The notes beneath the pieces were generated by a model. That model was not told where the DNA came from, did not search any database, and saw only the letters and a list, made by a program, of their open reading frames with translations. 64,000 bases of DNA from an uncultured Pseudomonadales bacterium (GTDB lineage: Bacteria > Patescibacteriota > Microgenomatia > UBA1400 > PJMF01): NCBI GenBank assembly GCA_964449995.1, contig CAYVBW010000001.1:1618-65617 (forward strand), in the 5' to 3' direction. Below, one piece after another: positions 1 to 64,000 of this stretch (positions are counted from its first letter, which is position 1; each line of letters starts with the position of its first letter). A program made the position numbers and the translations under genes.

Positions 1-325
1 ATCCGCCATATTCCGGGTGAGAGTCCTACAACCCCACGTAAAACGTGGTTTGGGCTTTTCCCTGTTCGCTCGTCGCTTACTAAGGGAATCTCTTACGATT
101 TCTTTTCCTCCGGGTACTAAGATATTTCAGTTCCCCGACTTACCTCCGTGCCGTAAACGGCACAGTCGTTTTGCTTTCACAAAACGGGGTTTCCCCATTC
201 GGACACCGACGGGTTAAGCGCTTTTTGCCAGCTAACCGTCGACTATCGCGGGCTATACGTCCTTCATCGGCCAAACAAGCCTAGGCATCCACTTTCTACA
301 TTAGTTCACACAAATATTTGATATT
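1..325 (-). rRNA. rrl: 23S rRNA, 5' domain (partial; gene continues beyond window start)
   Basis: Reverse complement reads ...GTGGATGCCTAGGC...GATGAAGGACGT...CGAATGGGGAAACC...GGGGAACTGAAATATCTTAGTACCCGGAGGAAAAGAAATC, i.e. universally conserved 23S 5'-domain blocks; exact 5' end (~310-330) approximate. Confidence 0.85.
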
Positions 326-484
326 GAATTGAAATTGAACTATTTTGACGATGTTATCTTCACATGTTAAAGAGCGATGCTACTTTTTATATATTTTTCG
401 CTCTGGCGGCGCTTTGCGCCGAGATCGCTCAAAATATTAAAAAGATAGCTTTAATTTAGTAACTTTTTTAAAAAAGTTACCTTG

Positions 485-558
485 TGGACCTGGGGAGATT
501 CGAACTCCCGATCTCTTCGTTGCAAACGAAGCGCTTTAGCCAACTAAGCCACAGGCCC
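485..558 (-). tRNA. tRNA-Ala (anticodon UGC)
   Basis: Reverse complement GGGCCTGTGGCTTAGTTGGCTAAAGCGCTTCGTTTGCAACGAAGAGATCGGGAGTTCGAATCTCCCCAGGTCCA folds as cloverleaf; G3:U70 Ala identity pair; anticodon loop TTTGCAA; sits in the spacer position 5' of 23S on the same strand; no encoded CCA. Confidence 0.85.
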
Positions 559-985
559 GAGGCAGCTTATTCTTGCCTTGGGTTAATACTCTAGTTAAAG
601 TGCGACTAAATCTTAAACTACAAAGAACAAAACTCACAACAGCGAAACGACTATTATACACAAAACAAACAACAGTTGTGTTTAACTTTTTGAAAACTTT
701 TTGGAGGGAATGCCGCTAGGCGACATTGTCACTTTATGTATCAACTCTAATTCGAGTTAAGTACTAGATATTTTATAAAAAAAGAAAGAAAGATGCAACT
801 GCAATTTGTGTGCTGAGTCAATACATACTACACACTTAAAAAACCACCTTATTCAGTTTACTTTTTATTTTTCTGATTTTTTTTAGCTTTTTCTGAAAGC
901 ATAATTAAAAAATAAACCAAAATTCCAAAAATCAAAATAACAGCAAATCCAAAATTAATCGGTGCGATATTCTCAAGAAAATTAG

Positions 986-1318
986 TCATGATTTGCCTTT
1001 TAGTAATTTTCCTCCAATATACCACAATAAAGCAGAGCTAACGATACCAGAACCTAGAGTAAAAATGTCAAATTTTTTATCAACAAACAAAGGAATCAAG
1101 GCCGCAATTATAATTCCTGTCGCTACATCACGAAAAGCACCAGCTGTGTAACGAATCTGCTCGTTAGACAAATCAATGGTTTGTAGCAAAGCATTAAATT
1201 GTTGATTGGTTTTGTCAAAAAACATATCACCATAATATCGGTTAAAACTGACATCAAACTGACATCTGGGTATTAAACAGCAGTCAAAAAACAACCTCAA
1301 CAACTCCACTAGATACAA
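986..1318 (-). CDS. hypothetical small protein with hydrophobic C-terminus
   Basis: ORF only; no recognisable motif. Confidence 0.3.
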   Translation of the reverse strand: MYLVELLRLFFDCCLIPRCQFDVSFNRYYGDMFFDKTNQQFNALLQTIDLSNEQIRYTAGAFRDVATGIIIAALIPLFVDKKFDIFTLGSGIVSSALLWYIGGKLLKGKS

Positions 1319-1402
1319 ACTCTCATCTTCGCTATACTAAGTTAAGTAGGTTTCCTGCCCTTTAAACCTCAAGGTAGGTAGTATTAAAATGCTTTTTATT
1401 TC

Positions 1403-4400
1403 ATGGCTAGCAAAAAGAAGAATATTTCCTATATTTTAAATAAAGTAGTTAAAGGTATTTTGTCTATAGCTAACTATATAGGGACTGCCTTTATACAAGT
1501 AGTATTGTGGATAGCTGAAGTTATTTGGTGGATAATAAAAAGCTTAGTAATGCTAATAGTAGCTTTGCCTAGTTTATTTAAGAAAAATAAAAGTAATAGA
1601 ACTGTATTTAAAAAGGCTTCTTCTAGATCAAGGACTGCCAATCCTTTGCTCAAGCCCTTTGCTGATAAAGATATGAGAAGAAAACTCTTGCCTGGACTGG
1701 TGGTAGTATTACTATTTTTAGTAGGCTTTGCAGTTTATAGCCTAAGACAAGCACAGGAAACAGAAGCACACTGGTGGGATGAGACGTGGCTTTATAGGAG
1801 GGCGATTCAAATTAGCAATGATAATGGGGAGGATTTAGAAGACTTTCAAGTAGCTATAACCCTAGATACAGCTGCACTAATAGCTGAGGGGAAAATGCAA
1901 GCAACCTGTGATGATTTAAGGATAACTGATGGAAATGGTAATTTAACCCCTTATTGGGTTCAGTCAAATCCTGGCTGTGATGATGAAAATACCCTTGTTT
2001 GGATAAAATTACCTATTATTTATGATGGTGAAGGTAATACTACTATCTATCTTTACTACGGCAATGCTTCTGCTGAAACCAAGAGTAATAATTCATGGAT
2101 GCCTACAGGAGGCACAATAACAGAATTAACTGATGGATTAGTTCATGCTTTTACTGAAGATGATTCTTTTGAAACACAAACCAACCTAATGGCTGATGTG
2201 TTAGTGGTAGCGGGGGGTGGGGGTGGAGGGAAAAGACACGGAGGAGGTGGAGGTGCAGGAGGATTGGTTTATGAAAATAATTATAGTATTTCTATTGGAA
2301 ATCATACTATGACTGTTGGTGGAGGTGGGGCAGGCGCTGGTCCAGGCTCTAGTCCGACATCAGCAGAAAACGGTGAAAATTCAGAAGCATTTAATTTAAT
2401 CGCTATAGGCGGTGGAGGTGGGGGTTCCTACAATGCTGATGGAGGGGGTACTTCTGCAGAAAACCTTGCTGGAAGCGACGGAGGGTCTGGTGGTGGTGGG
2501 GCCACAAATTCCGGATTCGGTGGATCTGGTACTCCTAACCAAGGAAATGATGGAGGAACTCCAGATACCTCATCTTGGCCAGGAGCTGGTGGAGGTGGAG
2601 CTGGAAGCGCAGGCGAGCCCAACTCTGGAATTACAGGTGGTAGCGGCGGTAGTGGATTATATTTTGGAAACATTTTTGGGGATAGTTTTGGAGAAAACGG
2701 ATTTTTTTCAGGAGGAGGCGGTGGAGCGGCAGGTGGAACCTCTGCAGACAATAACGGTCAAGGTGGTGTGGGAGGGGGGGCTGATGGCTCTGAAGGAGAT
2801 TTACAAGGCAAAGATGGTCAAGTCAATACTGGTGGAGGCGGAGGTGGAGTCAGATCATCATCTTCAGTGGCAAGTATTACTGGAGGAAACGGCGGTTCCG
2901 GGATTGTTTTAATGAAATATCCTACTGAGGACACTCCAAGTATAGAAACAATAGCTACAGAAGAAATCTCCCCCGGCCCGGTGGCGTATTGGAAATTTGA
3001 TGAGGGAACGGGAACAACAGCACATGATTCTAGTGGGCAAGGGAATAATGGAACGCTAATAAATAGTCCCACTTGGCAAACAGAAGACATGTGTGTAGCT
3101 GGGAAATGTTTGAAGTTTGATAGAGCTTCTAGTAATTATATCTCTAATACAACTGGGATAACTCTTCAAAATGATTTCAGTTATTCTGCTTGGGTAAAAA
3201 CTGATGAATCAATAAACGCGATAAGGGGTATTGTTAGCAACCACCATCATCCCAATCCTTGCTATGGCGCATCTTTAAATTTACACGGCTCGCGCTTCAG
3301 GCTTTATGTTGGTGATGGAATGGACAATAGACCAAATTTCACTTTTGGACCCAATATTGAGATTAACCAATGGTATTATGTATCTGTGGTGTACGATAGT
3401 GGCACTTTTCATTTTTACGTAAACGGCACTAAAACAAACGAAACTTGGACAACAACAGTAGCGCAAAACAGCACCAATTTTGTAATAGGAAGATGGGCCC
3501 CTTCTTATGGAGATTACTACTTTAACGGCCTCATCGATGAAGTCAAAGTCTATCCCTACGCCCGCACCGCTGAACAAATCAAAGATGACTACGCTGCTGG
3601 CATAGCTGGTATTGGAGCAGCCAAAGGTACCACCGCCCTATTTGGCAGCACTAAAGCTGATTTTAAACCTACAGACATAACTGGTAATGTTTTGTGGCTA
3701 GACGCCACCGCTATTTTTGAATTAAACGATAACGATTTAGTCGAAATTTGGCACGATCAAAGTGGAAGTGGTAATCACGCTACACAGTCAGTAACAGAAA
3801 ATCAGCCTGCCTATAAAACTAATGTCGTTGAAAACAAGCCAGCAATTAAATTCAACACTAATAAAGTTCTATCTTTACCAACCGAAATTATTCATGATAT
3901 ACCTGGCGCCTCAGTATTTACTGTTGTGAAATACGAAAGTCTTGGTTCTTCAGACAAAACTGTTTTGTATGCTGACAGAAGCGGAAGCGGAACAGGTGGT
4001 CCTATTGTTATTCGAACAAATACTAATAGTAAATATAACCTTGGTAGCCGCAGACGTTCAGGAGAAACTTTCCATAATGCTCTTTCGAGTAATGACGCCA
4101 CCACAAATTGGGGTATGCAAGTAGGCATTTTTGACTACCTTAACAGATCAATGATGCAATTCATTAATGGGACTCTTGATGGAGAAGTCTCAACTGCTTG
4201 GGGAGACCCTGATTTAAATAGTACTTTTACAGACACAAACAGAAGATTTGACTTAGGAGCTAGAGGAACAACTCTTTTTCTTGAGGGCTATATTGCCGAA
4301 ATCATCATTTACAACACCTCTCTTTCTGAACATGATCGACAAAGAGTTGAGGGTTATTTATCACATAAATGGGGATTATCCGAAGATTTACCCATCGAAC

Positions 4401-6538
4401 ATCCTTATAAAAACTCGCATCCTCAAAGTGCAGCCACTAGATTGCGAGATCCAGTTGCCTACTGGCGTTTTGATGAGGGGTATGGAACAACTACGCATGA
4501 TTCTGTTGGAAACAATCATGGATCATTAAGTGGCACAACATTGCCCGAATGGATAAACGAAGGAAAAATTGGGAAAGCTTTGGCTTTTGATGGAGATTAT
4601 ACTGATTGGCAAGACCATCATATCCATACTAACTTTAGTCAAATTACAGATTATCCTTTTACAATAACTGTTTGGGCAAAAAACCATAGCCCAAATGATA
4701 CAAGAATTGCGATCTCATTATATAGAAGTGCTACTCAATATTTTTCTTTAGGGGCTTCCTCTGGAAAATGGACTATACAGGCCAGAAACACTTCTAATAG
4801 GTCCACTAATTCTTCCGTTAACGCAACACAAGACTGGACATTTTTGGTTGCTGTCTTTAATTCTTCAACACACAGGGAGCTCTACGTGAACGGAGCAAAG
4901 GAAGGAGAGGATAGTCAAGAGGTTCCTTACACAGACCCCACATCAATTTACATTGGAAAACAAAGGCCCGTAGCAGTTGATTATGGCCATGGACCTTTGG
5001 CCTGGGATGGCCTTATCGACGAAGTCAAAATTTACAACGTTGCCCTCAGCCCAGAAGAAATCCTCCAAGACTACAATCAAGGTGCTGCCGCCGTCATGGG
5101 TGCTATGGGCACCGACGACTCCGGCAATCCCACTCAAACCGCCTCTGCCGAGTACTGCATTCCCGGCGACAGTTCCCACTGTGCTCCGCCGGTAGCAAGA
5201 TGGGATTTTGAAGAAGGAAGTGGAACAACTACCCATGATAGAAGTGGAAATAACAATCATGGGACATTAGTTAACAATCCCACTTGGATGACCGGAAAGG
5301 TGGGAAAGGCGTTGGGGTTTGATGGAAGCGACAGCTACATTAACTCTGGGATAGACGAAAGCTTACAAATTCAAGATGAGATTACAATATCTGCTTGGAT
5401 AAAAATAAAAGGAGATAGTGGGGGTAGTTATTCTGGTATTGTATCAAATACTCCTGCCTCATCTCAATTTAATTATCTACTAGGAATTAAGGACCAAAAC
5501 GATAACCCAGTTGCATCTTTCCAGCATAGTAGTGTAGAAAGGCTAGCTCATTCTCAATCTCTTGAAAGAAATAAGTGGTATTTTTTAACAATGGTAGTGG
5601 ATAGTTCTCACATACATCTTTATGTAAATGGTAGTAATCCAGAATCAATATCTAAAGGGAGCACTAATTATACATGGAACGATACCATTATTGGAACTTT
5701 CAGAACTAATTATTTTAACGGCATCATCGACCAAGTCCGCATTTACGACTACGCCCGCACGCCTGCTCAAATCGCCTGGGATTATAATCGCGGCGCTCCA
5801 GTTGGCCACTGGAAGTTTGACGAATGCCAAGGCACAACTGCTCACGATGCTTCCGGCAACGAAAACCATGGGACAATAAATATTGGAGCTACTGGCTCCC
5901 AGACCTCTGCCGGCACCTGTGCTTCGGGTAATTCCGCTCATGCCTGGTATAACGGCAGAGAGGGACGGATAAACAGTGCTATGAGTTTTGATGGAGCGGA
6001 TGATTATGTGGATTTAGGAGTTGAAACATTCAGCTACATTAATAATCGAAACCCCGTTTCTGTCCTTGCTTGGGTAAATACAACAAATAGAGAACAAAGC
6101 TTCGCCGGAATTTTTTCAAAATCCCAAGGAGGTTCTACTACAGCAGTGAGGTTTGACCTTCATTATTATTTTGCAGGAGAAGTTCTTCATCTGCGACAAA
6201 GCATTGGCGACGGATCGAGTACGACTAGTTTGGCCAGAGATATAAATTGGGTGAATAATAACGAGTGGCATTTAGTCGGCATGACATGGAATGGGGAAAG
6301 TATGAAATTATTTTTAGATGGTAAACAATTAGGCAATTCTGCAACTATCAACCTAGATATTGGACTGTCAACTGCTAGTTGGAAAATTGGCAGAGCTTTT
6401 AATTCTTCGTCTTATTCTTTCCCAGGCCTCATCGACGACGTTCGCATCTATAACTACGCCCTCACTGAATATCAAATCAAGCTCCTCCACAACGAAGGAG
6501 CAGCAGTTAGATTCAGCAACCAATTTCCCTTTCCCTAA
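1403..6538 (+). CDS. giant (1711 aa) membrane-anchored surface protein: N-terminal TM helices, DUF2341-like domain, ~330-aa Gly-rich low-complexity region, then at least five LamG/Laminin_G_3 (concanavalin A-like lectin) repeats
   Basis: Two N-terminal hydrophobic helices; WWDETWLYRRAIQI...DFQV...YYGNASA resembles DUF2341; repeated module starts VAYWKFDEGTGTTAHDSSGQGNNGTL / VAYWRFDEGYGTTTHDSVGNNHGSL / VARWDFEEGSGTTTHDRSGNNNHGTL / VGHWKFDECQGTTAHDASGNENHGTI and module ends GLIDEVKVYPYARTAEQI / IDEVKIYNVALSPEEI / IDQVRIYDYARTPAQI / IDDVRIYNYALTEYQI typical of Laminin_G_3. Confidence 0.7.
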   Translation: MASKKKNISYILNKVVKGILSIANYIGTAFIQVVLWIAEVIWWIIKSLVMLIVALPSLFKKNKSNRTVFKKASSRSRTANPLLKPFADKDMRRKLLPGLVVVLLFLVGFAVYSLRQAQETEAHWWDETWLYRRAIQISNDNGEDLEDFQVAITLDTAALIAEGKMQATCDDLRITDGNGNLTPYWVQSNPGCDDENTLVWIKLPIIYDGEGNTTIYLYYGNASAETKSNNSWMPTGGTITELTDGLVHAFTEDDSFETQTNLMADVLVVAGGGGGGKRHGGGGGAGGLVYENNYSISIGNHTMTVGGGGAGAGPGSSPTSAENGENSEAFNLIAIGGGGGGSYNADGGGTSAENLAGSDGGSGGGGATNSGFGGSGTPNQGNDGGTPDTSSWPGAGGGGAGSAGEPNSGITGGSGGSGLYFGNIFGDSFGENGFFSGGGGGAAGGTSADNNGQGGVGGGADGSEGDLQGKDGQVNTGGGGGGVRSSSSVASITGGNGGSGIVLMKYPTEDTPSIETIATEEISPGPVAYWKFDEGTGTTAHDSSGQGNNGTLINSPTWQTEDMCVAGKCLKFDRASSNYISNTTGITLQNDFSYSAWVKTDESINAIRGIVSNHHHPNPCYGASLNLHGSRFRLYVGDGMDNRPNFTFGPNIEINQWYYVSVVYDSGTFHFYVNGTKTNETWTTTVAQNSTNFVIGRWAPSYGDYYFNGLIDEVKVYPYARTAEQIKDDYAAGIAGIGAAKGTTALFGSTKADFKPTDITGNVLWLDATAIFELNDNDLVEIWHDQSGSGNHATQSVTENQPAYKTNVVENKPAIKFNTNKVLSLPTEIIHDIPGASVFTVVKYESLGSSDKTVLYADRSGSGTGGPIVIRTNTNSKYNLGSRRRSGETFHNALSSNDATTNWGMQVGIFDYLNRSMMQFINGTLDGEVSTAWGDPDLNSTFTDTNRRFDLGARGTTLFLEGYIAEIIIYNTSLSEHDRQRVEGYLSHKWGLSEDLPIEHPYKNSHPQSAATRLRDPVAYWRFDEGYGTTTHDSVGNNHGSLSGTTLPEWINEGKIGKALAFDGDYTDWQDHHIHTNFSQITDYPFTITVWAKNHSPNDTRIAISLYRSATQYFSLGASSGKWTIQARNTSNRSTNSSVNATQDWTFLVAVFNSSTHRELYVNGAKEGEDSQEVPYTDPTSIYIGKQRPVAVDYGHGPLAWDGLIDEVKIYNVALSPEEILQDYNQGAAAVMGAMGTDDSGNPTQTASAEYCIPGDSSHCAPPVARWDFEEGSGTTTHDRSGNNNHGTLVNNPTWMTGKVGKALGFDGSDSYINSGIDESLQIQDEITISAWIKIKGDSGGSYSGIVSNTPASSQFNYLLGIKDQNDNPVASFQHSSVERLAHSQSLERNKWYFLTMVVDSSHIHLYVNGSNPESISKGSTNYTWNDTIIGTFRTNYFNGIIDQVRIYDYARTPAQIAWDYNRGAPVGHWKFDECQGTTAHDASGNENHGTINIGATGSQTSAGTCASGNSAHAWYNGREGRINSAMSFDGADDYVDLGVETFSYINNRNPVSVLAWVNTTNREQSFAGIFSKSQGGSTTAVRFDLHYYFAGEVLHLRQSIGDGSSTTSLARDINWVNNNEWHLVGMTWNGESMKLFLDGKQLGNSATINLDIGLSTASWKIGRAFNSSSYSFPGLIDDVRIYNYALTEYQIKLLHNEGAAVRFSNQFPFP

Positions 6539-6594
6539 TCCCGATACCTTCCCTTAACCAGCCCTTATAAAACCTTTATAAAAAACCACCCAAT

Positions 6595-7131
6595 TTAAGC
6601 TGCTTCCATTCTTTTTTCTGCTGCTGCATATTCTGCTGTAATTTTTTTAAAAAATTGCATTAAAAAGCCATTTTCTGGAATTGGATTACTAGGGTTGTCA
6701 AATATAGCACCACTCTTAACTAAAAATTTATCTAGCTCTTGATTTGCCAAATTTCTCAACTCTGCGTCTGTCTGCCTCATCCCATATCTAATCAACCAAT
6801 ACTCTACAACTAACCCTAAATTACCCTCAGGGTCAATTAATAACTGCTCTATTTCTTGCTTTAATGCTTTTCTTTTGGGATCTGCTAGCTCCTTATCCTT
6901 CTCTAAACTTAATAAAAATTCACTAGCAAATTCATCTAAAAAAATTTTAAACTCTGTATATAGCTCTTGCGAAATGGGTTCAATTTTTGCCTGAAATTCT
7001 TCAGACACAGAAAATAAAGAGTTTGAAAAAAAATCAATTGGAACATCAGGGGTAAGCCAAAATTGTTCTTCTCTATTAATTTTGGCCACTGCTCTTTGAG
7101 GACGCGATAACTCTCTTTCTTGAGAGTTCAT
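6595..7131 (-). CDS. hypothetical protein
   Basis: 178-aa ORF, no recognised motif. Confidence 0.4.
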   Translation of the reverse strand: MNSQERELSRPQRAVAKINREEQFWLTPDVPIDFFSNSLFSVSEEFQAKIEPISQELYTEFKIFLDEFASEFLLSLEKDKELADPKRKALKQEIEQLLIDPEGNLGLVVEYWLIRYGMRQTDAELRNLANQELDKFLVKSGAIFDNPSNPIPENGFLMQFFKKITAEYAAAEKRMEAA

Positions 7132-7172
7132 GTTTTAGTTATATTTATTAATCTATAATTCTATCAATACAA

Positions 7173-7841
7173 TTACTCTACACTCTCCAACTTAACTCCA
7201 ATTTTTTCTAACACTTTTCTATTCTTTTCTGCCACTTCTTCTCCTAAAACTCCTCCTTTTTGTGCTACTAATTTTAAAGGAACCTTGCTTATCTTTTGAT
7301 AAAATTCCACCTGCTGTTTAATAACTTTTTCTACCAATGGTTTTTTGGCTTCATTCACCCAATCTGCTGAGATTAAATATTGACCCAAATTATAAACTTG
7401 TTCACCTCCACCTAAAGTAAAACAAATTTTGTTTGCCAAGTGCATGCCTTTGGGGCGAACCATGTGCCCTTTAATTCCAAATTCCAGTTCTTTTGGGTCT
7501 TCAAATTCTAAGAAACCTGTATAAAGTAGTTTTTCTTGATCCGCCAAAGCTTGAATATGTTGCTGAGCCATGGCGTTAATCTCATCCCAATCCTTCAACT
7601 CAAGTTTTTCTTTGATCCAATCACTCTGAGAAGAAGCGGCAATATTTATTTTTCCTGGAAATAGTTTGTCTAAAATTTTTACCACCTCACTAAAACCATC
7701 CAGCTCATACCCAGATCCTGCAAAACCAAGACGAATGCCTTCGTTAATCTGCACGCCTTCATCACTATCAGTGATGACATATCTTGAAGGGGTGTTTTGT
7801 TTTGCCATGTTAAAAAATTCTTTAATATCAGGGCAGAGCAA
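7173..7841 (-). CDS. hypothetical protein
   Basis: 222-aa ORF, no recognised motif; true start may be the internal MAKQNT. Confidence 0.4.
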   Translation of the reverse strand: MLCPDIKEFFNMAKQNTPSRYVITDSDEGVQINEGIRLGFAGSGYELDGFSEVVKILDKLFPGKINIAASSQSDWIKEKLELKDWDEINAMAQQHIQALADQEKLLYTGFLEFEDPKELEFGIKGHMVRPKGMHLANKICFTLGGGEQVYNLGQYLISADWVNEAKKPLVEKVIKQQVEFYQKISKVPLKLVAQKGGVLGEEVAEKNRKVLEKIGVKLESVE

Positions 7842-7872
7842 AAAATAACTGACAATTTTATCTAGCTAATCA

Positions 7873-8025
7873 TTATTCAACCATTGACTGTACTGCCTGC
7901 AGATATTGCTTCATTTCTTGTTCTACCTTTTCCCAATCTCCTTCAGCTTCACGAATAGCATTAAATAACAAGTCCATATCTATTAATAGCTGATCATCAG
8001 TGACAATCATTCTCTGTTTAGCCAT
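7873..8025 (-). CDS. possible small acidic protein (50 aa, MAKQRMIVTDDQLLIDMDLLFNAIREAEGDWEKVEQEMKQYLQAVQSMVE)
   Basis: Hand-translated short ORF below the ORF-track length cutoff; fills otherwise empty intergenic space. Confidence 0.25.
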   Translation of the reverse strand: MAKQRMIVTDDQLLIDMDLLFNAIREAEGDWEKVEQEMKQYLQAVQSMVE

Positions 8026-8230
8026 AAGCTTATTATATCATGCAAGGGAGGGGAAAGACAGGCAGGGGGGCTGTGGTGGGAGTTTGTGGTGTCTGGTATT
8101 TAGTATTGGAGGGTTACGGTATTTAGTATTTGGTATTTGGTATAACAACCAGAGTGGTTGATTTACCTTAAGTGGCATTGAAAAAAACTAATTGTTTGTT
8201 AACCTTGTTAGGTATTGATACCAAATACCA

Positions 8231-9766
8231 CTATTTATACCCCATGGGCACTTCGGTCAGCACTAAGCTCAAACTCATGCGTCGTTTCTCAGGATCCACA
8301 CTGTCTACATTAACCGTCACCTCATCACCAACCTTTAGCTTGTTTTCAGGACTTAATTTACTAACGTGAATTAAGCCATCTACGCCTGGTAAAACATCCA
8401 CAAAAGCTCCAAAAGGCTCTACTCTAGAAATCTTCCCGGTAAAAGTTGTGCCTGGAGGATAGTCTTCAGCTACTTTTTGCCAAGGATCCTTTTTCAAGCG
8501 TTTTATAGATAAATTAAGCTTGCCTGATTTTTGATCAATGCCCAACACTTTAACCAGCACTCTATCCCCAACCCGGTGGTAGTTTTTGGGGTGATCAACT
8601 TTTTCCCAACTAATTTCTGAGATATGAATTAGACCCTCAACATAACCAATGCTCTCCGAAGGTAGACTATCTTTGGAGCGATGCTCGGGTTTGAGTTCTC
8701 CTTCTTCTACTTTTTCACTCAAATCACTGCCGTCAATTGGCACCTCTACAGTCATAAACAAGCCAAAACCCTTAACTCCTGAAATCACGCCCTCATAAAC
8801 ATTGCCTTCTTTAACTGCTGATAATGCCTGTTGCTGTTGGTTGAGCTGTTTTTCCTCGCTGACATGTCTTTCTGAAAAAATCAGGCGGTTGCGTTCCCGA
8901 TCAACCTCAATAGCGCGTACTTCAAACTTTTTATCCTTTAGGTCATCAATATGATCCAAATAACGCCTGCTGAATTGACTGGAAGGTACAAAACCTCTCA
9001 CTCCATTAACTACAGCAATTAAGCCACCTTTGTTAGCTTCAATTCCCTTAGCCTCTAAAGTGACTTCGTTATTAAATGCATCTTCAAAAAATTCCCACTT
9101 GGCATCATTGGCGGCACCTTTAAGACTTAAAAGAATTTGACCTCGGTTGTTTTCAACTGAAATAACTGTTGCTTCAATTTTGTCATCTACCTCCAATTCT
9201 TGAATATAATCTTGAGCAAAATCAAATTCCTGCTCAGCAATGACTCCAAAACTTTTGGCATTGATATCTAGCTTAACCATTTTGTCAGTCTTCTCTACGA
9301 TCACACCCTCAATTTTTTTCCCTACCTGAGGGACAACTGACTCATAACCAGTCATTTCCATTAATTCCTCCATAGTTTGAGGCTTAGGTCCTGATCTTGC
9401 TTGTTGGGTTAGTGAATCTTCTTTAGAAGTTTGAGAAGCATTAGAAGATTTAGCGGTCTTTGTTTCTTTTTTGTCTTTAGTAGGTTTCTTTTCTGCTTGC
9501 TTGGGTGATTTTTTTTCTTTAGCAGCAGCTTTTTTATCAGACTTTTTTTCAGTTTTAGAACTAGAACTCTTAGCAGTTTTTTTTACTTCTTGTTCCTTAG
9601 TAGACTTTTTTTTACCTGTGGCTGCTTTTTTTTGAGTTTTTTTAGTTTGTTTTTTTGAGCTGGCTGATGTTTTTTTGTCTATCTTTTTTGTTTCTTTATC
9701 TTTATCAGTTTGTTTTTGTTTAGCCTGAGCTTGTTTTTTTTCTGTTGTTTTGCTTTTTATGGCCAT
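8231..9766 (-). CDS. rpsA: 30S ribosomal protein S1-like (multiple S1 domains) with a ~130-aa lysine-rich low-complexity N-terminal extension
   Basis: Repeated S1-domain signatures (GVIVEKTDKMVKLDINAKSFGVI; GNVYEGVISGVKGFGLFMTV; GTTFTGKISRVEPFGAFVDV; GDRVLVKVLGIDQKSGKLNLSIK); N-terminus K/T/S-rich. Confidence 0.7.
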   Translation of the reverse strand: MAIKSKTTEKKQAQAKQKQTDKDKETKKIDKKTSASSKKQTKKTQKKAATGKKKSTKEQEVKKTAKSSSSKTEKKSDKKAAAKEKKSPKQAEKKPTKDKKETKTAKSSNASQTSKEDSLTQQARSGPKPQTMEELMEMTGYESVVPQVGKKIEGVIVEKTDKMVKLDINAKSFGVIAEQEFDFAQDYIQELEVDDKIEATVISVENNRGQILLSLKGAANDAKWEFFEDAFNNEVTLEAKGIEANKGGLIAVVNGVRGFVPSSQFSRRYLDHIDDLKDKKFEVRAIEVDRERNRLIFSERHVSEEKQLNQQQQALSAVKEGNVYEGVISGVKGFGLFMTVEVPIDGSDLSEKVEEGELKPEHRSKDSLPSESIGYVEGLIHISEISWEKVDHPKNYHRVGDRVLVKVLGIDQKSGKLNLSIKRLKKDPWQKVAEDYPPGTTFTGKISRVEPFGAFVDVLPGVDGLIHVSKLSPENKLKVGDEVTVNVDSVDPEKRRMSLSLVLTEVPMGYK

Positions 9767-9915
9767 AATTATTAATAGTCTCCTTTCATAGAGTTGGGAA
9801 AGTATATCATAATAACTATTTAGTATCTAGTATTTAACAGGCCTTCTTTGATATATTGAGTAAGACAAGTAATTACTTAGGTTGAAAAAAAACTACAAAC
9901 ATATCAAAAAATTAT

Positions 9916-11175
9916 ATGAATTTAAAATCATTATCAAAATTAAATATTAAAAACAAAACTGTTTTGGTGCGCACCGACTATAATGTCCCGCTTAAAAAAA
10001 GAGGTACCAAATATGAAGTGAGTGAAGCCAAAAGAATCATTGATTCACTGCCTGTGCTTAATTTCTTAATCAAAAATCAAGCCAAAATTATATTAATGTC
10101 ACATTTAGGAAGGCCCAAGGGAGAGCCAGATCCAAAGCTAAGTCTTGAACCTGTCGCGAAATATCTAAAAAACAAACATAGTTTTTCTGTAAAGTTTGTA
10201 GGTGAAACAATCGGCGAAAAGGCCACCCAAGCAGCCCAAGAACTTCAACCAGGAGAAATTCTGGTTTTAGAGAACCTGCGTTTCCAACCTGAAGAAAAGA
10301 AAAATGACAAAAATTTTGCTAAAAAACTAGCCTCTTTGGCTGACATTTACATCAACGAGGCTTTTTCTACCTGCCATCGTGCCCATGCTTCTATCGAGGC
10401 CATCACCCACTATCTACCCTCATATGCTGGACCACATCTTAAAAATGAGGTAGATAACTTGTCGCGAATCATGGAAGATCCTAAGCATCCATTTGTAATG
10501 GTAATTGGGGGAGCTAAAATCTCAACCAAAATTGAGGCTGTACAAAACCTGCACCCCATTGCTGAAATTGTGCTGGTAGGTGGCGGAGTGGCCAATAATT
10601 TTTTAAAAGCCGAAGGTATTGAAACCCATAAATCTATTTTAGAAGAAGATATTGAGGTTAAGGGTAAGACCATCACCTATTTAGATCTAGCTAGACAAAT
10701 TGTAGAAGAAAATAAAACAGAGAGAATTTTAAAAGATGATTACATCCCTTTGCCAAAAATCCTAACCCCAATTGATGTGGTGGCAGCCAGAAGTAAAGAT
10801 AGCACAAAAACACAAGTGATTGACCTCTCATCGGGCATGGCCGACACCCCCAATGATAAAGACCTCCAATATCTAGACATTGGACCACGCACCATCAAAC
10901 TGTTTACAGACTTACTGCTCAGGGCTAAAACTATTTACTGGAGCGGTCCTTTAGGAGTTTTTGAACAAAAACCTTTCCAGCAAGGAACTCGTGAGATAGC
11001 ACGGGCTATTGCTAAATCCAGCGCAGAAACTTTTATCGGCGGAGGAGATACTATCGCTGCGGTTAATCAATTTGGTTTTGCTGATAGATTTGATTATGTC
11101 TCCAGCGCCGGCGGAGCTGCTCTAGAATTCTTAGCAGGAAAAAAACTGCCAGGGCTGGAAGCTTTAAAAAGCTAA
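9916..11175 (+). CDS. pgk: phosphoglycerate kinase
   Basis: Full-length PGK similarity incl. LENLRFQPEE, FVMVIGGAKISTKI, hinge and C-terminal GGGDTIAAV nucleotide-binding motifs. Confidence 0.9.
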   Translation: MNLKSLSKLNIKNKTVLVRTDYNVPLKKRGTKYEVSEAKRIIDSLPVLNFLIKNQAKIILMSHLGRPKGEPDPKLSLEPVAKYLKNKHSFSVKFVGETIGEKATQAAQELQPGEILVLENLRFQPEEKKNDKNFAKKLASLADIYINEAFSTCHRAHASIEAITHYLPSYAGPHLKNEVDNLSRIMEDPKHPFVMVIGGAKISTKIEAVQNLHPIAEIVLVGGGVANNFLKAEGIETHKSILEEDIEVKGKTITYLDLARQIVEENKTERILKDDYIPLPKILTPIDVVAARSKDSTKTQVIDLSSGMADTPNDKDLQYLDIGPRTIKLFTDLLLRAKTIYWSGPLGVFEQKPFQQGTREIARAIAKSSAETFIGGGDTIAAVNQFGFADRFDYVSSAGGAALEFLAGKKLPGLEALKS

Positions 11176-11391
11176 ATTTATCAACAATCAACCTATATAT
11201 TAATGTATAGACTAATATATATTAATGAAGCTATCAGATATATAAAAGTTGCAATAGATTTCTGATAAGTGTAATATAAAAATATTGATTAGCCTGTCTA
11301 TGATTGATCGTTCCAGAACTACCAAACTGAGTAAATTTTTTATAAAAACCATAACCACCTGGTAATATGATAGCATGTATTTAAATTAAAA

Positions 11392-12627
11392 ATGTTTTAT
11401 AAAAATCTTATTAAATCTGCCTTAGTTATTTTTCTTTTTTGTTTCTCACTCTTGGGATTATTATTTACTATTAAAGGTGAAGAGTCTTTAGTGATTAGGG
11501 CCAATACCTGCCCACCTTCTTCCTGCGGTGCCGATGGATATTTATGTGCAGGAGATTGCGATTGTAACTGGGATGTGATGAGAGGAGTCAGATGGCACTA
11601 TAAATGTGAAAACGGAAACGTTGTTGCTTACAATGAATTTGACAGTAGTTGTGATAGCGCTTGCGGCGATCAATCAACTCCGGCACCAGGAGATTGTACT
11701 CCAAGAAAAACTTATTCAGGAGCAACTACCCCTGGATACGACTGTGCTGAAGGTTCAAATGCTAGTGTAACAGTGACTGCTTGTATCCCAGAAGGCTGCC
11801 CTACTAACGGAGCCTCTGTAACTTATGGTCTTGCCATTGCCCACTGCGCTGGAGAAGGTTGGGCCAACTGTGGCGGAGCTTGCGGAGAAGCAGAGCAACC
11901 AAGAACATTAAATATTCCTTCAGGTCAAAGATGTGCAAGTGCAACCCATAGCTGTAGCCCTCCCGATGCCTGTGGAACATGTCAGGTTGACATTGACGGC
12001 TATGGAGTCCGCAGGTGGCAAGATAGCGGATGTGCGGTTCCCCCTACTAGCACTCCTAAACCACCAGAGCCCACAGCAACACCTATACCAACAGAACCAA
12101 CAGACGTTCCACCCCCTGCGCCTCAATGCAATAGTATTAGTATGTATGTTGACAACCAACAATTAGCTCCTAATCAGCTAGGCTCAATTGAACCAGGAGA
12201 AGTAGTAAGATTTAAGTGTGGTGCCAATAATTTTATGCCAACTACAGATTACTATGAATTTAAAATTTTTGACGGTCAAGATCCCAATCCATGGAAAACA
12301 ATAACTGCTGAATCAAATGATCCTGAATTTTCGCAAGAATATCAACTCTCTGAAAATCTTTTTGGCAACTATCTTGCCCAATGCAGAGTTTGCAGAGAAG
12401 GTCAATGCCAAGAATGGGAAGTCTTGCCTAGTGATGTAAGCCCTCCAAAAACAATTAAAGCAACTCCAACCCCAACCTTACCACCAGGTGATATAAATCT
12501 CTGTGCACCCCCTGAATGTGGGGTTAGAGAATTTGAATGTATTGCTACTGAAACCCTAGAATGCCTAAGAGATAGTGAGGGAGAATGCTCGTGGCAATGT
12601 GTCCCAATTGGCTATGAAACAATGTAA
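11392..12627 (+). CDS. secreted cysteine-rich protein (signal peptide, ~35 Cys, Pro/Thr linker)
   Basis: N-terminal hydrophobic signal; dense Cys pattern; PT-rich segment TSTPKPPEPTATPIPTEPTDVPPPAP. Confidence 0.5.
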   Translation: MFYKNLIKSALVIFLFCFSLLGLLFTIKGEESLVIRANTCPPSSCGADGYLCAGDCDCNWDVMRGVRWHYKCENGNVVAYNEFDSSCDSACGDQSTPAPGDCTPRKTYSGATTPGYDCAEGSNASVTVTACIPEGCPTNGASVTYGLAIAHCAGEGWANCGGACGEAEQPRTLNIPSGQRCASATHSCSPPDACGTCQVDIDGYGVRRWQDSGCAVPPTSTPKPPEPTATPIPTEPTDVPPPAPQCNSISMYVDNQQLAPNQLGSIEPGEVVRFKCGANNFMPTTDYYEFKIFDGQDPNPWKTITAESNDPEFSQEYQLSENLFGNYLAQCRVCREGQCQEWEVLPSDVSPPKTIKATPTPTLPPGDINLCAPPECGVREFECIATETLECLRDSEGECSWQCVPIGYETM

Positions 12628-12629
12628 TT

Positions 12630-13757
12630 ATGAATATTGATCCAAACTCAAAAAACCAGCCGAAGAGTACACCGCCCAATACAGAGGCTAATAAGGGTCA
12701 GGCTCAGCCAACTGCTAATCCTGCTAATCCCGCTAATCAGCCAGCCCACTTAACTCAGTCGAATAAAGATTTTACTTTTGATGCTTTTGCTGGCGAACAA
12801 GCTTCTGAGAAATCTCAAGCTCCTCAAGCAACCAGTCAAACCACTACTGGTGGTCAAAACCAAGTTAGTTCTAAAAACGAAACTCAACCCGAGCCATCAA
12901 CTCAATCAACTCAACAGCCTGCTCCAATTCAAGAACCGCCTCTTAAACTGCCTCCCAATCAGAAAAGTCTTAAAGGAGCTGGTTCTGCTTTCAATTTAAA
13001 ACCCAAAGAAGCCAAGCCAGACACTTCTAGTGAGAGTTCGGATACACCCCCAATAAAAACTTTCAAAAAACGAACTAGCAAGAAAAAAAAGAATTTATTG
13101 ATTATTTTAGCGTTTATTATCCTATTAATTGCTGGAGGAGGTCTATTTTATTTCATTAGGATCATGCCTGAGGTAGAGGTGCCAACAGTACCAGTCTCAC
13201 TACCAGAAGCTGTTGATGATCTACCTTGTACCTTGATGTTTACCGTATTGGAGCCCACACCAGAACCAACTGTTACTCCAGACCCCACCGTGACTCCAGA
13301 CCCTACTGTAACGCCAGATCCCACTGTCACCCCAGACCCAACTATTACACCAACAACCACTGCTACCCCAAGCGCTACTCCTACTGTAACTACAACCGCA
13401 ACACCTAGCGCTACCGCTACTCCAACAACAGTTATTGAACCAACACAGCCACCCTATTCAACTCCTCTGCCAACACAACCAGGAGAACCTCAAGTATATG
13501 TGGTTGACACTAAGGCGGAATGTAACGAAGCCTGTGCCACCAATGCTGACTGCAAGAATATCAGTCACATCTGTTACAACGGAGTTTGTCGCCTAGATAT
13601 TAATCCTGAAGACGAACAGTGCCGTACTCCAGAAGGTGAAACTTTTGTGGAAAGAGTTGTAGAAACCCCAGTGGCTGGACCCGCTGACTGGCTCAACTAC
13701 CTAAGAATTGGTATTAGTGTAATTGGAGCAGGATTATTGCTACTCCTCTTCTTATAA
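12630..13757 (+). CDS. membrane-anchored Pro/Thr-repeat protein with Cys-rich ectodomain and C-terminal hydrophobic anchor
   Basis: Disordered Q/P-rich N-terminus, TM helix (LLIILAFIILLIAGGGLFYFI), 5x PTVTPD tandem repeat, Cys-rich block ECNEACATNADCKNISHICYNGVCRLD, C-terminal WLNYLRIGISVIGAGLLLLLFL. Confidence 0.5.
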   Translation: MNIDPNSKNQPKSTPPNTEANKGQAQPTANPANPANQPAHLTQSNKDFTFDAFAGEQASEKSQAPQATSQTTTGGQNQVSSKNETQPEPSTQSTQQPAPIQEPPLKLPPNQKSLKGAGSAFNLKPKEAKPDTSSESSDTPPIKTFKKRTSKKKKNLLIILAFIILLIAGGGLFYFIRIMPEVEVPTVPVSLPEAVDDLPCTLMFTVLEPTPEPTVTPDPTVTPDPTVTPDPTVTPDPTITPTTTATPSATPTVTTTATPSATATPTTVIEPTQPPYSTPLPTQPGEPQVYVVDTKAECNEACATNADCKNISHICYNGVCRLDINPEDEQCRTPEGETFVERVVETPVAGPADWLNYLRIGISVIGAGLLLLLFL

Positions 13758-13864
13758 GCAAAAACATCTTCTTTGAATTTTTTTGGATTGAGCTTAATAA
13801 ATTTTCCACTTAAGCATATTCTAAAACCACTTGGTTGAATGATATAATAATCACTCACAATACC

Positions 13865-13938
13865 GCGCGCGTAGCTCAATTGGTTAGAGCACCAAGCTTA
13901 TACCTTGGCGGTTCTTGGTTCGAGTCCAAGCGCGCGCA
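13865..13938 (+). tRNA. tRNA with anticodon UAU (Ile-type, AUA decoding)
   Basis: GCGCGCGTAGCTCAATTGGTTAGAGCACCAAGCTTATACCTTGGCGGTTCTTGGTTCGAGTCCAAGCGCGCGCA; 7-bp acceptor stem, GTTCGAGTC T-loop, anticodon loop CTTATAC. Confidence 0.75.
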
Positions 13939-13980
13939 CTATCTATATAATAAAAGAATACTATTGTTATTAAAAAACGT

Positions 13981-15054
13981 ATGATCAATCAGATTTTTAA
14001 CTTCATTAAAACCCGCTACAAAATTATCATCGCAGCTGTTGTCATAATAATTTTTGCTGTTTTCTTCATTTCTCGCAGCCAGCCCTCTCAACCAGATCAA
14101 AACTTTGAACATCCCCAATACCGAGATATAACCAAAACCCTAGAGGTATCTGGCAGAGTTGATGCCAAACACCGTGCTAGATTAAGATTTTTAGCTGGAG
14201 GTGAAGTTGTGTATTTAGGCTTTCAAGAAGGAGACTGGATTAATAAGTGGCAAACCATAGCCACCATAGACCAGCGCGATCTACAGAAACGTCTTGAAAG
14301 AAGCTTAAATCTTTATATGCAGCAACGCTGGGACTGGGAGGATCTTCAAGATGAAATTAAAGATGAGGCTCTGAACACTTCAGAACTTCGCTATGTTGAT
14401 AAACAACAATGGACCCTGGATAACACAGTCATTGATGTTGAAATTCAAGACATAGCTATTTCTCAAAGTGTAATGTCAGCTCCTTTTTCAGGAATTTTGG
14501 TGCATCAACCAATCAACACCCCCCATGTTCAAGTGACTGGTAATGATTATTTCGAGATTGTGAACCCTCAGTCTTTAGTTTTTAAAGCAGAGATTAATGA
14601 GGGTGATATTGCTCTAATTACTCTTAATCAGCCAGCTAGAATAATCTTGGATGCCTTTCTTGATGAAGAAATCTCTACTAAGGTTAATTATATTTCCTAT
14701 GTTAGTACTCAATCAGTGGGAGATAACGTCTTTATAGTTGAATTTCCCCTAGCAGAAGAAGGTTTGATGGACAATTCCCTATCTAATCAAAATTTGGGTC
14801 AAAACTTACTCAATAAATATAGATTAGGGATGAGTGGAGATGCGCTTATTGAGCTGGAAACAAAAACCAATGTTTTAACTATTCCTCTAATCGCTACCAA
14901 ATATAGAGACGGCAAGGTTTATGTAGATATCAAAACTAATGATGATCAAATTGAGGAAAGAAGAATAGAAGTAGGACTAGAAACTGACGAGTATGCTGAG
15001 GTAATTTCTGGCTTGAGCGAAACAGATTTGGTATTAATCCCAAGTGCTTTCTAA
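13981..15054 (+). CDS. efflux periplasmic adaptor subunit (HlyD/MacA family) with N-terminal TM anchor
   Basis: N-terminal TM, coiled-coil middle region, immediately upstream of and co-oriented with MacB-type ATPase and permease genes. Confidence 0.55.
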   Translation: MINQIFNFIKTRYKIIIAAVVIIIFAVFFISRSQPSQPDQNFEHPQYRDITKTLEVSGRVDAKHRARLRFLAGGEVVYLGFQEGDWINKWQTIATIDQRDLQKRLERSLNLYMQQRWDWEDLQDEIKDEALNTSELRYVDKQQWTLDNTVIDVEIQDIAISQSVMSAPFSGILVHQPINTPHVQVTGNDYFEIVNPQSLVFKAEINEGDIALITLNQPARIILDAFLDEEISTKVNYISYVSTQSVGDNVFIVEFPLAEEGLMDNSLSNQNLGQNLLNKYRLGMSGDALIELETKTNVLTIPLIATKYRDGKVYVDIKTNDDQIEERRIEVGLETDEYAEVISGLSETDLVLIPSAF

Positions 15055-15063
15055 ATTCTTTGC

Positions 15064-15795
15064 ATGAAAAAAAAGGCTGATAAGTCTCAAACACAACCAA
15101 TCTTAGAGCTGATAAATGTCTGTAAAGACTATCAACTAGGAACCCAAACCATAAAAGCTTTGGACAATATTAACTTCAGCATCCAAGAAGGACAGTTTAC
15201 ATCAATTATTGGTCCATCTGGCTCAGGAAAGTCTACTTTTCTTCAGGTAGCAAGTATTTTGGCAGAACCCTCCAAGGGGGAAATTAAACTCAAAGGTAAA
15301 GACGTGACTCAATACAATGAGGTAGAGCGAGCTCGTCTGCGCAATAAAGAAATTGGGTTTGTTTTTCAACAGTTCAATTTGTTAGCTCGCACCAGTGCAC
15401 TTGATAACGTAGCTCTTCCACTAGTATATGCTGGCGTTGATTTAATTCAAAGACATCAAGAGGCTGAAAAAATTTTAACAAAATTTGGTCTAGGTGATCG
15501 TTTAAAAAATAAACCCAACGAACTTTCTGGAGGCCAACAGCAAAGAGTAGCCATTGCTAGAGCCTTAATTAATAATCCCAGTATTCTGTTTGTAGATGAG
15601 CCAACCGGAAACCTAGACTCCAAAAGCGGCCAAGAGGTAGAAAACATCTTAAAACAACTTCATCAAGAAGGAAGGACGATTATTTTAGTTACTCATGAAC
15701 CCAAGTTAGCTAAAATAGCTCAAAAAATCATTAGTTTAGAGGACGGGAAAATAATCGGAAAGCACACTCCTCCATACAAAGATCTAAAAAACTAA
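15064..15795 (+). CDS. ABC transporter ATP-binding protein (MacB/LolD type)
   Basis: Walker A GPSGSGKST, Q-loop, signature LSGGQQQRVAIARAL, Walker B ILFVDEPTGNLD, H-loop VTHE. Confidence 0.9.
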   Translation: MKKKADKSQTQPILELINVCKDYQLGTQTIKALDNINFSIQEGQFTSIIGPSGSGKSTFLQVASILAEPSKGEIKLKGKDVTQYNEVERARLRNKEIGFVFQQFNLLARTSALDNVALPLVYAGVDLIQRHQEAEKILTKFGLGDRLKNKPNELSGGQQQRVAIARALINNPSILFVDEPTGNLDSKSGQEVENILKQLHQEGRTIILVTHEPKLAKIAQKIISLEDGKIIGKHTPPYKDLKN

Positions 15796-15797
15796 AC

Positions 15798-17015
15798 ATG
15801 AACTTATTAGATACCACCAAAATTGCCATCAAGGCTATTTTCACCAATAAGGTAAGAAGCTGCCTAACTATGTTGGGAGTAATTATTGGCGTGAGTTCTG
15901 TGGTGATGTTAATCTCATTGGGAAAAGGCCTTGAGGCATTTGTCGTGCAAAGTTTTGAGGATTTAGGAGCTAACAATATTTTTATTTCTCCTGGCAATCT
16001 TTTTGATGAAGAGGGTGGCTTTGGCTCAATGCAAGATATGGCGGTAGGAGCCATAACTATTAGCTTTACAAAAACAGATGTCCGTCAACTACAAAGACTA
16101 CGCCAATATGTTGAAAAAGTGGCTTATTGGAATGCGCAAGGTGATACTTTAAGGTTTTTGTCTAACTCCGAACAAGGGATGGTTATTGGTACCAATGCTA
16201 ATTACAACCAGGTATTAATAACTAATTTAGAAAAAGGCAGGTGGTTTACTCATTCAGAAAATGAAAGTGGAGAAAGGGTGGTGGTTTTGGGATATAAAAT
16301 TGCTCAAGACCTTTTTGGAGAAGTTGATCCCATCAGAAAAAAAATTCGTATCGGCACAGTAACCTTTAATGTAGTGGGTGTGGCAGAAGAAAAAGGCGGA
16401 GCCGGTTTTGGAGGCCCGTCGTTGGACGACTACACCTACATTCCCTTTGAAACCTATTCCAGAATTTACGACACCAGCCGTGTTATTGAAATGGGCATCA
16501 GGGCTAATCCTGAAGTTGAAATCGACAATGCAATCCAAGCTATTGAGGAAAATATGTTACAAAGATACAAAGATGATGAGTTTAGTGTTTACGATCAAGG
16601 TGAAATATTAAGCGTAATTCAGGATATTTTGGGCATGATTACCATAGCTTTAGGTGGAATTGCTGCCATTTCGCTACTCGTGGGAGGAATAGGAATTATG
16701 AATATTATGCTGGTATCTGTAACTGAAAGGACCAAAGAAATTGGTTTGCGCAAAGCGCTAGGAGCTACACCCAATCAAATTCTTATCCAATTTCTCATTG
16801 AAGCTGCTTTTTTATCAATTTTAGGTGGGCTAATTGGTTTGGGTATAGCTTTTGGCGGATCACTAGCAATACAAAATGTCTTTCCAGCAAAAATTACCAC
16901 GGAAGCGGTTTTGTTAGCCTTTGGAGTATCTACCGCTGTTGGTCTAATTTTTGGAGCTGCTCCTGCCAGAAAAGCATCTAGACTCTCCCCAATCGAGGCA
17001 CTGAGATATGAATAG
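15798..17015 (+). CDS. ABC transporter permease (FtsX/MacB family)
   Basis: N-terminal TM, large periplasmic domain, C-terminal 3-TM FtsX-like domain with TERTKEIGLRKALGA motif. Confidence 0.85.
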   Translation: MNLLDTTKIAIKAIFTNKVRSCLTMLGVIIGVSSVVMLISLGKGLEAFVVQSFEDLGANNIFISPGNLFDEEGGFGSMQDMAVGAITISFTKTDVRQLQRLRQYVEKVAYWNAQGDTLRFLSNSEQGMVIGTNANYNQVLITNLEKGRWFTHSENESGERVVVLGYKIAQDLFGEVDPIRKKIRIGTVTFNVVGVAEEKGGAGFGGPSLDDYTYIPFETYSRIYDTSRVIEMGIRANPEVEIDNAIQAIEENMLQRYKDDEFSVYDQGEILSVIQDILGMITIALGGIAAISLLVGGIGIMNIMLVSVTERTKEIGLRKALGATPNQILIQFLIEAAFLSILGGLIGLGIAFGGSLAIQNVFPAKITTEAVLLAFGVSTAVGLIFGAAPARKASRLSPIEALRYE

Positions 17016-17047
17016 TGTGAATAGTTAGAGTTTGCTATACTAAGTTT

Positions 17048-17380
17048 ATGAAATTAATTGGGAAAATTTTAATCACTGCTGGAATCATTCTTGCAATTTT
17101 ATACGCAATTTATTTTGCCGGTACTCAAGGTTGGTTAAAAAACACCCCGCTTAAAAATCTTGACTATGAACAATTAAACTTTTTTAGTCAAGAAAGTGCT
17201 GAGCAAACCAAAGTTTTAACCGAAAGAGCCAAGGAAACTGGAGAACATGTTCAGCATATACTAGGCGACAAAGTAGAAGTTGATGAAGAAAGAAAAGAGA
17301 AAGCACTTCATGAAAAAACTATTGAATATGCTCGATATTTATACTGTAAACAAGTAGTAACAGATTGGGAAAAAGAATAG
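17048..17380 (+). CDS. hypothetical small membrane protein
   Basis: N-terminal TM helix; no motif. Confidence 0.4.
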   Translation: MKLIGKILITAGIILAILYAIYFAGTQGWLKNTPLKNLDYEQLNFFSQESAEQTKVLTERAKETGEHVQHILGDKVEVDEERKEKALHEKTIEYARYLYCKQVVTDWEKE

Positions 17381-17410
17381 TTTAATTGAAATTTGGCCAA
17401 AATTGTCTCG

Positions 17411-17971
17411 CTACTCTTTGCAACAATCTAAAGCTTTTTGAACTAACTCACTCATCTTTTCAAAAATACTAACAGAACCTTTAACTTTTGGCTTTTTGTC
17501 TTCGCTGACAAACTCAATATCTTTTTTATCTTTAGTTTCTGCTTTTACGTCCTTTACCTTGACCGCTCCCAAATTCAAACCCCAAAACAAACTATACAAC
17601 TGATAAGATTTTTTAAATAAATCCTCAGCATCCTTATTGTCTCCCTTGGTTAAAGATTTAGTACCCACTTCCATTAGACGCATAGAGGCGGCTAATAAAT
17701 GTTTGCTAATACACCAAACCTCACCCTCATAATCTTTAATGATACGCTTGAGCAAATCTTTGCGCATCTCCCTAACCTCACTTAATAAGTCTAAATACTT
17801 TTTGTCCTGAGTTTTGCCGTAAGTAAAGAAAAAATGCTCTTCCATTGAAATTAAGTTCATAATTCCAATTGAAAGATCTTCCCCTGAAGACAAATCCAGC
17901 TGATGACCTTTCTCCATTTTTTTAACTTTATCTAAAAATTGTTGAATATCATCTTGTTTAACTTTTGGCAT
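17411..17971 (-). CDS. hypothetical protein
   Basis: 186-aa ORF, charged, no motif. Confidence 0.4.
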   Translation of the reverse strand: MPKVKQDDIQQFLDKVKKMEKGHQLDLSSGEDLSIGIMNLISMEEHFFFTYGKTQDKKYLDLLSEVREMRKDLLKRIIKDYEGEVWCISKHLLAASMRLMEVGTKSLTKGDNKDAEDLFKKSYQLYSLFWGLNLGAVKVKDVKAETKDKKDIEFVSEDKKPKVKGSVSIFEKMSELVQKALDCCKE

Positions 17972-18017
17972 ATTGTTTAAAGCTTAATTTATAAATTAAC
18001 AAATAAATGATAGATAA

Positions 18018-18533
18018 TTAGGTAATTAAATGAAAAATAAAACTCACTATAGATAAAAACAGCATTGGTAAAATTACTTTTTGATAATAAAGATAAACTT
18101 GATTGCCATTGACTAACCGCAGACGCTTATCAACTACGACACTAGCAGCAAAAACTCCAGTGCCAATGACTATTCCTAAGATGATCTTGTCAATTCCCCA
18201 TAAGGTATTGAGAGGATTACCAGCTATACCCAATAAATACAGGGTGGGAATTAGTAAAAAATAAAACAAAGATCCAGCCAACCACTCTTTTTTGGGTAAA
18301 TCCCATTCTTTTTGGCTTACCCAGCCTGCCAGCCACAAACCGCTTGATAAAGCCAAAGCACCAATCCACAAACCGGCGATACTATCATCAATGCCTAGCC
18401 AGCGTGAAATACCCAAACCAGCTCCAACTGCGACAGTACAGACAGGACAAACAGCCTGAACCTGTGCTGGAATCGCTACTAAATAACCCAAAATCAGTAC
18501 AATGATGAATTTAATCTTCAATAAAGTTTTCAT
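18018..18533 (-). CDS. polytopic membrane protein with CxxC motif (possible thiol-disulfide oxidoreductase membrane partner)
   Basis: Signal/TM, CPVC motif at start of first helix, 4-5 TM helices; adjacent to glutaredoxin-fold gene. Confidence 0.4.
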   Translation of the reverse strand: MKTLLKIKFIIVLILGYLVAIPAQVQAVCPVCTVAVGAGLGISRWLGIDDSIAGLWIGALALSSGLWLAGWVSQKEWDLPKKEWLAGSLFYFLLIPTLYLLGIAGNPLNTLWGIDKIILGIVIGTGVFAASVVVDKRLRLVNGNQVYLYYQKVILPMLFLSIVSFIFHLIT

Positions 18534-19059
18534 CTTGAATTTTTAACTCATTATCAGTTTCCATCTCATTAGAACTCTCTGTGTCAAGCTCTTCTCTTGC
18601 TCCATTTTCCTGACTTTGTTCCACTGACAGCTGCAGCTGTAAATACTCAATAATGTCTATTTTACCAATAAAACACTCCCCATGAGCATACATGAATGGT
18701 ACTCCCACTCTCCTGGAATCGATACCGCAATCTATTGCAGCCTGAGTTAACTGATCAGCATACTGCTGATTTTGAGAAACTTCTTTAATTTGTAAGTCAA
18801 GCATCTCATCCGCCTTATTTTCCTCAACCCATTCTTCTACATCTTTGCAAAAAGAACAGGCCAAAGAAGAAAAAATAACAATAGTCTCTTCTCCAACATC
18901 AAAATTAGACTCTGTTGTTGAGTTTGATAGCACGGATTTATCACCGGTATTATTGTTGGCCTCATTTTCCTGAAAGGCGCCGCCGGTTATTACAATTGCC
19001 CCCATTAAAATAATAATAGTTAAGAGTGAAATGAGCGTAAGAATTTTTTTGTTTTGCAT
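18511..19059 (-). CDS. membrane-anchored glutaredoxin/thioredoxin-fold protein (CxxC)
   Basis: N-terminal TM; IVIFSSLACSFCKD...VPFMYAHGECFIGK fits glutaredoxin-like CxxC...VP...G fold. Confidence 0.5.
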   Translation of the reverse strand: MQNKKILTLISLLTIIILMGAIVITGGAFQENEANNNTGDKSVLSNSTTESNFDVGEETIVIFSSLACSFCKDVEEWVEENKADEMLDLQIKEVSQNQQYADQLTQAAIDCGIDSRRVGVPFMYAHGECFIGKIDIIEYLQLQLSVEQSQENGAREELDTESSNEMETDNELKIQDENFIED

Positions 19060-19108
19060 ATTTTTAGTAAAATCATATTATGAACAAGCGTTCATATATT
19101 TTCAAGAG

Positions 19109-19822
19109 TTAATTAATAAATTCTAACGGCAATTCATGCTCAATCTCAGAATAAAAATACAGAAACGGTGTTCTAAAATTGATTACTTTTTTATCTCCAT
19201 CCATGGGAACAATTAATTGCAAACTGCCCTCATAATCTTCCCAAGAGATTAAAGCGACTTCCAGTGAACTGAAGTTTTGAATTATGCCTGTGTCAAAACT
19301 TTGAACAAACTGAACCTCTGTTTCTTCTGGAAGCAATTCTCTGGCAATCTTAACATCAACATCTGTGTACACCGTCATTGCCCGCAGCGATGAATAGGGA
19401 ACCTCTTGATAAACTAAGCCAACCAAAGTATAACCTTCTTGCAATTGTCTTTCCAGAATTCCCCCAGGCAACTCATCTTGAGCAGCCCTTCGTCCAATCA
19501 AAACTGCATCAACTTCTTGAACCCACAAAGCTTGTAGTGCAAAAGCAGAATTTGGATAAAGAGAAAAAGAAAACCTCTCATTTTCAAATTGAGATAAATA
19601 TCTTTGCATCGTAGGACAATAGCCAATCCTTATTAACGAAATTTCGCCTGCAATTTCTGGATTTGCTTGAGTATGTCCAGATAGTTTTTGTTGATTTTTT
19701 GCACTCATTTGACTCAAAATAAAACCCAAGCCTATAAAAAATAACAAAAAAATATAAATAGATTGTTTTTTCATCTTTTTAAAGACAGCTGTTGTCATGA
19801 AATTCTGAAAAACCTGCGACAA
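19109..19822 (-). CDS. secreted/membrane-anchored hypothetical protein (possible substrate-binding-like fold)
   Basis: Likely real start at MKKQSIYIFLLFF (signal); no firm motif; annotated 5' end overlaps ArsR gene. Confidence 0.35.
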   Translation of the reverse strand: MSQVFQNFMTTAVFKKMKKQSIYIFLLFFIGLGFILSQMSAKNQQKLSGHTQANPEIAGEISLIRIGYCPTMQRYLSQFENERFSFSLYPNSAFALQALWVQEVDAVLIGRRAAQDELPGGILERQLQEGYTLVGLVYQEVPYSSLRAMTVYTDVDVKIARELLPEETEVQFVQSFDTGIIQNFSSLEVALISWEDYEGSLQLIVPMDGDKKVINFRTPFLYFYSEIEHELPLEFIN

Positions 19823-20105
19823 CTTGTTGCCCTAAATTTGTTAACTGATAATAGGTTCTCTGTCCTTTTTTCTCATTGAAAACCAAGTTTGCTTGCCGCA
19901 AGTCTGACATGTGATGAGAAATCAAGCTTTGAGATAAACCCAACTCATCCACAATTTCACAAATACAATGTTTTTTATTTTTCAGCAAACACATAATTTT
20001 TAAACGATTTTCTTCTGCCACCAATTTAAACAAAGAAGATAGATAAGATAACCTTGGACAACTACTACTAAAGGCAGAGCAATCATCACATGAACACGTA
20101 TTCAT
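19779..20105 (-). CDS. ArsR/SmtB-family metalloregulator-type HTH transcription factor
   Basis: RLKIMCLLKNKKHCICEIVDELGLSQSLISHHMSDLRQANLV matches ArsR HTH with metal-site-like Cys/His. Confidence 0.8.
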   Translation of the reverse strand: MNTCSCDDCSAFSSSCPRLSYLSSLFKLVAEENRLKIMCLLKNKKHCICEIVDELGLSQSLISHHMSDLRQANLVFNEKKGQRTYYQLTNLGQQVVAGFSEFHDNSCL

Positions 20106-20237
20106 AAATTAATATTTTAGTCTAATTTTAAAAACATGCAAGCAACCTCCTGATAAGATTAATAAAAAAAATTATATTTTTAAACATAGCCATTCTCAAA
20201 GCAACATCAAGATTCAAAGATTACCTCACATAAAACA

Positions 20238-20846
20238 ATGTGTTATCATAAGCTAATAAAAATTTATTATTTAGAATCCTTACAACAATCTATGTCAAGC
20301 GAACAACTCCAAGCCAACCAACAATCAAACAAAACCGACAGTTCTCCAGCCCTGCAGGAATCTGCTAGTAATAAAATAAGTCGCCGAGATTTTTTAAAAA
20401 AAGGAGGAAAATTTTTTGCAGCTCTCGGAGCTGCGGCCACTCTCCCTGGGCTATCAACTGCCTGCAATCCCGAAAGTAAGTCTAGCGATACTGTGGAACC
20501 TCCAGAAACTCAATCTCCACAGCCAGAAAAAACCACTGAATATCCCAAATATCATGAGGAGACACCAAGCCAAAGAGTCCTTATTACCCATCCTGAAAAA
20601 GGCAATCACCTAAGACTGAGTCCCCAAATCGATCCGGGTGGGTTCAATATTGCCACCTCCATCGGTCCTAATCAGGAACTAACAACAACTCACGAACAAG
20701 TAGTGGAGGAGGAAAACGAAATTCAAATTTGGTATAAATTAGAGCGTCAGCACGAAGAGCAAAACATTTATATCTGTGCTGAACAGATTAAGCTTGCCAA
20801 CGGAGAAGAAATAGGCAGACGCACACATGTAAGATATAAAGACTAA
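20238..20846 (+). CDS. secreted protein with twin-arginine (Tat)-type signal peptide
   Basis: SRRDFLKKGGKFFAALGAAATLPGLSTAC = Tat motif + hydrophobic region + lipobox-like Cys; start likely at internal MSSEQL. Confidence 0.5.
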   Translation: MCYHKLIKIYYLESLQQSMSSEQLQANQQSNKTDSSPALQESASNKISRRDFLKKGGKFFAALGAAATLPGLSTACNPESKSSDTVEPPETQSPQPEKTTEYPKYHEETPSQRVLITHPEKGNHLRLSPQIDPGGFNIATSIGPNQELTTTHEQVVEEENEIQIWYKLERQHEEQNIYICAEQIKLANGEEIGRRTHVRYKD

Positions 20847-20875
20847 ATTTTAAAGCTCAGCTGGCAACTCAAAAG

Positions 20876-23209
20876 TTACAACCTGGCCCTAAGTTGCATC
20901 TCTGCCTCTACTACCTCTCTGTCTTTACCATATTTTAACCTTGATAATTCTCTGATCATCTCAGCCATCTTTGGATTCATTAAAGCTTCAATTTTATCCA
21001 TATCTTTTTCTAATGAAACGCTAAAGGGTGTCATGGGCTCGTTGTCAACAATGGTCTTCATGTAAATATGATATTTTTCAACATTGGTGAGATCGGTTTC
21101 ACTAAAGATTGGAGCAAACTCGTGCTGTAGGAAGTTGGCATCTGTAACGCCAATTCTAAAAGAAACGATAGTGCCTACGTTCCCAAAAACAGCATTTTTA
21201 ACATCTTCGTCAATCTGTCCAATATACTGGTTGGCTACGATTAGATTAAGTTTATATTTTCTGGCCTCTGACAAAATAACTGCAAAATCTTCTGTAGCGT
21301 AATTTTGAAACTCGTCAACATATAAAAAGAAGTCGTCGCGCTTTTCCATTGGCACATCAGCCCTACTCATGGCAGCTGTGAGAATTTTGGGTACTAAAAT
21401 TAAGCCTAAAAATTTTGCATCTTCTTCTCCTAAAACACCTTTAGATAAATTACATAAGATAATCTTTTTTTCATCCATAGCCTTTCTAAAATCAAACGCA
21501 CTTTGAGTCTGCCCAATAATGTTTCTCATAGTTTTGTTGGTTACAAATCTGCCAAATTTTGACACAATGTAATCCAAAACCTCTGATTTATGAAAATCGC
21601 TGGTTTGGGCAATTTGATCAGTCCAATAACGCCTCACTATCGGATCTTTAATAAAGGGCAAGGTTTCTTTTACAAAATTTTCATCAGTTAAAATCCTAAC
21701 CACCTCAATAAAAGTAGAGTTTTCTCGACTCATAACAGAAAGCATGGCGTTTCGTATAGCATGTTCAAATCTTGGACCAATAATGCCAGTTCTATGTGGA
21801 TCATAAAGTTTGTACATCAAATTAATGATCGAACTCACCATAAAATGCTGTTGTTCTTCGCTGTAAGCCTCCATAATGTTTAAGCCCATCGGTCTTTCTC
21901 TGTCTGAAGGATTAAAATAAATCACATCTTCAGCTCTTTCAGGAGGCATTAACTCCAAAACATCCTCAACAAAATCTCCATGCGGATCAATGGCAGCTAC
22001 TCCTTTTCCCTCCTCGATATCCTGCAAAATCATTTGCTTGAGAAATTCTGATTTACCTGTCCCTGTTTTACCAACAATATACATATGACGCCGACGGTCG
22101 TTCAGTTTCATATGGACCTTTCTCTTTTCACCTCGATAGTGAGACTCTCCAATATATAAACCTTCACTAGGAATTTCATGAGGGGCAGGAGCATTTTTGG
22201 CCATCATCCATTTAATATGATGTGTTTCTACTGTTTTGTTGGGAAAATGAAAAATCGTTGCCAGCTCAGCAGTATTTAAAATACTGGTGCCTTTGTTAAA
22301 TAAAGGCATATATCGATATATGAAATCAATCATAAACAAATGCTTAAAAAAAATTTTAGCCTTTTTAAAAGAATTATAGGGAGAGGCAAACTGAGCAAAC
22401 GCACCCGTGATGTTACTTAAATGAGTATCCGTAGCCTGTTCTGTTGGTGCTGAAACTACCATTCTAATTGAAGTTCTAAAACCAGGTCTTGAGATTTCAT
22501 CACTGATTGCTTCCATTTCTTTGGGATCGTGTTTGTAGGTCGTCTCATCAGGATCTGCCTCCTGCTTTTTTTCCTTACTCATATAAGAACGTCCCTTTTT
22601 CTGCCATTTTTTAGAAGTGGGTTGAATTAAAATTTGTAAAACACCACCCTCTCCAGTGTGCATTTTAGATAAGGCTGAGGTTATTAAAGACAAGCCGTCT
22701 GTGGGCAAATCTTTATAAATTTGGATGGGATAATAGTCTGGACTGGCTGTTTTCATGGCAGCAAAAGCCACCTTTCCATCTTCGCTAAAGATGTTAACCT
22801 CATCTACTTCTTCAATCTTGGCTGAAGGATAAGCGCCATTAATCTGTTTTTCCACTACATCTTGAATTTTTTTAGAACAACTTACATAAAAGCCAATCTC
22901 TTCTTTTAAAGCAGCAATTTCAAATGCAATAATTGGCTGGCGTTTAGTAAAAGAAAACATGCCACCTTTGTGCAATGAGTACAAACCAGCAAACATTTGC
23001 TCTGCAGCATCAATTTTAATCTCATTGTCTTTAGGTAACCTCACCAGCAGAGTCACAAAGCTTAAGGCATAATCCTCTCTTTTGAAATGCTTAAACCACT
23101 GAAAAACCATATAGATAAAAACAACCAAAATACCAATAACAACTATGACAGCAAATATACCCGCAATCACTGACGCCAACTGGCCGAATATTTGATCAAA
23201 ATTATCCAT
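20876..23209 (-). CDS. VirD4/TraG-like type IV coupling protein-family ATPase (FtsK/HerA superfamily) with N-terminal TM anchor
   Basis: N-terminal TM (IAGIFAVIVVIGILVVFIYMVF), Walker A MYIVGKTGTGKSEF, Walker B FLYVDEFQNY, C-terminal TraG-D_C-like region; 777 aa. Confidence 0.6.
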   Translation of the reverse strand: MDNFDQIFGQLASVIAGIFAVIVVIGILVVFIYMVFQWFKHFKREDYALSFVTLLVRLPKDNEIKIDAAEQMFAGLYSLHKGGMFSFTKRQPIIAFEIAALKEEIGFYVSCSKKIQDVVEKQINGAYPSAKIEEVDEVNIFSEDGKVAFAAMKTASPDYYPIQIYKDLPTDGLSLITSALSKMHTGEGGVLQILIQPTSKKWQKKGRSYMSKEKKQEADPDETTYKHDPKEMEAISDEISRPGFRTSIRMVVSAPTEQATDTHLSNITGAFAQFASPYNSFKKAKIFFKHLFMIDFIYRYMPLFNKGTSILNTAELATIFHFPNKTVETHHIKWMMAKNAPAPHEIPSEGLYIGESHYRGEKRKVHMKLNDRRRHMYIVGKTGTGKSEFLKQMILQDIEEGKGVAAIDPHGDFVEDVLELMPPERAEDVIYFNPSDRERPMGLNIMEAYSEEQQHFMVSSIINLMYKLYDPHRTGIIGPRFEHAIRNAMLSVMSRENSTFIEVVRILTDENFVKETLPFIKDPIVRRYWTDQIAQTSDFHKSEVLDYIVSKFGRFVTNKTMRNIIGQTQSAFDFRKAMDEKKIILCNLSKGVLGEEDAKFLGLILVPKILTAAMSRADVPMEKRDDFFLYVDEFQNYATEDFAVILSEARKYKLNLIVANQYIGQIDEDVKNAVFGNVGTIVSFRIGVTDANFLQHEFAPIFSETDLTNVEKYHIYMKTIVDNEPMTPFSVSLEKDMDKIEALMNPKMAEMIRELSRLKYGKDREVVEAEMQLRARL

Positions 23210-23266
23210 ATATTGTAAATAATTGTACTACATTAAGATTATCACTAAATAAAACAAGTTGGTAAG

Positions 23267-23950
23267 CTATTGTTTAGAAACAGCCGGACGATAAATAACT
23301 TTGCCTTCAAAAATTTTCATAATCTTTTTGCTCCATTCCACTAGCCAGCGAATACTAAATTTGGGACTTTTACGCTTCCCTTTTTTTTCAATTTCCGGAG
23401 TAATGGGCAAGACCACCACCCTTTCTGACACATATTGATCATCGTCTGGCATACTATCAGCAGCCTCAGCAATTACTATTTCTTTAGGAGCCTTTTCTTG
23501 ATCTGTTTTAACTTCCTCAATATATTTTTCAACCTCTATTGGTAACTCAGGGCTTTTTTCTTCTTCAACATACTGAATGGCAACAGCTTGTTCTTGAGAG
23601 GAACTAAGCCCACCTTCAGCAGCTTCCTTGCGACCAGTAGAAACATATCCTATATCTTGATCTTGTGCCTTTTGCTGGTCAAGGGAGTTCGCTTTTACAG
23701 ACTGATCTGCTGACTTATCTTTAGAAATTTGTGGAGGTGTGGCTTGTTTTGCATCAATATCATCCAAAACCTTTTCCAACAAATTCAATTTCTCTAATTC
23801 AGAGACCTGCTCACTTTTAACAATTTCCTGATCTGAAACACGGCCACTAATTCCCGAATGCAGCCAGTTAAAAACTTGTTGAGAAAATTTAGACCCAATA
23901 TTCTGCTGAGAGTCTTGTGATTGAGCAGGCTGATTCATATCCTTTATCAT
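23267..23950 (-). CDS. hypothetical acidic protein
   Basis: ORF only. Confidence 0.35.
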   Translation of the reverse strand: MIKDMNQPAQSQDSQQNIGSKFSQQVFNWLHSGISGRVSDQEIVKSEQVSELEKLNLLEKVLDDIDAKQATPPQISKDKSADQSVKANSLDQQKAQDQDIGYVSTGRKEAAEGGLSSSQEQAVAIQYVEEEKSPELPIEVEKYIEEVKTDQEKAPKEIVIAEAADSMPDDDQYVSERVVVLPITPEIEKKGKRKSPKFSIRWLVEWSKKIMKIFEGKVIYRPAVSKQ

Positions 23951-23995
23951 ACTAAGAATTTAGTTAAGATAAAAGAGCTTATATCTAGTCGCTAG

Positions 23996-24499
23996 CTAAT
24001 TATTTATAACAATTAGCTCATCACCAACTTCTATGTGGTGTTCATTAACAAACCCAGCCTTTACTTCTAACAGCATATCAACTTTCTCTATAGGCTGATA
24101 AATCGGTAGAGTGTCTAATTCTTGATCTGGCTTTGGTTTAGGAACATCTAAAATCAAATCAACAACCATGTTTCCCCGCAACCAAATCAAATCCAAATTA
24201 AACGTCATATCCTTCATCCAAATTTGATGTTTATCAGGACGATGAAAAACAAACAACATGCCGTCACTGCCAATTTCTTCCCGGTTACTCAGTCCTAAAA
24301 GTTGGCTAGCATAACTATTAACAATCTCAAAACGAAACTGCTTGCCCGACAATGTAGCGTCAATCAAAGATCTGTCCTCAATGGACGTTAAATCAATCTG
24401 CTGTTGAGTGGGTTGTTGTTCTTTTGTCCCAGCAACCCTAAGTAAAATAAAGGTAGCTAATATTAATAAAGGTAAAAGCAATAATAATTTTTTTTTCAT
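23996..24499 (-). CDS. DUF192-family secreted protein
   Basis: Signal peptide; GMLFVF...IWMKDMTFNLDLIW...LEVKAGF...GDEL pattern typical of DUF192 (COG1430). Confidence 0.55.
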   Translation of the reverse strand: MKKKLLLLLPLLILATFILLRVAGTKEQQPTQQQIDLTSIEDRSLIDATLSGKQFRFEIVNSYASQLLGLSNREEIGSDGMLFVFHRPDKHQIWMKDMTFNLDLIWLRGNMVVDLILDVPKPKPDQELDTLPIYQPIEKVDMLLEVKAGFVNEHHIEVGDELIVINN

Positions 24500-24543
24500 T
24501 TATTTAAATATTGACGTCTATTGAATAAATTCGAAAATTAAGT

Positions 24544-25041
24544 TCAAGCAAAAAAGAAAAGTAAACTTAAAAAAAGAAAGTATGCAAACAAAGATATCAT
24601 CACTGCTCGAACTTGATTTAAATCAAGTTTTTTCTTAACTAAAGACCAAAATCGCTCATTAAATATTTTTTGATTATCTCGATATTGCCACATTTCTAAA
24701 ATTATTCCCAAGAATAAACTCATTACCAATCCAATTCCTAGAGCACTCCCTGTTGAAGTAAGGATAAAAAAAGATAAGGGTATCAAGCTTGCGACAAACA
24801 AAACAGACCTAGTGGCTAGAAAGGGGGTCTTTAATTGATTTTTATCTAATTGATCTGACTGGTTAACTTGACCCTCTTGCAACTGACCTTCGTTGTAATA
24901 TTGATAAAAGACAAGCTCATCTAAAATCAACAAAGCCATGCCGACCAATCCACCTACAACAAACAGTAAATATAAAGTTAGCTGAGTAACAAAAAAGAAA
25001 GGTAAAAAATAAACTACAAAAGCAATAATTTTATATTTCAT
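24544..25041 (-). CDS. hypothetical membrane protein (4 TM)
   Basis: Hydrophobicity only. Confidence 0.4.
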   Translation of the reverse strand: MKYKIIAFVVYFLPFFFVTQLTLYLLFVVGGLVGMALLILDELVFYQYYNEGQLQEGQVNQSDQLDKNQLKTPFLATRSVLFVASLIPLSFFILTSTGSALGIGLVMSLFLGIILEMWQYRDNQKIFNERFWSLVKKKLDLNQVRAVMISLFAYFLFLSLLFFFA

Positions 25042-25091
25042 AATTTTTTAAAAATGATTTTTTAACTTATTAATTGAATTTTAATACAACC

Positions 25092-26450
25092 TTAATATCT
25101 TAGGGACAAAATTTTCATCACGCTTTGATCAACTTGTTGTGCAAAACTGGCATCCTTTTCATACACTTGCACAAGATCTTGCCTGATGGTTTGAAATTCT
25201 TCAAACTCAACATCCCTCCCATAAAGCAAAACATCATTTCCTGCCAACAGGGCTAAATATGAAATCCTAGACAAACCCCCAAAACTTATATCAACCAAAT
25301 TAGTCTCCTCAAATTCAGTTGAGTCATCAACTCTTAAACTAGCGGCTTGAGTGCCTACTAAATCAAATCCTGGAAGTTGATCAGCCTCATTTATCTCAGG
25401 CCAATAATCAATTTTCTCAAAACTTGCTAAAGCTCTCATATCTAGAGCATCACTAAAAACTAATAAATCTGGATAAGACTGTGAAAAAGAGAGAATGCAA
25501 TCTTGACTTAATGAACAAGGAAGATTTTGAAGTCTGTTTTCAAGCTGAACATGAGAGGTCATCACTCCGATGTTTGGATATAGGTCAAAAATTTCGGCAA
25601 AAATTTCAATTTCTTCTTTTGGAAAATCAATTACATCTGAAGAAAAGTGCAAGTCTTTTGTTAAGCTACCCAACCCTGGGAAGTGCTTAACAACTGGAAT
25701 TATTTGGTGATTACCAAAAACCTCGATATATTTTTTTGCTGCTGAGAAAGTTTTAGCGCCATCAGCACAACTTCTAGATCCCAAAACCGAACTGTCAACG
25801 TCCAAAACTGGAGCCAGCACAATATTTATACCTAACTGTCGTAGCTCAGTTGCAGAACTTATCAATTCATCTAGCTGCTCAACCTCCCTCTTTTCACACA
25901 TCTCTCTCCAAGGAGAAAGTAAGGTAAATCCTTCCCCAGAAAAACGCTGAGCTCCTCGCCCTTCGTGATCTACCAAGTATAAAGGGTGAAAAAAAGATTC
26001 CTCAAATATTTGATTAATCCGATCAATTTCTTGCTGAGCTAAATCAAGAGGTATGTCTGATCCAAAAAAAAGTATAAAACCAGGTTGAAAATTTTTCAAA
26101 GCAGTTTGTTGAGCCGATAAACCATTGGCTGACGAGTGACTGATTGTTGTTTCTTCAAGATTATTATCTTGACTGTCAGACTCCGGTTGAAACGCATCTT
26201 CGCTTTCCTGACCAATAATATACGGATACGACATTAGTAAACCAATCTTTTGATCACTAGAAAGTTGATCAAAAATATCAGCCAAAGGATCTACTGCATC
26301 TGTTGCAAATTTCTCATCATTGGTTGCCAGCTGCTGTGGTTGATGAAATCTATTATAAAAAGGAGTAGCAAAATAATTATACCCCAGCAATACTGCCAAA
26401 ATCGCTAAAAAAATTATAAAAACAGTCGTTGAATGAATTTTCATACACAA
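25092..26450 (-). CDS. glycoside hydrolase family 3 N-terminal domain protein (NagZ-like beta-hexosaminidase), membrane-anchored
   Basis: N-terminal TM; KHFPGLGS...D motif equivalent to GH3 KHFPGHG catalytic region. Confidence 0.55.
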   Translation of the reverse strand: MCMKIHSTTVFIIFLAILAVLLGYNYFATPFYNRFHQPQQLATNDEKFATDAVDPLADIFDQLSSDQKIGLLMSYPYIIGQESEDAFQPESDSQDNNLEETTISHSSANGLSAQQTALKNFQPGFILFFGSDIPLDLAQQEIDRINQIFEESFFHPLYLVDHEGRGAQRFSGEGFTLLSPWREMCEKREVEQLDELISSATELRQLGINIVLAPVLDVDSSVLGSRSCADGAKTFSAAKKYIEVFGNHQIIPVVKHFPGLGSLTKDLHFSSDVIDFPKEEIEIFAEIFDLYPNIGVMTSHVQLENRLQNLPCSLSQDCILSFSQSYPDLLVFSDALDMRALASFEKIDYWPEINEADQLPGFDLVGTQAASLRVDDSTEFEETNLVDISFGGLSRISYLALLAGNDVLLYGRDVEFEEFQTIRQDLVQVYEKDASFAQQVDQSVMKILSLRY

Positions 26451-26468
26451 TTTAATTTTAAAAATACC

Positions 26469-26825
26469 CTACTTGTTCCCACTGCCTTTTTCTGCCTTTT
26501 CTTTTTTGAGCTGATTAAACTTCCACATAAAAAGTGCGCCTTTGTTTTTAGCCCGAACATCACTGACAAAACTTAAAGCTCTCTCCAACAAAACCCTTTC
26601 TTCCTGTTTGGCCAACTTCATATAAAGACTTTTATGTTCTAAATCGTCTAGTTCTACAGCCAAACGATAACCAAAATCTTGAAATTCTTGAGAAATATAG
26701 CCCTTATTTTCTTTAGCCTCAAAGCCATCAAATAGTGTTCCTAGATCTTGAAAACCTTTGTCTTGAGATTTTTTTTTGCTTGAATTCATATATTGCCAAC
26801 AACTCCTTAACGACTTATTTATCAA
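26469..26825 (-). CDS. hypothetical protein
   Basis: ORF only. Confidence 0.35.
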   Translation of the reverse strand: MINKSLRSCWQYMNSSKKKSQDKGFQDLGTLFDGFEAKENKGYISQEFQDFGYRLAVELDDLEHKSLYMKLAKQEERVLLERALSFVSDVRAKNKGALFMWKFNQLKKEKAEKGSGNK

Positions 26826-28041
26826 ACTTTTCCTTAGCCAGCAAGCTTAATAAAACTCCAACTGAACCAAGAGCAAATAAACCGATCCAATCAACTTTAA
26901 CCAGCAAAAAGAAAATCAACATAAAAAACCAAAATAGAACAGCTGCAATTGAACGGTTAACTTCATTATAAACAAAATAAGAAAAATCTTGACTACCTCT
27001 CCCTCTAGAAAAAATAATTTTATCATGAATTAACCAATAAAAGTTGCCTAGCATGCGATTGCTGGTATCAACCACAATCACTTCCCAAGCCCCAGTAACC
27101 AACACCCTCAACATTGTTATCACTGACAAAATCGCTCCCGAGATAGCAAATGGAGTTCTGTGTTTTGCTTTCTTGTCTAGGAAATCTCCAGTAAAAATAT
27201 TAACAATCATAGCCAAAAAGAGAGAAACAGTGTATATATAGCCCACTCTAACAATGTCCGTAATTATTAAAAAAACATAAAGTGGCCATAAAACAAAACT
27301 GACATCATAAAAATATCGCCCAATTTGAGAAAAAACCAATCTTTTAAAAGATTTCTCTTTCATCCAGCGTAAATATTCTTGCAAATTAACTTCATCTCTT
27401 TCAGGAGCTAGGTCAAGTTTAATTAAGCCCATAATCGAAACGACTATTAATAAAATACTGATATAAAATAAATAATTAAAGCCAAAAAAATTAATAATTA
27501 AAGCCCCTAATGCTGGAGCTAACATCGCTATAAAATTACCTAAAAATCTAAAGCCTGCCAAACTTTTACCCATTTCTTTTTCCAGAGAAAACCGGCAAAC
27601 CAAAGTATGGTAGGATTGCCAAAAAAAGCCTGTTTCTATACCCGCCAATATAGTTGCTAAAAGCAAAAACCAAGGATTTTTTTCAATATAAGTAAGGGTT
27701 AGCAGCCAAAATGCTTTAAAGACTGTTCCCAAAAGCATAGATTGATCATGGCCAATTTTTAGAGTGAGTTTAGCTTGGGTAAAATTTACCACTGCTCCAA
27801 ATAGTCTTTGGAATAAATAATAAAAACTAATCACTAACATGCCCTTTTGCAGGTTAGTAAAATCGGGACCAAAAAATTCCATTGTTTGGGCAGACTGATA
27901 AAAAAATAGAGGCAAGTAAAAAGTCCCAAGACGACCCGCTGCATCTCTGAAGATCAAACTAAATGCTAACCACCTTCGATTACGACGCCTGGCTGTAATA
28001 TTATGCTTAATTCTTTTGATAATTTTTGAAATTATAGACAT
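26815..28041 (-). CDS. MFS-type polytopic membrane transporter (putative)
   Basis: ~12 predicted TM helices in 6+6 arrangement. Confidence 0.45.
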   Translation of the reverse strand: MSIISKIIKRIKHNITARRRNRRWLAFSLIFRDAAGRLGTFYLPLFFYQSAQTMEFFGPDFTNLQKGMLVISFYYLFQRLFGAVVNFTQAKLTLKIGHDQSMLLGTVFKAFWLLTLTYIEKNPWFLLLATILAGIETGFFWQSYHTLVCRFSLEKEMGKSLAGFRFLGNFIAMLAPALGALIINFFGFNYLFYISILLIVVSIMGLIKLDLAPERDEVNLQEYLRWMKEKSFKRLVFSQIGRYFYDVSFVLWPLYVFLIITDIVRVGYIYTVSLFLAMIVNIFTGDFLDKKAKHRTPFAISGAILSVITMLRVLVTGAWEVIVVDTSNRMLGNFYWLIHDKIIFSRGRGSQDFSYFVYNEVNRSIAAVLFWFFMLIFFLLVKVDWIGLFALGSVGVLLSLLAKEKFDK

Positions 28042-28060
28042 AATAAACCAATAAATATAG

Positions 28061-28618
28061 TTAACTCACAAACCCCAGTTGTTGAATAACTTGAGAAAAG
28101 TTTGCTGTTAATTTTTTAATCTGATCTTTGGACATTTTTTGCAAAACATAATTTTCCGGAGGAATTCTTCTGTCTTTTCCTCTATCATCTATACCAAAAC
28201 GAATATGCCAAAAATCCTGTGAACCCAAAGCTTGGTAAGTTGACAATAAACCATTGTGTTGCTTTGGACCCACCCCTTTTTGAATTTTAAACTCGCCAAT
28301 CTTTAAATCTAAATCATCATGCGCTACAAAAACCTGATTTAAATTAGATTGAGCTGAGCTATTAACATCAAAATAAGAAAAATAAGATAAAGTTTTGACA
28401 ACTGCTTCACCTGAAGCATTCATATATGTCTGAGGTTTTACCAAATAGAATTCTTGATTTGAGGTTATTGCAGATAAAATTTTTTTATTATATGAAAAAG
28501 AAGACAGGCCTAATTTTTTTTGTAAATAATCTAAAAATAAAAACCCCGCGTTATGGCGCGTATCCTGATAGTCTGCTCCGTAATTACCCAGACCAAAAAC
28601 GAATTTCTTTGTCATCAT
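28061..28618 (-). CDS. pth: peptidyl-tRNA hydrolase
   Basis: FVFGLGNYGADYQDTRHNAGF N-terminal Pth signature incl. catalytic His. Confidence 0.85.
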   Translation of the reverse strand: MMTKKFVFGLGNYGADYQDTRHNAGFLFLDYLQKKLGLSSFSYNKKILSAITSNQEFYLVKPQTYMNASGEAVVKTLSYFSYFDVNSSAQSNLNQVFVAHDDLDLKIGEFKIQKGVGPKQHNGLLSTYQALGSQDFWHIRFGIDDRGKDRRIPPENYVLQKMSKDQIKKLTANFSQVIQQLGFVS

Positions 28619-28652
28619 AAATTTATTTTAACTCGAATTGTTGCAAAATAAT

Positions 28653-30440
28653 CTAGCCAATTTTTATGCTTTCTAACTCTTTTACCGATGTGGCCTGTTC
28701 CCAATTTTTATCATCTCTAAACTTAACTAGTCTTGGGAAACGCAAAGCCCTGCCTGCACTATGTAGTGGAGAAACTGTTAACTCATCTGCAGCAATCTCT
28801 ACCACAATTTTAGGAGACACCCAGACATCTGGCTGCAAATCTTTAGGAACATCATACTGCAGAGGTTTTTTTGAAACTTGATATTTATCAGCCTCTTTTT
28901 TAATATACTTAAACTCTTCGTCTGTTAAACCAGTGCCAATTTTAGCAATAGTCTTTAGTTTTTTTTGAGAGGATAACACACCAACTAAAAAAGCCCCAAT
29001 CCCAAATTGACTGCGCTTGCCTTTACCGCGATAGTAACCCATCACCACACAATCCAGGGTATCGCTGAGCTTACCCAATGTCCCCTCACTCTCTTTAATC
29101 TTTACCCAACGCCAACCTTTACGACCAGAACGATACTTAGAATCAATTCTTTTTATAACAGCCCCCTCTAACCCCTTTTCAAGTTGTTGTTCATGATATT
29201 GTTGAATTTCGCCAGGATCTTGAGTTTCAACTACCTCTGTAAGCTTAATTATTCCATTAATCTCAACCACGTTTTGCAAAATTTTTTTTCGATTATTTAA
29301 AGGCTCATCTATTAGTGGCTCATTATTCAAATAAAGAATATCAAACACATAAAACATTAAAGGCACCTTTTCTGACTGACTAACAACTTGATGCTTACGT
29401 TTTCTAGTAATAGTTTCCTGAAAAGTTAGCAGTTTTTTAGATTTAGGATCATAGGCAATTGCCTCAGCATCTAAAATACAATTTTGAGCCTGGATTTGGT
29501 CAATCTCTTCTAAAATCTCAGGAAACATATGGGTAACATTGTCTAAATTTCGAGTAAAAATTTGAACAGGTTTTTCCTTATCAGCTTTATTAATGTGAAT
29601 TTGGACCCTAAGCCCATCATATTTTGGCTCTATTATCACTCTGCCCATTTTTTCTACTATTTCATGCGCAGTATTAAGGCGTTGACACAAAGCGGGCATG
29701 ACAGGAATTCCCAGCGCAACTTGATAATTATCAAAAAAATCTTTAACCTCTGTTTTTGAGCTACGTTGTAAATATTCCTGAGCCAGCTGTCCAATATCAG
29801 CTCTTTTCTGATAAGCCGCTTCAATCTTCTTGCTGTCGCTTTTATTCTGATGCCTAACCCAGGACAAAGCATCAATTATGGTCATTGTTGAAAAGCCCAA
29901 GCGCAGCTTACCCACAATTATTCTGACCACAAATTTAATTGAAGCTGGCTGTAAATTTAACAGCAATTCATAGGTCTTGTTAATTTTTCTATCCTGGGAA
30001 CCTTCTCCTTCCTCATCTGCTATGTCTACCAAAATTTTGTGAACTTCTAAAATGAGCAAGTCTTTACCTAACAATTGAGTATTTTCTAGCAATTGTTCTA
30101 TAGCTAATCCCAAATCTCCTAAATCCTTATTAGCTTTTTTTATTTTTTCCAAATAAAGAGAGTCGTCTTGTTCTTTAAACAAATTAATACTAGGTAAAGA
30201 ATCATCTTGATCCAAGTGATTAAGTAGTTTGGCCAACGCCCTCATGGTTAACTTCTCACTCATATTAAACTCTAAAGATTGATAGCTTGGCACTAACTTC
30301 CCCTGCATTAAGTAACAAACTACAGGAATTTCCTCAGTTTTGAGTTCCTGAAAAAGTTGTGCCAACTGCGCAGTCATTTCCAAACGGGAAGCGGTGACTT
30401 CTAGCTTTTCCAAGTATTGAGCGAAGGTTAAAAATTTCAT
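28653..30440 (-). CDS. ATP-dependent DNA ligase
   Basis: Adenylation motif I KYDGLRVQIH (KxDGxR), motif III/IV/V region EGAVIK, OB-fold C-terminus; 595 aa. Confidence 0.85.
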   Translation of the reverse strand: MKFLTFAQYLEKLEVTASRLEMTAQLAQLFQELKTEEIPVVCYLMQGKLVPSYQSLEFNMSEKLTMRALAKLLNHLDQDDSLPSINLFKEQDDSLYLEKIKKANKDLGDLGLAIEQLLENTQLLGKDLLILEVHKILVDIADEEGEGSQDRKINKTYELLLNLQPASIKFVVRIIVGKLRLGFSTMTIIDALSWVRHQNKSDSKKIEAAYQKRADIGQLAQEYLQRSSKTEVKDFFDNYQVALGIPVMPALCQRLNTAHEIVEKMGRVIIEPKYDGLRVQIHINKADKEKPVQIFTRNLDNVTHMFPEILEEIDQIQAQNCILDAEAIAYDPKSKKLLTFQETITRKRKHQVVSQSEKVPLMFYVFDILYLNNEPLIDEPLNNRKKILQNVVEINGIIKLTEVVETQDPGEIQQYHEQQLEKGLEGAVIKRIDSKYRSGRKGWRWVKIKESEGTLGKLSDTLDCVVMGYYRGKGKRSQFGIGAFLVGVLSSQKKLKTIAKIGTGLTDEEFKYIKKEADKYQVSKKPLQYDVPKDLQPDVWVSPKIVVEIAADELTVSPLHSAGRALRFPRLVKFRDDKNWEQATSVKELESIKIG

Positions 30441-30463
30441 AAATAATGTGTTAAATAAATTCG

Positions 30464-30605
30464 CAAATTAGTATTGGTAATAAATAAGAGCTCATTTCTA
30501 ATTTGCTTCACCCCGAGCGCACTTTGTCTTGTTCCGCTCCCTCGTCCCGCTTAGCGGGATGGCGAGAGGACGGGAGGACAGGCTGGCGTGGTATATAATC
30601 AGAAT
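30464..30605 (+). repeat. copy A of multi-hairpin intergenic repeat family (5' module AAATAAATTCGCAAATTAGTATTGGTAATAAATAAGAGCTCATTTCT ... 3' module GGTATATAATCAGAAT)
   Basis: Shares both terminal modules with copies at 32269-32492 and 48189-48295 (inverted); internal GC-rich hairpins (CCCGCTTAGCGGG). Confidence 0.7.
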
Positions 30606-30662
30606 TAACCAAATTTAAACCACACTATTTAGTATTCTAATATAAATTCTCCTGATAAAAAG

Positions 30663-31763
30663 CTATTTTTCAGCCAAACTGTAGGTTACACCCTTGGTAA
30701 CTCCATGTTTTTTAACCACACCTTTTTCTAACAAATCTTTCAAGTCTCGAAGAATGGTATCAATAGAAACATTAGGTAATAAGTCTTGGGCATCACTAGA
30801 AGTAATTTCTCCTTGATCCTGAAGTAATTCTAAAATAACGATTTGTCTTTCTGACAAAGCTACTTGACGGCCCAACTCTTTTTTCATTTTCAAATCCTTT
30901 GAAAGCTTGAGAACCTTTTCTTTCACCTTATCTACCTCAACTGCCAATCCATAACAAAAATACTCCAACCAATAAGTCATGTCAGCGTTTTCATTTTGCT
31001 GAACAGATTGGAGGGCACTGTAATAACTTTCAACCGCACTGTCAAAATACTCCTCCAAAGAAAAGAATCTCTTAAAATCATAGCCAGTGGCATAAAGAAC
31101 CAATGATGTCATAGCCCGTGCAGTACGTCCATTCCCTTCAATAAAAGGATGAATGTAAACCAACTGATAATGCGTGATAGCTGCTTTAAAAATCGAATGA
31201 ATCTTTTTTGACTCAGAATGGTTAAGCCATTTGAAAAAATCTTCAACTAAGTACGGTACCTCCACCGATACCGGCGGTCTAAATACCACTTTTCCAGCTG
31301 CCTCACCTGCACCCTTAACAATAACTTGCTTACGCCGATAGTAGCCAATTTGATCCTCAATTAAAAGTTTGTTCATGGTTAAGACATGGAGATGCTTGAG
31401 AGTTTTTTCTGAAAATAAATCTGAAACATTTTTTTGACCCTGTTCGTCAATCCATTTAATTACGTTGCGATAATTCAAAACCTCCTGCACATCTCTTTCT
31501 CGAGCAATAATGCCTGCTTTTTTAGCAGCCTCCTCTGGATCATCAATCAAATCAAGTCTAGCAACTCGCTGGGCTTGATCTTGGGTTAGGTCATTACCCT
31601 CTATTTTGGTCCCAAAATGTATGGTGCGAGCCATAGCATCTTTTTTAAACTTCGCCTCCCAAGCTGGCACCAAAGGCGAGTGGTCAATTAAAGCCTTAGC
31701 AGATTCAATAGAGCTCACATAGGTAAGTAAATTGGTAGTAATTTGAAAATTTGGCTTGAACAT
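30663..31763 (-). CDS. Fic/DOC-family protein (AMPylator-type) with C-terminal winged-helix domain
   Basis: Canonical Fic motif HPFIEGNGRTAR; C-terminal wHTH-like region. Confidence 0.85.
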   Translation of the reverse strand: MFKPNFQITTNLLTYVSSIESAKALIDHSPLVPAWEAKFKKDAMARTIHFGTKIEGNDLTQDQAQRVARLDLIDDPEEAAKKAGIIARERDVQEVLNYRNVIKWIDEQGQKNVSDLFSEKTLKHLHVLTMNKLLIEDQIGYYRRKQVIVKGAGEAAGKVVFRPPVSVEVPYLVEDFFKWLNHSESKKIHSIFKAAITHYQLVYIHPFIEGNGRTARAMTSLVLYATGYDFKRFFSLEEYFDSAVESYYSALQSVQQNENADMTYWLEYFCYGLAVEVDKVKEKVLKLSKDLKMKKELGRQVALSERQIVILELLQDQGEITSSDAQDLLPNVSIDTILRDLKDLLEKGVVKKHGVTKGVTYSLAEK

Positions 31764-31978
31764 AAAAAATTTGGGTTTCTATTTATGTATTTTAAGCGAT
31801 TTTTGCAAAATTTGCAGGATTAAATTTTATCTTAAATACTTCACGCTTGCCATTCATTGCTTCCCACGAGAATAATAAATTTAAAACTTTATAATTGAAA
31901 AAATATGCTCAATGTCAGCATGCGATATAATGCATATAGTCAAAAAGGTGTTAAGTAGCTAAAAATTAATAAATTAAA

Positions 31979-32275
31979 ATGTCAAAAATTAAAACTCCAG
32001 ATAAAATTGAGAATTTGCCTTTAGCCATTATCCAAAATATGATCGCTCTTGCCACTAGCGGTTTTGGCTTGGTGGTTGCTCTTGCCTGGAACGAATTAAT
32101 TAGAACAACGATCACAGAATATTTAACCCCCATTATTGGCACTGGCGGTGGAATTATTTCTCTTTTTATTTATGCTGTTGTTGTTACTGTTTTAGCAGTC
32201 CTAGTTACAATGCAGCTTTCTAAAATTGAAAAAAGAATAAAAAAAGCCAGTGAAGAAGAATTGGCTGCAAAATAA
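31979..32275 (+). CDS. small two-TM membrane protein, hypothetical
   Basis: Two hydrophobic helices; basic C-terminal tail. Confidence 0.45.
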   Translation: MSKIKTPDKIENLPLAIIQNMIALATSGFGLVVALAWNELIRTTITEYLTPIIGTGGGIISLFIYAVVVTVLAVLVTMQLSKIEKRIKKASEEELAAK

Positions 32276-32492
32276 ATTCGCAAATTAGTATTAGTAATAA
32301 ATATGAGCTCATTTCTGAGGGGTTACACCCCTCAGCATTTTGTCTTGCTTTGCAAGATCAAAGCCTGCTCCCCTGTCGCTTTAAGGGGTATTAGACCCTT
32401 AAAGCTCCACTAGGGGGAATCCCCCTAGAACCCCCATTCTGATTTGTTCCTCCTACTAAACGGAACAAGCTGTCGGGGTATATAATCAGAAT
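32269..32492 (+). repeat. copy B (longest) of multi-hairpin intergenic repeat family
   Basis: 5' module AAATAAATTCGCAAATTAGTATTAGTAATAAATATGAGCTCATTTCT, hairpins GAGGGGTTACACCCCTC, TCTTGCTTTGCAAGA, CTAGGGGGAATCCCCCTAG, GTTCC..GGAAC, 3' module GGTATATAATCAGAAT. Confidence 0.7.
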
Positions 32493-32527
32493 AAATAAAA
32501 AATTTCAACAATTAGTAGAACCCTGCC

Positions 32528-33457
32528 TTGAACAAAACTCAAATTCAGCATTATTTAACAGATCTCAATCTACCAAGTCCTGGGTCCCACAAAGGACAAA
32601 ATGGAAAACTGCTGATTATAGGTGGCTCCGAATTATTTCATGCTGCTAGTCGCTGGAGTTTAGATATTGCCTCTAAGCTCGTAGACATGATCTTTTATAC
32701 TTCGGTTCCCAGCAATAACCAGCTTATTCTAGAAGCAAAAAAAAATTTTTGGAATGGTATTGTGGTGGCAAGAGAAGATTTGGAGGACTATATTCATGAA
32801 GCTGATTGCATCTTAATTGGCCCAGGTATGATGCGCCATCAGTTAGACGCTAAGCCTGAAAATGATAACAGGGAATATTACTTAAACAATTCGCCAACAC
32901 TACAAGAATGGCAGGATAACACTCAGAAAATTGTTAACTATTTATTGTCCAAATATCCAAATAAAAAATGGGTTATAGATGCTGGAGCCTTGCAAATGAT
33001 GAATCCTAATTTACTTACCAATACATGCATCATAACCCCCCACCTTAAAGAGCTAAAAATTGTTATCAACAAACTTGGCCAAGAGCAAAGAGTTAAATTC
33101 AGCCAAAATGATCTTAACTCCATGAGTAGTTTAAGTTTATTAAACAAATTACTTAACAATGCCCTCATTTTGCTTAAAGGACAAGCAGATGTAATCACTC
33201 ATGGTCAAGAAACTTACGAAATTAAAGGCGGCAACGCTGGCATGACCAAAGGAGGAACGGGGGATGTTTTGGCTGGCTTGGTTGCGGGACTTTATACCAC
33301 CAACCAAATTTTGCCTAGCGCTATCGTAGCTAGCTATATTAATAAAATAGCGGGCGAAATTTTATATCAAAGCGTTGGTCCGTTTTACAATGCCTCAGAT
33401 TTACTAAACACTATTCCCAGAATGTTGTGGGAAGAACTAAAACAAGCTAATTCTTAA
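32528..33457 (+). CDS. ADP-dependent NAD(P)H-hydrate dehydratase (YjeF C-terminal / carbohydrate-kinase-like domain)
   Basis: HKGQNGKLLIIGGSELFHAASRW and GTGDVLAGLVAGL motifs. Confidence 0.7.
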   Translation: MNKTQIQHYLTDLNLPSPGSHKGQNGKLLIIGGSELFHAASRWSLDIASKLVDMIFYTSVPSNNQLILEAKKNFWNGIVVAREDLEDYIHEADCILIGPGMMRHQLDAKPENDNREYYLNNSPTLQEWQDNTQKIVNYLLSKYPNKKWVIDAGALQMMNPNLLTNTCIITPHLKELKIVINKLGQEQRVKFSQNDLNSMSSLSLLNKLLNNALILLKGQADVITHGQETYEIKGGNAGMTKGGTGDVLAGLVAGLYTTNQILPSAIVASYINKIAGEILYQSVGPFYNASDLLNTIPRMLWEELKQANS

Positions 33458-33477
33458 AAACTGCTTACTTTAACTAA

Positions 33478-34608
33478 CTAACTCTTTTGTAGCACTTCAG
33501 CCAACCTAATTACCTCAACTTGTCCAAGTTTTTGTTCAACCTCTTTTACCAAGTCTTGATTTACTGTCGTAATAATGATTTGCTCCCCATCAATTAAGTC
33601 CAATACTTTTTCTCTGTTGTCTTTGTCTAACTCAGAAAGAATATCATCTAAAATCAGGATTGGTAATTTATTTGTTTTGTGTTTTAAATAAACTAATTCT
33701 GCTTTTTTTAACCAAATGACGCCCATTCTTTTTTGTCCCCTAGAACCGTAGGCATCCAATGCTTTGTAGCTAGAAGCCCCATCTTCTCCAAGTTGCAAAT
33801 CCAACATAACCTCAAAATCATCTTTATGGGGACCTATCAGGGTAAATCCTGTTGCTATTTCAGCTGTCCTATGATCTTGAATTCTTTTTTTACTAATCAA
33901 TGAGGGTTTGTAATTAATTTTCATCGGCAGTGGCTGCTCAACCTGGGAATTGACAAATTTTATTAAACTTCTGCGCCTCTTTTGCAATCGCTCTCCGTGC
34001 TTTGTTAACGCCATATCCCAATAAGTTAGCACCTCTTGGTCCTGTTTGTTTTCCTTAATTAAAGACAAAAGTCTATTACGGCGCCTTAAAGCTTTATTGT
34101 ACTTATCCAAAGAGGTGCTGTATTCATAATCTGTTAACACTAACAAAGAATCTAAATAGTCCCGACGTCTACCTGGTGAACCCTCAATTAACCTCATGTC
34201 TTCAGGTCTAAAAACCACAGTTAACAACTGGCCCACAAATTTCTTTTTCTGCCTACGATTATCATTAACGCTAAACAGCAGTTTGCGCGTTCTTTTGCCA
34301 TTAACTTCTCCCCTAGTAATCAAGGCAGCCAAAACTAACTCATCAGCTATTTCTAAATTTTCTTTAAAAGAGGAAATATTATCATGAATTTTAGCCCTCA
34401 CTCTTCCCAAATCGCGATCGATTTGAATCATTTCTTCAATTTTGCCGGCTCTAAAACTCTGACCAATCGATAATAACCGAATTGCCTCCACAACCGAACT
34501 TTTTCCCATAGCATTTGGGGCAATCAAGACAGTTGTCTGTCGCTTAAATTCCAACAATAATTCTGAGAATAAACGAAAGTTCTTTAATTGTAGCTTGCTA
34601 ATAAGCAT
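33478..34608 (-). CDS. recF: DNA replication and repair protein RecF
   Basis: N-terminal LKNFRLF + Walker A APNAMGKSS, SMC-like signature and Walker B ILILDD; located in origin-proximal neighbourhood. Confidence 0.85.
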   Translation of the reverse strand: MLISKLQLKNFRLFSELLLEFKRQTTVLIAPNAMGKSSVVEAIRLLSIGQSFRAGKIEEMIQIDRDLGRVRAKIHDNISSFKENLEIADELVLAALITRGEVNGKRTRKLLFSVNDNRRQKKKFVGQLLTVVFRPEDMRLIEGSPGRRRDYLDSLLVLTDYEYSTSLDKYNKALRRRNRLLSLIKENKQDQEVLTYWDMALTKHGERLQKRRRSLIKFVNSQVEQPLPMKINYKPSLISKKRIQDHRTAEIATGFTLIGPHKDDFEVMLDLQLGEDGASSYKALDAYGSRGQKRMGVIWLKKAELVYLKHKTNKLPILILDDILSELDKDNREKVLDLIDGEQIIITTVNQDLVKEVEQKLGQVEVIRLAEVLQKS

Positions 34609-34627
34609 TTATGGATTTAAAAAATAT

Positions 34628-34978
34628 TTAATAGTTATTGCCAGAGCTTAAAGAGAGCCTAAATCTAAATAGTAAATAAAGCAATAAAATCTGCCAATAA
34701 ACAACAAAAATTACCAACCAGGTTGTAAAAAAGGAATAAAGAGCAAATACCAATGGAGTTTGTGGCAAAGTTAATACAGAAAGAAAAAAAGTGATCAAAG
34801 GGAAGAGAACAGCTTTAGACAAAACAATCAACAGCCCCAAAAAAATTACTGGCATCAAAGCGATCCAAATAAAAGTTTTTTGTACAACTAATATTTGCAT
34901 TGTTTGGTAGGGGTGAAGTAGTAAACCTAAAGAAAATCTAAACAAAGCATAAATATAAGACAAAATAAAGTTTTTCAT
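34628..34978 (-). CDS. hypothetical membrane protein (DUF721-position small protein after recF?)
   Basis: Hydrophobic ORF; function not determinable. Confidence 0.35.
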   Translation of the reverse strand: MKNFILSYIYALFRFSLGLLLHPYQTMQILVVQKTFIWIALMPVIFLGLLIVLSKAVLFPLITFFLSVLTLPQTPLVFALYSFFTTWLVIFVVYWQILLLYLLFRFRLSLSSGNNY

Positions 34979-34988
34979 AATTTTTTAA

Positions 34989-35237
34989 CTAAAGATATTT
35001 CAATACAAACTCAACAAACAGTGAGGTAATTAGTGAAAAAAATAGTAAAGTTTGCCAAGGATAGTAGATAATTAAGTCAATAAATTTTTCTAAATTTTTG
35101 GGTAAAGAAGAAATTTGTTCTAGATATGCCTGAGTTGCTGCTTGCTGCTGAAGCTTATCTAAAAGTTGAGATTTTTTTATTAGATCAGCATTAATAGTGG
35201 CATCGCCATGTTTTTCTAAAGAAGCTGGTTGTTTCAT
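34989..35237 (-). CDS. hypothetical small protein
   Basis: ORF only. Confidence 0.3.
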   Translation of the reverse strand: MKQPASLEKHGDATINADLIKKSQLLDKLQQQAATQAYLEQISSLPKNLEKFIDLIIYYPWQTLLFFSLITSLFVEFVLKYL

Positions 35238-35465
35238 TAATAAACTCGTTAGTAGAATTAAGGTAGTTATTATTGATAGTTAACTCGTTTCTAAGGGGCC
35301 ATCGCCCCTCAGCGTTTTGTCTTGCTTTGCAAGAACAAAGCCTGCTCCCCTGTGACTTGAAAAAAATGATATTCAAGTCACACCAGGGGTAATCCCCCTT
35401 GAAACCCCCATTTTGATTAATCACTCGCAGCAAGCTACGAGGTTAATCAAAATAACTCTCCAGAA
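35238..35465 (+). repeat. copy D of multi-hairpin repeat family (degenerate 5' module, divergent 3' end)
   Basis: AGGGGCCATCGCCCCTCAGCGTTTTGTCTTGCTTTGCAAGAACAAAGCCTGCTCCCCTGT is nearly identical to the core of copy B; subsequent hairpins differ in sequence but keep pairing. Confidence 0.6.
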
Positions 35466-35529
35466 ATAATTATATCTCAAGAAGGCTGAGAATGCGAACT
35501 TTGAATTTGTTTAAAACAGGCCAAGTCCA

Positions 35530-36066
35530 CTAGTCAATAGTGGCATAAATTTCTTTAAAACTTTCCCTGGCACGATAGAGATCTGACTCAACTGATTTAA
35601 AAGTTTTACCCATAATTCTTGCGATCTGCCTCACCCCCATGCCATCCACATACTTCATCAACAATAAACTCTTTCTTCTATCCAACATCTTGTTGAGTGC
35701 TTGTTTGACTTTAAGTTCCACCTCGCTACTCTCTTGAATTTTTTCGCTGAGCAGGGACTTGCCCAACGGTAAAATCTGAATCGCTTTTTTAGCATATTTT
35801 TTACGATAATAATCAGCAATTTCATGACGTAAAACAGCCATCATCCAAGTCTTTAAGCTGGAATCGCAACGAAAAACATGAATTTTCTTTAAACAATTGA
35901 TCATGGTTTCTTGGACCACATCTTCAACGTCGCGAAAACTACCAATTTTATTTTGAGCTAAAGAGAAAAGTTGAGGATAATAATGATCAAACCAATATTT
36001 AACAGCTTGAGGATCACCGTTTTTTAATCGCTGCACCAATCTTTTTTCAGAAATTTCTTTTTGCAT
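35530..36066 (-). CDS. ECF-type sigma-70 family RNA polymerase sigma factor
   Basis: Region 2 (DVVQETMINCLKK) and region 4 HTH (GMGVRQIARIMGKTFKSVESDLYRARESF). Confidence 0.8.
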   Translation of the reverse strand: MQKEISEKRLVQRLKNGDPQAVKYWFDHYYPQLFSLAQNKIGSFRDVEDVVQETMINCLKKIHVFRCDSSLKTWMMAVLRHEIADYYRKKYAKKAIQILPLGKSLLSEKIQESSEVELKVKQALNKMLDRRKSLLLMKYVDGMGVRQIARIMGKTFKSVESDLYRARESFKEIYATID

Positions 36067-36310
36067 TTTTTTCGAGTAAATATTTGATCAAATTTGCGCT
36101 CAACACAGCTTTATTTTTGAATTGCAGAAACTGTATTTAATCACAACCTATTACTTTTATAAAGAAAGCTATTTTTATAAAGATAGCTAAAAATGCTCCT
36201 AAAAGCCTAACTTCAAACCGATCTCGCTCTTTTAAAACCTACATCACACACATTACAAAAGCCTAGCAGACCACCCTTTTATCAAGACTAATTTAATAAT
36301 TAAACAGAAT

Positions 36311-36697
36311 ATGTTATTATTATCAATAATTATGAGACCTTTTCTTCATTCTATTGTTAATAACCAGCTTATTTCACAGCAAAACCAAAATGAAGCAACG
36401 CCCATTAAACTCACTGATTACCTCACTCTCAGGGGAGGAGAATCAATTGCGGATGTATACGATCAACCGGCAAAAATTGTTAATTTAATTGTTAGCAATT
36501 TGTTTGTTGTAGCTGGAATTATTATCTTTTTTTTAATTATTGGAGCTGGATTTAGTTTTATTAAAGGCTCAAGCCAAGGTAAAGAAGAGGCGAAAAATCT
36601 TTTAACTGGAGCTGTTATCGGTTTTTTAATTATGTTTTCTGCCTACTGGATCATTCAAATTATTAAATTTGTGACTGGTGCAGATATACCAATTTAA
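36311..36697 (+). CDS. pilin-like two-TM protein, paralog 1 (divergent, lacks full loop motif)
   Basis: TM1-loop-TM2 architecture: ...AGIIIFFLIIGAGFSFIKGSSQGKEEAKNLLTGAVIGFLIM...; first of 7 co-oriented paralogs. Confidence 0.5.
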   Translation: MLLLSIIMRPFLHSIVNNQLISQQNQNEATPIKLTDYLTLRGGESIADVYDQPAKIVNLIVSNLFVVAGIIIFFLIIGAGFSFIKGSSQGKEEAKNLLTGAVIGFLIMFSAYWIIQIIKFVTGADIPI

Positions 36698-36748
36698 GTA
36701 AAATTAAATAATCCTGCCATGATAAATGAAGTTGGCAAATAATTTATA

Positions 36749-37333
36749 ATGAAAAAAATACCTCTTTTTTTTAAAAAAATCACACAAAACTATTCAAAGC
36801 TTTTCCTAATAGTTTTTGCACTACTATTATTTTTTTCCTCTAAGTTGTTGGTAAATGACACATTTGCTTCTGGTAATAATTGTCACTGTGTATGTGATGC
36901 GAGAGGGCGTGATTGTTCTTGGATGGGCCCAGATTGCGGATACTACCAAGGTCGTCTTTGTGAGGCGGGTGATGTGTTTGGAGAGAGTATTTTTGGCACA
37001 ATTCAGCCCCCTGCAGGAGTAAGAGAAATTCAAGAAGAAGTGGGGGCTGGAAACATTGGCATTATTTTATTTGCATCAAACCTAGTAAGACTAGTAACTG
37101 TGGCTGCAGGCATTTGGGTTATGTTTAATTTTATCTCAGCCGGGTGGATTTATATCACATCAGGCGGAGATGCCTCAGCTCACGAAAAAGTATCTGAGAA
37201 AATAACCCAGAGTCTTATAGGCTTAGCCATAGTGGCACTAGCTTATACTATTGCCGGACTTATCGGTCTTTTGATTTTTGGAGATGCCAGCTTTATTCTT
37301 AGGCCCACCTTAACCGGGGTTGGCCAATTTTAA
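36749..37333 (+). CDS. pilin-like two-TM protein, paralog 2 (signal peptide + Cys-rich N-terminal ectodomain)
   Basis: Signal peptide; CHCVCDARGRDCSWMGPDCGYYQGRLCE; core WIYITSGGDASAHEKVSEKITQSLIGLAIVALAY. Confidence 0.55.
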   Translation: MKKIPLFFKKITQNYSKLFLIVFALLLFFSSKLLVNDTFASGNNCHCVCDARGRDCSWMGPDCGYYQGRLCEAGDVFGESIFGTIQPPAGVREIQEEVGAGNIGIILFASNLVRLVTVAAGIWVMFNFISAGWIYITSGGDASAHEKVSEKITQSLIGLAIVALAYTIAGLIGLLIFGDASFILRPTLTGVGQF

Positions 37334-37344
37334 ATTAACAACTT

Positions 37345-37743
37345 ATGAATATATTTTTAAAAATTCTTAATTATTCAGTGTCATTTTCTAGTCAATTTGG
37401 TAATGGATTTCAGCCACCCACAGATGTCTATACCCAAGGCGCTGACGACAGTGGGGAGGTGGTAAATATCTTGACTAATTTTCTTTCTAATTTAATTGGT
37501 CTTCTAACAATCTTTGGGGCTCTGTTTTTCATTGTTAACTTTTTCTTAGGAGCCCTTGCTTGGATTTCAGCTGGTGATGACTCGGGTAAAGTGGAAAAAG
37601 CGAGAACAAAAATAATGCATGGAGTGTTGGGGCTGATTATAATCGTCCTTGCTTATTCAATTATCGGACTTATTGGACAAATTATTGGCATTGACTTAAT
37701 TAATTTAGGAGAAACAATAGAGCAGGTTGTACCAACTTTATAA
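37345..37743 (+). CDS. pilin-like two-TM protein, paralog 3
   Basis: Core LAWISAGDDSGKVEKARTKIMHGVLGLIIIVLAY. Confidence 0.55.
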   Translation: MNIFLKILNYSVSFSSQFGNGFQPPTDVYTQGADDSGEVVNILTNFLSNLIGLLTIFGALFFIVNFFLGALAWISAGDDSGKVEKARTKIMHGVLGLIIIVLAYSIIGLIGQIIGIDLINLGETIEQVVPTL

Positions 37744-37781
37744 AAATGTAAAATTTAAATAATGCTTAATAATATACAAAT

Positions 37782-38216
37782 ATGACACAACACTTTTCTA
37801 TTTTAAATAAATTAATTACCAAACCAATCCAAGCAAGCAATGGCAGGCTTTTTAATCCCGTTATTGGAAGGTTAGGAGATGACCCTGACGCAGCCAGCAC
37901 AGGTAATTTGTTTTTAACTTATGCTATTCATCTGTGGAGAATAGCAATTAATATCGGAGCCTTAATAGTTTTGGCTTTTTACATAGTTGCCGCCTATGAG
38001 TGGCTAACCAGCGGCAGCGACACTCAAGGAGTTGAAAAAGCGCGCAAAAGATTTGTGAACGCCACCATTGGTTTGATTTTATTGGTGGGGTCTTTTGCCA
38101 TCATAGCCTTTATCAGCAATTTATTGTTTGGTGAAGACTTTAATTTACTACACTTAACCTTCCCAGTTGGCCAAAGCACAGCGCCAACAACACCAATTCA
38201 TAATACTGGGATATAA
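37782..38216 (+). CDS. pilin-like two-TM protein, paralog 4
   Basis: Core YEWLTSGSDTQGVEKARKRFVNATIGLILLVGSF. Confidence 0.55.
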   Translation: MTQHFSILNKLITKPIQASNGRLFNPVIGRLGDDPDAASTGNLFLTYAIHLWRIAINIGALIVLAFYIVAAYEWLTSGSDTQGVEKARKRFVNATIGLILLVGSFAIIAFISNLLFGEDFNLLHLTFPVGQSTAPTTPIHNTGI

Positions 38217-38260
38217 CTAAAAAATCAGCTTAATTTTTTCAAAAAAAAGAAAAAAATAAC

Positions 38261-38635
38261 ATGACAAGCAAAACCACAAACTCATTAGCCTCAATTGAGT
38301 TTGATATCGGTCAAGAAGGCAGAGAACAACTCCCTTTTGGTGAAACTGTGGTCACAGAAGGTGGTGGAGCCAGCGCTGTTTCCAGCTTCATCAGCAACTT
38401 ATTAAGAATAAGCATTGTTGTTGCTGCCCTCATTCTTCTCTTTAATTTAATTTTTGCCGGTTTTGAATGGCTTTCTTCTGGAGGAGATAGCAGTAAAATT
38501 GAAAAAGCGCGCACCAGAATGACTCAGTCAATTATTGGCTTTGTAATACTATTTGCCGTAATTGCTATCTTTACTTTCATCCAAGATTTACTTGGGATAA
38601 ACGTTATTACCTTTACCACTGAAGGTGGTGGTTAA
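38261..38635 (+). CDS. pilin-like two-TM protein, paralog 5
   Basis: Core FEWLSSGGDSSKIEKARTRMTQSIIGFVILFAVI. Confidence 0.55.
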   Translation: MTSKTTNSLASIEFDIGQEGREQLPFGETVVTEGGGASAVSSFISNLLRISIVVAALILLFNLIFAGFEWLSSGGDSSKIEKARTRMTQSIIGFVILFAVIAIFTFIQDLLGINVITFTTEGGG

Positions 38636-38807
38636 CCCATTCCGCCTCCAGAGGGTGGGGGTGGAGGAGAAGTAAGACCTCCAGTATATAAATTTTAAAT
38701 AAATTTAAAATAGAAATTAAAAGCCCTATTTTGACATTTATTTTAAAAACCTGATACAATATCAACAACAATTATCAATAATCATCAAATTAATTAAAGG
38801 AGAAAAA

Positions 38808-39209
38808 ATGAATAAAATTAAACAAATTGCTATAGGAGCCGGATCAGCCATTAGCGGAGCGTTGCTGACCGTCAATCCAGTTTTGGCTCAAGAAACCGAA
38901 GTTAAGGTTGAAGTACCCGATGCCTTTGATATAAGTGTGGGCGATCTTTTAACAACTCTTTTGAATTTAGTTTTAGTCATAGCTGCAATTTTGGTTTTTG
39001 CCTACTTGATTTGGGGTGGAATTGAGTGGATTACCTCTGGTGGTGATAAGAGCAAAACAGAGTCAGCCAGAAATAAAATCACAGCTGCCATTGTAGGGCT
39101 GGTGGTTTTGGTTGCCTCCTATGCCATCTTGCAATTAGTCTTGCAAATCCTTGGGATTCAAGGTGGGTTTGAGGGTATGCTTAACTTTGCTACCATAGGT
39201 GCAAAATAA
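38808..39209 (+). CDS. pilin-like two-TM protein, paralog 6 (clear Sec signal peptide ...VLAQE)
   Basis: Strong RBS-like AAAGGAGAAAAA upstream; core IEWITSGGDKSKTESARNKITAAIVGLVVLVASY. Confidence 0.6.
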   Translation: MNKIKQIAIGAGSAISGALLTVNPVLAQETEVKVEVPDAFDISVGDLLTTLLNLVLVIAAILVFAYLIWGGIEWITSGGDKSKTESARNKITAAIVGLVVLVASYAILQLVLQILGIQGGFEGMLNFATIGAK

Positions 39210-39233
39210 TGTCCTTTTAAATAAGCACACAAC

Positions 39234-39266
39234 AAAAAAAACCCTCTGTTAAAGAGGGTTTTTTAA
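39234..39266 (+). terminator. rho-independent terminator after pilin paralog 6
   Basis: AAAAAAACCCTCTGTTAAAGAGGGTTTTTT: 7-bp GC-containing stem, 5-nt loop, T-run. Confidence 0.7.
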
Positions 39267-39354
39267 TAAATTACAGCCGACTTTCCCATTTTTGCTTAAA
39301 AAATAATATAATAAGTCATTAATAAATAATTTGATACATCAGCACTCCTAATTT

Positions 39355-39807
39355 ATGAAAAAAATCATTAAATTTATTAAAATCTTTTGTTTTTTTGCTA
39401 TTATTTTTTTTGTCAGCACCAACAAAACCTTTGCCCAAACCAGAGTTTGGGAAAGTATTAATCAACATTGTGTTGTTGATGGCGTTGCCACTATCCAGGG
39501 TGTATCTTGCTTGATTGCTAATGTTTTATCAGTTGCTCTCACAGTCATTGGTCTGGCTGGATTCATCATGCTAATAGTTGGCTCCTTAAAATGGCTCTTG
39601 TCAGGAGGCAGCTCTCAAAATGTAGACAGCGCTAAAAAAACCATGACTTATGCCGTGGTTGGACTGGTAGTAGCGCTTAGCTCATTTATGATAATCAATC
39701 TAATTGCTCAGTTTACTGGAGTCAATGTTATTACTGAGTTCTTTATTCCTGGAAGCGATACCGGTCTTGAGGGAGGTCCACAATGGGAAGATGTGGGTCG
39801 ACTGTAG
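39355..39807 (+). CDS. pilin-like two-TM protein, paralog 7 (signal peptide, two Cys in ectodomain)
   Basis: Signal peptide ...TFAQT; core LKWLLSGGSSQNVDSAKKTMTYAVVGLVVALSSF. Confidence 0.55.
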   Translation: MKKIIKFIKIFCFFAIIFFVSTNKTFAQTRVWESINQHCVVDGVATIQGVSCLIANVLSVALTVIGLAGFIMLIVGSLKWLLSGGSSQNVDSAKKTMTYAVVGLVVALSSFMIINLIAQFTGVNVITEFFIPGSDTGLEGGPQWEDVGRL

Positions 39808-39856
39808 CTAAATAACCCAGTCAACGCTTTTGTTCTCACCAGATTCTGCTAACGCC

Positions 39857-40555
39857 CTACTTTCCAAACCTGCGAATTCTTCCTTGATAGTCTTTTAGTG
39901 CCTTGTCCAACTCCTTGATATCAAAATCAGGCATTAGTACTTTTGTAAAATACAACTCTGAATAAACACTTTGCCAAGGCATAAAGCCTGACAATCTTTG
40001 CTCCCCACCGGTCCTAATTATTAAATCCGGATCAGGAATTCCCTTAGTATCCAAGTATTGCTCAAGCTCATCCGCCCCCAACTGCTCAAGACTCAGTCCA
40101 GCAGCAACCGCCTGCCTAACTGCTCTTACTATCTCATCCCTGCCCCCATAGTTTAAGGCAAAGGTGACAGTAATTTTATAATCTTTTTTATTAATTTCTT
40201 TAAACCGATTAACACTTTCTTGAATATCCTGAGGAAACCGACTCAAATCACCAATTGTTTTCACCCTCACCTTCTCTTTTACCATCTCATCAAAGCCCTC
40301 ACTAAAAGAGAGACGCATCAAGTCCATAATTGCCTCAACCTCAGCCTTATCTCTTTGCCAATTCTCAGTACTAAAAGCCCACAAAGTTAAAAAAGGAATC
40401 CCCAGAGAAATGCAGTGTCGAGTAAGATCTTCAATATTTTCTCGAGCAACTTTCTCATGACCCTTAAAAATCTTAAGCTTGTTTTGTCTAGCCCAACGGC
40501 GATTACCATCCATAATAATAGCGATGTGTTGAGGAAGAGAATTGGTCTTTTTCAT
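39857..40555 (-). CDS. uppS: undecaprenyl/isoprenyl diphosphate synthase (cis-prenyltransferase)
   Basis: HIAIIMDGNRRWA catalytic motif, RTGGEQRLSGF C-terminal motif. Confidence 0.9.
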   Translation of the reverse strand: MKKTNSLPQHIAIIMDGNRRWARQNKLKIFKGHEKVARENIEDLTRHCISLGIPFLTLWAFSTENWQRDKAEVEAIMDLMRLSFSEGFDEMVKEKVRVKTIGDLSRFPQDIQESVNRFKEINKKDYKITVTFALNYGGRDEIVRAVRQAVAAGLSLEQLGADELEQYLDTKGIPDPDLIIRTGGEQRLSGFMPWQSVYSELYFTKVLMPDFDIKELDKALKDYQGRIRRFGK

Positions 40556-40566
40556 AATTTAAAGGC

Positions 40567-41364
40567 TTAAGCTGTTATTTTAGTACCCTTAACTGACTTG
40601 CCACCAATAGCATCAGATAAAGTACCATGAACAATTCCGTCAATAATTAGGCCAGGAATGCCTTGTTTTGCTAATAACAAAGTCTCCTCGACTTTATGCA
40701 ACATACCTCCTGTTACATCTGTCCCGCCTGACCCACCCAAATTTTGGCGGTATTGTCCAATATTCTTACCATTGATTTCTTTAATAGTTTTACCATCAGC
40801 ATCATAAACTCCACTTGTTTGCCCACATTGAATAATTTGTTCAACACGATAATCCTTGGCTTTTAAAGCCAGTCCCAAATACGCAAGCACTTTCTCAGTA
40901 GAAAAAATTGTGCATCCCATCTTTTCATCCAGGATTTGATCGCCATATACAACTGGCAGTAAGCCTTGGGTCAAAAGCAACTCAATCGATTTGGTAAAAA
41001 TATCTGACAGCTTGTGCTCACTAGCCACCATACTGCTTAGAGGAGAAACAGAAACCGCATTAATCTTTTCTTTTAAAAATTTTTTTATCACAATGCGATT
41101 TAGCCTTGCTGCCACGTCTGACACTTCAGCAATCCCGCGATAACTCTGTTTATTAATAATTCCCTTGTGGGTTTGATATTTTTTTGCTGGCACATGTGCA
41201 AAAGAGCCCGCACCATGACCAATTATTAACAATTTCCCCATATTAACAGCTTTTTTTACCTCTGAGGCAATAATATCCAAAGCTTCTTCGTTTACAGTAA
41301 AGGGCTTGTTTTTGTCTGTAATAAGGGAGCCCCCGATTTTAATTAAGATTATTGGTTTATGCAT
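40567..41364 (-). CDS. isopentenyl phosphate kinase (amino-acid-kinase fold)
   Basis: IILIKIGGSLITDK N-terminal glycine-rich AAK motif, HGAGSFAH, C-terminal GGM region; genomic context inside mevalonate operon. Confidence 0.65.
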   Translation of the reverse strand: MHKPIILIKIGGSLITDKNKPFTVNEEALDIIASEVKKAVNMGKLLIIGHGAGSFAHVPAKKYQTHKGIINKQSYRGIAEVSDVAARLNRIVIKKFLKEKINAVSVSPLSSMVASEHKLSDIFTKSIELLLTQGLLPVVYGDQILDEKMGCTIFSTEKVLAYLGLALKAKDYRVEQIIQCGQTSGVYDADGKTIKEINGKNIGQYRQNLGGSGGTDVTGGMLHKVEETLLLAKQGIPGLIIDGIVHGTLSDAIGGKSVKGTKITA

Positions 41365-41908
41365 AGTTTGCCAAATTTTGTTTGATATTTTTTTGTGACA
41401 AGATAATACTCACCCATGGGGCAAAATTGCTCGCTGCTGTTAATAGTTGCTTAAATTGAATCCACCCAACCTCAGACACCTCATCTGGATTTGGCTTAAG
41501 CTCCCCCTTAAAATCCCCAACAAAAACTGTGTCTATTTCATTCTCACTAAAGCCATTGTCAAAACTTACTTGGTATTGAAACTTACCAACTTTACTCAAC
41601 CCTACCCCCTCAATACCTAACTCCTCTTTTAATCGGCGCTTAGCACAATCTAAGTAACTTTCGCCAGGCCGAACATTTCCGCATGCAGTGTTAGCCCACT
41701 GATTGGCTGCCACTATTTTTTTCTTACTTCGTTTTTGAATTAGAACTTCACCTGTAGCATTAAACAAAAAAACACTGCAGGCTCGATGTAATTTACCTAA
41801 GCCCTTATGCGTCTCAATAACATTTTCTGACCCAATCACCTCATCATCTGCATTAACTAGCACAACCCGATCAAGCTTTTGATAAATTTTATTGTTTGTG
41901 CTGTTCAT
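41357..41908 (-). CDS. idi: isopentenyl-diphosphate delta-isomerase, type 1 (Nudix fold)
   Basis: HRACSVFLFN...NTACGNVRPGESYLDCAKRRLKEELGI contains catalytic Cys and Nudix-like GE...RR..EELG box. Confidence 0.7.
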   Translation of the reverse strand: MNSTNNKIYQKLDRVVLVNADDEVIGSENVIETHKGLGKLHRACSVFLFNATGEVLIQKRSKKKIVAANQWANTACGNVRPGESYLDCAKRRLKEELGIEGVGLSKVGKFQYQVSFDNGFSENEIDTVFVGDFKGELKPNPDEVSEVGWIQFKQLLTAASNFAPWVSIILSQKNIKQNLANYA

Positions 41909-41948
41909 AATTTTTAAAACCGCCCCTATTTAACAAGGCTAAAAAAAC

Positions 41949-42245
41949 TCATGCTTGCTTAACTTTTTTTACTTTAAGCTGATATTCTAATGGATCAGAA
42001 TCATTTTTTTTAGAACCTTTTCTTAACACACACCTAACCTTATCCCCTATCTCCAGCCTTTGATGACCAACTCCCATTAACTCTTTCCTATTTTTCCCAA
42101 AGGCTACAATTGCCAAAGAATAGGGAGCCGCCCTCAAGTGCTCACTGCCAGCAACCCTAATATAGGTGCTTACCACAACCTGTCCAGTTTTGCCCAAAAA
42201 ACTCTTCCATTGTTTATTGAGTCTTGTGTATTTAGCCGGATGCAT
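41949..42245 (-). CDS. DUF35-family OB-fold protein (thiolase/HMG-CoA synthase scaffold partner)
   Basis: 98-aa OB-fold-sized ORF immediately downstream of thiolase and HMGCS as in archaeal thiolase/HMGCS/DUF35 complexes. Confidence 0.55.
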   Translation of the reverse strand: MHPAKYTRLNKQWKSFLGKTGQVVVSTYIRVAGSEHLRAAPYSLAIVAFGKNRKELMGVGHQRLEIGDKVRCVLRKGSKKNDSDPLEYQLKVKKVKQA

Positions 42246-42281
42246 AATTTTATTTTATATTAATTGAATAATATTAAATTG

Positions 42282-43388
42282 CTAGCCAACTACATGAACT
42301 ACAGCTGTAGCTCCAGATCCTCCCACGTTATGGGCCAAGCCTAATTTATAACGCTCATCCTCAATTTGCTGAGCTAAATAAACAACCTGTTTGATGCCGG
42401 TAGCACCGATTGGATGACCAAATGCTTTTAAACCACCTGATAAGTTAATCACAACTTTTCCATTCAATTTTGTTTCGTGGTTGAGCGTAGCCCGACCACC
42501 CATTCCTTTGTCAAAAAAACCCAAGTCCTCGATCGCCAAAATCTCTGCAATAGTAAAACAATCGTGAACCTCTGCCAACTGTATTTGATCTGGCCTAACA
42601 TCAGCCATCTGATAAGACTTTTGTGCTGCTTGCACCGTTGCTCTCAAGGTAGTTAAATCTTTTCTACTAGCTAAGTCCAAAGCATCTTGAGCATGACCAA
42701 AACCTAAAATTTTGGGCTTATTTTTCATCTTGCGGCCTGTTAGTATCACAGCTGAAGCCCCGTCTGAAATTGGCGAGCAATCTAGCAATCTAAGAGGATC
42801 TGCCACTAAAGGACTTTGTGAGACTTGATCTAAAGTAAATTCTCGATGAAATTGAGCCAAAGGGTTCTCCAAGGCATGTGTGTGATTTTTTACAGCTACA
42901 GCAGACAGCATTTCCCTAGATGTTTTAAACTTTTCTGTATGCACTTGGGCCAGTAAGGCATACAAGCCAGGGAAAGTTGAGCCATTTTCAGCATCATGAT
43001 TAGCTGCCATAGCAAGAATTCGGGTGGCATTGCTCGCAGTTGTATCTGTCATCTTTTCGGCCCCAACTACCAAAGCAGTTTGACAATACCCTGACAAAAT
43101 CGCCTGTTCTGCAGCCAATAAAGCCAACCCCCCAGAAGCGCAAGCTCCCTCCACTCTCATGCTGGGAGGAAAATGATTAAAAAACTGACTTACCAAAGCA
43201 TTGAGATGAAGTTGATTGTTAAATTCTCCAGGGGCTTTGCTGGCAACAAAAACTTGGTCTATTTGTCTAGAATCAATACCAGCATTTTTAACAGAACCCC
43301 CAATTGCTTCTTGAAACAAATCAGCCAACCCTTTTTCCCAGAGTTCTCCGACCTTAGTTGTATGATGACCCGCAATAGTAATTTGCAT
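42282..43388 (-). CDS. acetyl-CoA C-acetyltransferase (archaeal-type thiolase)
   Basis: Thiolase fold with active-site Cys region VEGACASGGLALL, C-terminal GHPIGATG and NVGGSGA motifs. Confidence 0.8.
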   Translation of the reverse strand: MQITIAGHHTTKVGELWEKGLADLFQEAIGGSVKNAGIDSRQIDQVFVASKAPGEFNNQLHLNALVSQFFNHFPPSMRVEGACASGGLALLAAEQAILSGYCQTALVVGAEKMTDTTASNATRILAMAANHDAENGSTFPGLYALLAQVHTEKFKTSREMLSAVAVKNHTHALENPLAQFHREFTLDQVSQSPLVADPLRLLDCSPISDGASAVILTGRKMKNKPKILGFGHAQDALDLASRKDLTTLRATVQAAQKSYQMADVRPDQIQLAEVHDCFTIAEILAIEDLGFFDKGMGGRATLNHETKLNGKVVINLSGGLKAFGHPIGATGIKQVVYLAQQIEDERYKLGLAHNVGGSGATAVVHVVG

Positions 43389-43413
43389 TGTATTTAACCT
43401 AGCTAAAAACTAA

Positions 43414-44484
43414 TCAGTGATACCTGTCTTTTGTAAGTCTGGCATACTGCTGATAACTAATTGGTTGTAAATTTTTAATTTTGTCTAAAGTAAAATCCTG
43501 CCATTTTTTTCTCTGCTTGGGCAAATTATCGGTAGTCTCAAAAACAAAACTATCTGCTCCAGCACCAGAGCCATAGGCTGTTACAAAAATCTTTTTTCCG
43601 GCTGGAGCTTGGTCTAAAATAGCTGCCAAAGCCAAGGGCACACTCCCAGCATAAGTATTGCCTACCTTTTTTACAATCAAACCCGGCTTAAGTTGTTTTG
43701 AAGAAAATCCCAACTGCTTGGCAGCTTGTAGGGGAAATTTGCCATTGGGTGTATGAAAAACACAGTAATCAAAGTCTTCAGCCTTAAGTTTCATTTCTTT
43801 TAAAAGCATTTTGCTGGATTTAATCACATGATAAAAATAAGCTGGCTTACCAGTGAATCTTCCTCCGTGGTGAGGAAAATCCTCCCCGGACTTTCTCCAA
43901 AAATCAGGGGTGTCGCTAGCAACTGATGAAGTTGCCAATAATTTCACCAGCAGGTTGGTAGAACCAAAAATAAAAGCTGCAGCCCCAGCTGCAGCAGTGT
44001 ACTCCAGCGCATCTCCTGGCTTGGCCTGAGCTACATCTGCCCCAATAGCCAAGGCATATTTAGCAAAGTCACTTAAAATATAGCTAGCACAAATCTGCAT
44101 TCCCTGAGTCCCTGCCTTGCAGGCAAATTGCAAATCCGCCATGGCCAATTCTTCTGGCAAGCCCAACGCGCCCGCAACCACAGAACCTGAGGGCTTAACT
44201 GCATAGGGATGACTTTCACTACCAACAAACAAAGCACTAATTTTTTTACTACCAAAATTTTTAGTAATCCCGGCTCTAGCTAGAGCTTGCCAGGCTGCTG
44301 AAGTTGAAAGAGTGATTGTGTCCTCATCAAAATCTGGCACTGTTTTTTGCTCAACCAACAAAGAATTACTCACTGTACCGATCTCTTTGTTGTGAGCCAT
44401 TTCCAACTCTTTTATAGACAAAGACCAGCTTGGCAACTCGGTGCCATAAGCCACAATTCCCACTGGTTTATTAATCACTGGCAT
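43414..44484 (-). CDS. hydroxymethylglutaryl-CoA synthase (archaeal/short type)
   Basis: Initiation-condensing-enzyme fold; ADLQFACKAGTQGM catalytic Cys region; TAYGSGAGADSFVFE C-terminal motif. Confidence 0.8.
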   Translation of the reverse strand: MPVINKPVGIVAYGTELPSWSLSIKELEMAHNKEIGTVSNSLLVEQKTVPDFDEDTITLSTSAAWQALARAGITKNFGSKKISALFVGSESHPYAVKPSGSVVAGALGLPEELAMADLQFACKAGTQGMQICASYILSDFAKYALAIGADVAQAKPGDALEYTAAAGAAAFIFGSTNLLVKLLATSSVASDTPDFWRKSGEDFPHHGGRFTGKPAYFYHVIKSSKMLLKEMKLKAEDFDYCVFHTPNGKFPLQAAKQLGFSSKQLKPGLIVKKVGNTYAGSVPLALAAILDQAPAGKKIFVTAYGSGAGADSFVFETTDNLPKQRKKWQDFTLDKIKNLQPISYQQYARLTKDRYH

Positions 44485-44544
44485 AATCTTTTAATTTTTA
44501 TTTAATGTATATTTTTTAATAATTTGCTAAAAATTTCCCCAAGC

Positions 44545-45852
44545 CTATCTAGCCAGTTTCTGATGAGCGCAGGCCAAGCTTTGCGTAGCTAAAGCAGCCA
44601 GTCCAGATAGCTCCCCAGACAAAACCGCAACCGCCACAACACCTGCTAGCTCTTCGGCCCTAATCTCCCTACCAAAGATTAATTTTCGAGCTTGCTGGAA
44701 TGGAGTTAAGCCACTTCCTCCTCCAACCACTCCGACATTAACATTAGGCATATTTAGTGCGACATAAAGCGAATTATTAGGCTTTTGTTCAACCAACAGA
44801 CTAGCCTGAGAACACTCAACAACATGAGCCATATCTTGGCCTGTAGCCAAAAATAGTCCGGCAACCATGTTGGCAGCATGCATGTTTAAAGAATCTGCCC
44901 CAGCTAAATTGGAGCCAACAACATTTTTCCAATAATAAGTTTTATAAAAATCCTGTACGCCAACTTTTAATACAGACTGTAAAATTTTTTTATTCAACAG
45001 GACCTCAGCCTGAACACTGTATCCCCTGCCCAACAAACGATTAATTGCAGAAGTTTTTTTATCAACACACATATTCCCAGACAAAGAGATTAATTCTATG
45101 TTGGGATATGAGGAAATTACTTCTTTCCAAGCTTGACCCAGCGCTAAGGTCACCATATTCATACCCATGGCCTGGTCAGTGTCAAAAACAAAGCGAGCAT
45201 AAACCGCCCTACCAACAACCCAAGCATGACAATCCTTTAACTTTAAATGCTGGCTGGTCTTTTCACATACTTGCTTAATTTTTTTTAAACCACCCTTATT
45301 TTCTATCCAATCCACAAATTCCTTTGCCTCAAAATGATTAAGAAAGCCAAAAACAGGGGCTCTAGTCATACCTATTTTTTCAACAAATACTCGCGTTGGT
45401 TTGGTTTTACTTAAAGCCTTCATGCCCCTGGCAACACTAGCAACCAAAGCTCCTTCTGTGGTAGCCAGCGGGATAAACAGTTCTTGTTGGAACGGTTCAC
45501 CGCCATCAATTGTCATCTGCACAGAAGCTGGACCAGCCACCCCCACAGGTATCTCCACACTACCCAACAAATTTTCGCAGTTTTTTTGTTCAGCCTGCTT
45601 TACATCTATTTTGTTAATCTTAAAAAAATTAGAAAAATCAAGTTGATCGGTAGTCCCACTTCCCCCATCCTTCTTATGCATAAATTTTCTTCTCTTTAGA
45701 TAATCAATCAAGATAGCCTGACGTTGCAAAATTTTTTCTTGAGAAGATCCTACGAAGTTTTTTAAATTAAGACTGATCATAAATTTTGTTTCTTTCCACA
45801 AAAACCAACACCCTGTTTGAAGGGCAATAAATATAGTCGTGTTTTGTGCCAA
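44545..45852 (-). CDS. hydroxymethylglutaryl-CoA reductase
   Basis: EIPVGVAGP, TTEGALVAS, DAMGMNMV and GTVGG-like motifs diagnostic of HMGR; real start probably an internal Met. Confidence 0.85.
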   Translation of the reverse strand: MAQNTTIFIALQTGCWFLWKETKFMISLNLKNFVGSSQEKILQRQAILIDYLKRRKFMHKKDGGSGTTDQLDFSNFFKINKIDVKQAEQKNCENLLGSVEIPVGVAGPASVQMTIDGGEPFQQELFIPLATTEGALVASVARGMKALSKTKPTRVFVEKIGMTRAPVFGFLNHFEAKEFVDWIENKGGLKKIKQVCEKTSQHLKLKDCHAWVVGRAVYARFVFDTDQAMGMNMVTLALGQAWKEVISSYPNIELISLSGNMCVDKKTSAINRLLGRGYSVQAEVLLNKKILQSVLKVGVQDFYKTYYWKNVVGSNLAGADSLNMHAANMVAGLFLATGQDMAHVVECSQASLLVEQKPNNSLYVALNMPNVNVGVVGGGSGLTPFQQARKLIFGREIRAEELAGVVAVAVLSGELSGLAALATQSLACAHQKLAR

Positions 45853-45903
45853 AAATCATTCAAGCTCATGATAAAATAAGATTTTGAACCAAATAATTGC
45901 TCA

Positions 45904-48153
45904 TTGGTAATGAACACACAATACAACCACAAACAACACGAAAAAAACATCTATCAGCTCTGGGAAGAAAGCAATTCTTTTAATCCAGATAGCAATCCCA
46001 AACCCTCTGATGATAGGTTTTGCATAATCATGCCTCCACCCAATGCCAACGATCCCCTCCACATTGGACACGCCATGTTTGTCACTATTGAAGACATCTT
46101 GATTCGATATCATCGAATGCTGGGCGACGACACACTCTGGCTTCCCGGCACAGACCACGCAGGAATCGAAACCCAGTTTGTTTTTGAAAAAAAGCTTAAA
46201 AAAGAGGGCAAAAGCAGGTTCAGCTTTGACCGCAAAACACTCTACCAAAAAATTTGGAACTACGTTCAAAAAAACTCTGATTTATCCATTAACCAAATGA
46301 AGCAATTAGGAGCTAGCGCAGACTGGAGTAGGTTTAGTTTTATGCTAGATGAACCAATTATAGAGATGGTTTTAGAAACTTTTAAAAAACTACATGATAA
46401 AAAACTAATTTATCGAGATTTAAAACTGGTCAACTTCAGCCCAGCTGCCGGCACAGCCTACAGCGACTTGGAAATCAAGCATGAGGAAAGAAACACCCCG
46501 CTTTATTACATTCAATATGGCCCACTTGTGTTGGCTACCACTCGTCCCGAAACTATTTTCGGAGATGTTGCGGTGGCCGTACACCCAGACGACAAACGCT
46601 ACCAAAAATGGATTAACAAAGAAATAAAAATCTCCAACCCCGTTAAAACATTCTTGGTAAAAGTTGTTGCCGATGATAGTGTTGATATGGATTTTGGCAC
46701 CGGAGCTGTAAAGATTACCCCATTTCACGATCATAGTGACTTTGCTATTTGGCAAAGACACAAAAAAGGGTTGCGCCAACCCCAACAAGTAATTGACTTT
46801 GACGGACGAATGATGGAGCCAGCTGGCAAATATACCGGAATGAAAGTGGCTCAGGCTAGAGAAGCCGTGGTTGGTGACATGCAATCCATGAATCTAATTA
46901 AGAAAGTTGACCGCGACTATAGACATACAATAGCGCTGTGTTATAAAACCAAATCTGTCATTGAACCACTCCCCTTGTCACAGTTTTTTATTAAAGTTGA
47001 GCCACTAGTCAAACCCGTAATCAAAGCTCTTAATTCAGGAGAGATCAAGGTTTATGGAGCTGGTCATGATAAGATTTTAAAACACTGGCTAACCAACCTC
47101 AAAGATTGGAATATTTCAAGGCAAGTAGTTTGGGGCATTCAAATGCCAGTTTGGTATCAAATAAAAAATTATGAGGACCAAATTACGGTTGGTTATTTAG
47201 ACAAAGACAAGTCATTTGTTAGTAAAACCCTTAAAGAGGCGCTAAAAAACACAACTTTAGAAAAAATTATTAACGGATTACAAACCCTCAGAGCCAGCCG
47301 GTCTGTTCCCTACAAAGTGAGTCAAGCCAACCCTAAAAAAGGTGATTGGATTCAAGAAACTGATACTTTTGACACCTGGTTTTCTTCCAGCCAATGGCCT
47401 GTCACAGCTCTTAAAAACGCACAGCCAGGAGACTTTGAGCGCTTCTACCCCACCCAGGTGATGGAAACAGGCTATGATATTCTGCCGTTCTGGGTAATGA
47501 GAATGCTAATGATGGGACACTTTATGACAGGAAAGTTTCCTTTTAAAAATATTTACCTTCATGGGCTGATTAGAGACTCAAAGGGCAACAAAATGAGTAA
47601 AAGCAAAGGCAATGTCGTGAACCCATTGCAAGTAACCGAAAAATATGGAACTGACGCCCTTAGAATGGCATTAGTAATTCGATCGTCAATGGGTTTAGAC
47701 AAATCCATTGGAGAACCCGATTTTAAAGCCGGACGCAACCTAACTAACAAGCTTTGGAATGCTGCCCGATTTATTCTCCTCAACTTAAACGAAGAAGGAC
47801 TACAGAATGAGGCCTTAAAAGAATTGGATATTCAGTTTAAAAATAAACTTGATGATGTTGTGGGACAAATCACTCAACAGATTAATCAATTCCAAATTGG
47901 ACTAGCGGCAGAAACGCTTTACACAGAGTTTTGGCATTGGTTTTGCGACCAGGCCATAGAGCAATCCAAACAACAAAAAATATCTCAAAAGAACATTGTT
48001 GCAGGCCTACTTGTTTTCTTAAAACTCGCTCACCCATTTACCCCCTATGTGACAGAGGCTGTCTGGCAAATTTTACAAAAAGAAAAACTACTAAAGGACA
48101 GCGGTTTATTTGAGAAAGAGTTATTAATTACCTCACCGTGGCCAAAGGCATAG
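45904..48153 (+). CDS. valS: valyl-tRNA synthetase (short form lacking C-terminal coiled coil)
   Basis: PPPNANDPLHIGHA (HIGH), LPGTDHAGIETQ, editing domain TTRPETIFGD, KMSKSKGN. Confidence 0.9.
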   Translation: MVMNTQYNHKQHEKNIYQLWEESNSFNPDSNPKPSDDRFCIIMPPPNANDPLHIGHAMFVTIEDILIRYHRMLGDDTLWLPGTDHAGIETQFVFEKKLKKEGKSRFSFDRKTLYQKIWNYVQKNSDLSINQMKQLGASADWSRFSFMLDEPIIEMVLETFKKLHDKKLIYRDLKLVNFSPAAGTAYSDLEIKHEERNTPLYYIQYGPLVLATTRPETIFGDVAVAVHPDDKRYQKWINKEIKISNPVKTFLVKVVADDSVDMDFGTGAVKITPFHDHSDFAIWQRHKKGLRQPQQVIDFDGRMMEPAGKYTGMKVAQAREAVVGDMQSMNLIKKVDRDYRHTIALCYKTKSVIEPLPLSQFFIKVEPLVKPVIKALNSGEIKVYGAGHDKILKHWLTNLKDWNISRQVVWGIQMPVWYQIKNYEDQITVGYLDKDKSFVSKTLKEALKNTTLEKIINGLQTLRASRSVPYKVSQANPKKGDWIQETDTFDTWFSSSQWPVTALKNAQPGDFERFYPTQVMETGYDILPFWVMRMLMMGHFMTGKFPFKNIYLHGLIRDSKGNKMSKSKGNVVNPLQVTEKYGTDALRMALVIRSSMGLDKSIGEPDFKAGRNLTNKLWNAARFILLNLNEEGLQNEALKELDIQFKNKLDDVVGQITQQINQFQIGLAAETLYTEFWHWFCDQAIEQSKQQKISQKNIVAGLLVFLKLAHPFTPYVTEAVWQILQKEKLLKDSGLFEKELLITSPWPKA

Positions 48154-48188
48154 GTTTCAAAAAGCGTGCCAAACTAGATAATCAATTA

Positions 48189-48295
48189 ATTCTGATTAAA
48201 TACCCGCCAACCTTTCTTGCTAAGCGGGGCTGAGGGGCGAAACCCCTCAGAAATGAGCTCATATCTATTACTAATACTAATTTGAGAATTTATTT
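48189..48295 (-). repeat. copy C (short, inverted orientation) of multi-hairpin repeat family
   Basis: Reverse complement AAATAAATTCTCAAATTAGTATTAGTAATAGATATGAGCTCATTTCTGAGGGGTTTCGCCCCTCAG CCCCGCTTAGCAAGAAAGGTTGGCGGG TATTTAATCAGAAT. Confidence 0.7.
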
Positions 48296-48827
48296 AATGA
48301 CCATTTGGACCAAAACGAACACCACTCCGAATAAGACAAAACCAAACAAAATAACAGGAGTTCTTTCAGCTAAATTTTTTAAACTAAAACTAATTACTTC
48401 TCTACTTTTTTTTATTTTTTTTCTCTTTCTATCTCTATTAGCCGAGTCGGCCAAAAATTTTAAAGTATTAATTTTTCTGTATATTTTTTTGTTTATCCAG
48501 GCGCTTCTAATAATATTTTTTCCCAAAAAGCCAGCCCACACAAACCAAAACCAAGATAAATTTTATGAGACCACGACACAAGTCATGGATTTGAGCTCAA
48601 CAAAAACATATTCAATTAACTTTAGCCAAGAAAGTATTCAAGAAGAACTAAAAAAATACCAAGAAAATTTTTTTACAAAGACAGCGCCAGACTCCCCCAC
48701 CAATGTTGCGCGAGACTATCTTATTAACACAGCGCTGCTAAATTTAGCCACCTCACAGGAATCTGAATACCAAAGACTTATCAAACAGGCAAAAGAACTT
48801 GATCCTAATTGGGAGGGTTGGAGGTAG
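48282..48827 (+). CDS. hypothetical membrane protein (annotated 5' end overlaps repeat copy C; true start probably internal)
   Basis: ORF only; Asn/Lys/Phe-rich. Confidence 0.3.
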   Translation: MRIYLMTIWTKTNTTPNKTKPNKITGVLSAKFFKLKLITSLLFFIFFLFLSLLAESAKNFKVLIFLYIFLFIQALLIIFFPKKPAHTNQNQDKFYETTTQVMDLSSTKTYSINFSQESIQEELKKYQENFFTKTAPDSPTNVARDYLINTALLNLATSQESEYQRLIKQAKELDPNWEGWR

Positions 48828-48955
48828 TGGGCTGGTCTGAAATAGATAAATTCAATAAAACACCCATATATCAATAAATTTGATAAATAAATTGTTGCAA
48901 ACTTTTTTGAAATTTATGTTGAAAAGTTTTATCAAACAAAGAAAAAAACAAAGGC

Positions 48956-49675
48956 TTAAGACTGCCCTTCTCCGCTTTTTTCTAATACAGGTTTGTCTTT
49001 AGTCTCCTGCTCAACCCCTTCTACTTCAGGAGCCCCTTCATCTTCCACAGACTCTTCACCTACCTCTTCTTCTCCAATGACCTCTGTTTCTATTGGTTCC
49101 TCTGGTTCCTCGGGTTCTTCTTCAACCTCTTGGACCAAAACCACGGGCGCTTCTAGACCCTCATCTCCAACCACAATTTCTATTTTAGAGCTATCATAAT
49201 CCAAATCAGCCAGAGTTATAGCTTGACCTATTTCACTGAGCTCTTCCACATTAACAACAAACTTCTCTGGTAAATCCGTAGGCAAAGCCCTGACCTCAAT
49301 CTCATCTCTTACAGTGACCAAAACTGCTTCTGGAAGTTCAAATTCACCCTCTATTTCTACAGGAATTTCTGCCAAAACTTTTTCAGTCAAGTCAACCACT
49401 TGAAAGGTAGCGTGAATTGGTAAGTCAGTAACGGGGTTGGTCTGCACCTCTTCAATCATAACAGGCACCTCACCCTTGCCATTAACCTTTAGGTAAGCAA
49501 CATTTGACTCCCCTATCTCATCAAATAACTTAATAAATTCAAATAAATCCAAAGATATGGCCCTAGATGGCTTGTGAGCTTCAAACAAGTTTCCTGGCAA
49601 AACATTATTAAGCCTCATTTGATTTAGATTTTCTGACAAATCTCTTTTTTTGGCAGCGATTGTGTGTTTTGACAT
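48956..49675 (-). CDS. rplY: 50S ribosomal protein L25 / general stress protein Ctc form with acidic C-terminal tail
   Basis: N-terminal L25 beta-barrel domain (IAAKKRDLSENLNQMR...LPGNLF) + Ctc extension and poly-E tail. Confidence 0.75.
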   Translation of the reverse strand: MSKHTIAAKKRDLSENLNQMRLNNVLPGNLFEAHKPSRAISLDLFEFIKLFDEIGESNVAYLKVNGKGEVPVMIEEVQTNPVTDLPIHATFQVVDLTEKVLAEIPVEIEGEFELPEAVLVTVRDEIEVRALPTDLPEKFVVNVEELSEIGQAITLADLDYDSSKIEIVVGDEGLEAPVVLVQEVEEEPEEPEEPIETEVIGEEEVGEESVEDEGAPEVEGVEQETKDKPVLEKSGEGQS

Positions 49676-50081
49676 AATAAAATATTTTTTTTCTAAACTT
49701 AATTTTTTTTAAAAAAATTTCAGCTACCAATATAGGTAGCAGGCTTGCTATCCCCCATCCACATTATTAAACAACCAACAAACAGCGACAACTCAGAGTA
49801 TAAAACTTTAACAAGAGCAATATTATATCAAAAGATTTAAACGAGGGTAGTCTTTGTTTTTTTTTTATAAACAAAGCGGAGACGCTCTGTCTGCAAACCA
49901 AAAATGGGATTAAGCAAACACTATTTTTAAACGTGAAATATTTTTAATTTATTATTAAAAAAACCTATTTTAAAAGCTTATTTAACCATTGCCCATTTTT
50001 TATTTGACCAACCCTTTTGATCTAGTTAGCACCTATAAAATCTTAAGCCTAAATCTGATTTAAAAAGTTGCCCCTTAATTT

Positions 50082-53000
50082 TTATAGATGATGCTCTTCA
50101 AATCCAATAATAATAAAGCTGCTACCCACATCGCTAGTTATTACTACCTGATTTTGATTCACTTCTGCTTGGGGAGAAACAACTTTTGCCTCCCAGTCAT
50201 GAGGAAACTTTAGGCTAATTACCGTAGGTCTCTGTTTTAAACCAGCTTGCAATTGATCATAAAAGAAATAGGCACCCCCCGGCTTTAATTCATGAGGGAC
50301 AGAGTAGTAAAATAACAAATCTAAGCTTTCCATTGGCCCAACTTCAAGCACAGTTGCATAAACCTTTCTATTGTGATCAATATAAGAAACTATTTTATCC
50401 TCTGTTAACAACTCCCCATCTACAAGTAGCTGCTCAAGCTCTGCCTCTGGGTTTACAAAAAATCTTAAGTAAAATCTATAAGAACCAAGTGGCCAAGTGC
50501 TAGATCTAGCCTTATTAGTAAACTTTATTTGACGTTGATGGATTATTTGTTCTTCTTGTATCTCTATTTTGTGCGACACGCTTTGGTTTATATAGGGATT
50601 GATTTTGTTTACTCCAATATTTGCCTCTACTTGAAAAGAGTGATCAACATGACAAGATTCACCAAACCCGCCCGGACAATCCGGATGAGAGATCCTTCCA
50701 GACCAATTTAGTTGATCCATAACTGCTCCAGCCCCCAGATCGTTCAGATAAATCAAAGACTGTTGATTTTTAAACGATGAATAAAGAGTTTCAAGTAGCT
50801 GGACAACTTGTTCGTCACTCAAAGATCCTAATTGGTTAAGGATGCTTTTGAGCAAACCAACCTGAAATGCGCCAGCCCTCTCTTGGTCCCCTTCTTCCAA
50901 AAGAATTAATTCCAGCCTATTGTATAAATTCCAGGCATCAACAGTCTCAGTATACCCATCAACTTCAATTTCTCCGATTACCACTAAAACATCCCTGATT
51001 AAGCCATAATTAACTCCCAATATCCCATCTACGGGTTGACCCAGAGCTTCATTCGCAAACCACGATATTTTTTGTGATGTTAACTGAAAATCGGGATCCC
51101 AGTTAACATCCCTAAAATACAGGCTGTCTTCTCCTAAAAACGAAGCAACCTCTGCAGGAGCAGCAATTCTACCAAAAACACGACCATCAACTTCGTTGGT
51201 GCTTAAAAATTGAGTCTCTAGCACTTTCCCGTTTTCTATTTGAATCATGGCAATTGCCTGAACAAATCCTCCCGTTGGCCTCAGCTCTCGGTCGTCCTGT
51301 AGTAAAATATAAAAGGTTTGTTTTTGTTCAAACCCCAATAAACTCATTAATAGTGGGTTTAATTGCTGCGAAGCTGAATTCTTTGACCTAATATCTTTCA
51401 GCTCAAAACGGGCTCTGGCAAGATTATTTTGTAAATCATTTTCAAAAACATTATCTGTTATGTTATCCAGCTCAGCCTGTAGAAGAGAGGCCTTTTCAAA
51501 TATGGATTTATCCACAGAATCCTTTTTTTTCAACAACTCCTCCATGGAAAAACCCTCAATATCCCGATCTTTGCTTGCAAAGAAATTTTTAAAAACTTGT
51601 ACCGACATTTGTTGTGAACTAAGCATTTCATCATGAAGAGATAATACATGATCATTAATACGGTTTAGTGTCAGGCTTTTTTCTATCAAATAGATGTCTA
51701 AAAACTTATCTAACAATAGTGCTTTGGTTTTTAAACCATGAGTTTTCTTAAAGTCTCCAGATCGACCTTCAATTAAGAGGTTTAGATTGTTGGCCAAAAT
51801 TTGCTGTGATTGTCTAAAGCTTAAGGACAACAAGCCCAAAAAAACAAAAAATATTATCCCCAGTAAAAAAAGACAAGCCCCCGCAATAAAAACCACCTGT
51901 TTGCGCTTACTTTTGGTTTTGATTCTTCCAATTATCTTGGCTTTCGAAGATCTTCTTTGAACTTTTTGCTTAGTTCTACTCTTTGTAAACAACTTATTGA
52001 TTTGATTGTTAATTGAGTTTGGGGGTAGGCTAGAAAAATTTTCTTGATCCCCTTCTTTGTAGTGATTTGCGTTATCACCCCCCTCACCTCGAGATATGTT
52101 GGTCGCGGAATCCTTCTGCTTTTGAATAAAATGTCCCCTATTATTTGACTGCTGATCTTGTTTTGCCTGAAATTCCTGTAGGACAGCCTTATTGTTTGAC
52201 AAGTCATGGTTTAAAAAGCCACCATCTATTACCTGTTCGGCCCCTACCTGATTTGTTTTGTTGGCTTGGGGTAAAAAGTTGACAGTTTTTAACTGAGGTT
52301 GGTTGTCTAACAACTCTTTTATTAACACTGGATCTAATCCCAGTTTCTTATTTGGCAAAACACCACACAAGTTTTCAAAAAAATTTCCCGGAAGTTCTCC
52401 TGCCACAACTCTGACCAAATCTTGTTTTTTTTCTAAACGAGTCAAGGAATTGGTATTTAATCTTATTATTTCTAAATTTTTAGAATAATAAGACTGATAC
52501 ATCAATCTTATTTTTTCACAAACGTCACTTGTTATAATCGACTTGCCTCGTACCACAAAATTCTTTTTCTCAGGACGTAAAATCTCCTTTTTTATTGTAT
52601 TAAAAAAATTCTCATCAAGTTGTAAATAAATCTTTAAGCCAAAATCAATTAAATAACCATTTGGGATAGCCTCCACTATATTTTTTAAAGGATATAAAAG
52701 AGGTTCCTCAAGACTAATTGAGTCTTGGGCTATTAATAGCTTTTTGTGTTTAGAATTTATATATAGGTAGTTGAGCAATTCGTCTTCGTTTTTACATTGA
52801 TAATTCCACTCGCTAAAAAGGGGAGAGGAACTATCAATCTTGCTAGAAATTTTAAACAAATATACTTGTGAAATTTTATAATCGTCTAAAAGATCTGATA
52901 GTTTTTTATAAAACTCAATACTTTTTTTATCTCGAATTTCTAAGGGATTTATTATTACAACTACCTTGTAGGGCTGCTGTTCATTTAAAATTGTCAGCAA

Positions 53001-53156
53001 ACGATCAAGCCTATTTTCTTGAGGGATCAACTGCTCCATAATCCCAACCCGCTCATTTTGAAAATGAGACCTAACTAGCTCTGTCAAAATACTATTATTA
53101 GCAATGATTAGGGCTGTTGGATCCTGGTAAAAAACTTCCAATTGCGTTGAGGGCAT
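50082..53156 (-). CDS. large (1024 aa) single-pass membrane protein: ~420-aa cytoplasmic N-domain, TM, ~570-aa extracytoplasmic domain (DUF4012-like?)
   Basis: TM helix VVFIAGACLFLLGIIFFVFLGLLSLSF; extracellular region with RPTGGFVQAIAMIQIENGKV segment; no catalytic motif recognised. Confidence 0.45.
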   Translation of the reverse strand: MPSTQLEVFYQDPTALIIANNSILTELVRSHFQNERVGIMEQLIPQENRLDRLLTILNEQQPYKVVVIINPLEIRDKKSIEFYKKLSDLLDDYKISQVYLFKISSKIDSSSPLFSEWNYQCKNEDELLNYLYINSKHKKLLIAQDSISLEEPLLYPLKNIVEAIPNGYLIDFGLKIYLQLDENFFNTIKKEILRPEKKNFVVRGKSIITSDVCEKIRLMYQSYYSKNLEIIRLNTNSLTRLEKKQDLVRVVAGELPGNFFENLCGVLPNKKLGLDPVLIKELLDNQPQLKTVNFLPQANKTNQVGAEQVIDGGFLNHDLSNNKAVLQEFQAKQDQQSNNRGHFIQKQKDSATNISRGEGGDNANHYKEGDQENFSSLPPNSINNQINKLFTKSRTKQKVQRRSSKAKIIGRIKTKSKRKQVVFIAGACLFLLGIIFFVFLGLLSLSFRQSQQILANNLNLLIEGRSGDFKKTHGLKTKALLLDKFLDIYLIEKSLTLNRINDHVLSLHDEMLSSQQMSVQVFKNFFASKDRDIEGFSMEELLKKKDSVDKSIFEKASLLQAELDNITDNVFENDLQNNLARARFELKDIRSKNSASQQLNPLLMSLLGFEQKQTFYILLQDDRELRPTGGFVQAIAMIQIENGKVLETQFLSTNEVDGRVFGRIAAPAEVASFLGEDSLYFRDVNWDPDFQLTSQKISWFANEALGQPVDGILGVNYGLIRDVLVVIGEIEVDGYTETVDAWNLYNRLELILLEEGDQERAGAFQVGLLKSILNQLGSLSDEQVVQLLETLYSSFKNQQSLIYLNDLGAGAVMDQLNWSGRISHPDCPGGFGESCHVDHSFQVEANIGVNKINPYINQSVSHKIEIQEEQIIHQRQIKFTNKARSSTWPLGSYRFYLRFFVNPEAELEQLLVDGELLTEDKIVSYIDHNRKVYATVLEVGPMESLDLLFYYSVPHELKPGGAYFFYDQLQAGLKQRPTVISLKFPHDWEAKVVSPQAEVNQNQVVITSDVGSSFIIIGFEEHHL

Positions 53157-53289
53157 GGCTTTTTTAGTTAAAAACTAATATCAATAACTAGTCAATAGTA
53201 TAGAGCAGAGAACAAAATCAATTAAGTCTTAATTTTAAGAGTCTTTGGGAATCGGGCAAAAAAATAAAATAAATAGAAAAAAGAGGAGT

Positions 53290-53370
53290 GAGGAAGGGGG
53301 ATCTCCCCAAAACCTCCATTCTAATTTGTTCATTCCACCAAACAAGACAGGTTGGTGAATATTTGGTCAG
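53290..53370 (+). repeat. copy E (3' fragment) of multi-hairpin repeat family
   Basis: GGGGGATCTCCCC..CCTCCATTCTAATTTGTTCATTCCACCAAACAAGACAGG parallels GGGGGAATCCCCC..CCCCCATTCTGATTTGTTCCTCCTACTAAACGGAACAAGCTG of copy B. Confidence 0.5.
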
Positions 53371-53393
53371 GACAAAACTTAAGTCTTTAGCCT

Positions 53394-53861
53394 CTATGTG
53401 CCTAAGTCAATTACCTGAGTAGCTAACCAATCTGCTTCTTGGTTCAAAGATCTCTCCACGTGTAAAAATTTAAAAGGCATATCGAGCGTCTTTAAAGAGC
53501 TGCGGACTTTCTCTGCCAGCTTCAACATTCTGGATTCTTTAATCTTCCACTCTCCATTCATTTGTTTAACAACCAACATAGAATCCATTTTAAAAACAAC
53601 CTCACAACTTCCTAACTCGTCATTTTTGGCGTTTCTTTTTTTAAACTGAAGCAGGAACCTAACAGCTGCCAAAAGAGCCAAATACTCAGCTTCATTGTTT
53701 GTTTTGTTTCCCAAAAATATGGAGATAAATTGAGGCTCGCCCAATCCAGAAACATGAACTCCAGCACCAGATGGACCCGGATTTCCCCTTGAAGCTCCAT
53801 CTGTATGAATAATGATTTTATTATTGCTCATTTTAAAGTTGCTACACGTTTTACTGCTCAA
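53394..53861 (-). CDS. rnhA: ribonuclease HI
   Basis: IIIHTDGASRGNPGPSGAGV with DEDD-type catalytic Asp/Glu positions. Confidence 0.85.
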   Translation of the reverse strand: MSSKTCSNFKMSNNKIIIHTDGASRGNPGPSGAGVHVSGLGEPQFISIFLGNKTNNEAEYLALLAAVRFLLQFKKRNAKNDELGSCEVVFKMDSMLVVKQMNGEWKIKESRMLKLAEKVRSSLKTLDMPFKFLHVERSLNQEADWLATQVIDLGT

Positions 53862-54363
53862 AATCCTCCCTCTTATCAGATCTTTGTTTCAGCTCGCCGG
53901 GAACATCTTTAGCAAAACAAATAGTTAGCCATCGCTGCAAACCGACTGTCGTGGAATAAGTAGCAAGGCTTGACAACTCCTTGTCTTGACTAACCGTTGA
54001 ATGGACTAGATACCTCTCATATGAGTTTAGCCGTCTATAAACCTTTTCTTGTTTGGTGTTTAAAACCTGTAGAGCTGCCTTTTTTATATCCTCAACAAAC
54101 TGCTTTTCTTTTTCTTCGAGTTGATTATTTATGTCAAGAATTACTTTTTTTTCATCTTCTTTTTTATTGAAGGTAATTCTAATTAAGTGCTGAAGTGACT
54201 GAATTCCTTGCCCCTGCGACCCTATTAAACAATTTGCAATGTCTTTAGGAACAACTAAATTAACTCTAGTTCTTTGTTCCTGGTCCTCTAAATTAATTTC
54301 AACTTGACTCTCGTCATATCCTAAAAATTTAAAGGTTTTAACTAAATATTCCTGAATTGTCAT
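53851..54363 (-). CDS. jag: Jag/KhpB-family RNA-binding protein (KH + R3H domains)
   Basis: Conserved position downstream of yidC; R3H-like LNSYERYLVHSTVS...SSLATYS. Confidence 0.7.
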   Translation of the reverse strand: MTIQEYLVKTFKFLGYDESQVEINLEDQEQRTRVNLVVPKDIANCLIGSQGQGIQSLQHLIRITFNKKEDEKKVILDINNQLEEKEKQFVEDIKKAALQVLNTKQEKVYRRLNSYERYLVHSTVSQDKELSSLATYSTTVGLQRWLTICFAKDVPGELKQRSDKREDFEQ

Positions 54364-55109
54364 ATACCTAATTTTAATTTAGCTCTTTTTAAATATAAAG
54401 AAATTCCACCCCATCCAGAAACGAAATATTGCTGAACTATCCCAAAAAGGTTTGCAACCACCCAATAAACTGCAAGCCCTGATGGAAAACGAGAAGCAAT
54501 AAAACCTGTCATAAGTGGCATGATATAAATCATTTGCTGCTGCATGTTTTTTGCCATATCAGCCATTTCCTCTTCTTTTACATTTTCTTGTTGTATTTTT
54601 TTGCTTTTAGCTTTATTTGGTACTATATCTCTCACCTCAGATCCAGGAGATATCATGAGAGACATAAGAAGTTGAGAGACTCCTGCCAAAACCGGAAGGA
54701 CAAAGGTGCTGTCGGGCACTGTTAAATCTAACCATAAAAATTCAGTGCTTATAACCACTCCATCTATAACTCCATTTTCTAAAAAAGAGTTAAGTGAGCG
54801 ATATAATCCTATTAGAATCACAACCATAACAATTTGAGGTAAACAACCCGAAAGAGGGTTGATATTATATTTTTGATAAAGCTCCGCCTGTGCTTTTTTT
54901 AATTCTTTGGGATTATTTTTGAATTTCTTTTTTAACTTATCAATTTCTGGCCTAACCTTTTCCATTTTTTCCCTCGCCTTCAAGCTGGGCAAAGAGAAGG
55001 GGAGTAACAATGCTCTGATTAATAAAGTCATAACAACGATAGATACCCCCAAGTTCCCAAATACAGAATATAGAGATGACAAGAGTATTGTAAAAAAATT
55101 TTCTAGCAT
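54360..55109 (-). CDS. yidC: membrane protein insertase YidC (short form)
   Basis: LLPFSLPSLKAREKMEKVRPEIDKLKKKFKNNPKELKKAQAELYQKYNINPLSGCLPQIV typical YidC/Oxa1 core; 5 TM. Confidence 0.85.
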   Translation of the reverse strand: MLENFFTILLSSLYSVFGNLGVSIVVMTLLIRALLLPFSLPSLKAREKMEKVRPEIDKLKKKFKNNPKELKKAQAELYQKYNINPLSGCLPQIVMVVILIGLYRSLNSFLENGVIDGVVISTEFLWLDLTVPDSTFVLPVLAGVSQLLMSLMISPGSEVRDIVPNKAKSKKIQQENVKEEEMADMAKNMQQQMIYIMPLMTGFIASRFPSGLAVYWVVANLFGIVQQYFVSGWGGISLYLKRAKLKLGI

Positions 55110-55140
55110 TGGTTGCGAGTCTTTAAAAAAACTACACTAG

Positions 55141-55326
55141 TTAATAACACTTTAATATTCTTTTAATCCCTTTTACACCCCCTTTTAAAAACCCGCTCTG
55201 TCTTATTTCTTCCGTAGTATACTGACTACAAGAAGGGGAGTGTTTACAGTAAGTAGTAAAGCCAAATACCGAAACAAACAAGCTGTGTTTAAAAATCCTA
55301 GCTAAATCATAAATTTTTTTGATCAT
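55141..55326 (-). CDS. yidD: membrane protein insertion efficiency factor YidD
   Basis: Cys-rich core TYCKHSPSCSQY equivalent to YidD CxxxPSCSxY. Confidence 0.8.
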   Translation of the reverse strand: MIKKIYDLARIFKHSLFVSVFGFTTYCKHSPSCSQYTTEEIRQSGFLKGGVKGIKRILKCY

Positions 55327-55381
55327 TTTTTATGTTCTTAGTTTTTTTTAATTGTGAAGTGTGTTGTCTAAGTGTTTAAAT

Positions 55382-55717
55382 CTACTTAGTGTTTAAAAGG
55401 CTATCTAGTTGAGTGATAAAGTCAAACTCTTCTTTTTTATCTAATACAAATTCTTTTTTTTTAACCAGCACAAGCAGGTCTGCTGGTCGTCTCGATATAT
55501 TATGTCCTCTAATTAAATTAAAGATATCTCTCCTTATTTTATTTCTATAAACAGCTGACTTAACTGCCTTTGTAGGAACTACAACCGCCGCCTTAAAAAT
55601 TTTTTTGTTTTTTTTGTTGTAGTAAATATCTAGACCATTGGTAAAATTGGTTTTATATTTAAAAATTTCTCGACCTAGCTTTGTTTTTAAATTAAGCCTA
55701 TTTTTTTTAGGCAACAT
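55382..55717 (-). CDS. rnpA: ribonuclease P protein component
   Basis: Basic 111-aa protein (LPKKNRL...RNKIRR) directly downstream of rpmH. Confidence 0.8.
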   Translation of the reverse strand: MLPKKNRLNLKTKLGREIFKYKTNFTNGLDIYYNKKNKKIFKAAVVVPTKAVKSAVYRNKIRRDIFNLIRGHNISRRPADLLVLVKKKEFVLDKKEEFDFITQLDSLLNTK

Positions 55718-55721
55718 TTTA

Positions 55722-55874
55722 TTATTTATATCTTCTATTACTAGCTTTGCTCAATTTTTCCCTTTTTTTAGCTCTTCTTCTTACTAAAATGGAAAATTTT
55801 TTTGCCTGTCTGGTTAAAAACCCGTGTTTTCTTGATCTTTTTTTTGATTTTGGTTGATATGTTCTTTTGGGCAT
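55722..55874 (-). CDS. rpmH: 50S ribosomal protein L34 (50 aa; MPKRTYQPKSKKRSRKHGFLTRQAKKFSILVRRRAKKREKLSKASNRRYK)
   Basis: Hand-translated ORF below ORF-track cutoff; MPKRTYQP...HGF...RR.AKGR signature of L34. Confidence 0.8.
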   Translation of the reverse strand: MPKRTYQPKSKKRSRKHGFLTRQAKKFSILVRRRAKKREKLSKASNRRYK

Positions 55875-56052
55875 CTCTTCCTTGATTCTCTTTTAAATTA
55901 TTAATACTAATTATCTTTTTTATATTTTAAATTTTTAAGAAGTTTTGAATTATAACCAATTTGCTTATTTTGAACCAGGGTTATTTTGTTGTTTTTCAAA
56001 AAAAAACTCAACCACAATTATTGAAACTTTACTAAACAAGTTTAATGTCGCT

Positions 56053-57171
56053 TTAATTATTTACTCTAAAAGGCATGACAATATAAGTAAAATTATCTTT
56101 ATTTTTTATGTTAAAAGAAGCTGGTTTTAACTGCTCATTCATGCAAAACACAACCTCTTTAGGATTGGTGTTATTTAAAAAATCTAATAAATAGCGAATA
56201 TCAAAAGCAATTTCCTTATCCAACTCATCATCCATCTGTGAAAGCGTTAAAATTTCTCCGCTGTATTCTCCGTATGATGGTGAATTGGAAGAGATTAGTA
56301 GTTTATTTTCCCTAAGTTCAAATTTAACAATATTAGACGATTCTCTAGCTAAAATAAAAGCCCTTTGCAGCTCTTCTTTGAGAATTTCTCCGTCAATTTC
56401 GACTTGTGTTTCAAAATTTTCGGGAATTATTTTTTTATAAGGTGGATACTCTCCTTCAATCAATCTAACGAATATTTCATTTTGATCAACCTCTATTTTG
56501 ATCTGCTTTAACTCCTCATCCACCTGTATTTTGATTACGTCCACATCACTCTGATCTACAATTCTACAAACTTCTTCAAAAGATTTTATTGGAATCAATA
56601 GCCTTTTTTTTACTTGAGATTCTAGATGTGGATATTTTAAAACCGATAACCTAAACCCATCCGTTGTAGCAACTTCTAAACCGCTTTTATTAAAATCAAA
56701 CATAATTGTGGTGAGAATTGGCCTGACTTGATCCAAACTAGCCGCATATCCAGTCATTTCCAGCACTTCTTTTAAAACACTTGTTGGAATTTCAATTTTG
56801 GGACCTGAAACTTTTGGAAATTCGGGATATTCCGATGGCTCTTGAGCTGGTATTTTAACCCTACTACTACCAGACTCTAACTCTATTGCCTCTTTTTTTA
56901 TGTTTATAAATACTTCTTCATCGCTAAAAGAGTTAATCAAATCTTTCAACATTAATCCAGGAATTACTAGAGAGGCTTTGTGTTTATTATTTTTGAGTTC
57001 AGACTTTGTTTTTATACCTAAATATAAGTCTGTGGCGGCTAAAGTTAAATTATTTTTGTCAACATTAATTAGAACAGAGCTTAAAATGGGTAGCTGAGGA
57101 TTACTAGGAATAGATTTCTGAACATTTTTGATAGCTTTTTTTAAACTTAAAAGATTAAACTCTATTTTCAT
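56053..57171 (-). CDS. dnaN: DNA polymerase III beta sliding clamp
   Basis: 372 aa, three-domain beta-clamp length, immediately downstream of dnaA. Confidence 0.85.
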   Translation of the reverse strand: MKIEFNLLSLKKAIKNVQKSIPSNPQLPILSSVLINVDKNNLTLAATDLYLGIKTKSELKNNKHKASLVIPGLMLKDLINSFSDEEVFINIKKEAIELESGSSRVKIPAQEPSEYPEFPKVSGPKIEIPTSVLKEVLEMTGYAASLDQVRPILTTIMFDFNKSGLEVATTDGFRLSVLKYPHLESQVKKRLLIPIKSFEEVCRIVDQSDVDVIKIQVDEELKQIKIEVDQNEIFVRLIEGEYPPYKKIIPENFETQVEIDGEILKEELQRAFILARESSNIVKFELRENKLLISSNSPSYGEYSGEILTLSQMDDELDKEIAFDIRYLLDFLNNTNPKEVVFCMNEQLKPASFNIKNKDNFTYIVMPFRVNN

Positions 57172-57514
57172 AATTCATTTATAACTATATGTAATTTATT
57201 TGATGAGTTTGTTTAGTATAGCTTATTTATTTTTTTTATTATTAACAATCTGTTTTTAGTTTATATTTAAATTTAAGTAGTAATAGTAGTAATAGGGTAT
57301 GTGGAAAGGTGTATAAAATCGAATCTTTCTCAAGCAGTTGATTTATTTTGCATGTGATTAATTAGTCTTAAGTTGTTAGTAATGCTGTACATAATTCCTT
57401 AATTAAAGAGAGGATAAGTTTATAAAATTAACATTTAGAAATATTTTTAAAGATTTTATCCATATCTTTTTAACACACTTTTCCACTTTTGTGGAAAAGT
57501 TAGAATTAAGAGTC
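57172..57514. promoter_or_regulatory. candidate oriC segment (dnaA-dnaN intergenic): AT-rich DUE plus DnaA-box-like 9-mers
   Basis: TGTGGAAAG 57300-57308; TTATCCATA 57456-57464; perfect palindrome CTTTTCCAC-TTTT-GTGGAAAAG 57478-57499 (two inverted TTTTCCAC[A/T] boxes); 57181-57300 >85% AT. Confidence 0.6.
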
Positions 57515-59047
57515 TCAACTTGATAACTTTAAGAGTTCTGACTTTATTTGATTGTAATCCTGATATACAAGCTCATCTTCTTCAAGTAATTCCTTAATTT
57601 TTTTTCTAGCGTGCATTACAGAGGTATGATCTCTGTTGGAGAACCACCTACCAATTTCTACGTAAGATAAATTTAAATTTTCTTTTAATAAAAACATTGC
57701 TAAATGTCTGGGGTAGACAACTTCTTTATGTCTCGCTTTCCCTTTTATTTCTGATTGTTTTATTTCAAAATGATCGCAGATTTTTTTAATAACCCTTTGG
57801 GGTTTGAGTCTAATTTTGTTATTTTTATGATTTAGTTTTTCTTTTGAGATAATATTACTAATAAGCTCTTCGCTAATCTCTCTATCTTTGAGCTCCACCT
57901 CAGACCTTATTTTGGAAATCACTCCTTCAATTTTTCTAGCACCATCAACACTTTGAGCAATCATTTCAGCTAACTTTATAGGTAGTGCAAGGTTTGATGC
58001 TCTGGATTTTATTAATACTATCGCTGTTTTAAGTTCTAAGGAGGGCTGTTGAATATCTATCATTAATCCCGCCTCAAATCTGGATTTTAATCTATCCTCC
58101 ATTAAATTTATAGCGCTTGGAGGTCTATCAGAAGTGAGTATGATTTGAGACGAATATTTGGTAAGGGAGTTGAAGGTGTGAAAAAATTCCTCTTGGACAG
58201 CGTTTTTCCCAGCAATAAATTGAACATCGTCAATCAAGAGCACCTGAGCGCTTCTAAATTTTTTTTTGAACTTAATTGCTTTTTTATTACGAATTGCATC
58301 AATAATTTCATTAGTGAATTCCTCGCCCGTACAATAAATTATGTTTTTTTGAGGATTTTGGGTGAGAATAAAATTACCAATAGCATGCATCAGGTGAGTT
58401 TTACCAACACCAACCCCTCCATAGAAAAACAAAGGGTTGTATGCCTCTCCAGGTTTTTTGGCGACAGCAGTGGCTGCTGCATGAGCCATTTCGTTACTAC
58501 CAGATACAGCAAAGGTTTTAAAAGTATAGTCTAGTCTTAGTCCAGCTCTTCTAATTGCGTTAAGAGTTCTATCTTGCTGGGTGGCTTCAATGTTGTGTTC
58601 TGAAAAAAGCTCCTCAACCCGAATGGAACCAACTGAGTCGTTTTGGCTATCGTTGAATGAGTCGTTGTTGGTAAAAAATCCGCTGATTTTTTGCAACCCC
58701 CCATTGGAGCCTTTTTTTTGCTTTTTAAAATCATTTTGTTTTTGTTGAGCGGCTATTTCAGAGGGATCTAAAATTTTAAATTCTAACACTACTTTTTTGT
58801 GAATGGCTCCCTCTATTGCTAGTTTGAGTTGTGTGTAAAGATTCTTTTTTAAATTGGTGGCATGAAAAGCGCTGGGTGTGGAAATTGTACAAATCGCTTT
58901 AGTGGATCCATTAATCTCTATTTTAGTTAAGGGATTAGATAACACCCAGGTGTTAAATGCTGCGGGAGAAAGCTGAAGCTTGAGTTCTTTTTTTGCTTTG
59001 TCCCATATTGACCTAACTTCTTCTGGATTAAGATTTTGGGTATCCAT
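57515..59047 (-). CDS. dnaA: chromosomal replication initiator DnaA
   Basis: Walker A GGVGVGKTHLMHAIG, sensor/box VII, C-terminal DNA-binding domain (HTSVMHA); 510 aa. Confidence 0.95.
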   Translation of the reverse strand: MDTQNLNPEEVRSIWDKAKKELKLQLSPAAFNTWVLSNPLTKIEINGSTKAICTISTPSAFHATNLKKNLYTQLKLAIEGAIHKKVVLEFKILDPSEIAAQQKQNDFKKQKKGSNGGLQKISGFFTNNDSFNDSQNDSVGSIRVEELFSEHNIEATQQDRTLNAIRRAGLRLDYTFKTFAVSGSNEMAHAAATAVAKKPGEAYNPLFFYGGVGVGKTHLMHAIGNFILTQNPQKNIIYCTGEEFTNEIIDAIRNKKAIKFKKKFRSAQVLLIDDVQFIAGKNAVQEEFFHTFNSLTKYSSQIILTSDRPPSAINLMEDRLKSRFEAGLMIDIQQPSLELKTAIVLIKSRASNLALPIKLAEMIAQSVDGARKIEGVISKIRSEVELKDREISEELISNIISKEKLNHKNNKIRLKPQRVIKKICDHFEIKQSEIKGKARHKEVVYPRHLAMFLLKENLNLSYVEIGRWFSNRDHTSVMHARKKIKELLEEDELVYQDYNQIKSELLKLSS

Positions 59048-59278
59048 ATGTTGCTGACTTTATAAAAAATACATAGTTAGATTGGAGTTTTAAAAACGTC
59101 CAATGACTGTTCTGCTCAAAATTGGCAGGATTTAAGGTTATGTGGGCAGGAAGTTGACTAGCTAAATTAAGATTTAACTAACCCGATTTGTGGGTTAACA
59201 ACATTCATATTTATATACATAGTTTTCCACAATGAAAAGAGGCAGTTTTTTAATAGTCTGGCCAGCTTTTTGAGTCAA
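59048..59278. promoter_or_regulatory. dnaA upstream region with additional DnaA-box-like sites (second oriC segment / dnaA autoregulation)
   Basis: TTTTCCACA 59223-59231 (8/9 to TTATCCACA); TGTGGGTTA 59189-59197. Confidence 0.45.
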
Positions 59279-61375
59279 CTAATTGTTGGGAGCCTGGTAG
59301 TCTTCAATTGAGTGCTGACCCTGTCTTTTGGTTTGTGCTGGTTGGGCTTGTGGTGTTTGTCGGACTGGTGGCTCTTGTGGACCTTGAGAGTCTGCGTTGT
59401 GCACCTGCTTATCTTTATATTGTTGTAGGTATTGTTTTAAAACTGGAGAGCTGGCTTGACTAGTATCATCTTCGTCGGAGGTTGTCTCTCTCTCTGCTTT
59501 TCTAGCAAACAACTCTCTGGGGTCGGTGGTGATTACCTGGTGTTCTTCGGGACTAGCTACCACCCTCAGAGCCACGTGGTTTTGTCCAGCAAAAAAGATT
59601 CCTTCGCCAATGTCGGCTGACACAAGTAGTTGGCGCTCACCCTGAGAGAGATAAAATGTGTCTGCCAGCACAGGAATTGAGGCAGATGATTGTCTCATGA
59701 GTAATTTAATTGAGGCATTGGAAACAATGGCCTTACCATATTGGTTGTGAAGAAAATCTTCAACATCTTGAGTTATTGTGGTGATGGCTAAATAGTATTT
59801 GCGAGCCCTCTTTGCCATGGAGTATACAAAACGAGCACTGTCGGGGTGTTGCATAAAATACCAGGCCTCGTCAATTACCAACAACCTTTTTTTAAAATCT
59901 TTTTTAATTTTTGTCCAAATAAAATCCAAAATAATATACATCGCAATCGGCCTAAGTTCATCCTCCATTTCTTTGACACTAAAAACAGTGAGGGGATTGT
60001 GGATGTCAACATTTGTTGGTTGATCCAAAATTCCTCTAAAAGAACCGGTAATAAATTTTTCTAGTCTGGCAGACAAGTTGTCTGCGTCAGCATTTTCCAT
60101 ACCGACTAAAGCCTTATACAAATCCTCCATTAGCGGAGGAACGTTGTTTTGCGTTGCAGGATCGGGGGTTATTCCCTTTGCTTTGTAGGTTGCAATAAGG
60201 GCTCTATCAAGTATCGCCTCTTGTTCTGCAGTCATTTCACCCAACATAACCTTTAGTAGACCATGTAGTGATAGAACCTTTTGACCCAACTCGTTGGATC
60301 CCTCTTCATAAATTTGTGACAAGTCAAAGGGATTAATTTTGGAGTTTCCATCAAAGGTAAAGTTAATGTATTCTCCACCCACCATTTGACACAATTCTTC
60401 GTATTCGTGTTCTGGGTCTAGCACAATAACTTCAGTGTCGAACATGAGTTGCCTTAGTATCTCCACCTTAACAGCATAGGACTTGCCAGCTCCAGATTTG
60501 GCCAAAATTAACATGTTGTAGCTCTCCATTTGAAACCTGTCAAAGATAACTAACGACTCGTTGTGTTCGTTAATTCCATAAAGAATTCCTTCATCCATCG
60601 TTAACTCCGATGAGGTGAAGGGAAAGGTAGTTGCCAGAGAGGTGGTATCCATGTTTCTCGTTATTTGAAGACGATCAACGCCCATAGGGAGTGTGGTTTT
60701 AAAGCCGTCGTCCATTTGTAGGGTTGCTTTTTTGGAAACTATTAACAAGGCTCCTAGGGTTGATTGGACGCTTTTGGTAATGCGATCCAGCTCTTTAACA
60801 GAGTTGGCGTTAATAGTAATATATAAACCAAATTGATAGAATCTCTCGGCTCCGGCTGCAAGTTGTTCGCGAATAGCTCTGGCATCGTTGAGCTTGATTT
60901 CGGTGCTGATGTTGCTTATTTTTCCAGCACGAATGTCCGACTGAACCTCTGCCTCCATTTCAGTAATTTTACGTTTTAGGCTATCTAAGATTTCACTGCT
61001 ATCCATGGGAAAAATAAACATAGATGTGTTGATTTGATGGGGGAAATTAATCAGGGGAGACAGCCAGTTTGCTGGAACCGATCGTGGATAGCCCGCTACA
61101 AAAAGAGTTCGAGAGTAGGATGAGTTAATTTTTTGAAAGGTAAAGTCAACCTCAATTGCTTCAGGGGCAATGATATCTTCAACCGTAACCAGCCCTCGCG
61201 AGAATTCTTTAATTTTTTCCAACTCATCTTGTCTTTGATCTTCTTCTGGTTTTGGCTTGTCTTTTTTTAAGAATGGTAAAGATAAATTTAGGTTCATGTT
61301 TTTGTATAGAAACTCATTATTTGATTTCAGGAATTGGCGGGGGTGGCTCTCCTCCTTCTTCGCCAATTTGAGCAT
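59279..61375 (-). CDS. VirB4/TrbE/PrgJ-family type IV secretion ATPase
   Basis: Walker A LILAKSGAGKSYAV and the family-diagnostic Walker B LLVIDEAWYF (DEAW); ~700 aa; annotated start overlaps upstream gene, true start may be MNLNLSLPF. Confidence 0.75.
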   Translation of the reverse strand: MLKLAKKEESHPRQFLKSNNEFLYKNMNLNLSLPFLKKDKPKPEEDQRQDELEKIKEFSRGLVTVEDIIAPEAIEVDFTFQKINSSYSRTLFVAGYPRSVPANWLSPLINFPHQINTSMFIFPMDSSEILDSLKRKITEMEAEVQSDIRAGKISNISTEIKLNDARAIREQLAAGAERFYQFGLYITINANSVKELDRITKSVQSTLGALLIVSKKATLQMDDGFKTTLPMGVDRLQITRNMDTTSLATTFPFTSSELTMDEGILYGINEHNESLVIFDRFQMESYNMLILAKSGAGKSYAVKVEILRQLMFDTEVIVLDPEHEYEELCQMVGGEYINFTFDGNSKINPFDLSQIYEEGSNELGQKVLSLHGLLKVMLGEMTAEQEAILDRALIATYKAKGITPDPATQNNVPPLMEDLYKALVGMENADADNLSARLEKFITGSFRGILDQPTNVDIHNPLTVFSVKEMEDELRPIAMYIILDFIWTKIKKDFKKRLLVIDEAWYFMQHPDSARFVYSMAKRARKYYLAITTITQDVEDFLHNQYGKAIVSNASIKLLMRQSSASIPVLADTFYLSQGERQLLVSADIGEGIFFAGQNHVALRVVASPEEHQVITTDPRELFARKAERETTSDEDDTSQASSPVLKQYLQQYKDKQVHNADSQGPQEPPVRQTPQAQPAQTKRQGQHSIEDYQAPNN

Positions 61376-62651
61376 TACCCTCTTCGTTTATATTGATATT
61401 GGGTTGCGTCGTTGTTGTTTTGGATTGGTCTTTGGCGCCAAAAACATTTATTTCTTTTAGTGCGCCGTTAACCACTTTTTGTACATCTGGGTCGGGATTT
61501 TTTGTTTCTTGATTTAGGTTGCTGGTTTTTGCTTTCGTGCTTGGACTTGTTGTGGAGTTGGTGTCTCTCTCGTTTGCTGAATTATTTTTCAACTCAGCAT
61601 TTTCTTGGGTGGGAGGAGCAAACTCAAAACCATCGATGTTTTCCTGGATGTTGGGTTGTTGTACTTCTTGCTGTTGAACTTGTGGGACCTGCTGTTGGGT
61701 TTGTATTACTTGCTCAACAGAGGGTGGCTGCATTTCAGAGAGTGGTTCCTTTGGTTGGGTTTGGATGGGTGGTGGCTCTACTTGGGTGGTTTGGCTAGTT
61801 CCAACTGCCTGTTGGGGCTGGGTTTCAGCATTAAGTACCACCCGCCCTTCTGAGCTTTGTGTTAAAAGCTCAGGTTTGTTTGTTTGAATCTCAACAGGAT
61901 TTGTTTGAGCTTGAGCTTGAGTCTGAGCTTGAGTTTGAGCCTGAACTCCTGTGCCAGACTCATCTTGCATTAGGCTTGCTTTTACCATCGCGGTTTGATA
62001 TTCGCTGCTGTCTGCCACACCAAAACCCTCGCTGGCCTCTGGATTATAGCTTGTATAAAAAACCTTAATTATTTCTTGGGTGGTGAGTTGTCTGGAATAA
62101 AGACCAATTCGCGCAAATTGTGAGATAAGATGGTCTCTTCTTGGTTCTAAAATTGATTGGGCTTTGTCTACAATTAGTGGTTTTTCATATTTGTTGATAT
62201 CAAAATCACCCCTGCCTGGAATGACACTATCAACACTAAGCAAACCTAGTTCTAGGGGTGTTGCTGGCACTGAAACATAAAAATTTTTATCCAACACGTT
62301 TCTTTCTTGAATTAAGTTGGTTACAAATCCACGATAACGGGCAATTCTTTCTTTTTTTTGAGTTGATTGAGACTCTTCTTCTTTTTGTTTGAGTAGGTTT
62401 AGGTAGTTGGTTACGTCTTTTGTTTGAGATTGAATTACAATTTGAATTGGATAATTTAAAGAGTTGAGGAGGGCTGCGTAGGTGTAAATTATGGCATCTT
62501 GCTCTTCTTCAGCAAGAAGGCCAAAGTTCATAGCCCCTACAGTAAGAATAAAGCAGGTGGTGCCGTCTTTTAAAATAACAAGGTCATTGGTTATGTCGTG
62601 TATCTCAAGAAATTCTTGTGCGGTGGCTTTGGTTTCGGATCGAGCAGACAT
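61317..62651 (-). CDS. T4SS-associated hypothetical protein: ~230-aa folded N-domain + Gln/Thr/Pro-rich disordered C-terminal half
   Basis: Sits between PrgI-like and VirB4-like genes; (QAQT)n encoded by tandem GCTTGA/GTCTGA hexamers at ~61905-61950. Confidence 0.45.
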   Translation of the reverse strand: MSARSETKATAQEFLEIHDITNDLVILKDGTTCFILTVGAMNFGLLAEEEQDAIIYTYAALLNSLNYPIQIVIQSQTKDVTNYLNLLKQKEEESQSTQKKERIARYRGFVTNLIQERNVLDKNFYVSVPATPLELGLLSVDSVIPGRGDFDINKYEKPLIVDKAQSILEPRRDHLISQFARIGLYSRQLTTQEIIKVFYTSYNPEASEGFGVADSSEYQTAMVKASLMQDESGTGVQAQTQAQTQAQAQTNPVEIQTNKPELLTQSSEGRVVLNAETQPQQAVGTSQTTQVEPPPIQTQPKEPLSEMQPPSVEQVIQTQQQVPQVQQQEVQQPNIQENIDGFEFAPPTQENAELKNNSANERDTNSTTSPSTKAKTSNLNQETKNPDPDVQKVVNGALKEINVFGAKDQSKTTTTQPNININEEGNAQIGEEGGEPPPPIPEIK

Positions 62652-62778
62652 ACCAAATAGTATAAATCAATTATTGTTGATTAACAAACCAGACTCTAAA
62701 ACTAAAAAACAATTTATAGCTTTTAACTGTTTTCTAAAATAATTTCGCGATAAACAAGAATTCTTAAGCAAATAAAAA

Positions 62779-63801
62779 TTAAACTTTAGAACTAATTTCT
62801 ATTGGGTCAATAATTTTGCCAGACAACTCTATTTTTTGGGAGTCAAACTCCAGTCCGTCCTTTTTAATATTTAAAAGATATTCACCATTGCTGAGTTGTT
62901 GGGAGATGTTGAACTGTCCCAAGGAGTTGCTTTTAACAGCGGTAATTGTTTGTCCTTGGGCATTTTGCACCTCTATTAAGGCTCCACCAACCAACTCTTT
63001 GTTGGGAGTAACAACCATTCCCACTAGTCGATTAGGGTGGGTGGGTTTGCTGGGAAAAGGAAGGTCTTGGTTTTGGCTAGCTGTTTTGATTGATTCATCT
63101 GGGTTTTGATCAGTTTGGGGATTGTTTTTTTTAGGGCTGGGTTTAAGAGCTTCGGACGTATTGGCGAGTTGAATATTTTGACTAAGAGTTGACTCCTGTT
63201 TTGCAACTGGTGGCGCTGAAAAAACCACTGCATCGGTGGGTGCGGGCTTAATTTTTCTGGCCCTTACTTGTAGGTTGGGCTTGGTGGCTTTTCGAACAGG
63301 GTTTTGTTCAACTTGAACTTGTTGAAAATTTTGTAGTATTTGATTTACGCGTTGATCTTGGGTTAAGTCAAACTCATCTTTGTTGTCCGTGGTTGGTTCT
63401 ACTGATTTTAAAAATTGTTGGATTTTATCTCTTTTAATATGAGAGGTGTCAATTTCTGTAGTGGGGGTGGTGTCTTGTTCTCCGGTTTTGTGCTGAAACG
63501 CATCTGGGACTTTGGGTTTTTTTTGCCAATAAAATTTAGTTGGTTTATATAGGGTTTTGATGAAGGTAATAATCCAGTGGTCTAGGGGTCTTTCTTCAAT
63601 GGGTACAAAAGCAGCTGCAAAACCAAGTGCAAAAAAAGTTATAGATAAGGGCCACTTTATAAAATCCGGCAGATTGGTTTTGTAAAAAACAAAAGCAACA
63701 ATGGTTCCAAGCAATATCATGGCAAACTGCTTAAGGGTCATGTTGCCTATTAGGTGAAACCTATAGCCGGTGATGTCTTGTGGTATCGGGTGTTCTCTCA
63801 T
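62779..63801 (-). CDS. PrgI-family (VirB3-like) two-TM protein with long C-terminal extracellular extension (Ig/carboxypeptidase-regulatory-like beta domain)
   Basis: N-terminus HPIPQDITGYRFHLIGNMTLKQFAMILLG matches PrgI-family IPKDI..Y..K.IGPFT.RQ signature followed by two TM helices; C-terminal GEYLLNIKKDGLEF beta-rich region. Confidence 0.55.
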   Translation of the reverse strand: MREHPIPQDITGYRFHLIGNMTLKQFAMILLGTIVAFVFYKTNLPDFIKWPLSITFFALGFAAAFVPIEERPLDHWIITFIKTLYKPTKFYWQKKPKVPDAFQHKTGEQDTTPTTEIDTSHIKRDKIQQFLKSVEPTTDNKDEFDLTQDQRVNQILQNFQQVQVEQNPVRKATKPNLQVRARKIKPAPTDAVVFSAPPVAKQESTLSQNIQLANTSEALKPSPKKNNPQTDQNPDESIKTASQNQDLPFPSKPTHPNRLVGMVVTPNKELVGGALIEVQNAQGQTITAVKSNSLGQFNISQQLSNGEYLLNIKKDGLEFDSQKIELSGKIIDPIEISSKV

Positions 63802-63857
63802 GCAGGGTTAGTATTTTTTGACAATCTTTAAGGCGATGTTTAATTTATATGGTATTA

Positions 63858-64000
63858 GTTTCTATCTTCTATGGCAATTGCTGGAGTGATTAATACACCC
63901 TCAAACTTTTGGTTGTTTTTATCAATAAAGTTTCCCTCAAACCTATAACAGGGGTAGATGAGATTTAGTGCGGGGTCAATTCTATATTCTAAGTTGGTCG
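63858..64000 (-). CDS. 3' end of a minus-strand gene continuing beyond the window (..YRIDPALNLIYPCYRFEGNFIDKNNQKFEGVLITPAIAIEDRN*)
   Basis: Open frame to window edge, stop at ~63858; upstream of PrgI-like gene so possibly another T4SS component. Confidence 0.35.

Follow-up and report, generated by a model that had tools for sequence, protein, structure and literature searches.

A probable core type IV secretion system of the Patescibacteria clade encoded directly upstream of dnaA in a Microgenomates-type genome

The 64-kb stretch of DNA analyzed here (the window), which comes from an uncultivated Microgenomates-type Patescibacterium, carries at its end the promoter-distal part of an operon that most probably encodes a core chromosomal type IV secretion system (T4SS) of the Patescibacteria clade, derived from the conjugation machinery of monoderms (MPF_FATA); we put the probability of this reading as a whole at about 0.88. 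The T4SS and its proximity to dnaA have already been published, between 2023 and 2025 (Quinonero-Coronel et al., 2025, Microb Genom 11:001409, PMC12102498; Wang et al., 2023, Cell, PMC10633639). The former study described a VirB4 clade that is specific to Patescibacteria, falls inside MPF_FATA and is without a relaxase, catalogued the accompanying components (TrsD, PrgI, pilin arrays and an unlinked type IV coupling protein, or T4CP), and found virB4 close to dnaA, dnaN, rnpA and rpmH. Most members of the ultra-small Patescibacteria (CPR bacteria) carry a relaxase-less chromosomal T4SS beside the origin, which is a genuine system of biological importance. The relevant features, in window coordinates, are:

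20876..23209, minus strand: VirD4-like type IV coupling protein of 777 aa; matches Pfam TrwB_AAD_bind at 34.3 bits (cut-off 20.5)
36311..39807, plus strand: seven divergent VirB2-like T4SS pilin genes in tandem; Pfam T4SS_pilin PF18895
56053..57171, minus strand: dnaN, three DNA_pol3_beta domains
57172..57514, no strand: dnaA-dnaN spacer, probable oriC; AT-rich stretch with DnaA-box-like sites at 57300-57307, 57456-57464 and 57490-57497
57515..59047, minus strand: dnaA; Pfam Bac_DnaA 218 bits, Bac_DnaA_C 87 bits
59211..59245, minus strand: conserved element resembling a promoter of dnaA and enclosing a DnaA box, TGTGGAAA (coding strand), at 59224-59231
59279..61375, minus strand: VirB4-type T4SS ATPase, 698 aa; NCBIfam CD1110 family, Pfam P-loop_TraG and AAA_10
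61317..62651, minus strand: TrsD/TraC-like protein, 444 aa, Q/T/P-rich; assigned by NCBIfam, precomputed PF26593 and tblastn
62779..63801, minus strand: VirB3-like PrgI-family membrane protein, 340 aa; Pfam PrgI PF12666 29.7 bits (cut-off 27)
63855..64000, minus strand: 3′ end (last 48 codons) of the gene for p333, a bitopic membrane protein; the complete gene extends past the window end (L007 8946-9947)

An initial annotation of this DNA had described, on the minus strand, a gene running past the window edge, followed by a PrgI-like gene, a gene for a 444-aa protein, a VirB4 ATPase and then dnaA. The ORF coordinates bear out this series, the 340-aa ORF opens with the PrgI-like N-terminus that had been claimed (MREHPIPQDITGYRFHLIGNMTLKQF), and the gap between virB4 and dnaA, given as about 230 bp, measures 231 bp. 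The likeness to Gram-positive conjugation modules held in part: the VirB3-like gene does precede virB4, but the proposed parallel with PrgI-PrgJ did not stand, and the order VirB3-like, TrsD/TraC-like, VirB4 of pGO1-type and pCLJ modules fits better. With the upstream genes included, which were taken from contigs encoding identical proteins, the operon reads, from 5′ to 3′, M23 hydrolase (1269 aa), YycH/PepSY-like protein (p333, 333 aa), PrgI/VirB3-like, TrsD/TraC-like and VirB4.

The 698-aa ORF scored 373 bits against the NCBIfam model “VirB4-like conjugal transfer ATPase, CD1110 family”, above the curated cut-off of 325 bits and covering model positions 178-734 of 752, and 98 bits against Pfam P-loop_TraG. 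Both of the motifs reported previously were located, i.e., the Walker A sequence GAGKS at residue 295 (nt 60479-60493) and the Walker B sequence VIDEAW at residue 502 (nt 59861-59872). The protein is therefore a true VirB4 of the CD1110 family by profile score and by both Walker motifs, and not an FtsK/HerA-type ATPase, the alternative raised in the initial annotation; its HerA match reached just 16.8 bits. Homologues across Patescibacteria, numbering thousands, were 65-84% identical to it, as against no more than 37% for plasmid-encoded VirB4s (29-37% for the best matches in a plasmid collection, from Bacillota and Actinomycetota), which is consistent with its membership of the Patescibacteria clade. 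These best plasmid matches come from monoderms.

Because the CD1110 match begins only at model position 178, the VirB4 polypeptide is without an N-terminal domain of its own. Residues 1-215 of the 444-aa protein are homologous to that domain, and the two ORFs tile a single VirB4 model consecutively (positions 98-281 for the 444-aa ORF and 268-893 for the 698-aa ORF). The 444-aa protein matched NCBIfam VirB4_plasma at positions 98-281 (E = 5e-10) and TrsD/TraD (E = 2.7e-7), both scores being far under the family cut-offs (590 and 200 bits, respectively). Its precomputed Pfam assignment is PF26593, TraC-like, and tblastn matched both the distinct ORF that precedes VirB4 in a Pontibacillus megaplasmid and a “TraC family protein” of the Clostridium botulinum plasmid pCLJ. 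Judged from these matches, it is a TrsD/TraC-like protein, homologous to the N-terminal domain of VirB4 and made as a separate polypeptide; a split VirB4 is already known from TrsD-type systems (Quinonero-Coronel et al., 2025). Residues ~216-444 form a variable, Q/T/P-rich tail that is probably disordered, orthologues being 226-705 aa long with tails of 11-490 aa. The true start of VirB4 is probably M27 (nt 61297), with which it would no longer overlap the 444-aa ORF by the 59 nt that the longer reading frame suggests. Treatment of the 444-aa protein as an unknown is ruled out by its TrsD/TraC-like matches and PF26593.

The PrgI-like protein begins with a PrgI part of ~90 aa, continues through a linker of low complexity and ends in a CarboxypepD_reg-like β-sandwich (31.3 bits, slightly under the cut-off of 32.3), the last being kept in 62/67 orthologues. 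The bitopic p333 contains three tandem YycH/PepSY-like domains, and its gene is preceded by that for the membrane-anchored M23 peptidoglycan hydrolase; their adjacency suggests that p333 and the hydrolase may be partners. YpeB-SleB and YycH/YycI-WalK of Bacillus are examples of PepSY/YycH-fold regulators of cell-wall hydrolysis, although p333 has no detectable sequence similarity to them. A candidate assignment of p333 to the VirB8/TcpC/PrgL family was rejected, the extracytoplasmic domains being YycH/PepSY-like and not NTF2-like, and no VirB8-like component was found. Farther upstream, a few kb past the window, a 549-aa polytopic protein with a signal peptide (p549; L007 691-2340) had no Pfam or NCBIfam match. 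When the AF2 model of an 84%-identical orthologue (pLDDT 69) was compared with the PDB using Foldseek, the top seven matches were all R388 VirB6/TrwI, with weak scores (E = 0.016-0.45, TM = 0.33-0.41), making p549 a candidate VirB6-like protein; of 80 loci, only 4 have a gene of this type at 10 kb or less from virB4.

Two further T4SS parts in the window, the coupling protein and the pilin genes, had been omitted from the initial annotation. The seven pilins (128, 194, 132, 144, 124, 133 and 150 aa) scored 21-35 bits against PF18895, four of them above the cut-off of 26.6, and five of the six tested gave weak matches to the NCBIfam Mbov_0395 pilin-like family; their pairwise identity averages 33%, with a maximum of 43%. 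The coupling protein also has a weak TraG-D_C match, and NCBIfam TraD and CD1115 VirD4-like matches under the cut-offs. Its gene is unlinked to virB4, lying 36 kb away amid housekeeping or unknown genes. As the initial annotation had maintained, there was no Pfam match to a relaxase, integrase, recombinase or transposase in any ORF of at least 110 aa in the window, and no such domain was found in a further 10 kb beyond it (~74 kb in total). The locus thus combines TrsD and PrgI/VirB3 beside virB4, a VirB2-like pilin array, a chromosomal position just upstream of dnaA and the lack of a relaxase that characterize the Patescibacteria-clade T4SS, and we regard it as an instance of that system in Microgenomatia, with no essential difference. 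PrgI-like genes, searched for with the window's own protein as query, adjoined virB4 in 71/80 loci here, whereas the reported linkage of VirB3 to virB4 in Microgenomatia is low (22.6%; Quinonero-Coronel et al., 2025).

In such an apparatus, a hexameric VirB4 ATPase would be docked on the membrane by PrgI/VirB3 and TrsD, and would power the extraction and polymerization of pilins and the assembly of the translocon, while the M23 hydrolase would open the cell wall locally, possibly under the control of its YycH/PepSY-like neighbour. The assembly would function in exchange with a host on cell contact, and not in conjugation of a plasmid or integrated conjugative element (ICE); we infer that it acts either in protein export or in the uptake of macromolecules such as host DNA. 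A narrower proposal is a dedicated DNA or nucleotide importer, like ComB of Helicobacter pylori or the archaeal Ced system, feeding a cell unable to make nucleotides. Patescibacteria are without nucleotide synthesis. ComEC-dependent competence is dispensable for growth of Southlakia, so that another route would be needed (PMC12857230). Weak NCBIfam matches to CedB (VirB4, 46.7 bits) and CedD (the coupling protein, 30.5 bits) point the same way, but they fall far short of the cut-offs of 700 and 600 bits, placing neither protein in those families; ComB-type VirB7-10 components are also absent, with no VirB7/9/10-like genes seen. We consider a dedicated importer unlikely, although the idea is compatible with a core Patescibacteria T4SS and does not exclude it.

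Another proposal is that the chromosomal T4SS is still conjugative and exports DNA, using the unlinked VirD4-like coupling protein together with an unrecognized or unlinked relaxase, as in the chromosomal transfer of mycoplasmas and mycobacteria. In its favour, a T4CP homologue is indeed present in the window, VirB4 and the pilins are weakly similar to the Mycoplasma ICE families Mbov_0397 and Mbov_0395, and relaxases can diverge strongly. This is nevertheless quite improbable, given the absence of a relaxase domain from every ORF of at least 110 aa in the window and from the upstream genes, the occurrence of relaxases in only 103 of 3,035 Patescibacteria genomes, and the finding that the T4CP of Southlakia is not essential when other T4SS genes are (Quinonero-Coronel et al., 2025).

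The core T4SS reading is supported by comparative data. Of 80 species-level genomes, 77 share the order hydrolase, YycH-like, PrgI, TrsD, VirB4, dnaA, dnaN, with the module at the same position and co-oriented with dnaA; the remaining three loci are truncated. A TrsD-like gene lies next to virB4 in 75/80. Median identities were 74% for VirB4, 52% for DnaA and 41% for DnaN, and VirB4 was more conserved than DnaA in all of 73 loci, although, the loci having been picked by VirB4 similarity, its identity is somewhat inflated relative to that of DnaA. These comparisons indicate that the module is under strong purifying selection. Conserved gene order, together with conservation of VirB4 above that of DnaA, argues for a fixed core system and not an ICE, in agreement with the suggestion in the initial annotation of a domesticated chromosomal T4SS. 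An ICE, or its remnant, inserted by chance beside dnaA might account for the VirB4, PrgI and TrsD families typical of Gram-positive conjugative elements and for a module G+C (0.39-0.42) exceeding that of the adjoining dnaA-dnaN-rnpA region (0.30-0.32), but it can be virtually dismissed, since its locus and orientation do not vary, no relaxase, integrase or transposase was found with it in ~74 kb, no att-like direct repeats flank it (only imperfect AT-rich ones), a G+C of 0.40-0.44 is found also in housekeeping parts of the window, and the published phylogeny is one of vertical inheritance within classes (Quinonero-Coronel et al., 2025). Housekeeping genes, i.e., pgk, leuS, pth, uppS, recF, rpsA and those of the mevalonate pathway, lie scattered among the other genes of the window.

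Among characterized systems, the T4SS of Southlakia epibionticum ML1 (SEML1_0006-0019), whose necessity for host-dependent growth has been demonstrated, by Tn-seq, in this species only (Wang et al., 2023), is likewise chromosomal, relaxase-less and Gram-positive-like and has a divergent pilin array, and its genes open the numbering of the genome. Its VirB4, TrsD, PrgI, VirB6 and pilins are essential for epibiotic growth (PMC10633639; PMC12857230). Southlakia belongs to another class, Saccharimonadia; its pilin genes lie within the cluster, whereas those of the window are ~20 kb away, and peptidase and lysozyme genes are downstream of its virB4, whereas the M23 hydrolase gene is upstream in our operon. 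The three-gene order is shared with TrsC-TrsD-TrsE of pGO1/pSK41 and with PrgI-TraC-VirB4 of pCLJ, in the latter case seen directly in the plasmid sequence. However, these modules are plasmid-borne, the pGO1 type is associated with relaxases, identity to the window proteins is ~24-30%, and PrgI and TraC encoded by the plasmids (93 and 257 aa, respectively) are without the β-sandwich and the long low-complexity tail. The top VirB4 match among plasmids (37% identity) was in the Pontibacillus sp. ALD_SL1 megaplasmid (NZ_CP062975), typed as non-mobilizable, where a Mbov_0395 pilin-like gene, a TrsD-like gene, a CD1110 VirB4 gene and that for a ~1050-aa M23 DD-metalloendopeptidase occur together. 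In this member of the Bacillota the hydrolase gene is downstream of virB4, the module does not adjoin dnaA, and there is a single annotated pilin-like gene versus seven in the window.

Our small additions to the published picture are the YycH/PepSY-like neighbour, the VirB6-like candidate upstream, a conserved dnaA promoter-like element containing a DnaA box directly after the virB4 stop codon, and the head-on operon; gene orientation, DnaA boxes and the spacer were not discussed by Quinonero-Coronel et al. (2025). The cumulative GC skew has its minimum at 56-58 kb of the window, at the same place in L007 and near it in related loci, and four of the six copies of the octamer TTTCCACA in the 64 kb fall between 57300 and 59231. 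Across 77 loci, DnaA box density was 3.8 per kb in dnaA-dnaN spacers versus 0.16 per kb overall. The origin probably lies, on this evidence, in the dnaA-dnaN spacer, upholding the view that the module adjoins oriC, and the T4SS operon is oriented head-on to replication. No terminator-like hairpin was found between virB4 and dnaA. In 54 related loci, this interval contains a single DnaA box in constant orientation, at a median of 29 nt past the virB4 stop and 87 nt ahead of the dnaA start. The consensus of the promoter-like element is CTTGcc..TGTGGAAAACT.TGTGTATAAc, and the T4SS operon ends ~50 nt before this predicted dnaA promoter.

The genes that run up to dnaA at the end of the window, then dnaA and dnaN, are all encoded on the minus strand in the following order:

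63855-64000, minus: 3' end (last 48 codons) of p333, a 333-aa gene that continues past the window
62779-63801, minus: PrgI-like 340-aa ORF, N-terminus MREHPIPQDITGYRFHLIGNMTLKQF
61317-62651, minus: 444-aa ORF, second half Q/T/P-rich
59279-61375, minus: 698-aa ORF (VirB4), GAGKS at residue 295 and VIDEAW at residue 502
57515-59047, minus: dnaA, 231 bp past the 698-aa ORF
56053-57171, minus: dnaN, next after dnaA

Beyond dnaN, rpmH, rnpA, yidD, yidC and jag lie on the same strand as dnaA and dnaN (53851-57171 (-), dnaN included). The initial annotation had described a row of PrgI-like, 444-aa and VirB4 (GAGKS, VIDEAW) genes about 230 bp from dnaA and the origin, and every particular of this was confirmed by the ORFs, GC skew and DnaA boxes. 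It had also taken the ATPase to be of the VirB4/TrbE family, and had proposed HMMs for VirB4 and PrgI as a check. The 698-aa protein scored 373 bits (cut-off 325) against the NCBIfam model "VirB4-like conjugal transfer ATPase, CD1110 family", HerA-type matches were negligible, and the 340-aa protein scored 29.7 bits (cut-off 27) against Pfam PrgI. The Pfam families P-loop_TraG and AAA_10 also matched the 698-aa protein, and public databases hold this exact protein, labelled VirB4 component. Judged from these profiles, it is a genuine VirB4.

The match of the 698-aa protein to the CD1110 model started only at position 178 of 752. On a full-length VirB4 model, residues 5-208 of the 444-aa ORF aligned to positions 98-281 (E = 5e-10) and the 698-aa protein to positions 268-893. 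The 444-aa ORF also matched the TrsD/TraD family (E = 2.7e-7), and public precomputed annotation assigns its product to PF26593, "TraC-like". That the two ORFs cover successive parts of the VirB4 model, together with the PF26593 assignment, argues that the 444-aa protein is a TrsD-type split N-terminal domain of VirB4, with a low-complexity tail. The TrsD-like domain was kept in 72 orthologues (median identity 62%), across which the tail varied from 11 to 490 residues and was rich in P/Q/T/A/S every time. The 340-aa protein carried a CarboxypepD_reg-like beta-sandwich at its C-terminus, also present in 62 of 67 orthologues. Two apparent irregularities in this row were set aside. The first was a frameshift or 59-nt overlap between the 444-aa ORF and virB4: homologues align from about residue 27 of the 698-aa ORF onward, and 19 nt past the stop of the 444-aa ORF there is an ATG at 61297 (M27), so that a misplaced start codon probably accounts for the overlap. 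The second was strain variation in the PrgI-like gene (320 vs 340 aa in JGI contigs); at the DNA level there was no difference, and the two lengths reflect only the start chosen by the gene caller.

Genes farther upstream were read from contigs encoding exactly the window's proteins, and coordinates refer to one of these, L007:

L007 8946-9947: p333, 333 aa, one N-terminal transmembrane helix, 26 nt downstream of p1269
L007 5110-8919: p1269, the M23 hydrolase gene, 1269 aa, membrane-spanning segments, M23 peptidase domain at the C-terminus (Pfam 30.8 bits, cut-off 28.7)
farther upstream than p1269, divergently transcribed: an 839-aa protein with no family match
L007 691-2340: p549, a signal peptide and polytopic membrane protein (549 aa) with no Pfam or NCBIfam match

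A library of 1.8 billion proteins contained 326 representative clusters of the p333 family, whose divergence was too great for a word-index homologue search, in which p333 matched itself alone. When 65 members were scanned with Pfam, seven showed weak DUF4901 matches and no other family was hit; a profile search of PDB sequences gave no match, nor did a profile comparison (hhalign) with TcpC of pCW3. The AlphaFold (AF2) model of the family was very confident (pLDDT 94.6, pTM 0.88), and its best Foldseek match was YycH (E = 7.9e-7). Modeled in this way, p333 is predicted to be a bitopic protein with a YycH/PepSY fold, and the idea that it is the "missing" VirB8/TcpC-like component is excluded by the same model. 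YpeB and YycH/YycI govern cell-wall hydrolases. Because of this, and because the p333 gene lies 26 nt from the M23 gene, we infer that p333 may escort or regulate the hydrolase, i.e., p1269 and p333 may be a pair comparable to the hydrolase and regulator SleB and YpeB. The p549-family model, obtained for a close orthologue, was moderate (pLDDT 69). VirB6/TrwI of the R388 T4SS accounted for all of the seven best PDB matches, which were weak (E = 0.016-0.45, TM 0.33-0.41), making p549 a VirB6-like candidate, no more; VirB6 has been reported to be scarce in Microgenomatia. Also in this region, an imperfect 22-nt repeat, AGGTTGTTAATAATCTCAAAAA (77-82% identical), occurs at L007 582-603, 5037-5058 and 16551-16572, i.e., upstream of the p549 gene, the M23 hydrolase gene and dnaN, respectively; it may reflect chance in AT-rich spacers, or a common promoter motif.

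The possibility that the module is an integrated conjugative element (ICE) found no support in domain scans of the ORFs (window and upstream genes) or in a search for flanking repeats. Pfam models were run on every window ORF of at least 110 aa and on the upstream genes, and NCBIfam models on part of these. As the initial annotation had noted of relaxases and integrases, no relaxase, integrase, recombinase or transposase domains were detected by Pfam in window ORFs of at least 110 aa, and no exact direct repeats flanked the module. To assess conservation, one genome per species was scanned and the best 80 loci, ranked by VirB4 similarity, were kept. The closest VirB4 homologues (70-84% identical) came from Microgenomates, Pacebacteria, Woesebacteria and other Patescibacteria MAGs. 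A same-strand dnaA followed virB4 in 77 of the best 80 loci, the remaining three being cut short. Upstream of virB4 in these 80 loci we found TrsD-like genes in 75, PrgI-like genes in 71, and p333 and p1269 in 43 each, the last two counts being low because divergence makes tblastn miss many. Median identities to the window proteins were 74% for VirB4, 62% for the TrsD domain, 54% for YidC, 52% for DnaA, 41% for DnaN, 40% for the PrgI-like protein and 26% for p333. In every one of 73 loci VirB4 was more similar to its window counterpart than was DnaA, with the caveat that VirB4 similarity was also what the loci were ranked by. The fixed synteny, and the greater conservation of VirB4 than of DnaA, point to a strongly constrained core gene set passed on vertically rather than to a mobile element. 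Our confidence in the identity of the system, and in its being a fixed, non-conjugative core system, is about 0.9; for any one particular substrate it is much lower. The initial proposal of a domesticated T4SS rather than an ICE thus stands, given the synteny, the conservation of VirB4, the lack of relaxase and integrase domains in the ORFs scanned, and the lack of exact flanking repeats.

Among 72,556 plasmids, the best VirB4 matches were 29-37% identical and came from Bacillota and Actinomycetota. The C. botulinum plasmid pCLJ has the same order as the window, i.e., a PrgI family protein (93 aa), a TraC family protein (257 aa) and VirB4 (620 aa), and a Pontibacillus megaplasmid carries a pilin-like gene, a TrsD-like ORF, VirB4 and a large M23 endopeptidase together. 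These matches and gene contents indicate that the split VirB4 and the three-gene order were inherited from a monoderm MPF_FATA subclass. The long TrsD tail, the PrgI beta-sandwich, the pilin array and the fixed place beside dnaA are lineage-specific features.

Further T4SS genes, and a sigma factor gene beside them, lie elsewhere in the window:

36311-39807, plus: seven tandem VirB2-like pilin genes (Pfam T4SS_pilin 21-35 bits, four of seven above the 26.6-bit cut-off)
35530-36066, minus: ECF-type sigma factor, divergent, just upstream of the pilin array
20876-23209, minus: VirD4/TraD-like type IV coupling protein (T4CP), 777 aa, TrwB_AAD_bind

Mbov_0395, a Mycoplasma-ICE pilin-like family, was weakly matched by five of the six pilins tested, and the pilins were mutually divergent (mean pairwise identity 33%). 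The array is about 20 kb from virB4 and belongs to the same T4SS, although the initial annotation makes no mention of it. The neighbors of the T4CP gene are small genes without a family match, and no relaxase adjoins it.

From family knowledge and the anatomy of the locus, a working scheme can be proposed. A VirB4 hexamer would be tethered to the membrane by PrgI/VirB3 and TrsD, and would energize pilin extraction and the building of a pilus or translocon, in which a VirB6-like channel protein probably takes part. Peptidoglycan would be opened by the membrane-anchored M23 hydrolase, itself perhaps controlled by its YycH/PepSY-like partner, and the unlinked T4CP may or may not participate.

Both the observation and the interpretation in the initial annotation are right, and both are already published. 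In 3,035 Patescibacteria genomes, Quinonero-Coronel et al. (2025; PMC12102498) found a Patescibacteria-specific VirB4 clade nested in MPF_FATA, with TrsD as the commonest VirB4 partner; PrgI/VirB3 was also reported, as were arrays of VirB2-like pilins, above all in Microgenomatia and Saccharimonadia. T4CPs were distant from virB4 and relaxases nearly absent. The authors concluded that the system was co-opted for a non-conjugative function, possibly importing DNA or other macromolecules. Using Tn-seq, Wang et al. (2023; PMC10633639) showed that Southlakia epibionticum cannot do without the homologous cluster and its pilins in epibiotic growth, as restated in a 2025 FEMS review (PMC12857230). 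Few machines have been shown to be essential to the epibiotic life of this very large, mostly uncultivated radiation, and the Patescibacteria T4SS is among them; its importance is due to that published work, and the window supplies a further Microgenomates-type example. What this analysis adds is small but could aid workers on this T4SS: the conserved DnaA-box dnaA promoter directly after virB4, the head-on operon, the greater conservation of VirB4 than of DnaA, the conserved bitopic neighbor, YycH/PepSY-like and not VirB8-like, beside a membrane M23 hydrolase, and a VirB6-like candidate in a class where VirB6 was reported to be scarce.

The cumulative GC-skew minimum fell at 56-58 kb in the window, and in the dnaA-dnaN spacer in L007. 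That spacer is AT-rich and has several DnaA-box-like sites. Canonical TTATCCACA boxes, with one mismatch allowed, showed no clear window-wide enrichment (27 found, 18 expected). The informative box variant is T[TA]TCCACA. Octamers of the form TTTCCACA occurred six times in the 64-kb window, four of them within 57300-59231, and in related loci, where the median spacer lengths were 121 bp (virB4-dnaA) and 302 bp (dnaA-dnaN), T[TA]TCCACA octamers reached 3.8 per kb in both spacers vs 0.16 per kb over all loci. In 54 loci the virB4-dnaA spacer had one DnaA box of constant orientation, which on the coding strand was always TGTGGAAA, occasionally TGTGGATA, at a median of 29 nt past the virB4 stop and 87 nt ahead of the dnaA start; the window element is at 59211-59245. 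Anchored on the box, the consensus was promoter-like, CTTGcc..TGTGGAAAACT.TGTGTATAAc, and may be read as the -35, a spacer with a predicted DnaA box, and the extended -10 of a conserved dnaA promoter-like element. A DnaA box inside the promoter is the classical layout for dnaA autoregulation. A CTGCCCC motif recurs 40-60 nt downstream of this element. No terminator-like hairpin was detected between virB4 and dnaA in the window (consensus scan), and a promoter starting about 15-30 nt past the virB4 stop leaves no room for one.

In all 44 full-length loci GC skew was negative on the upstream side of dnaA, and in 37 of these 44 it was positive on the downstream side of dnaN, yet the genes on both sides of dnaA-dnaN share one strand. 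Taken together, the skew signs and the shared strand indicate that transcription of the T4SS operon, as of dnaA itself, runs head-on against the leftward fork. Whereas in many bacteria the block of rpmH, rnpA, yidD, yidC and jag diverges from dnaA, in the window it lies downstream of dnaN, and the T4SS operon lies upstream of dnaA.

The abundance of dnaA, dnaN, rnpA and rpmH beside virB4 has been read as a gene-dosage effect (PMC12102498); orientation, DnaA boxes and spacers go undiscussed in that study. What interest is left over lies in the promoter/DnaA-box junction and in a speculative coupling of T4SS and dnaA transcription, i.e., the adjacency would be more than gene dosage and would couple a host-interaction machine to replication initiation, a reading that we consider improbable. 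Transcription of the roughly 9-kb T4SS operon would meet the leftward fork head-on, and T4SS transcripts would continue into dnaA unless box-bound DnaA stopped them; T4SS read-through could then be gated by how much DnaA is present, or dnaA could be boosted by expression of the T4SS. If true, this would tie chromosome replication to host attachment or to feeding on the host.

The remaining window is ordinary chromosome, with rpsA, pgk, an ABC/MacB exporter, pth, recF, the ECF sigma factor, uppS, leuS, rplY and others. Its other features were as follows:

1-558, minus: 23S rRNA gene 5' end (1-315), with tRNA-Ala(TGC) preceding
1403-6538, plus: 1711-aa protein with four Laminin_G_3 (concanavalin-like lectin) domains, a glycine-rich domain and DUF2341
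13865-13939, plus: tRNA-Ile, anticodon TAT (UAU)
28653-30440, minus: ATP-dependent (archaeal/eukaryotic-type) DNA ligase with all three ligase domains
39857-41364: uppS and an amino-acid-kinase-family gene, near the thiolase/HMG-CoA genes
42282-45852, minus: thiolase, HMG-CoA synthase-like and HMG-CoA reductase genes in a row
50082-53156, minus: 1024-aa DUF4012 protein, a few genes downstream of the dnaA-yidC block

The 23S rRNA 5' end and tRNA-Ala indicate that the window begins inside an rRNA operon. The thiolase-HMG-CoA gene row suggests a mevalonate pathway, and the 1711-aa protein is probably a large surface adhesin. A tRNA-Ile with a UAU anticodon is uncommon in bacteria; the majority decode AUA through a CAU tRNA modified with lysidine.
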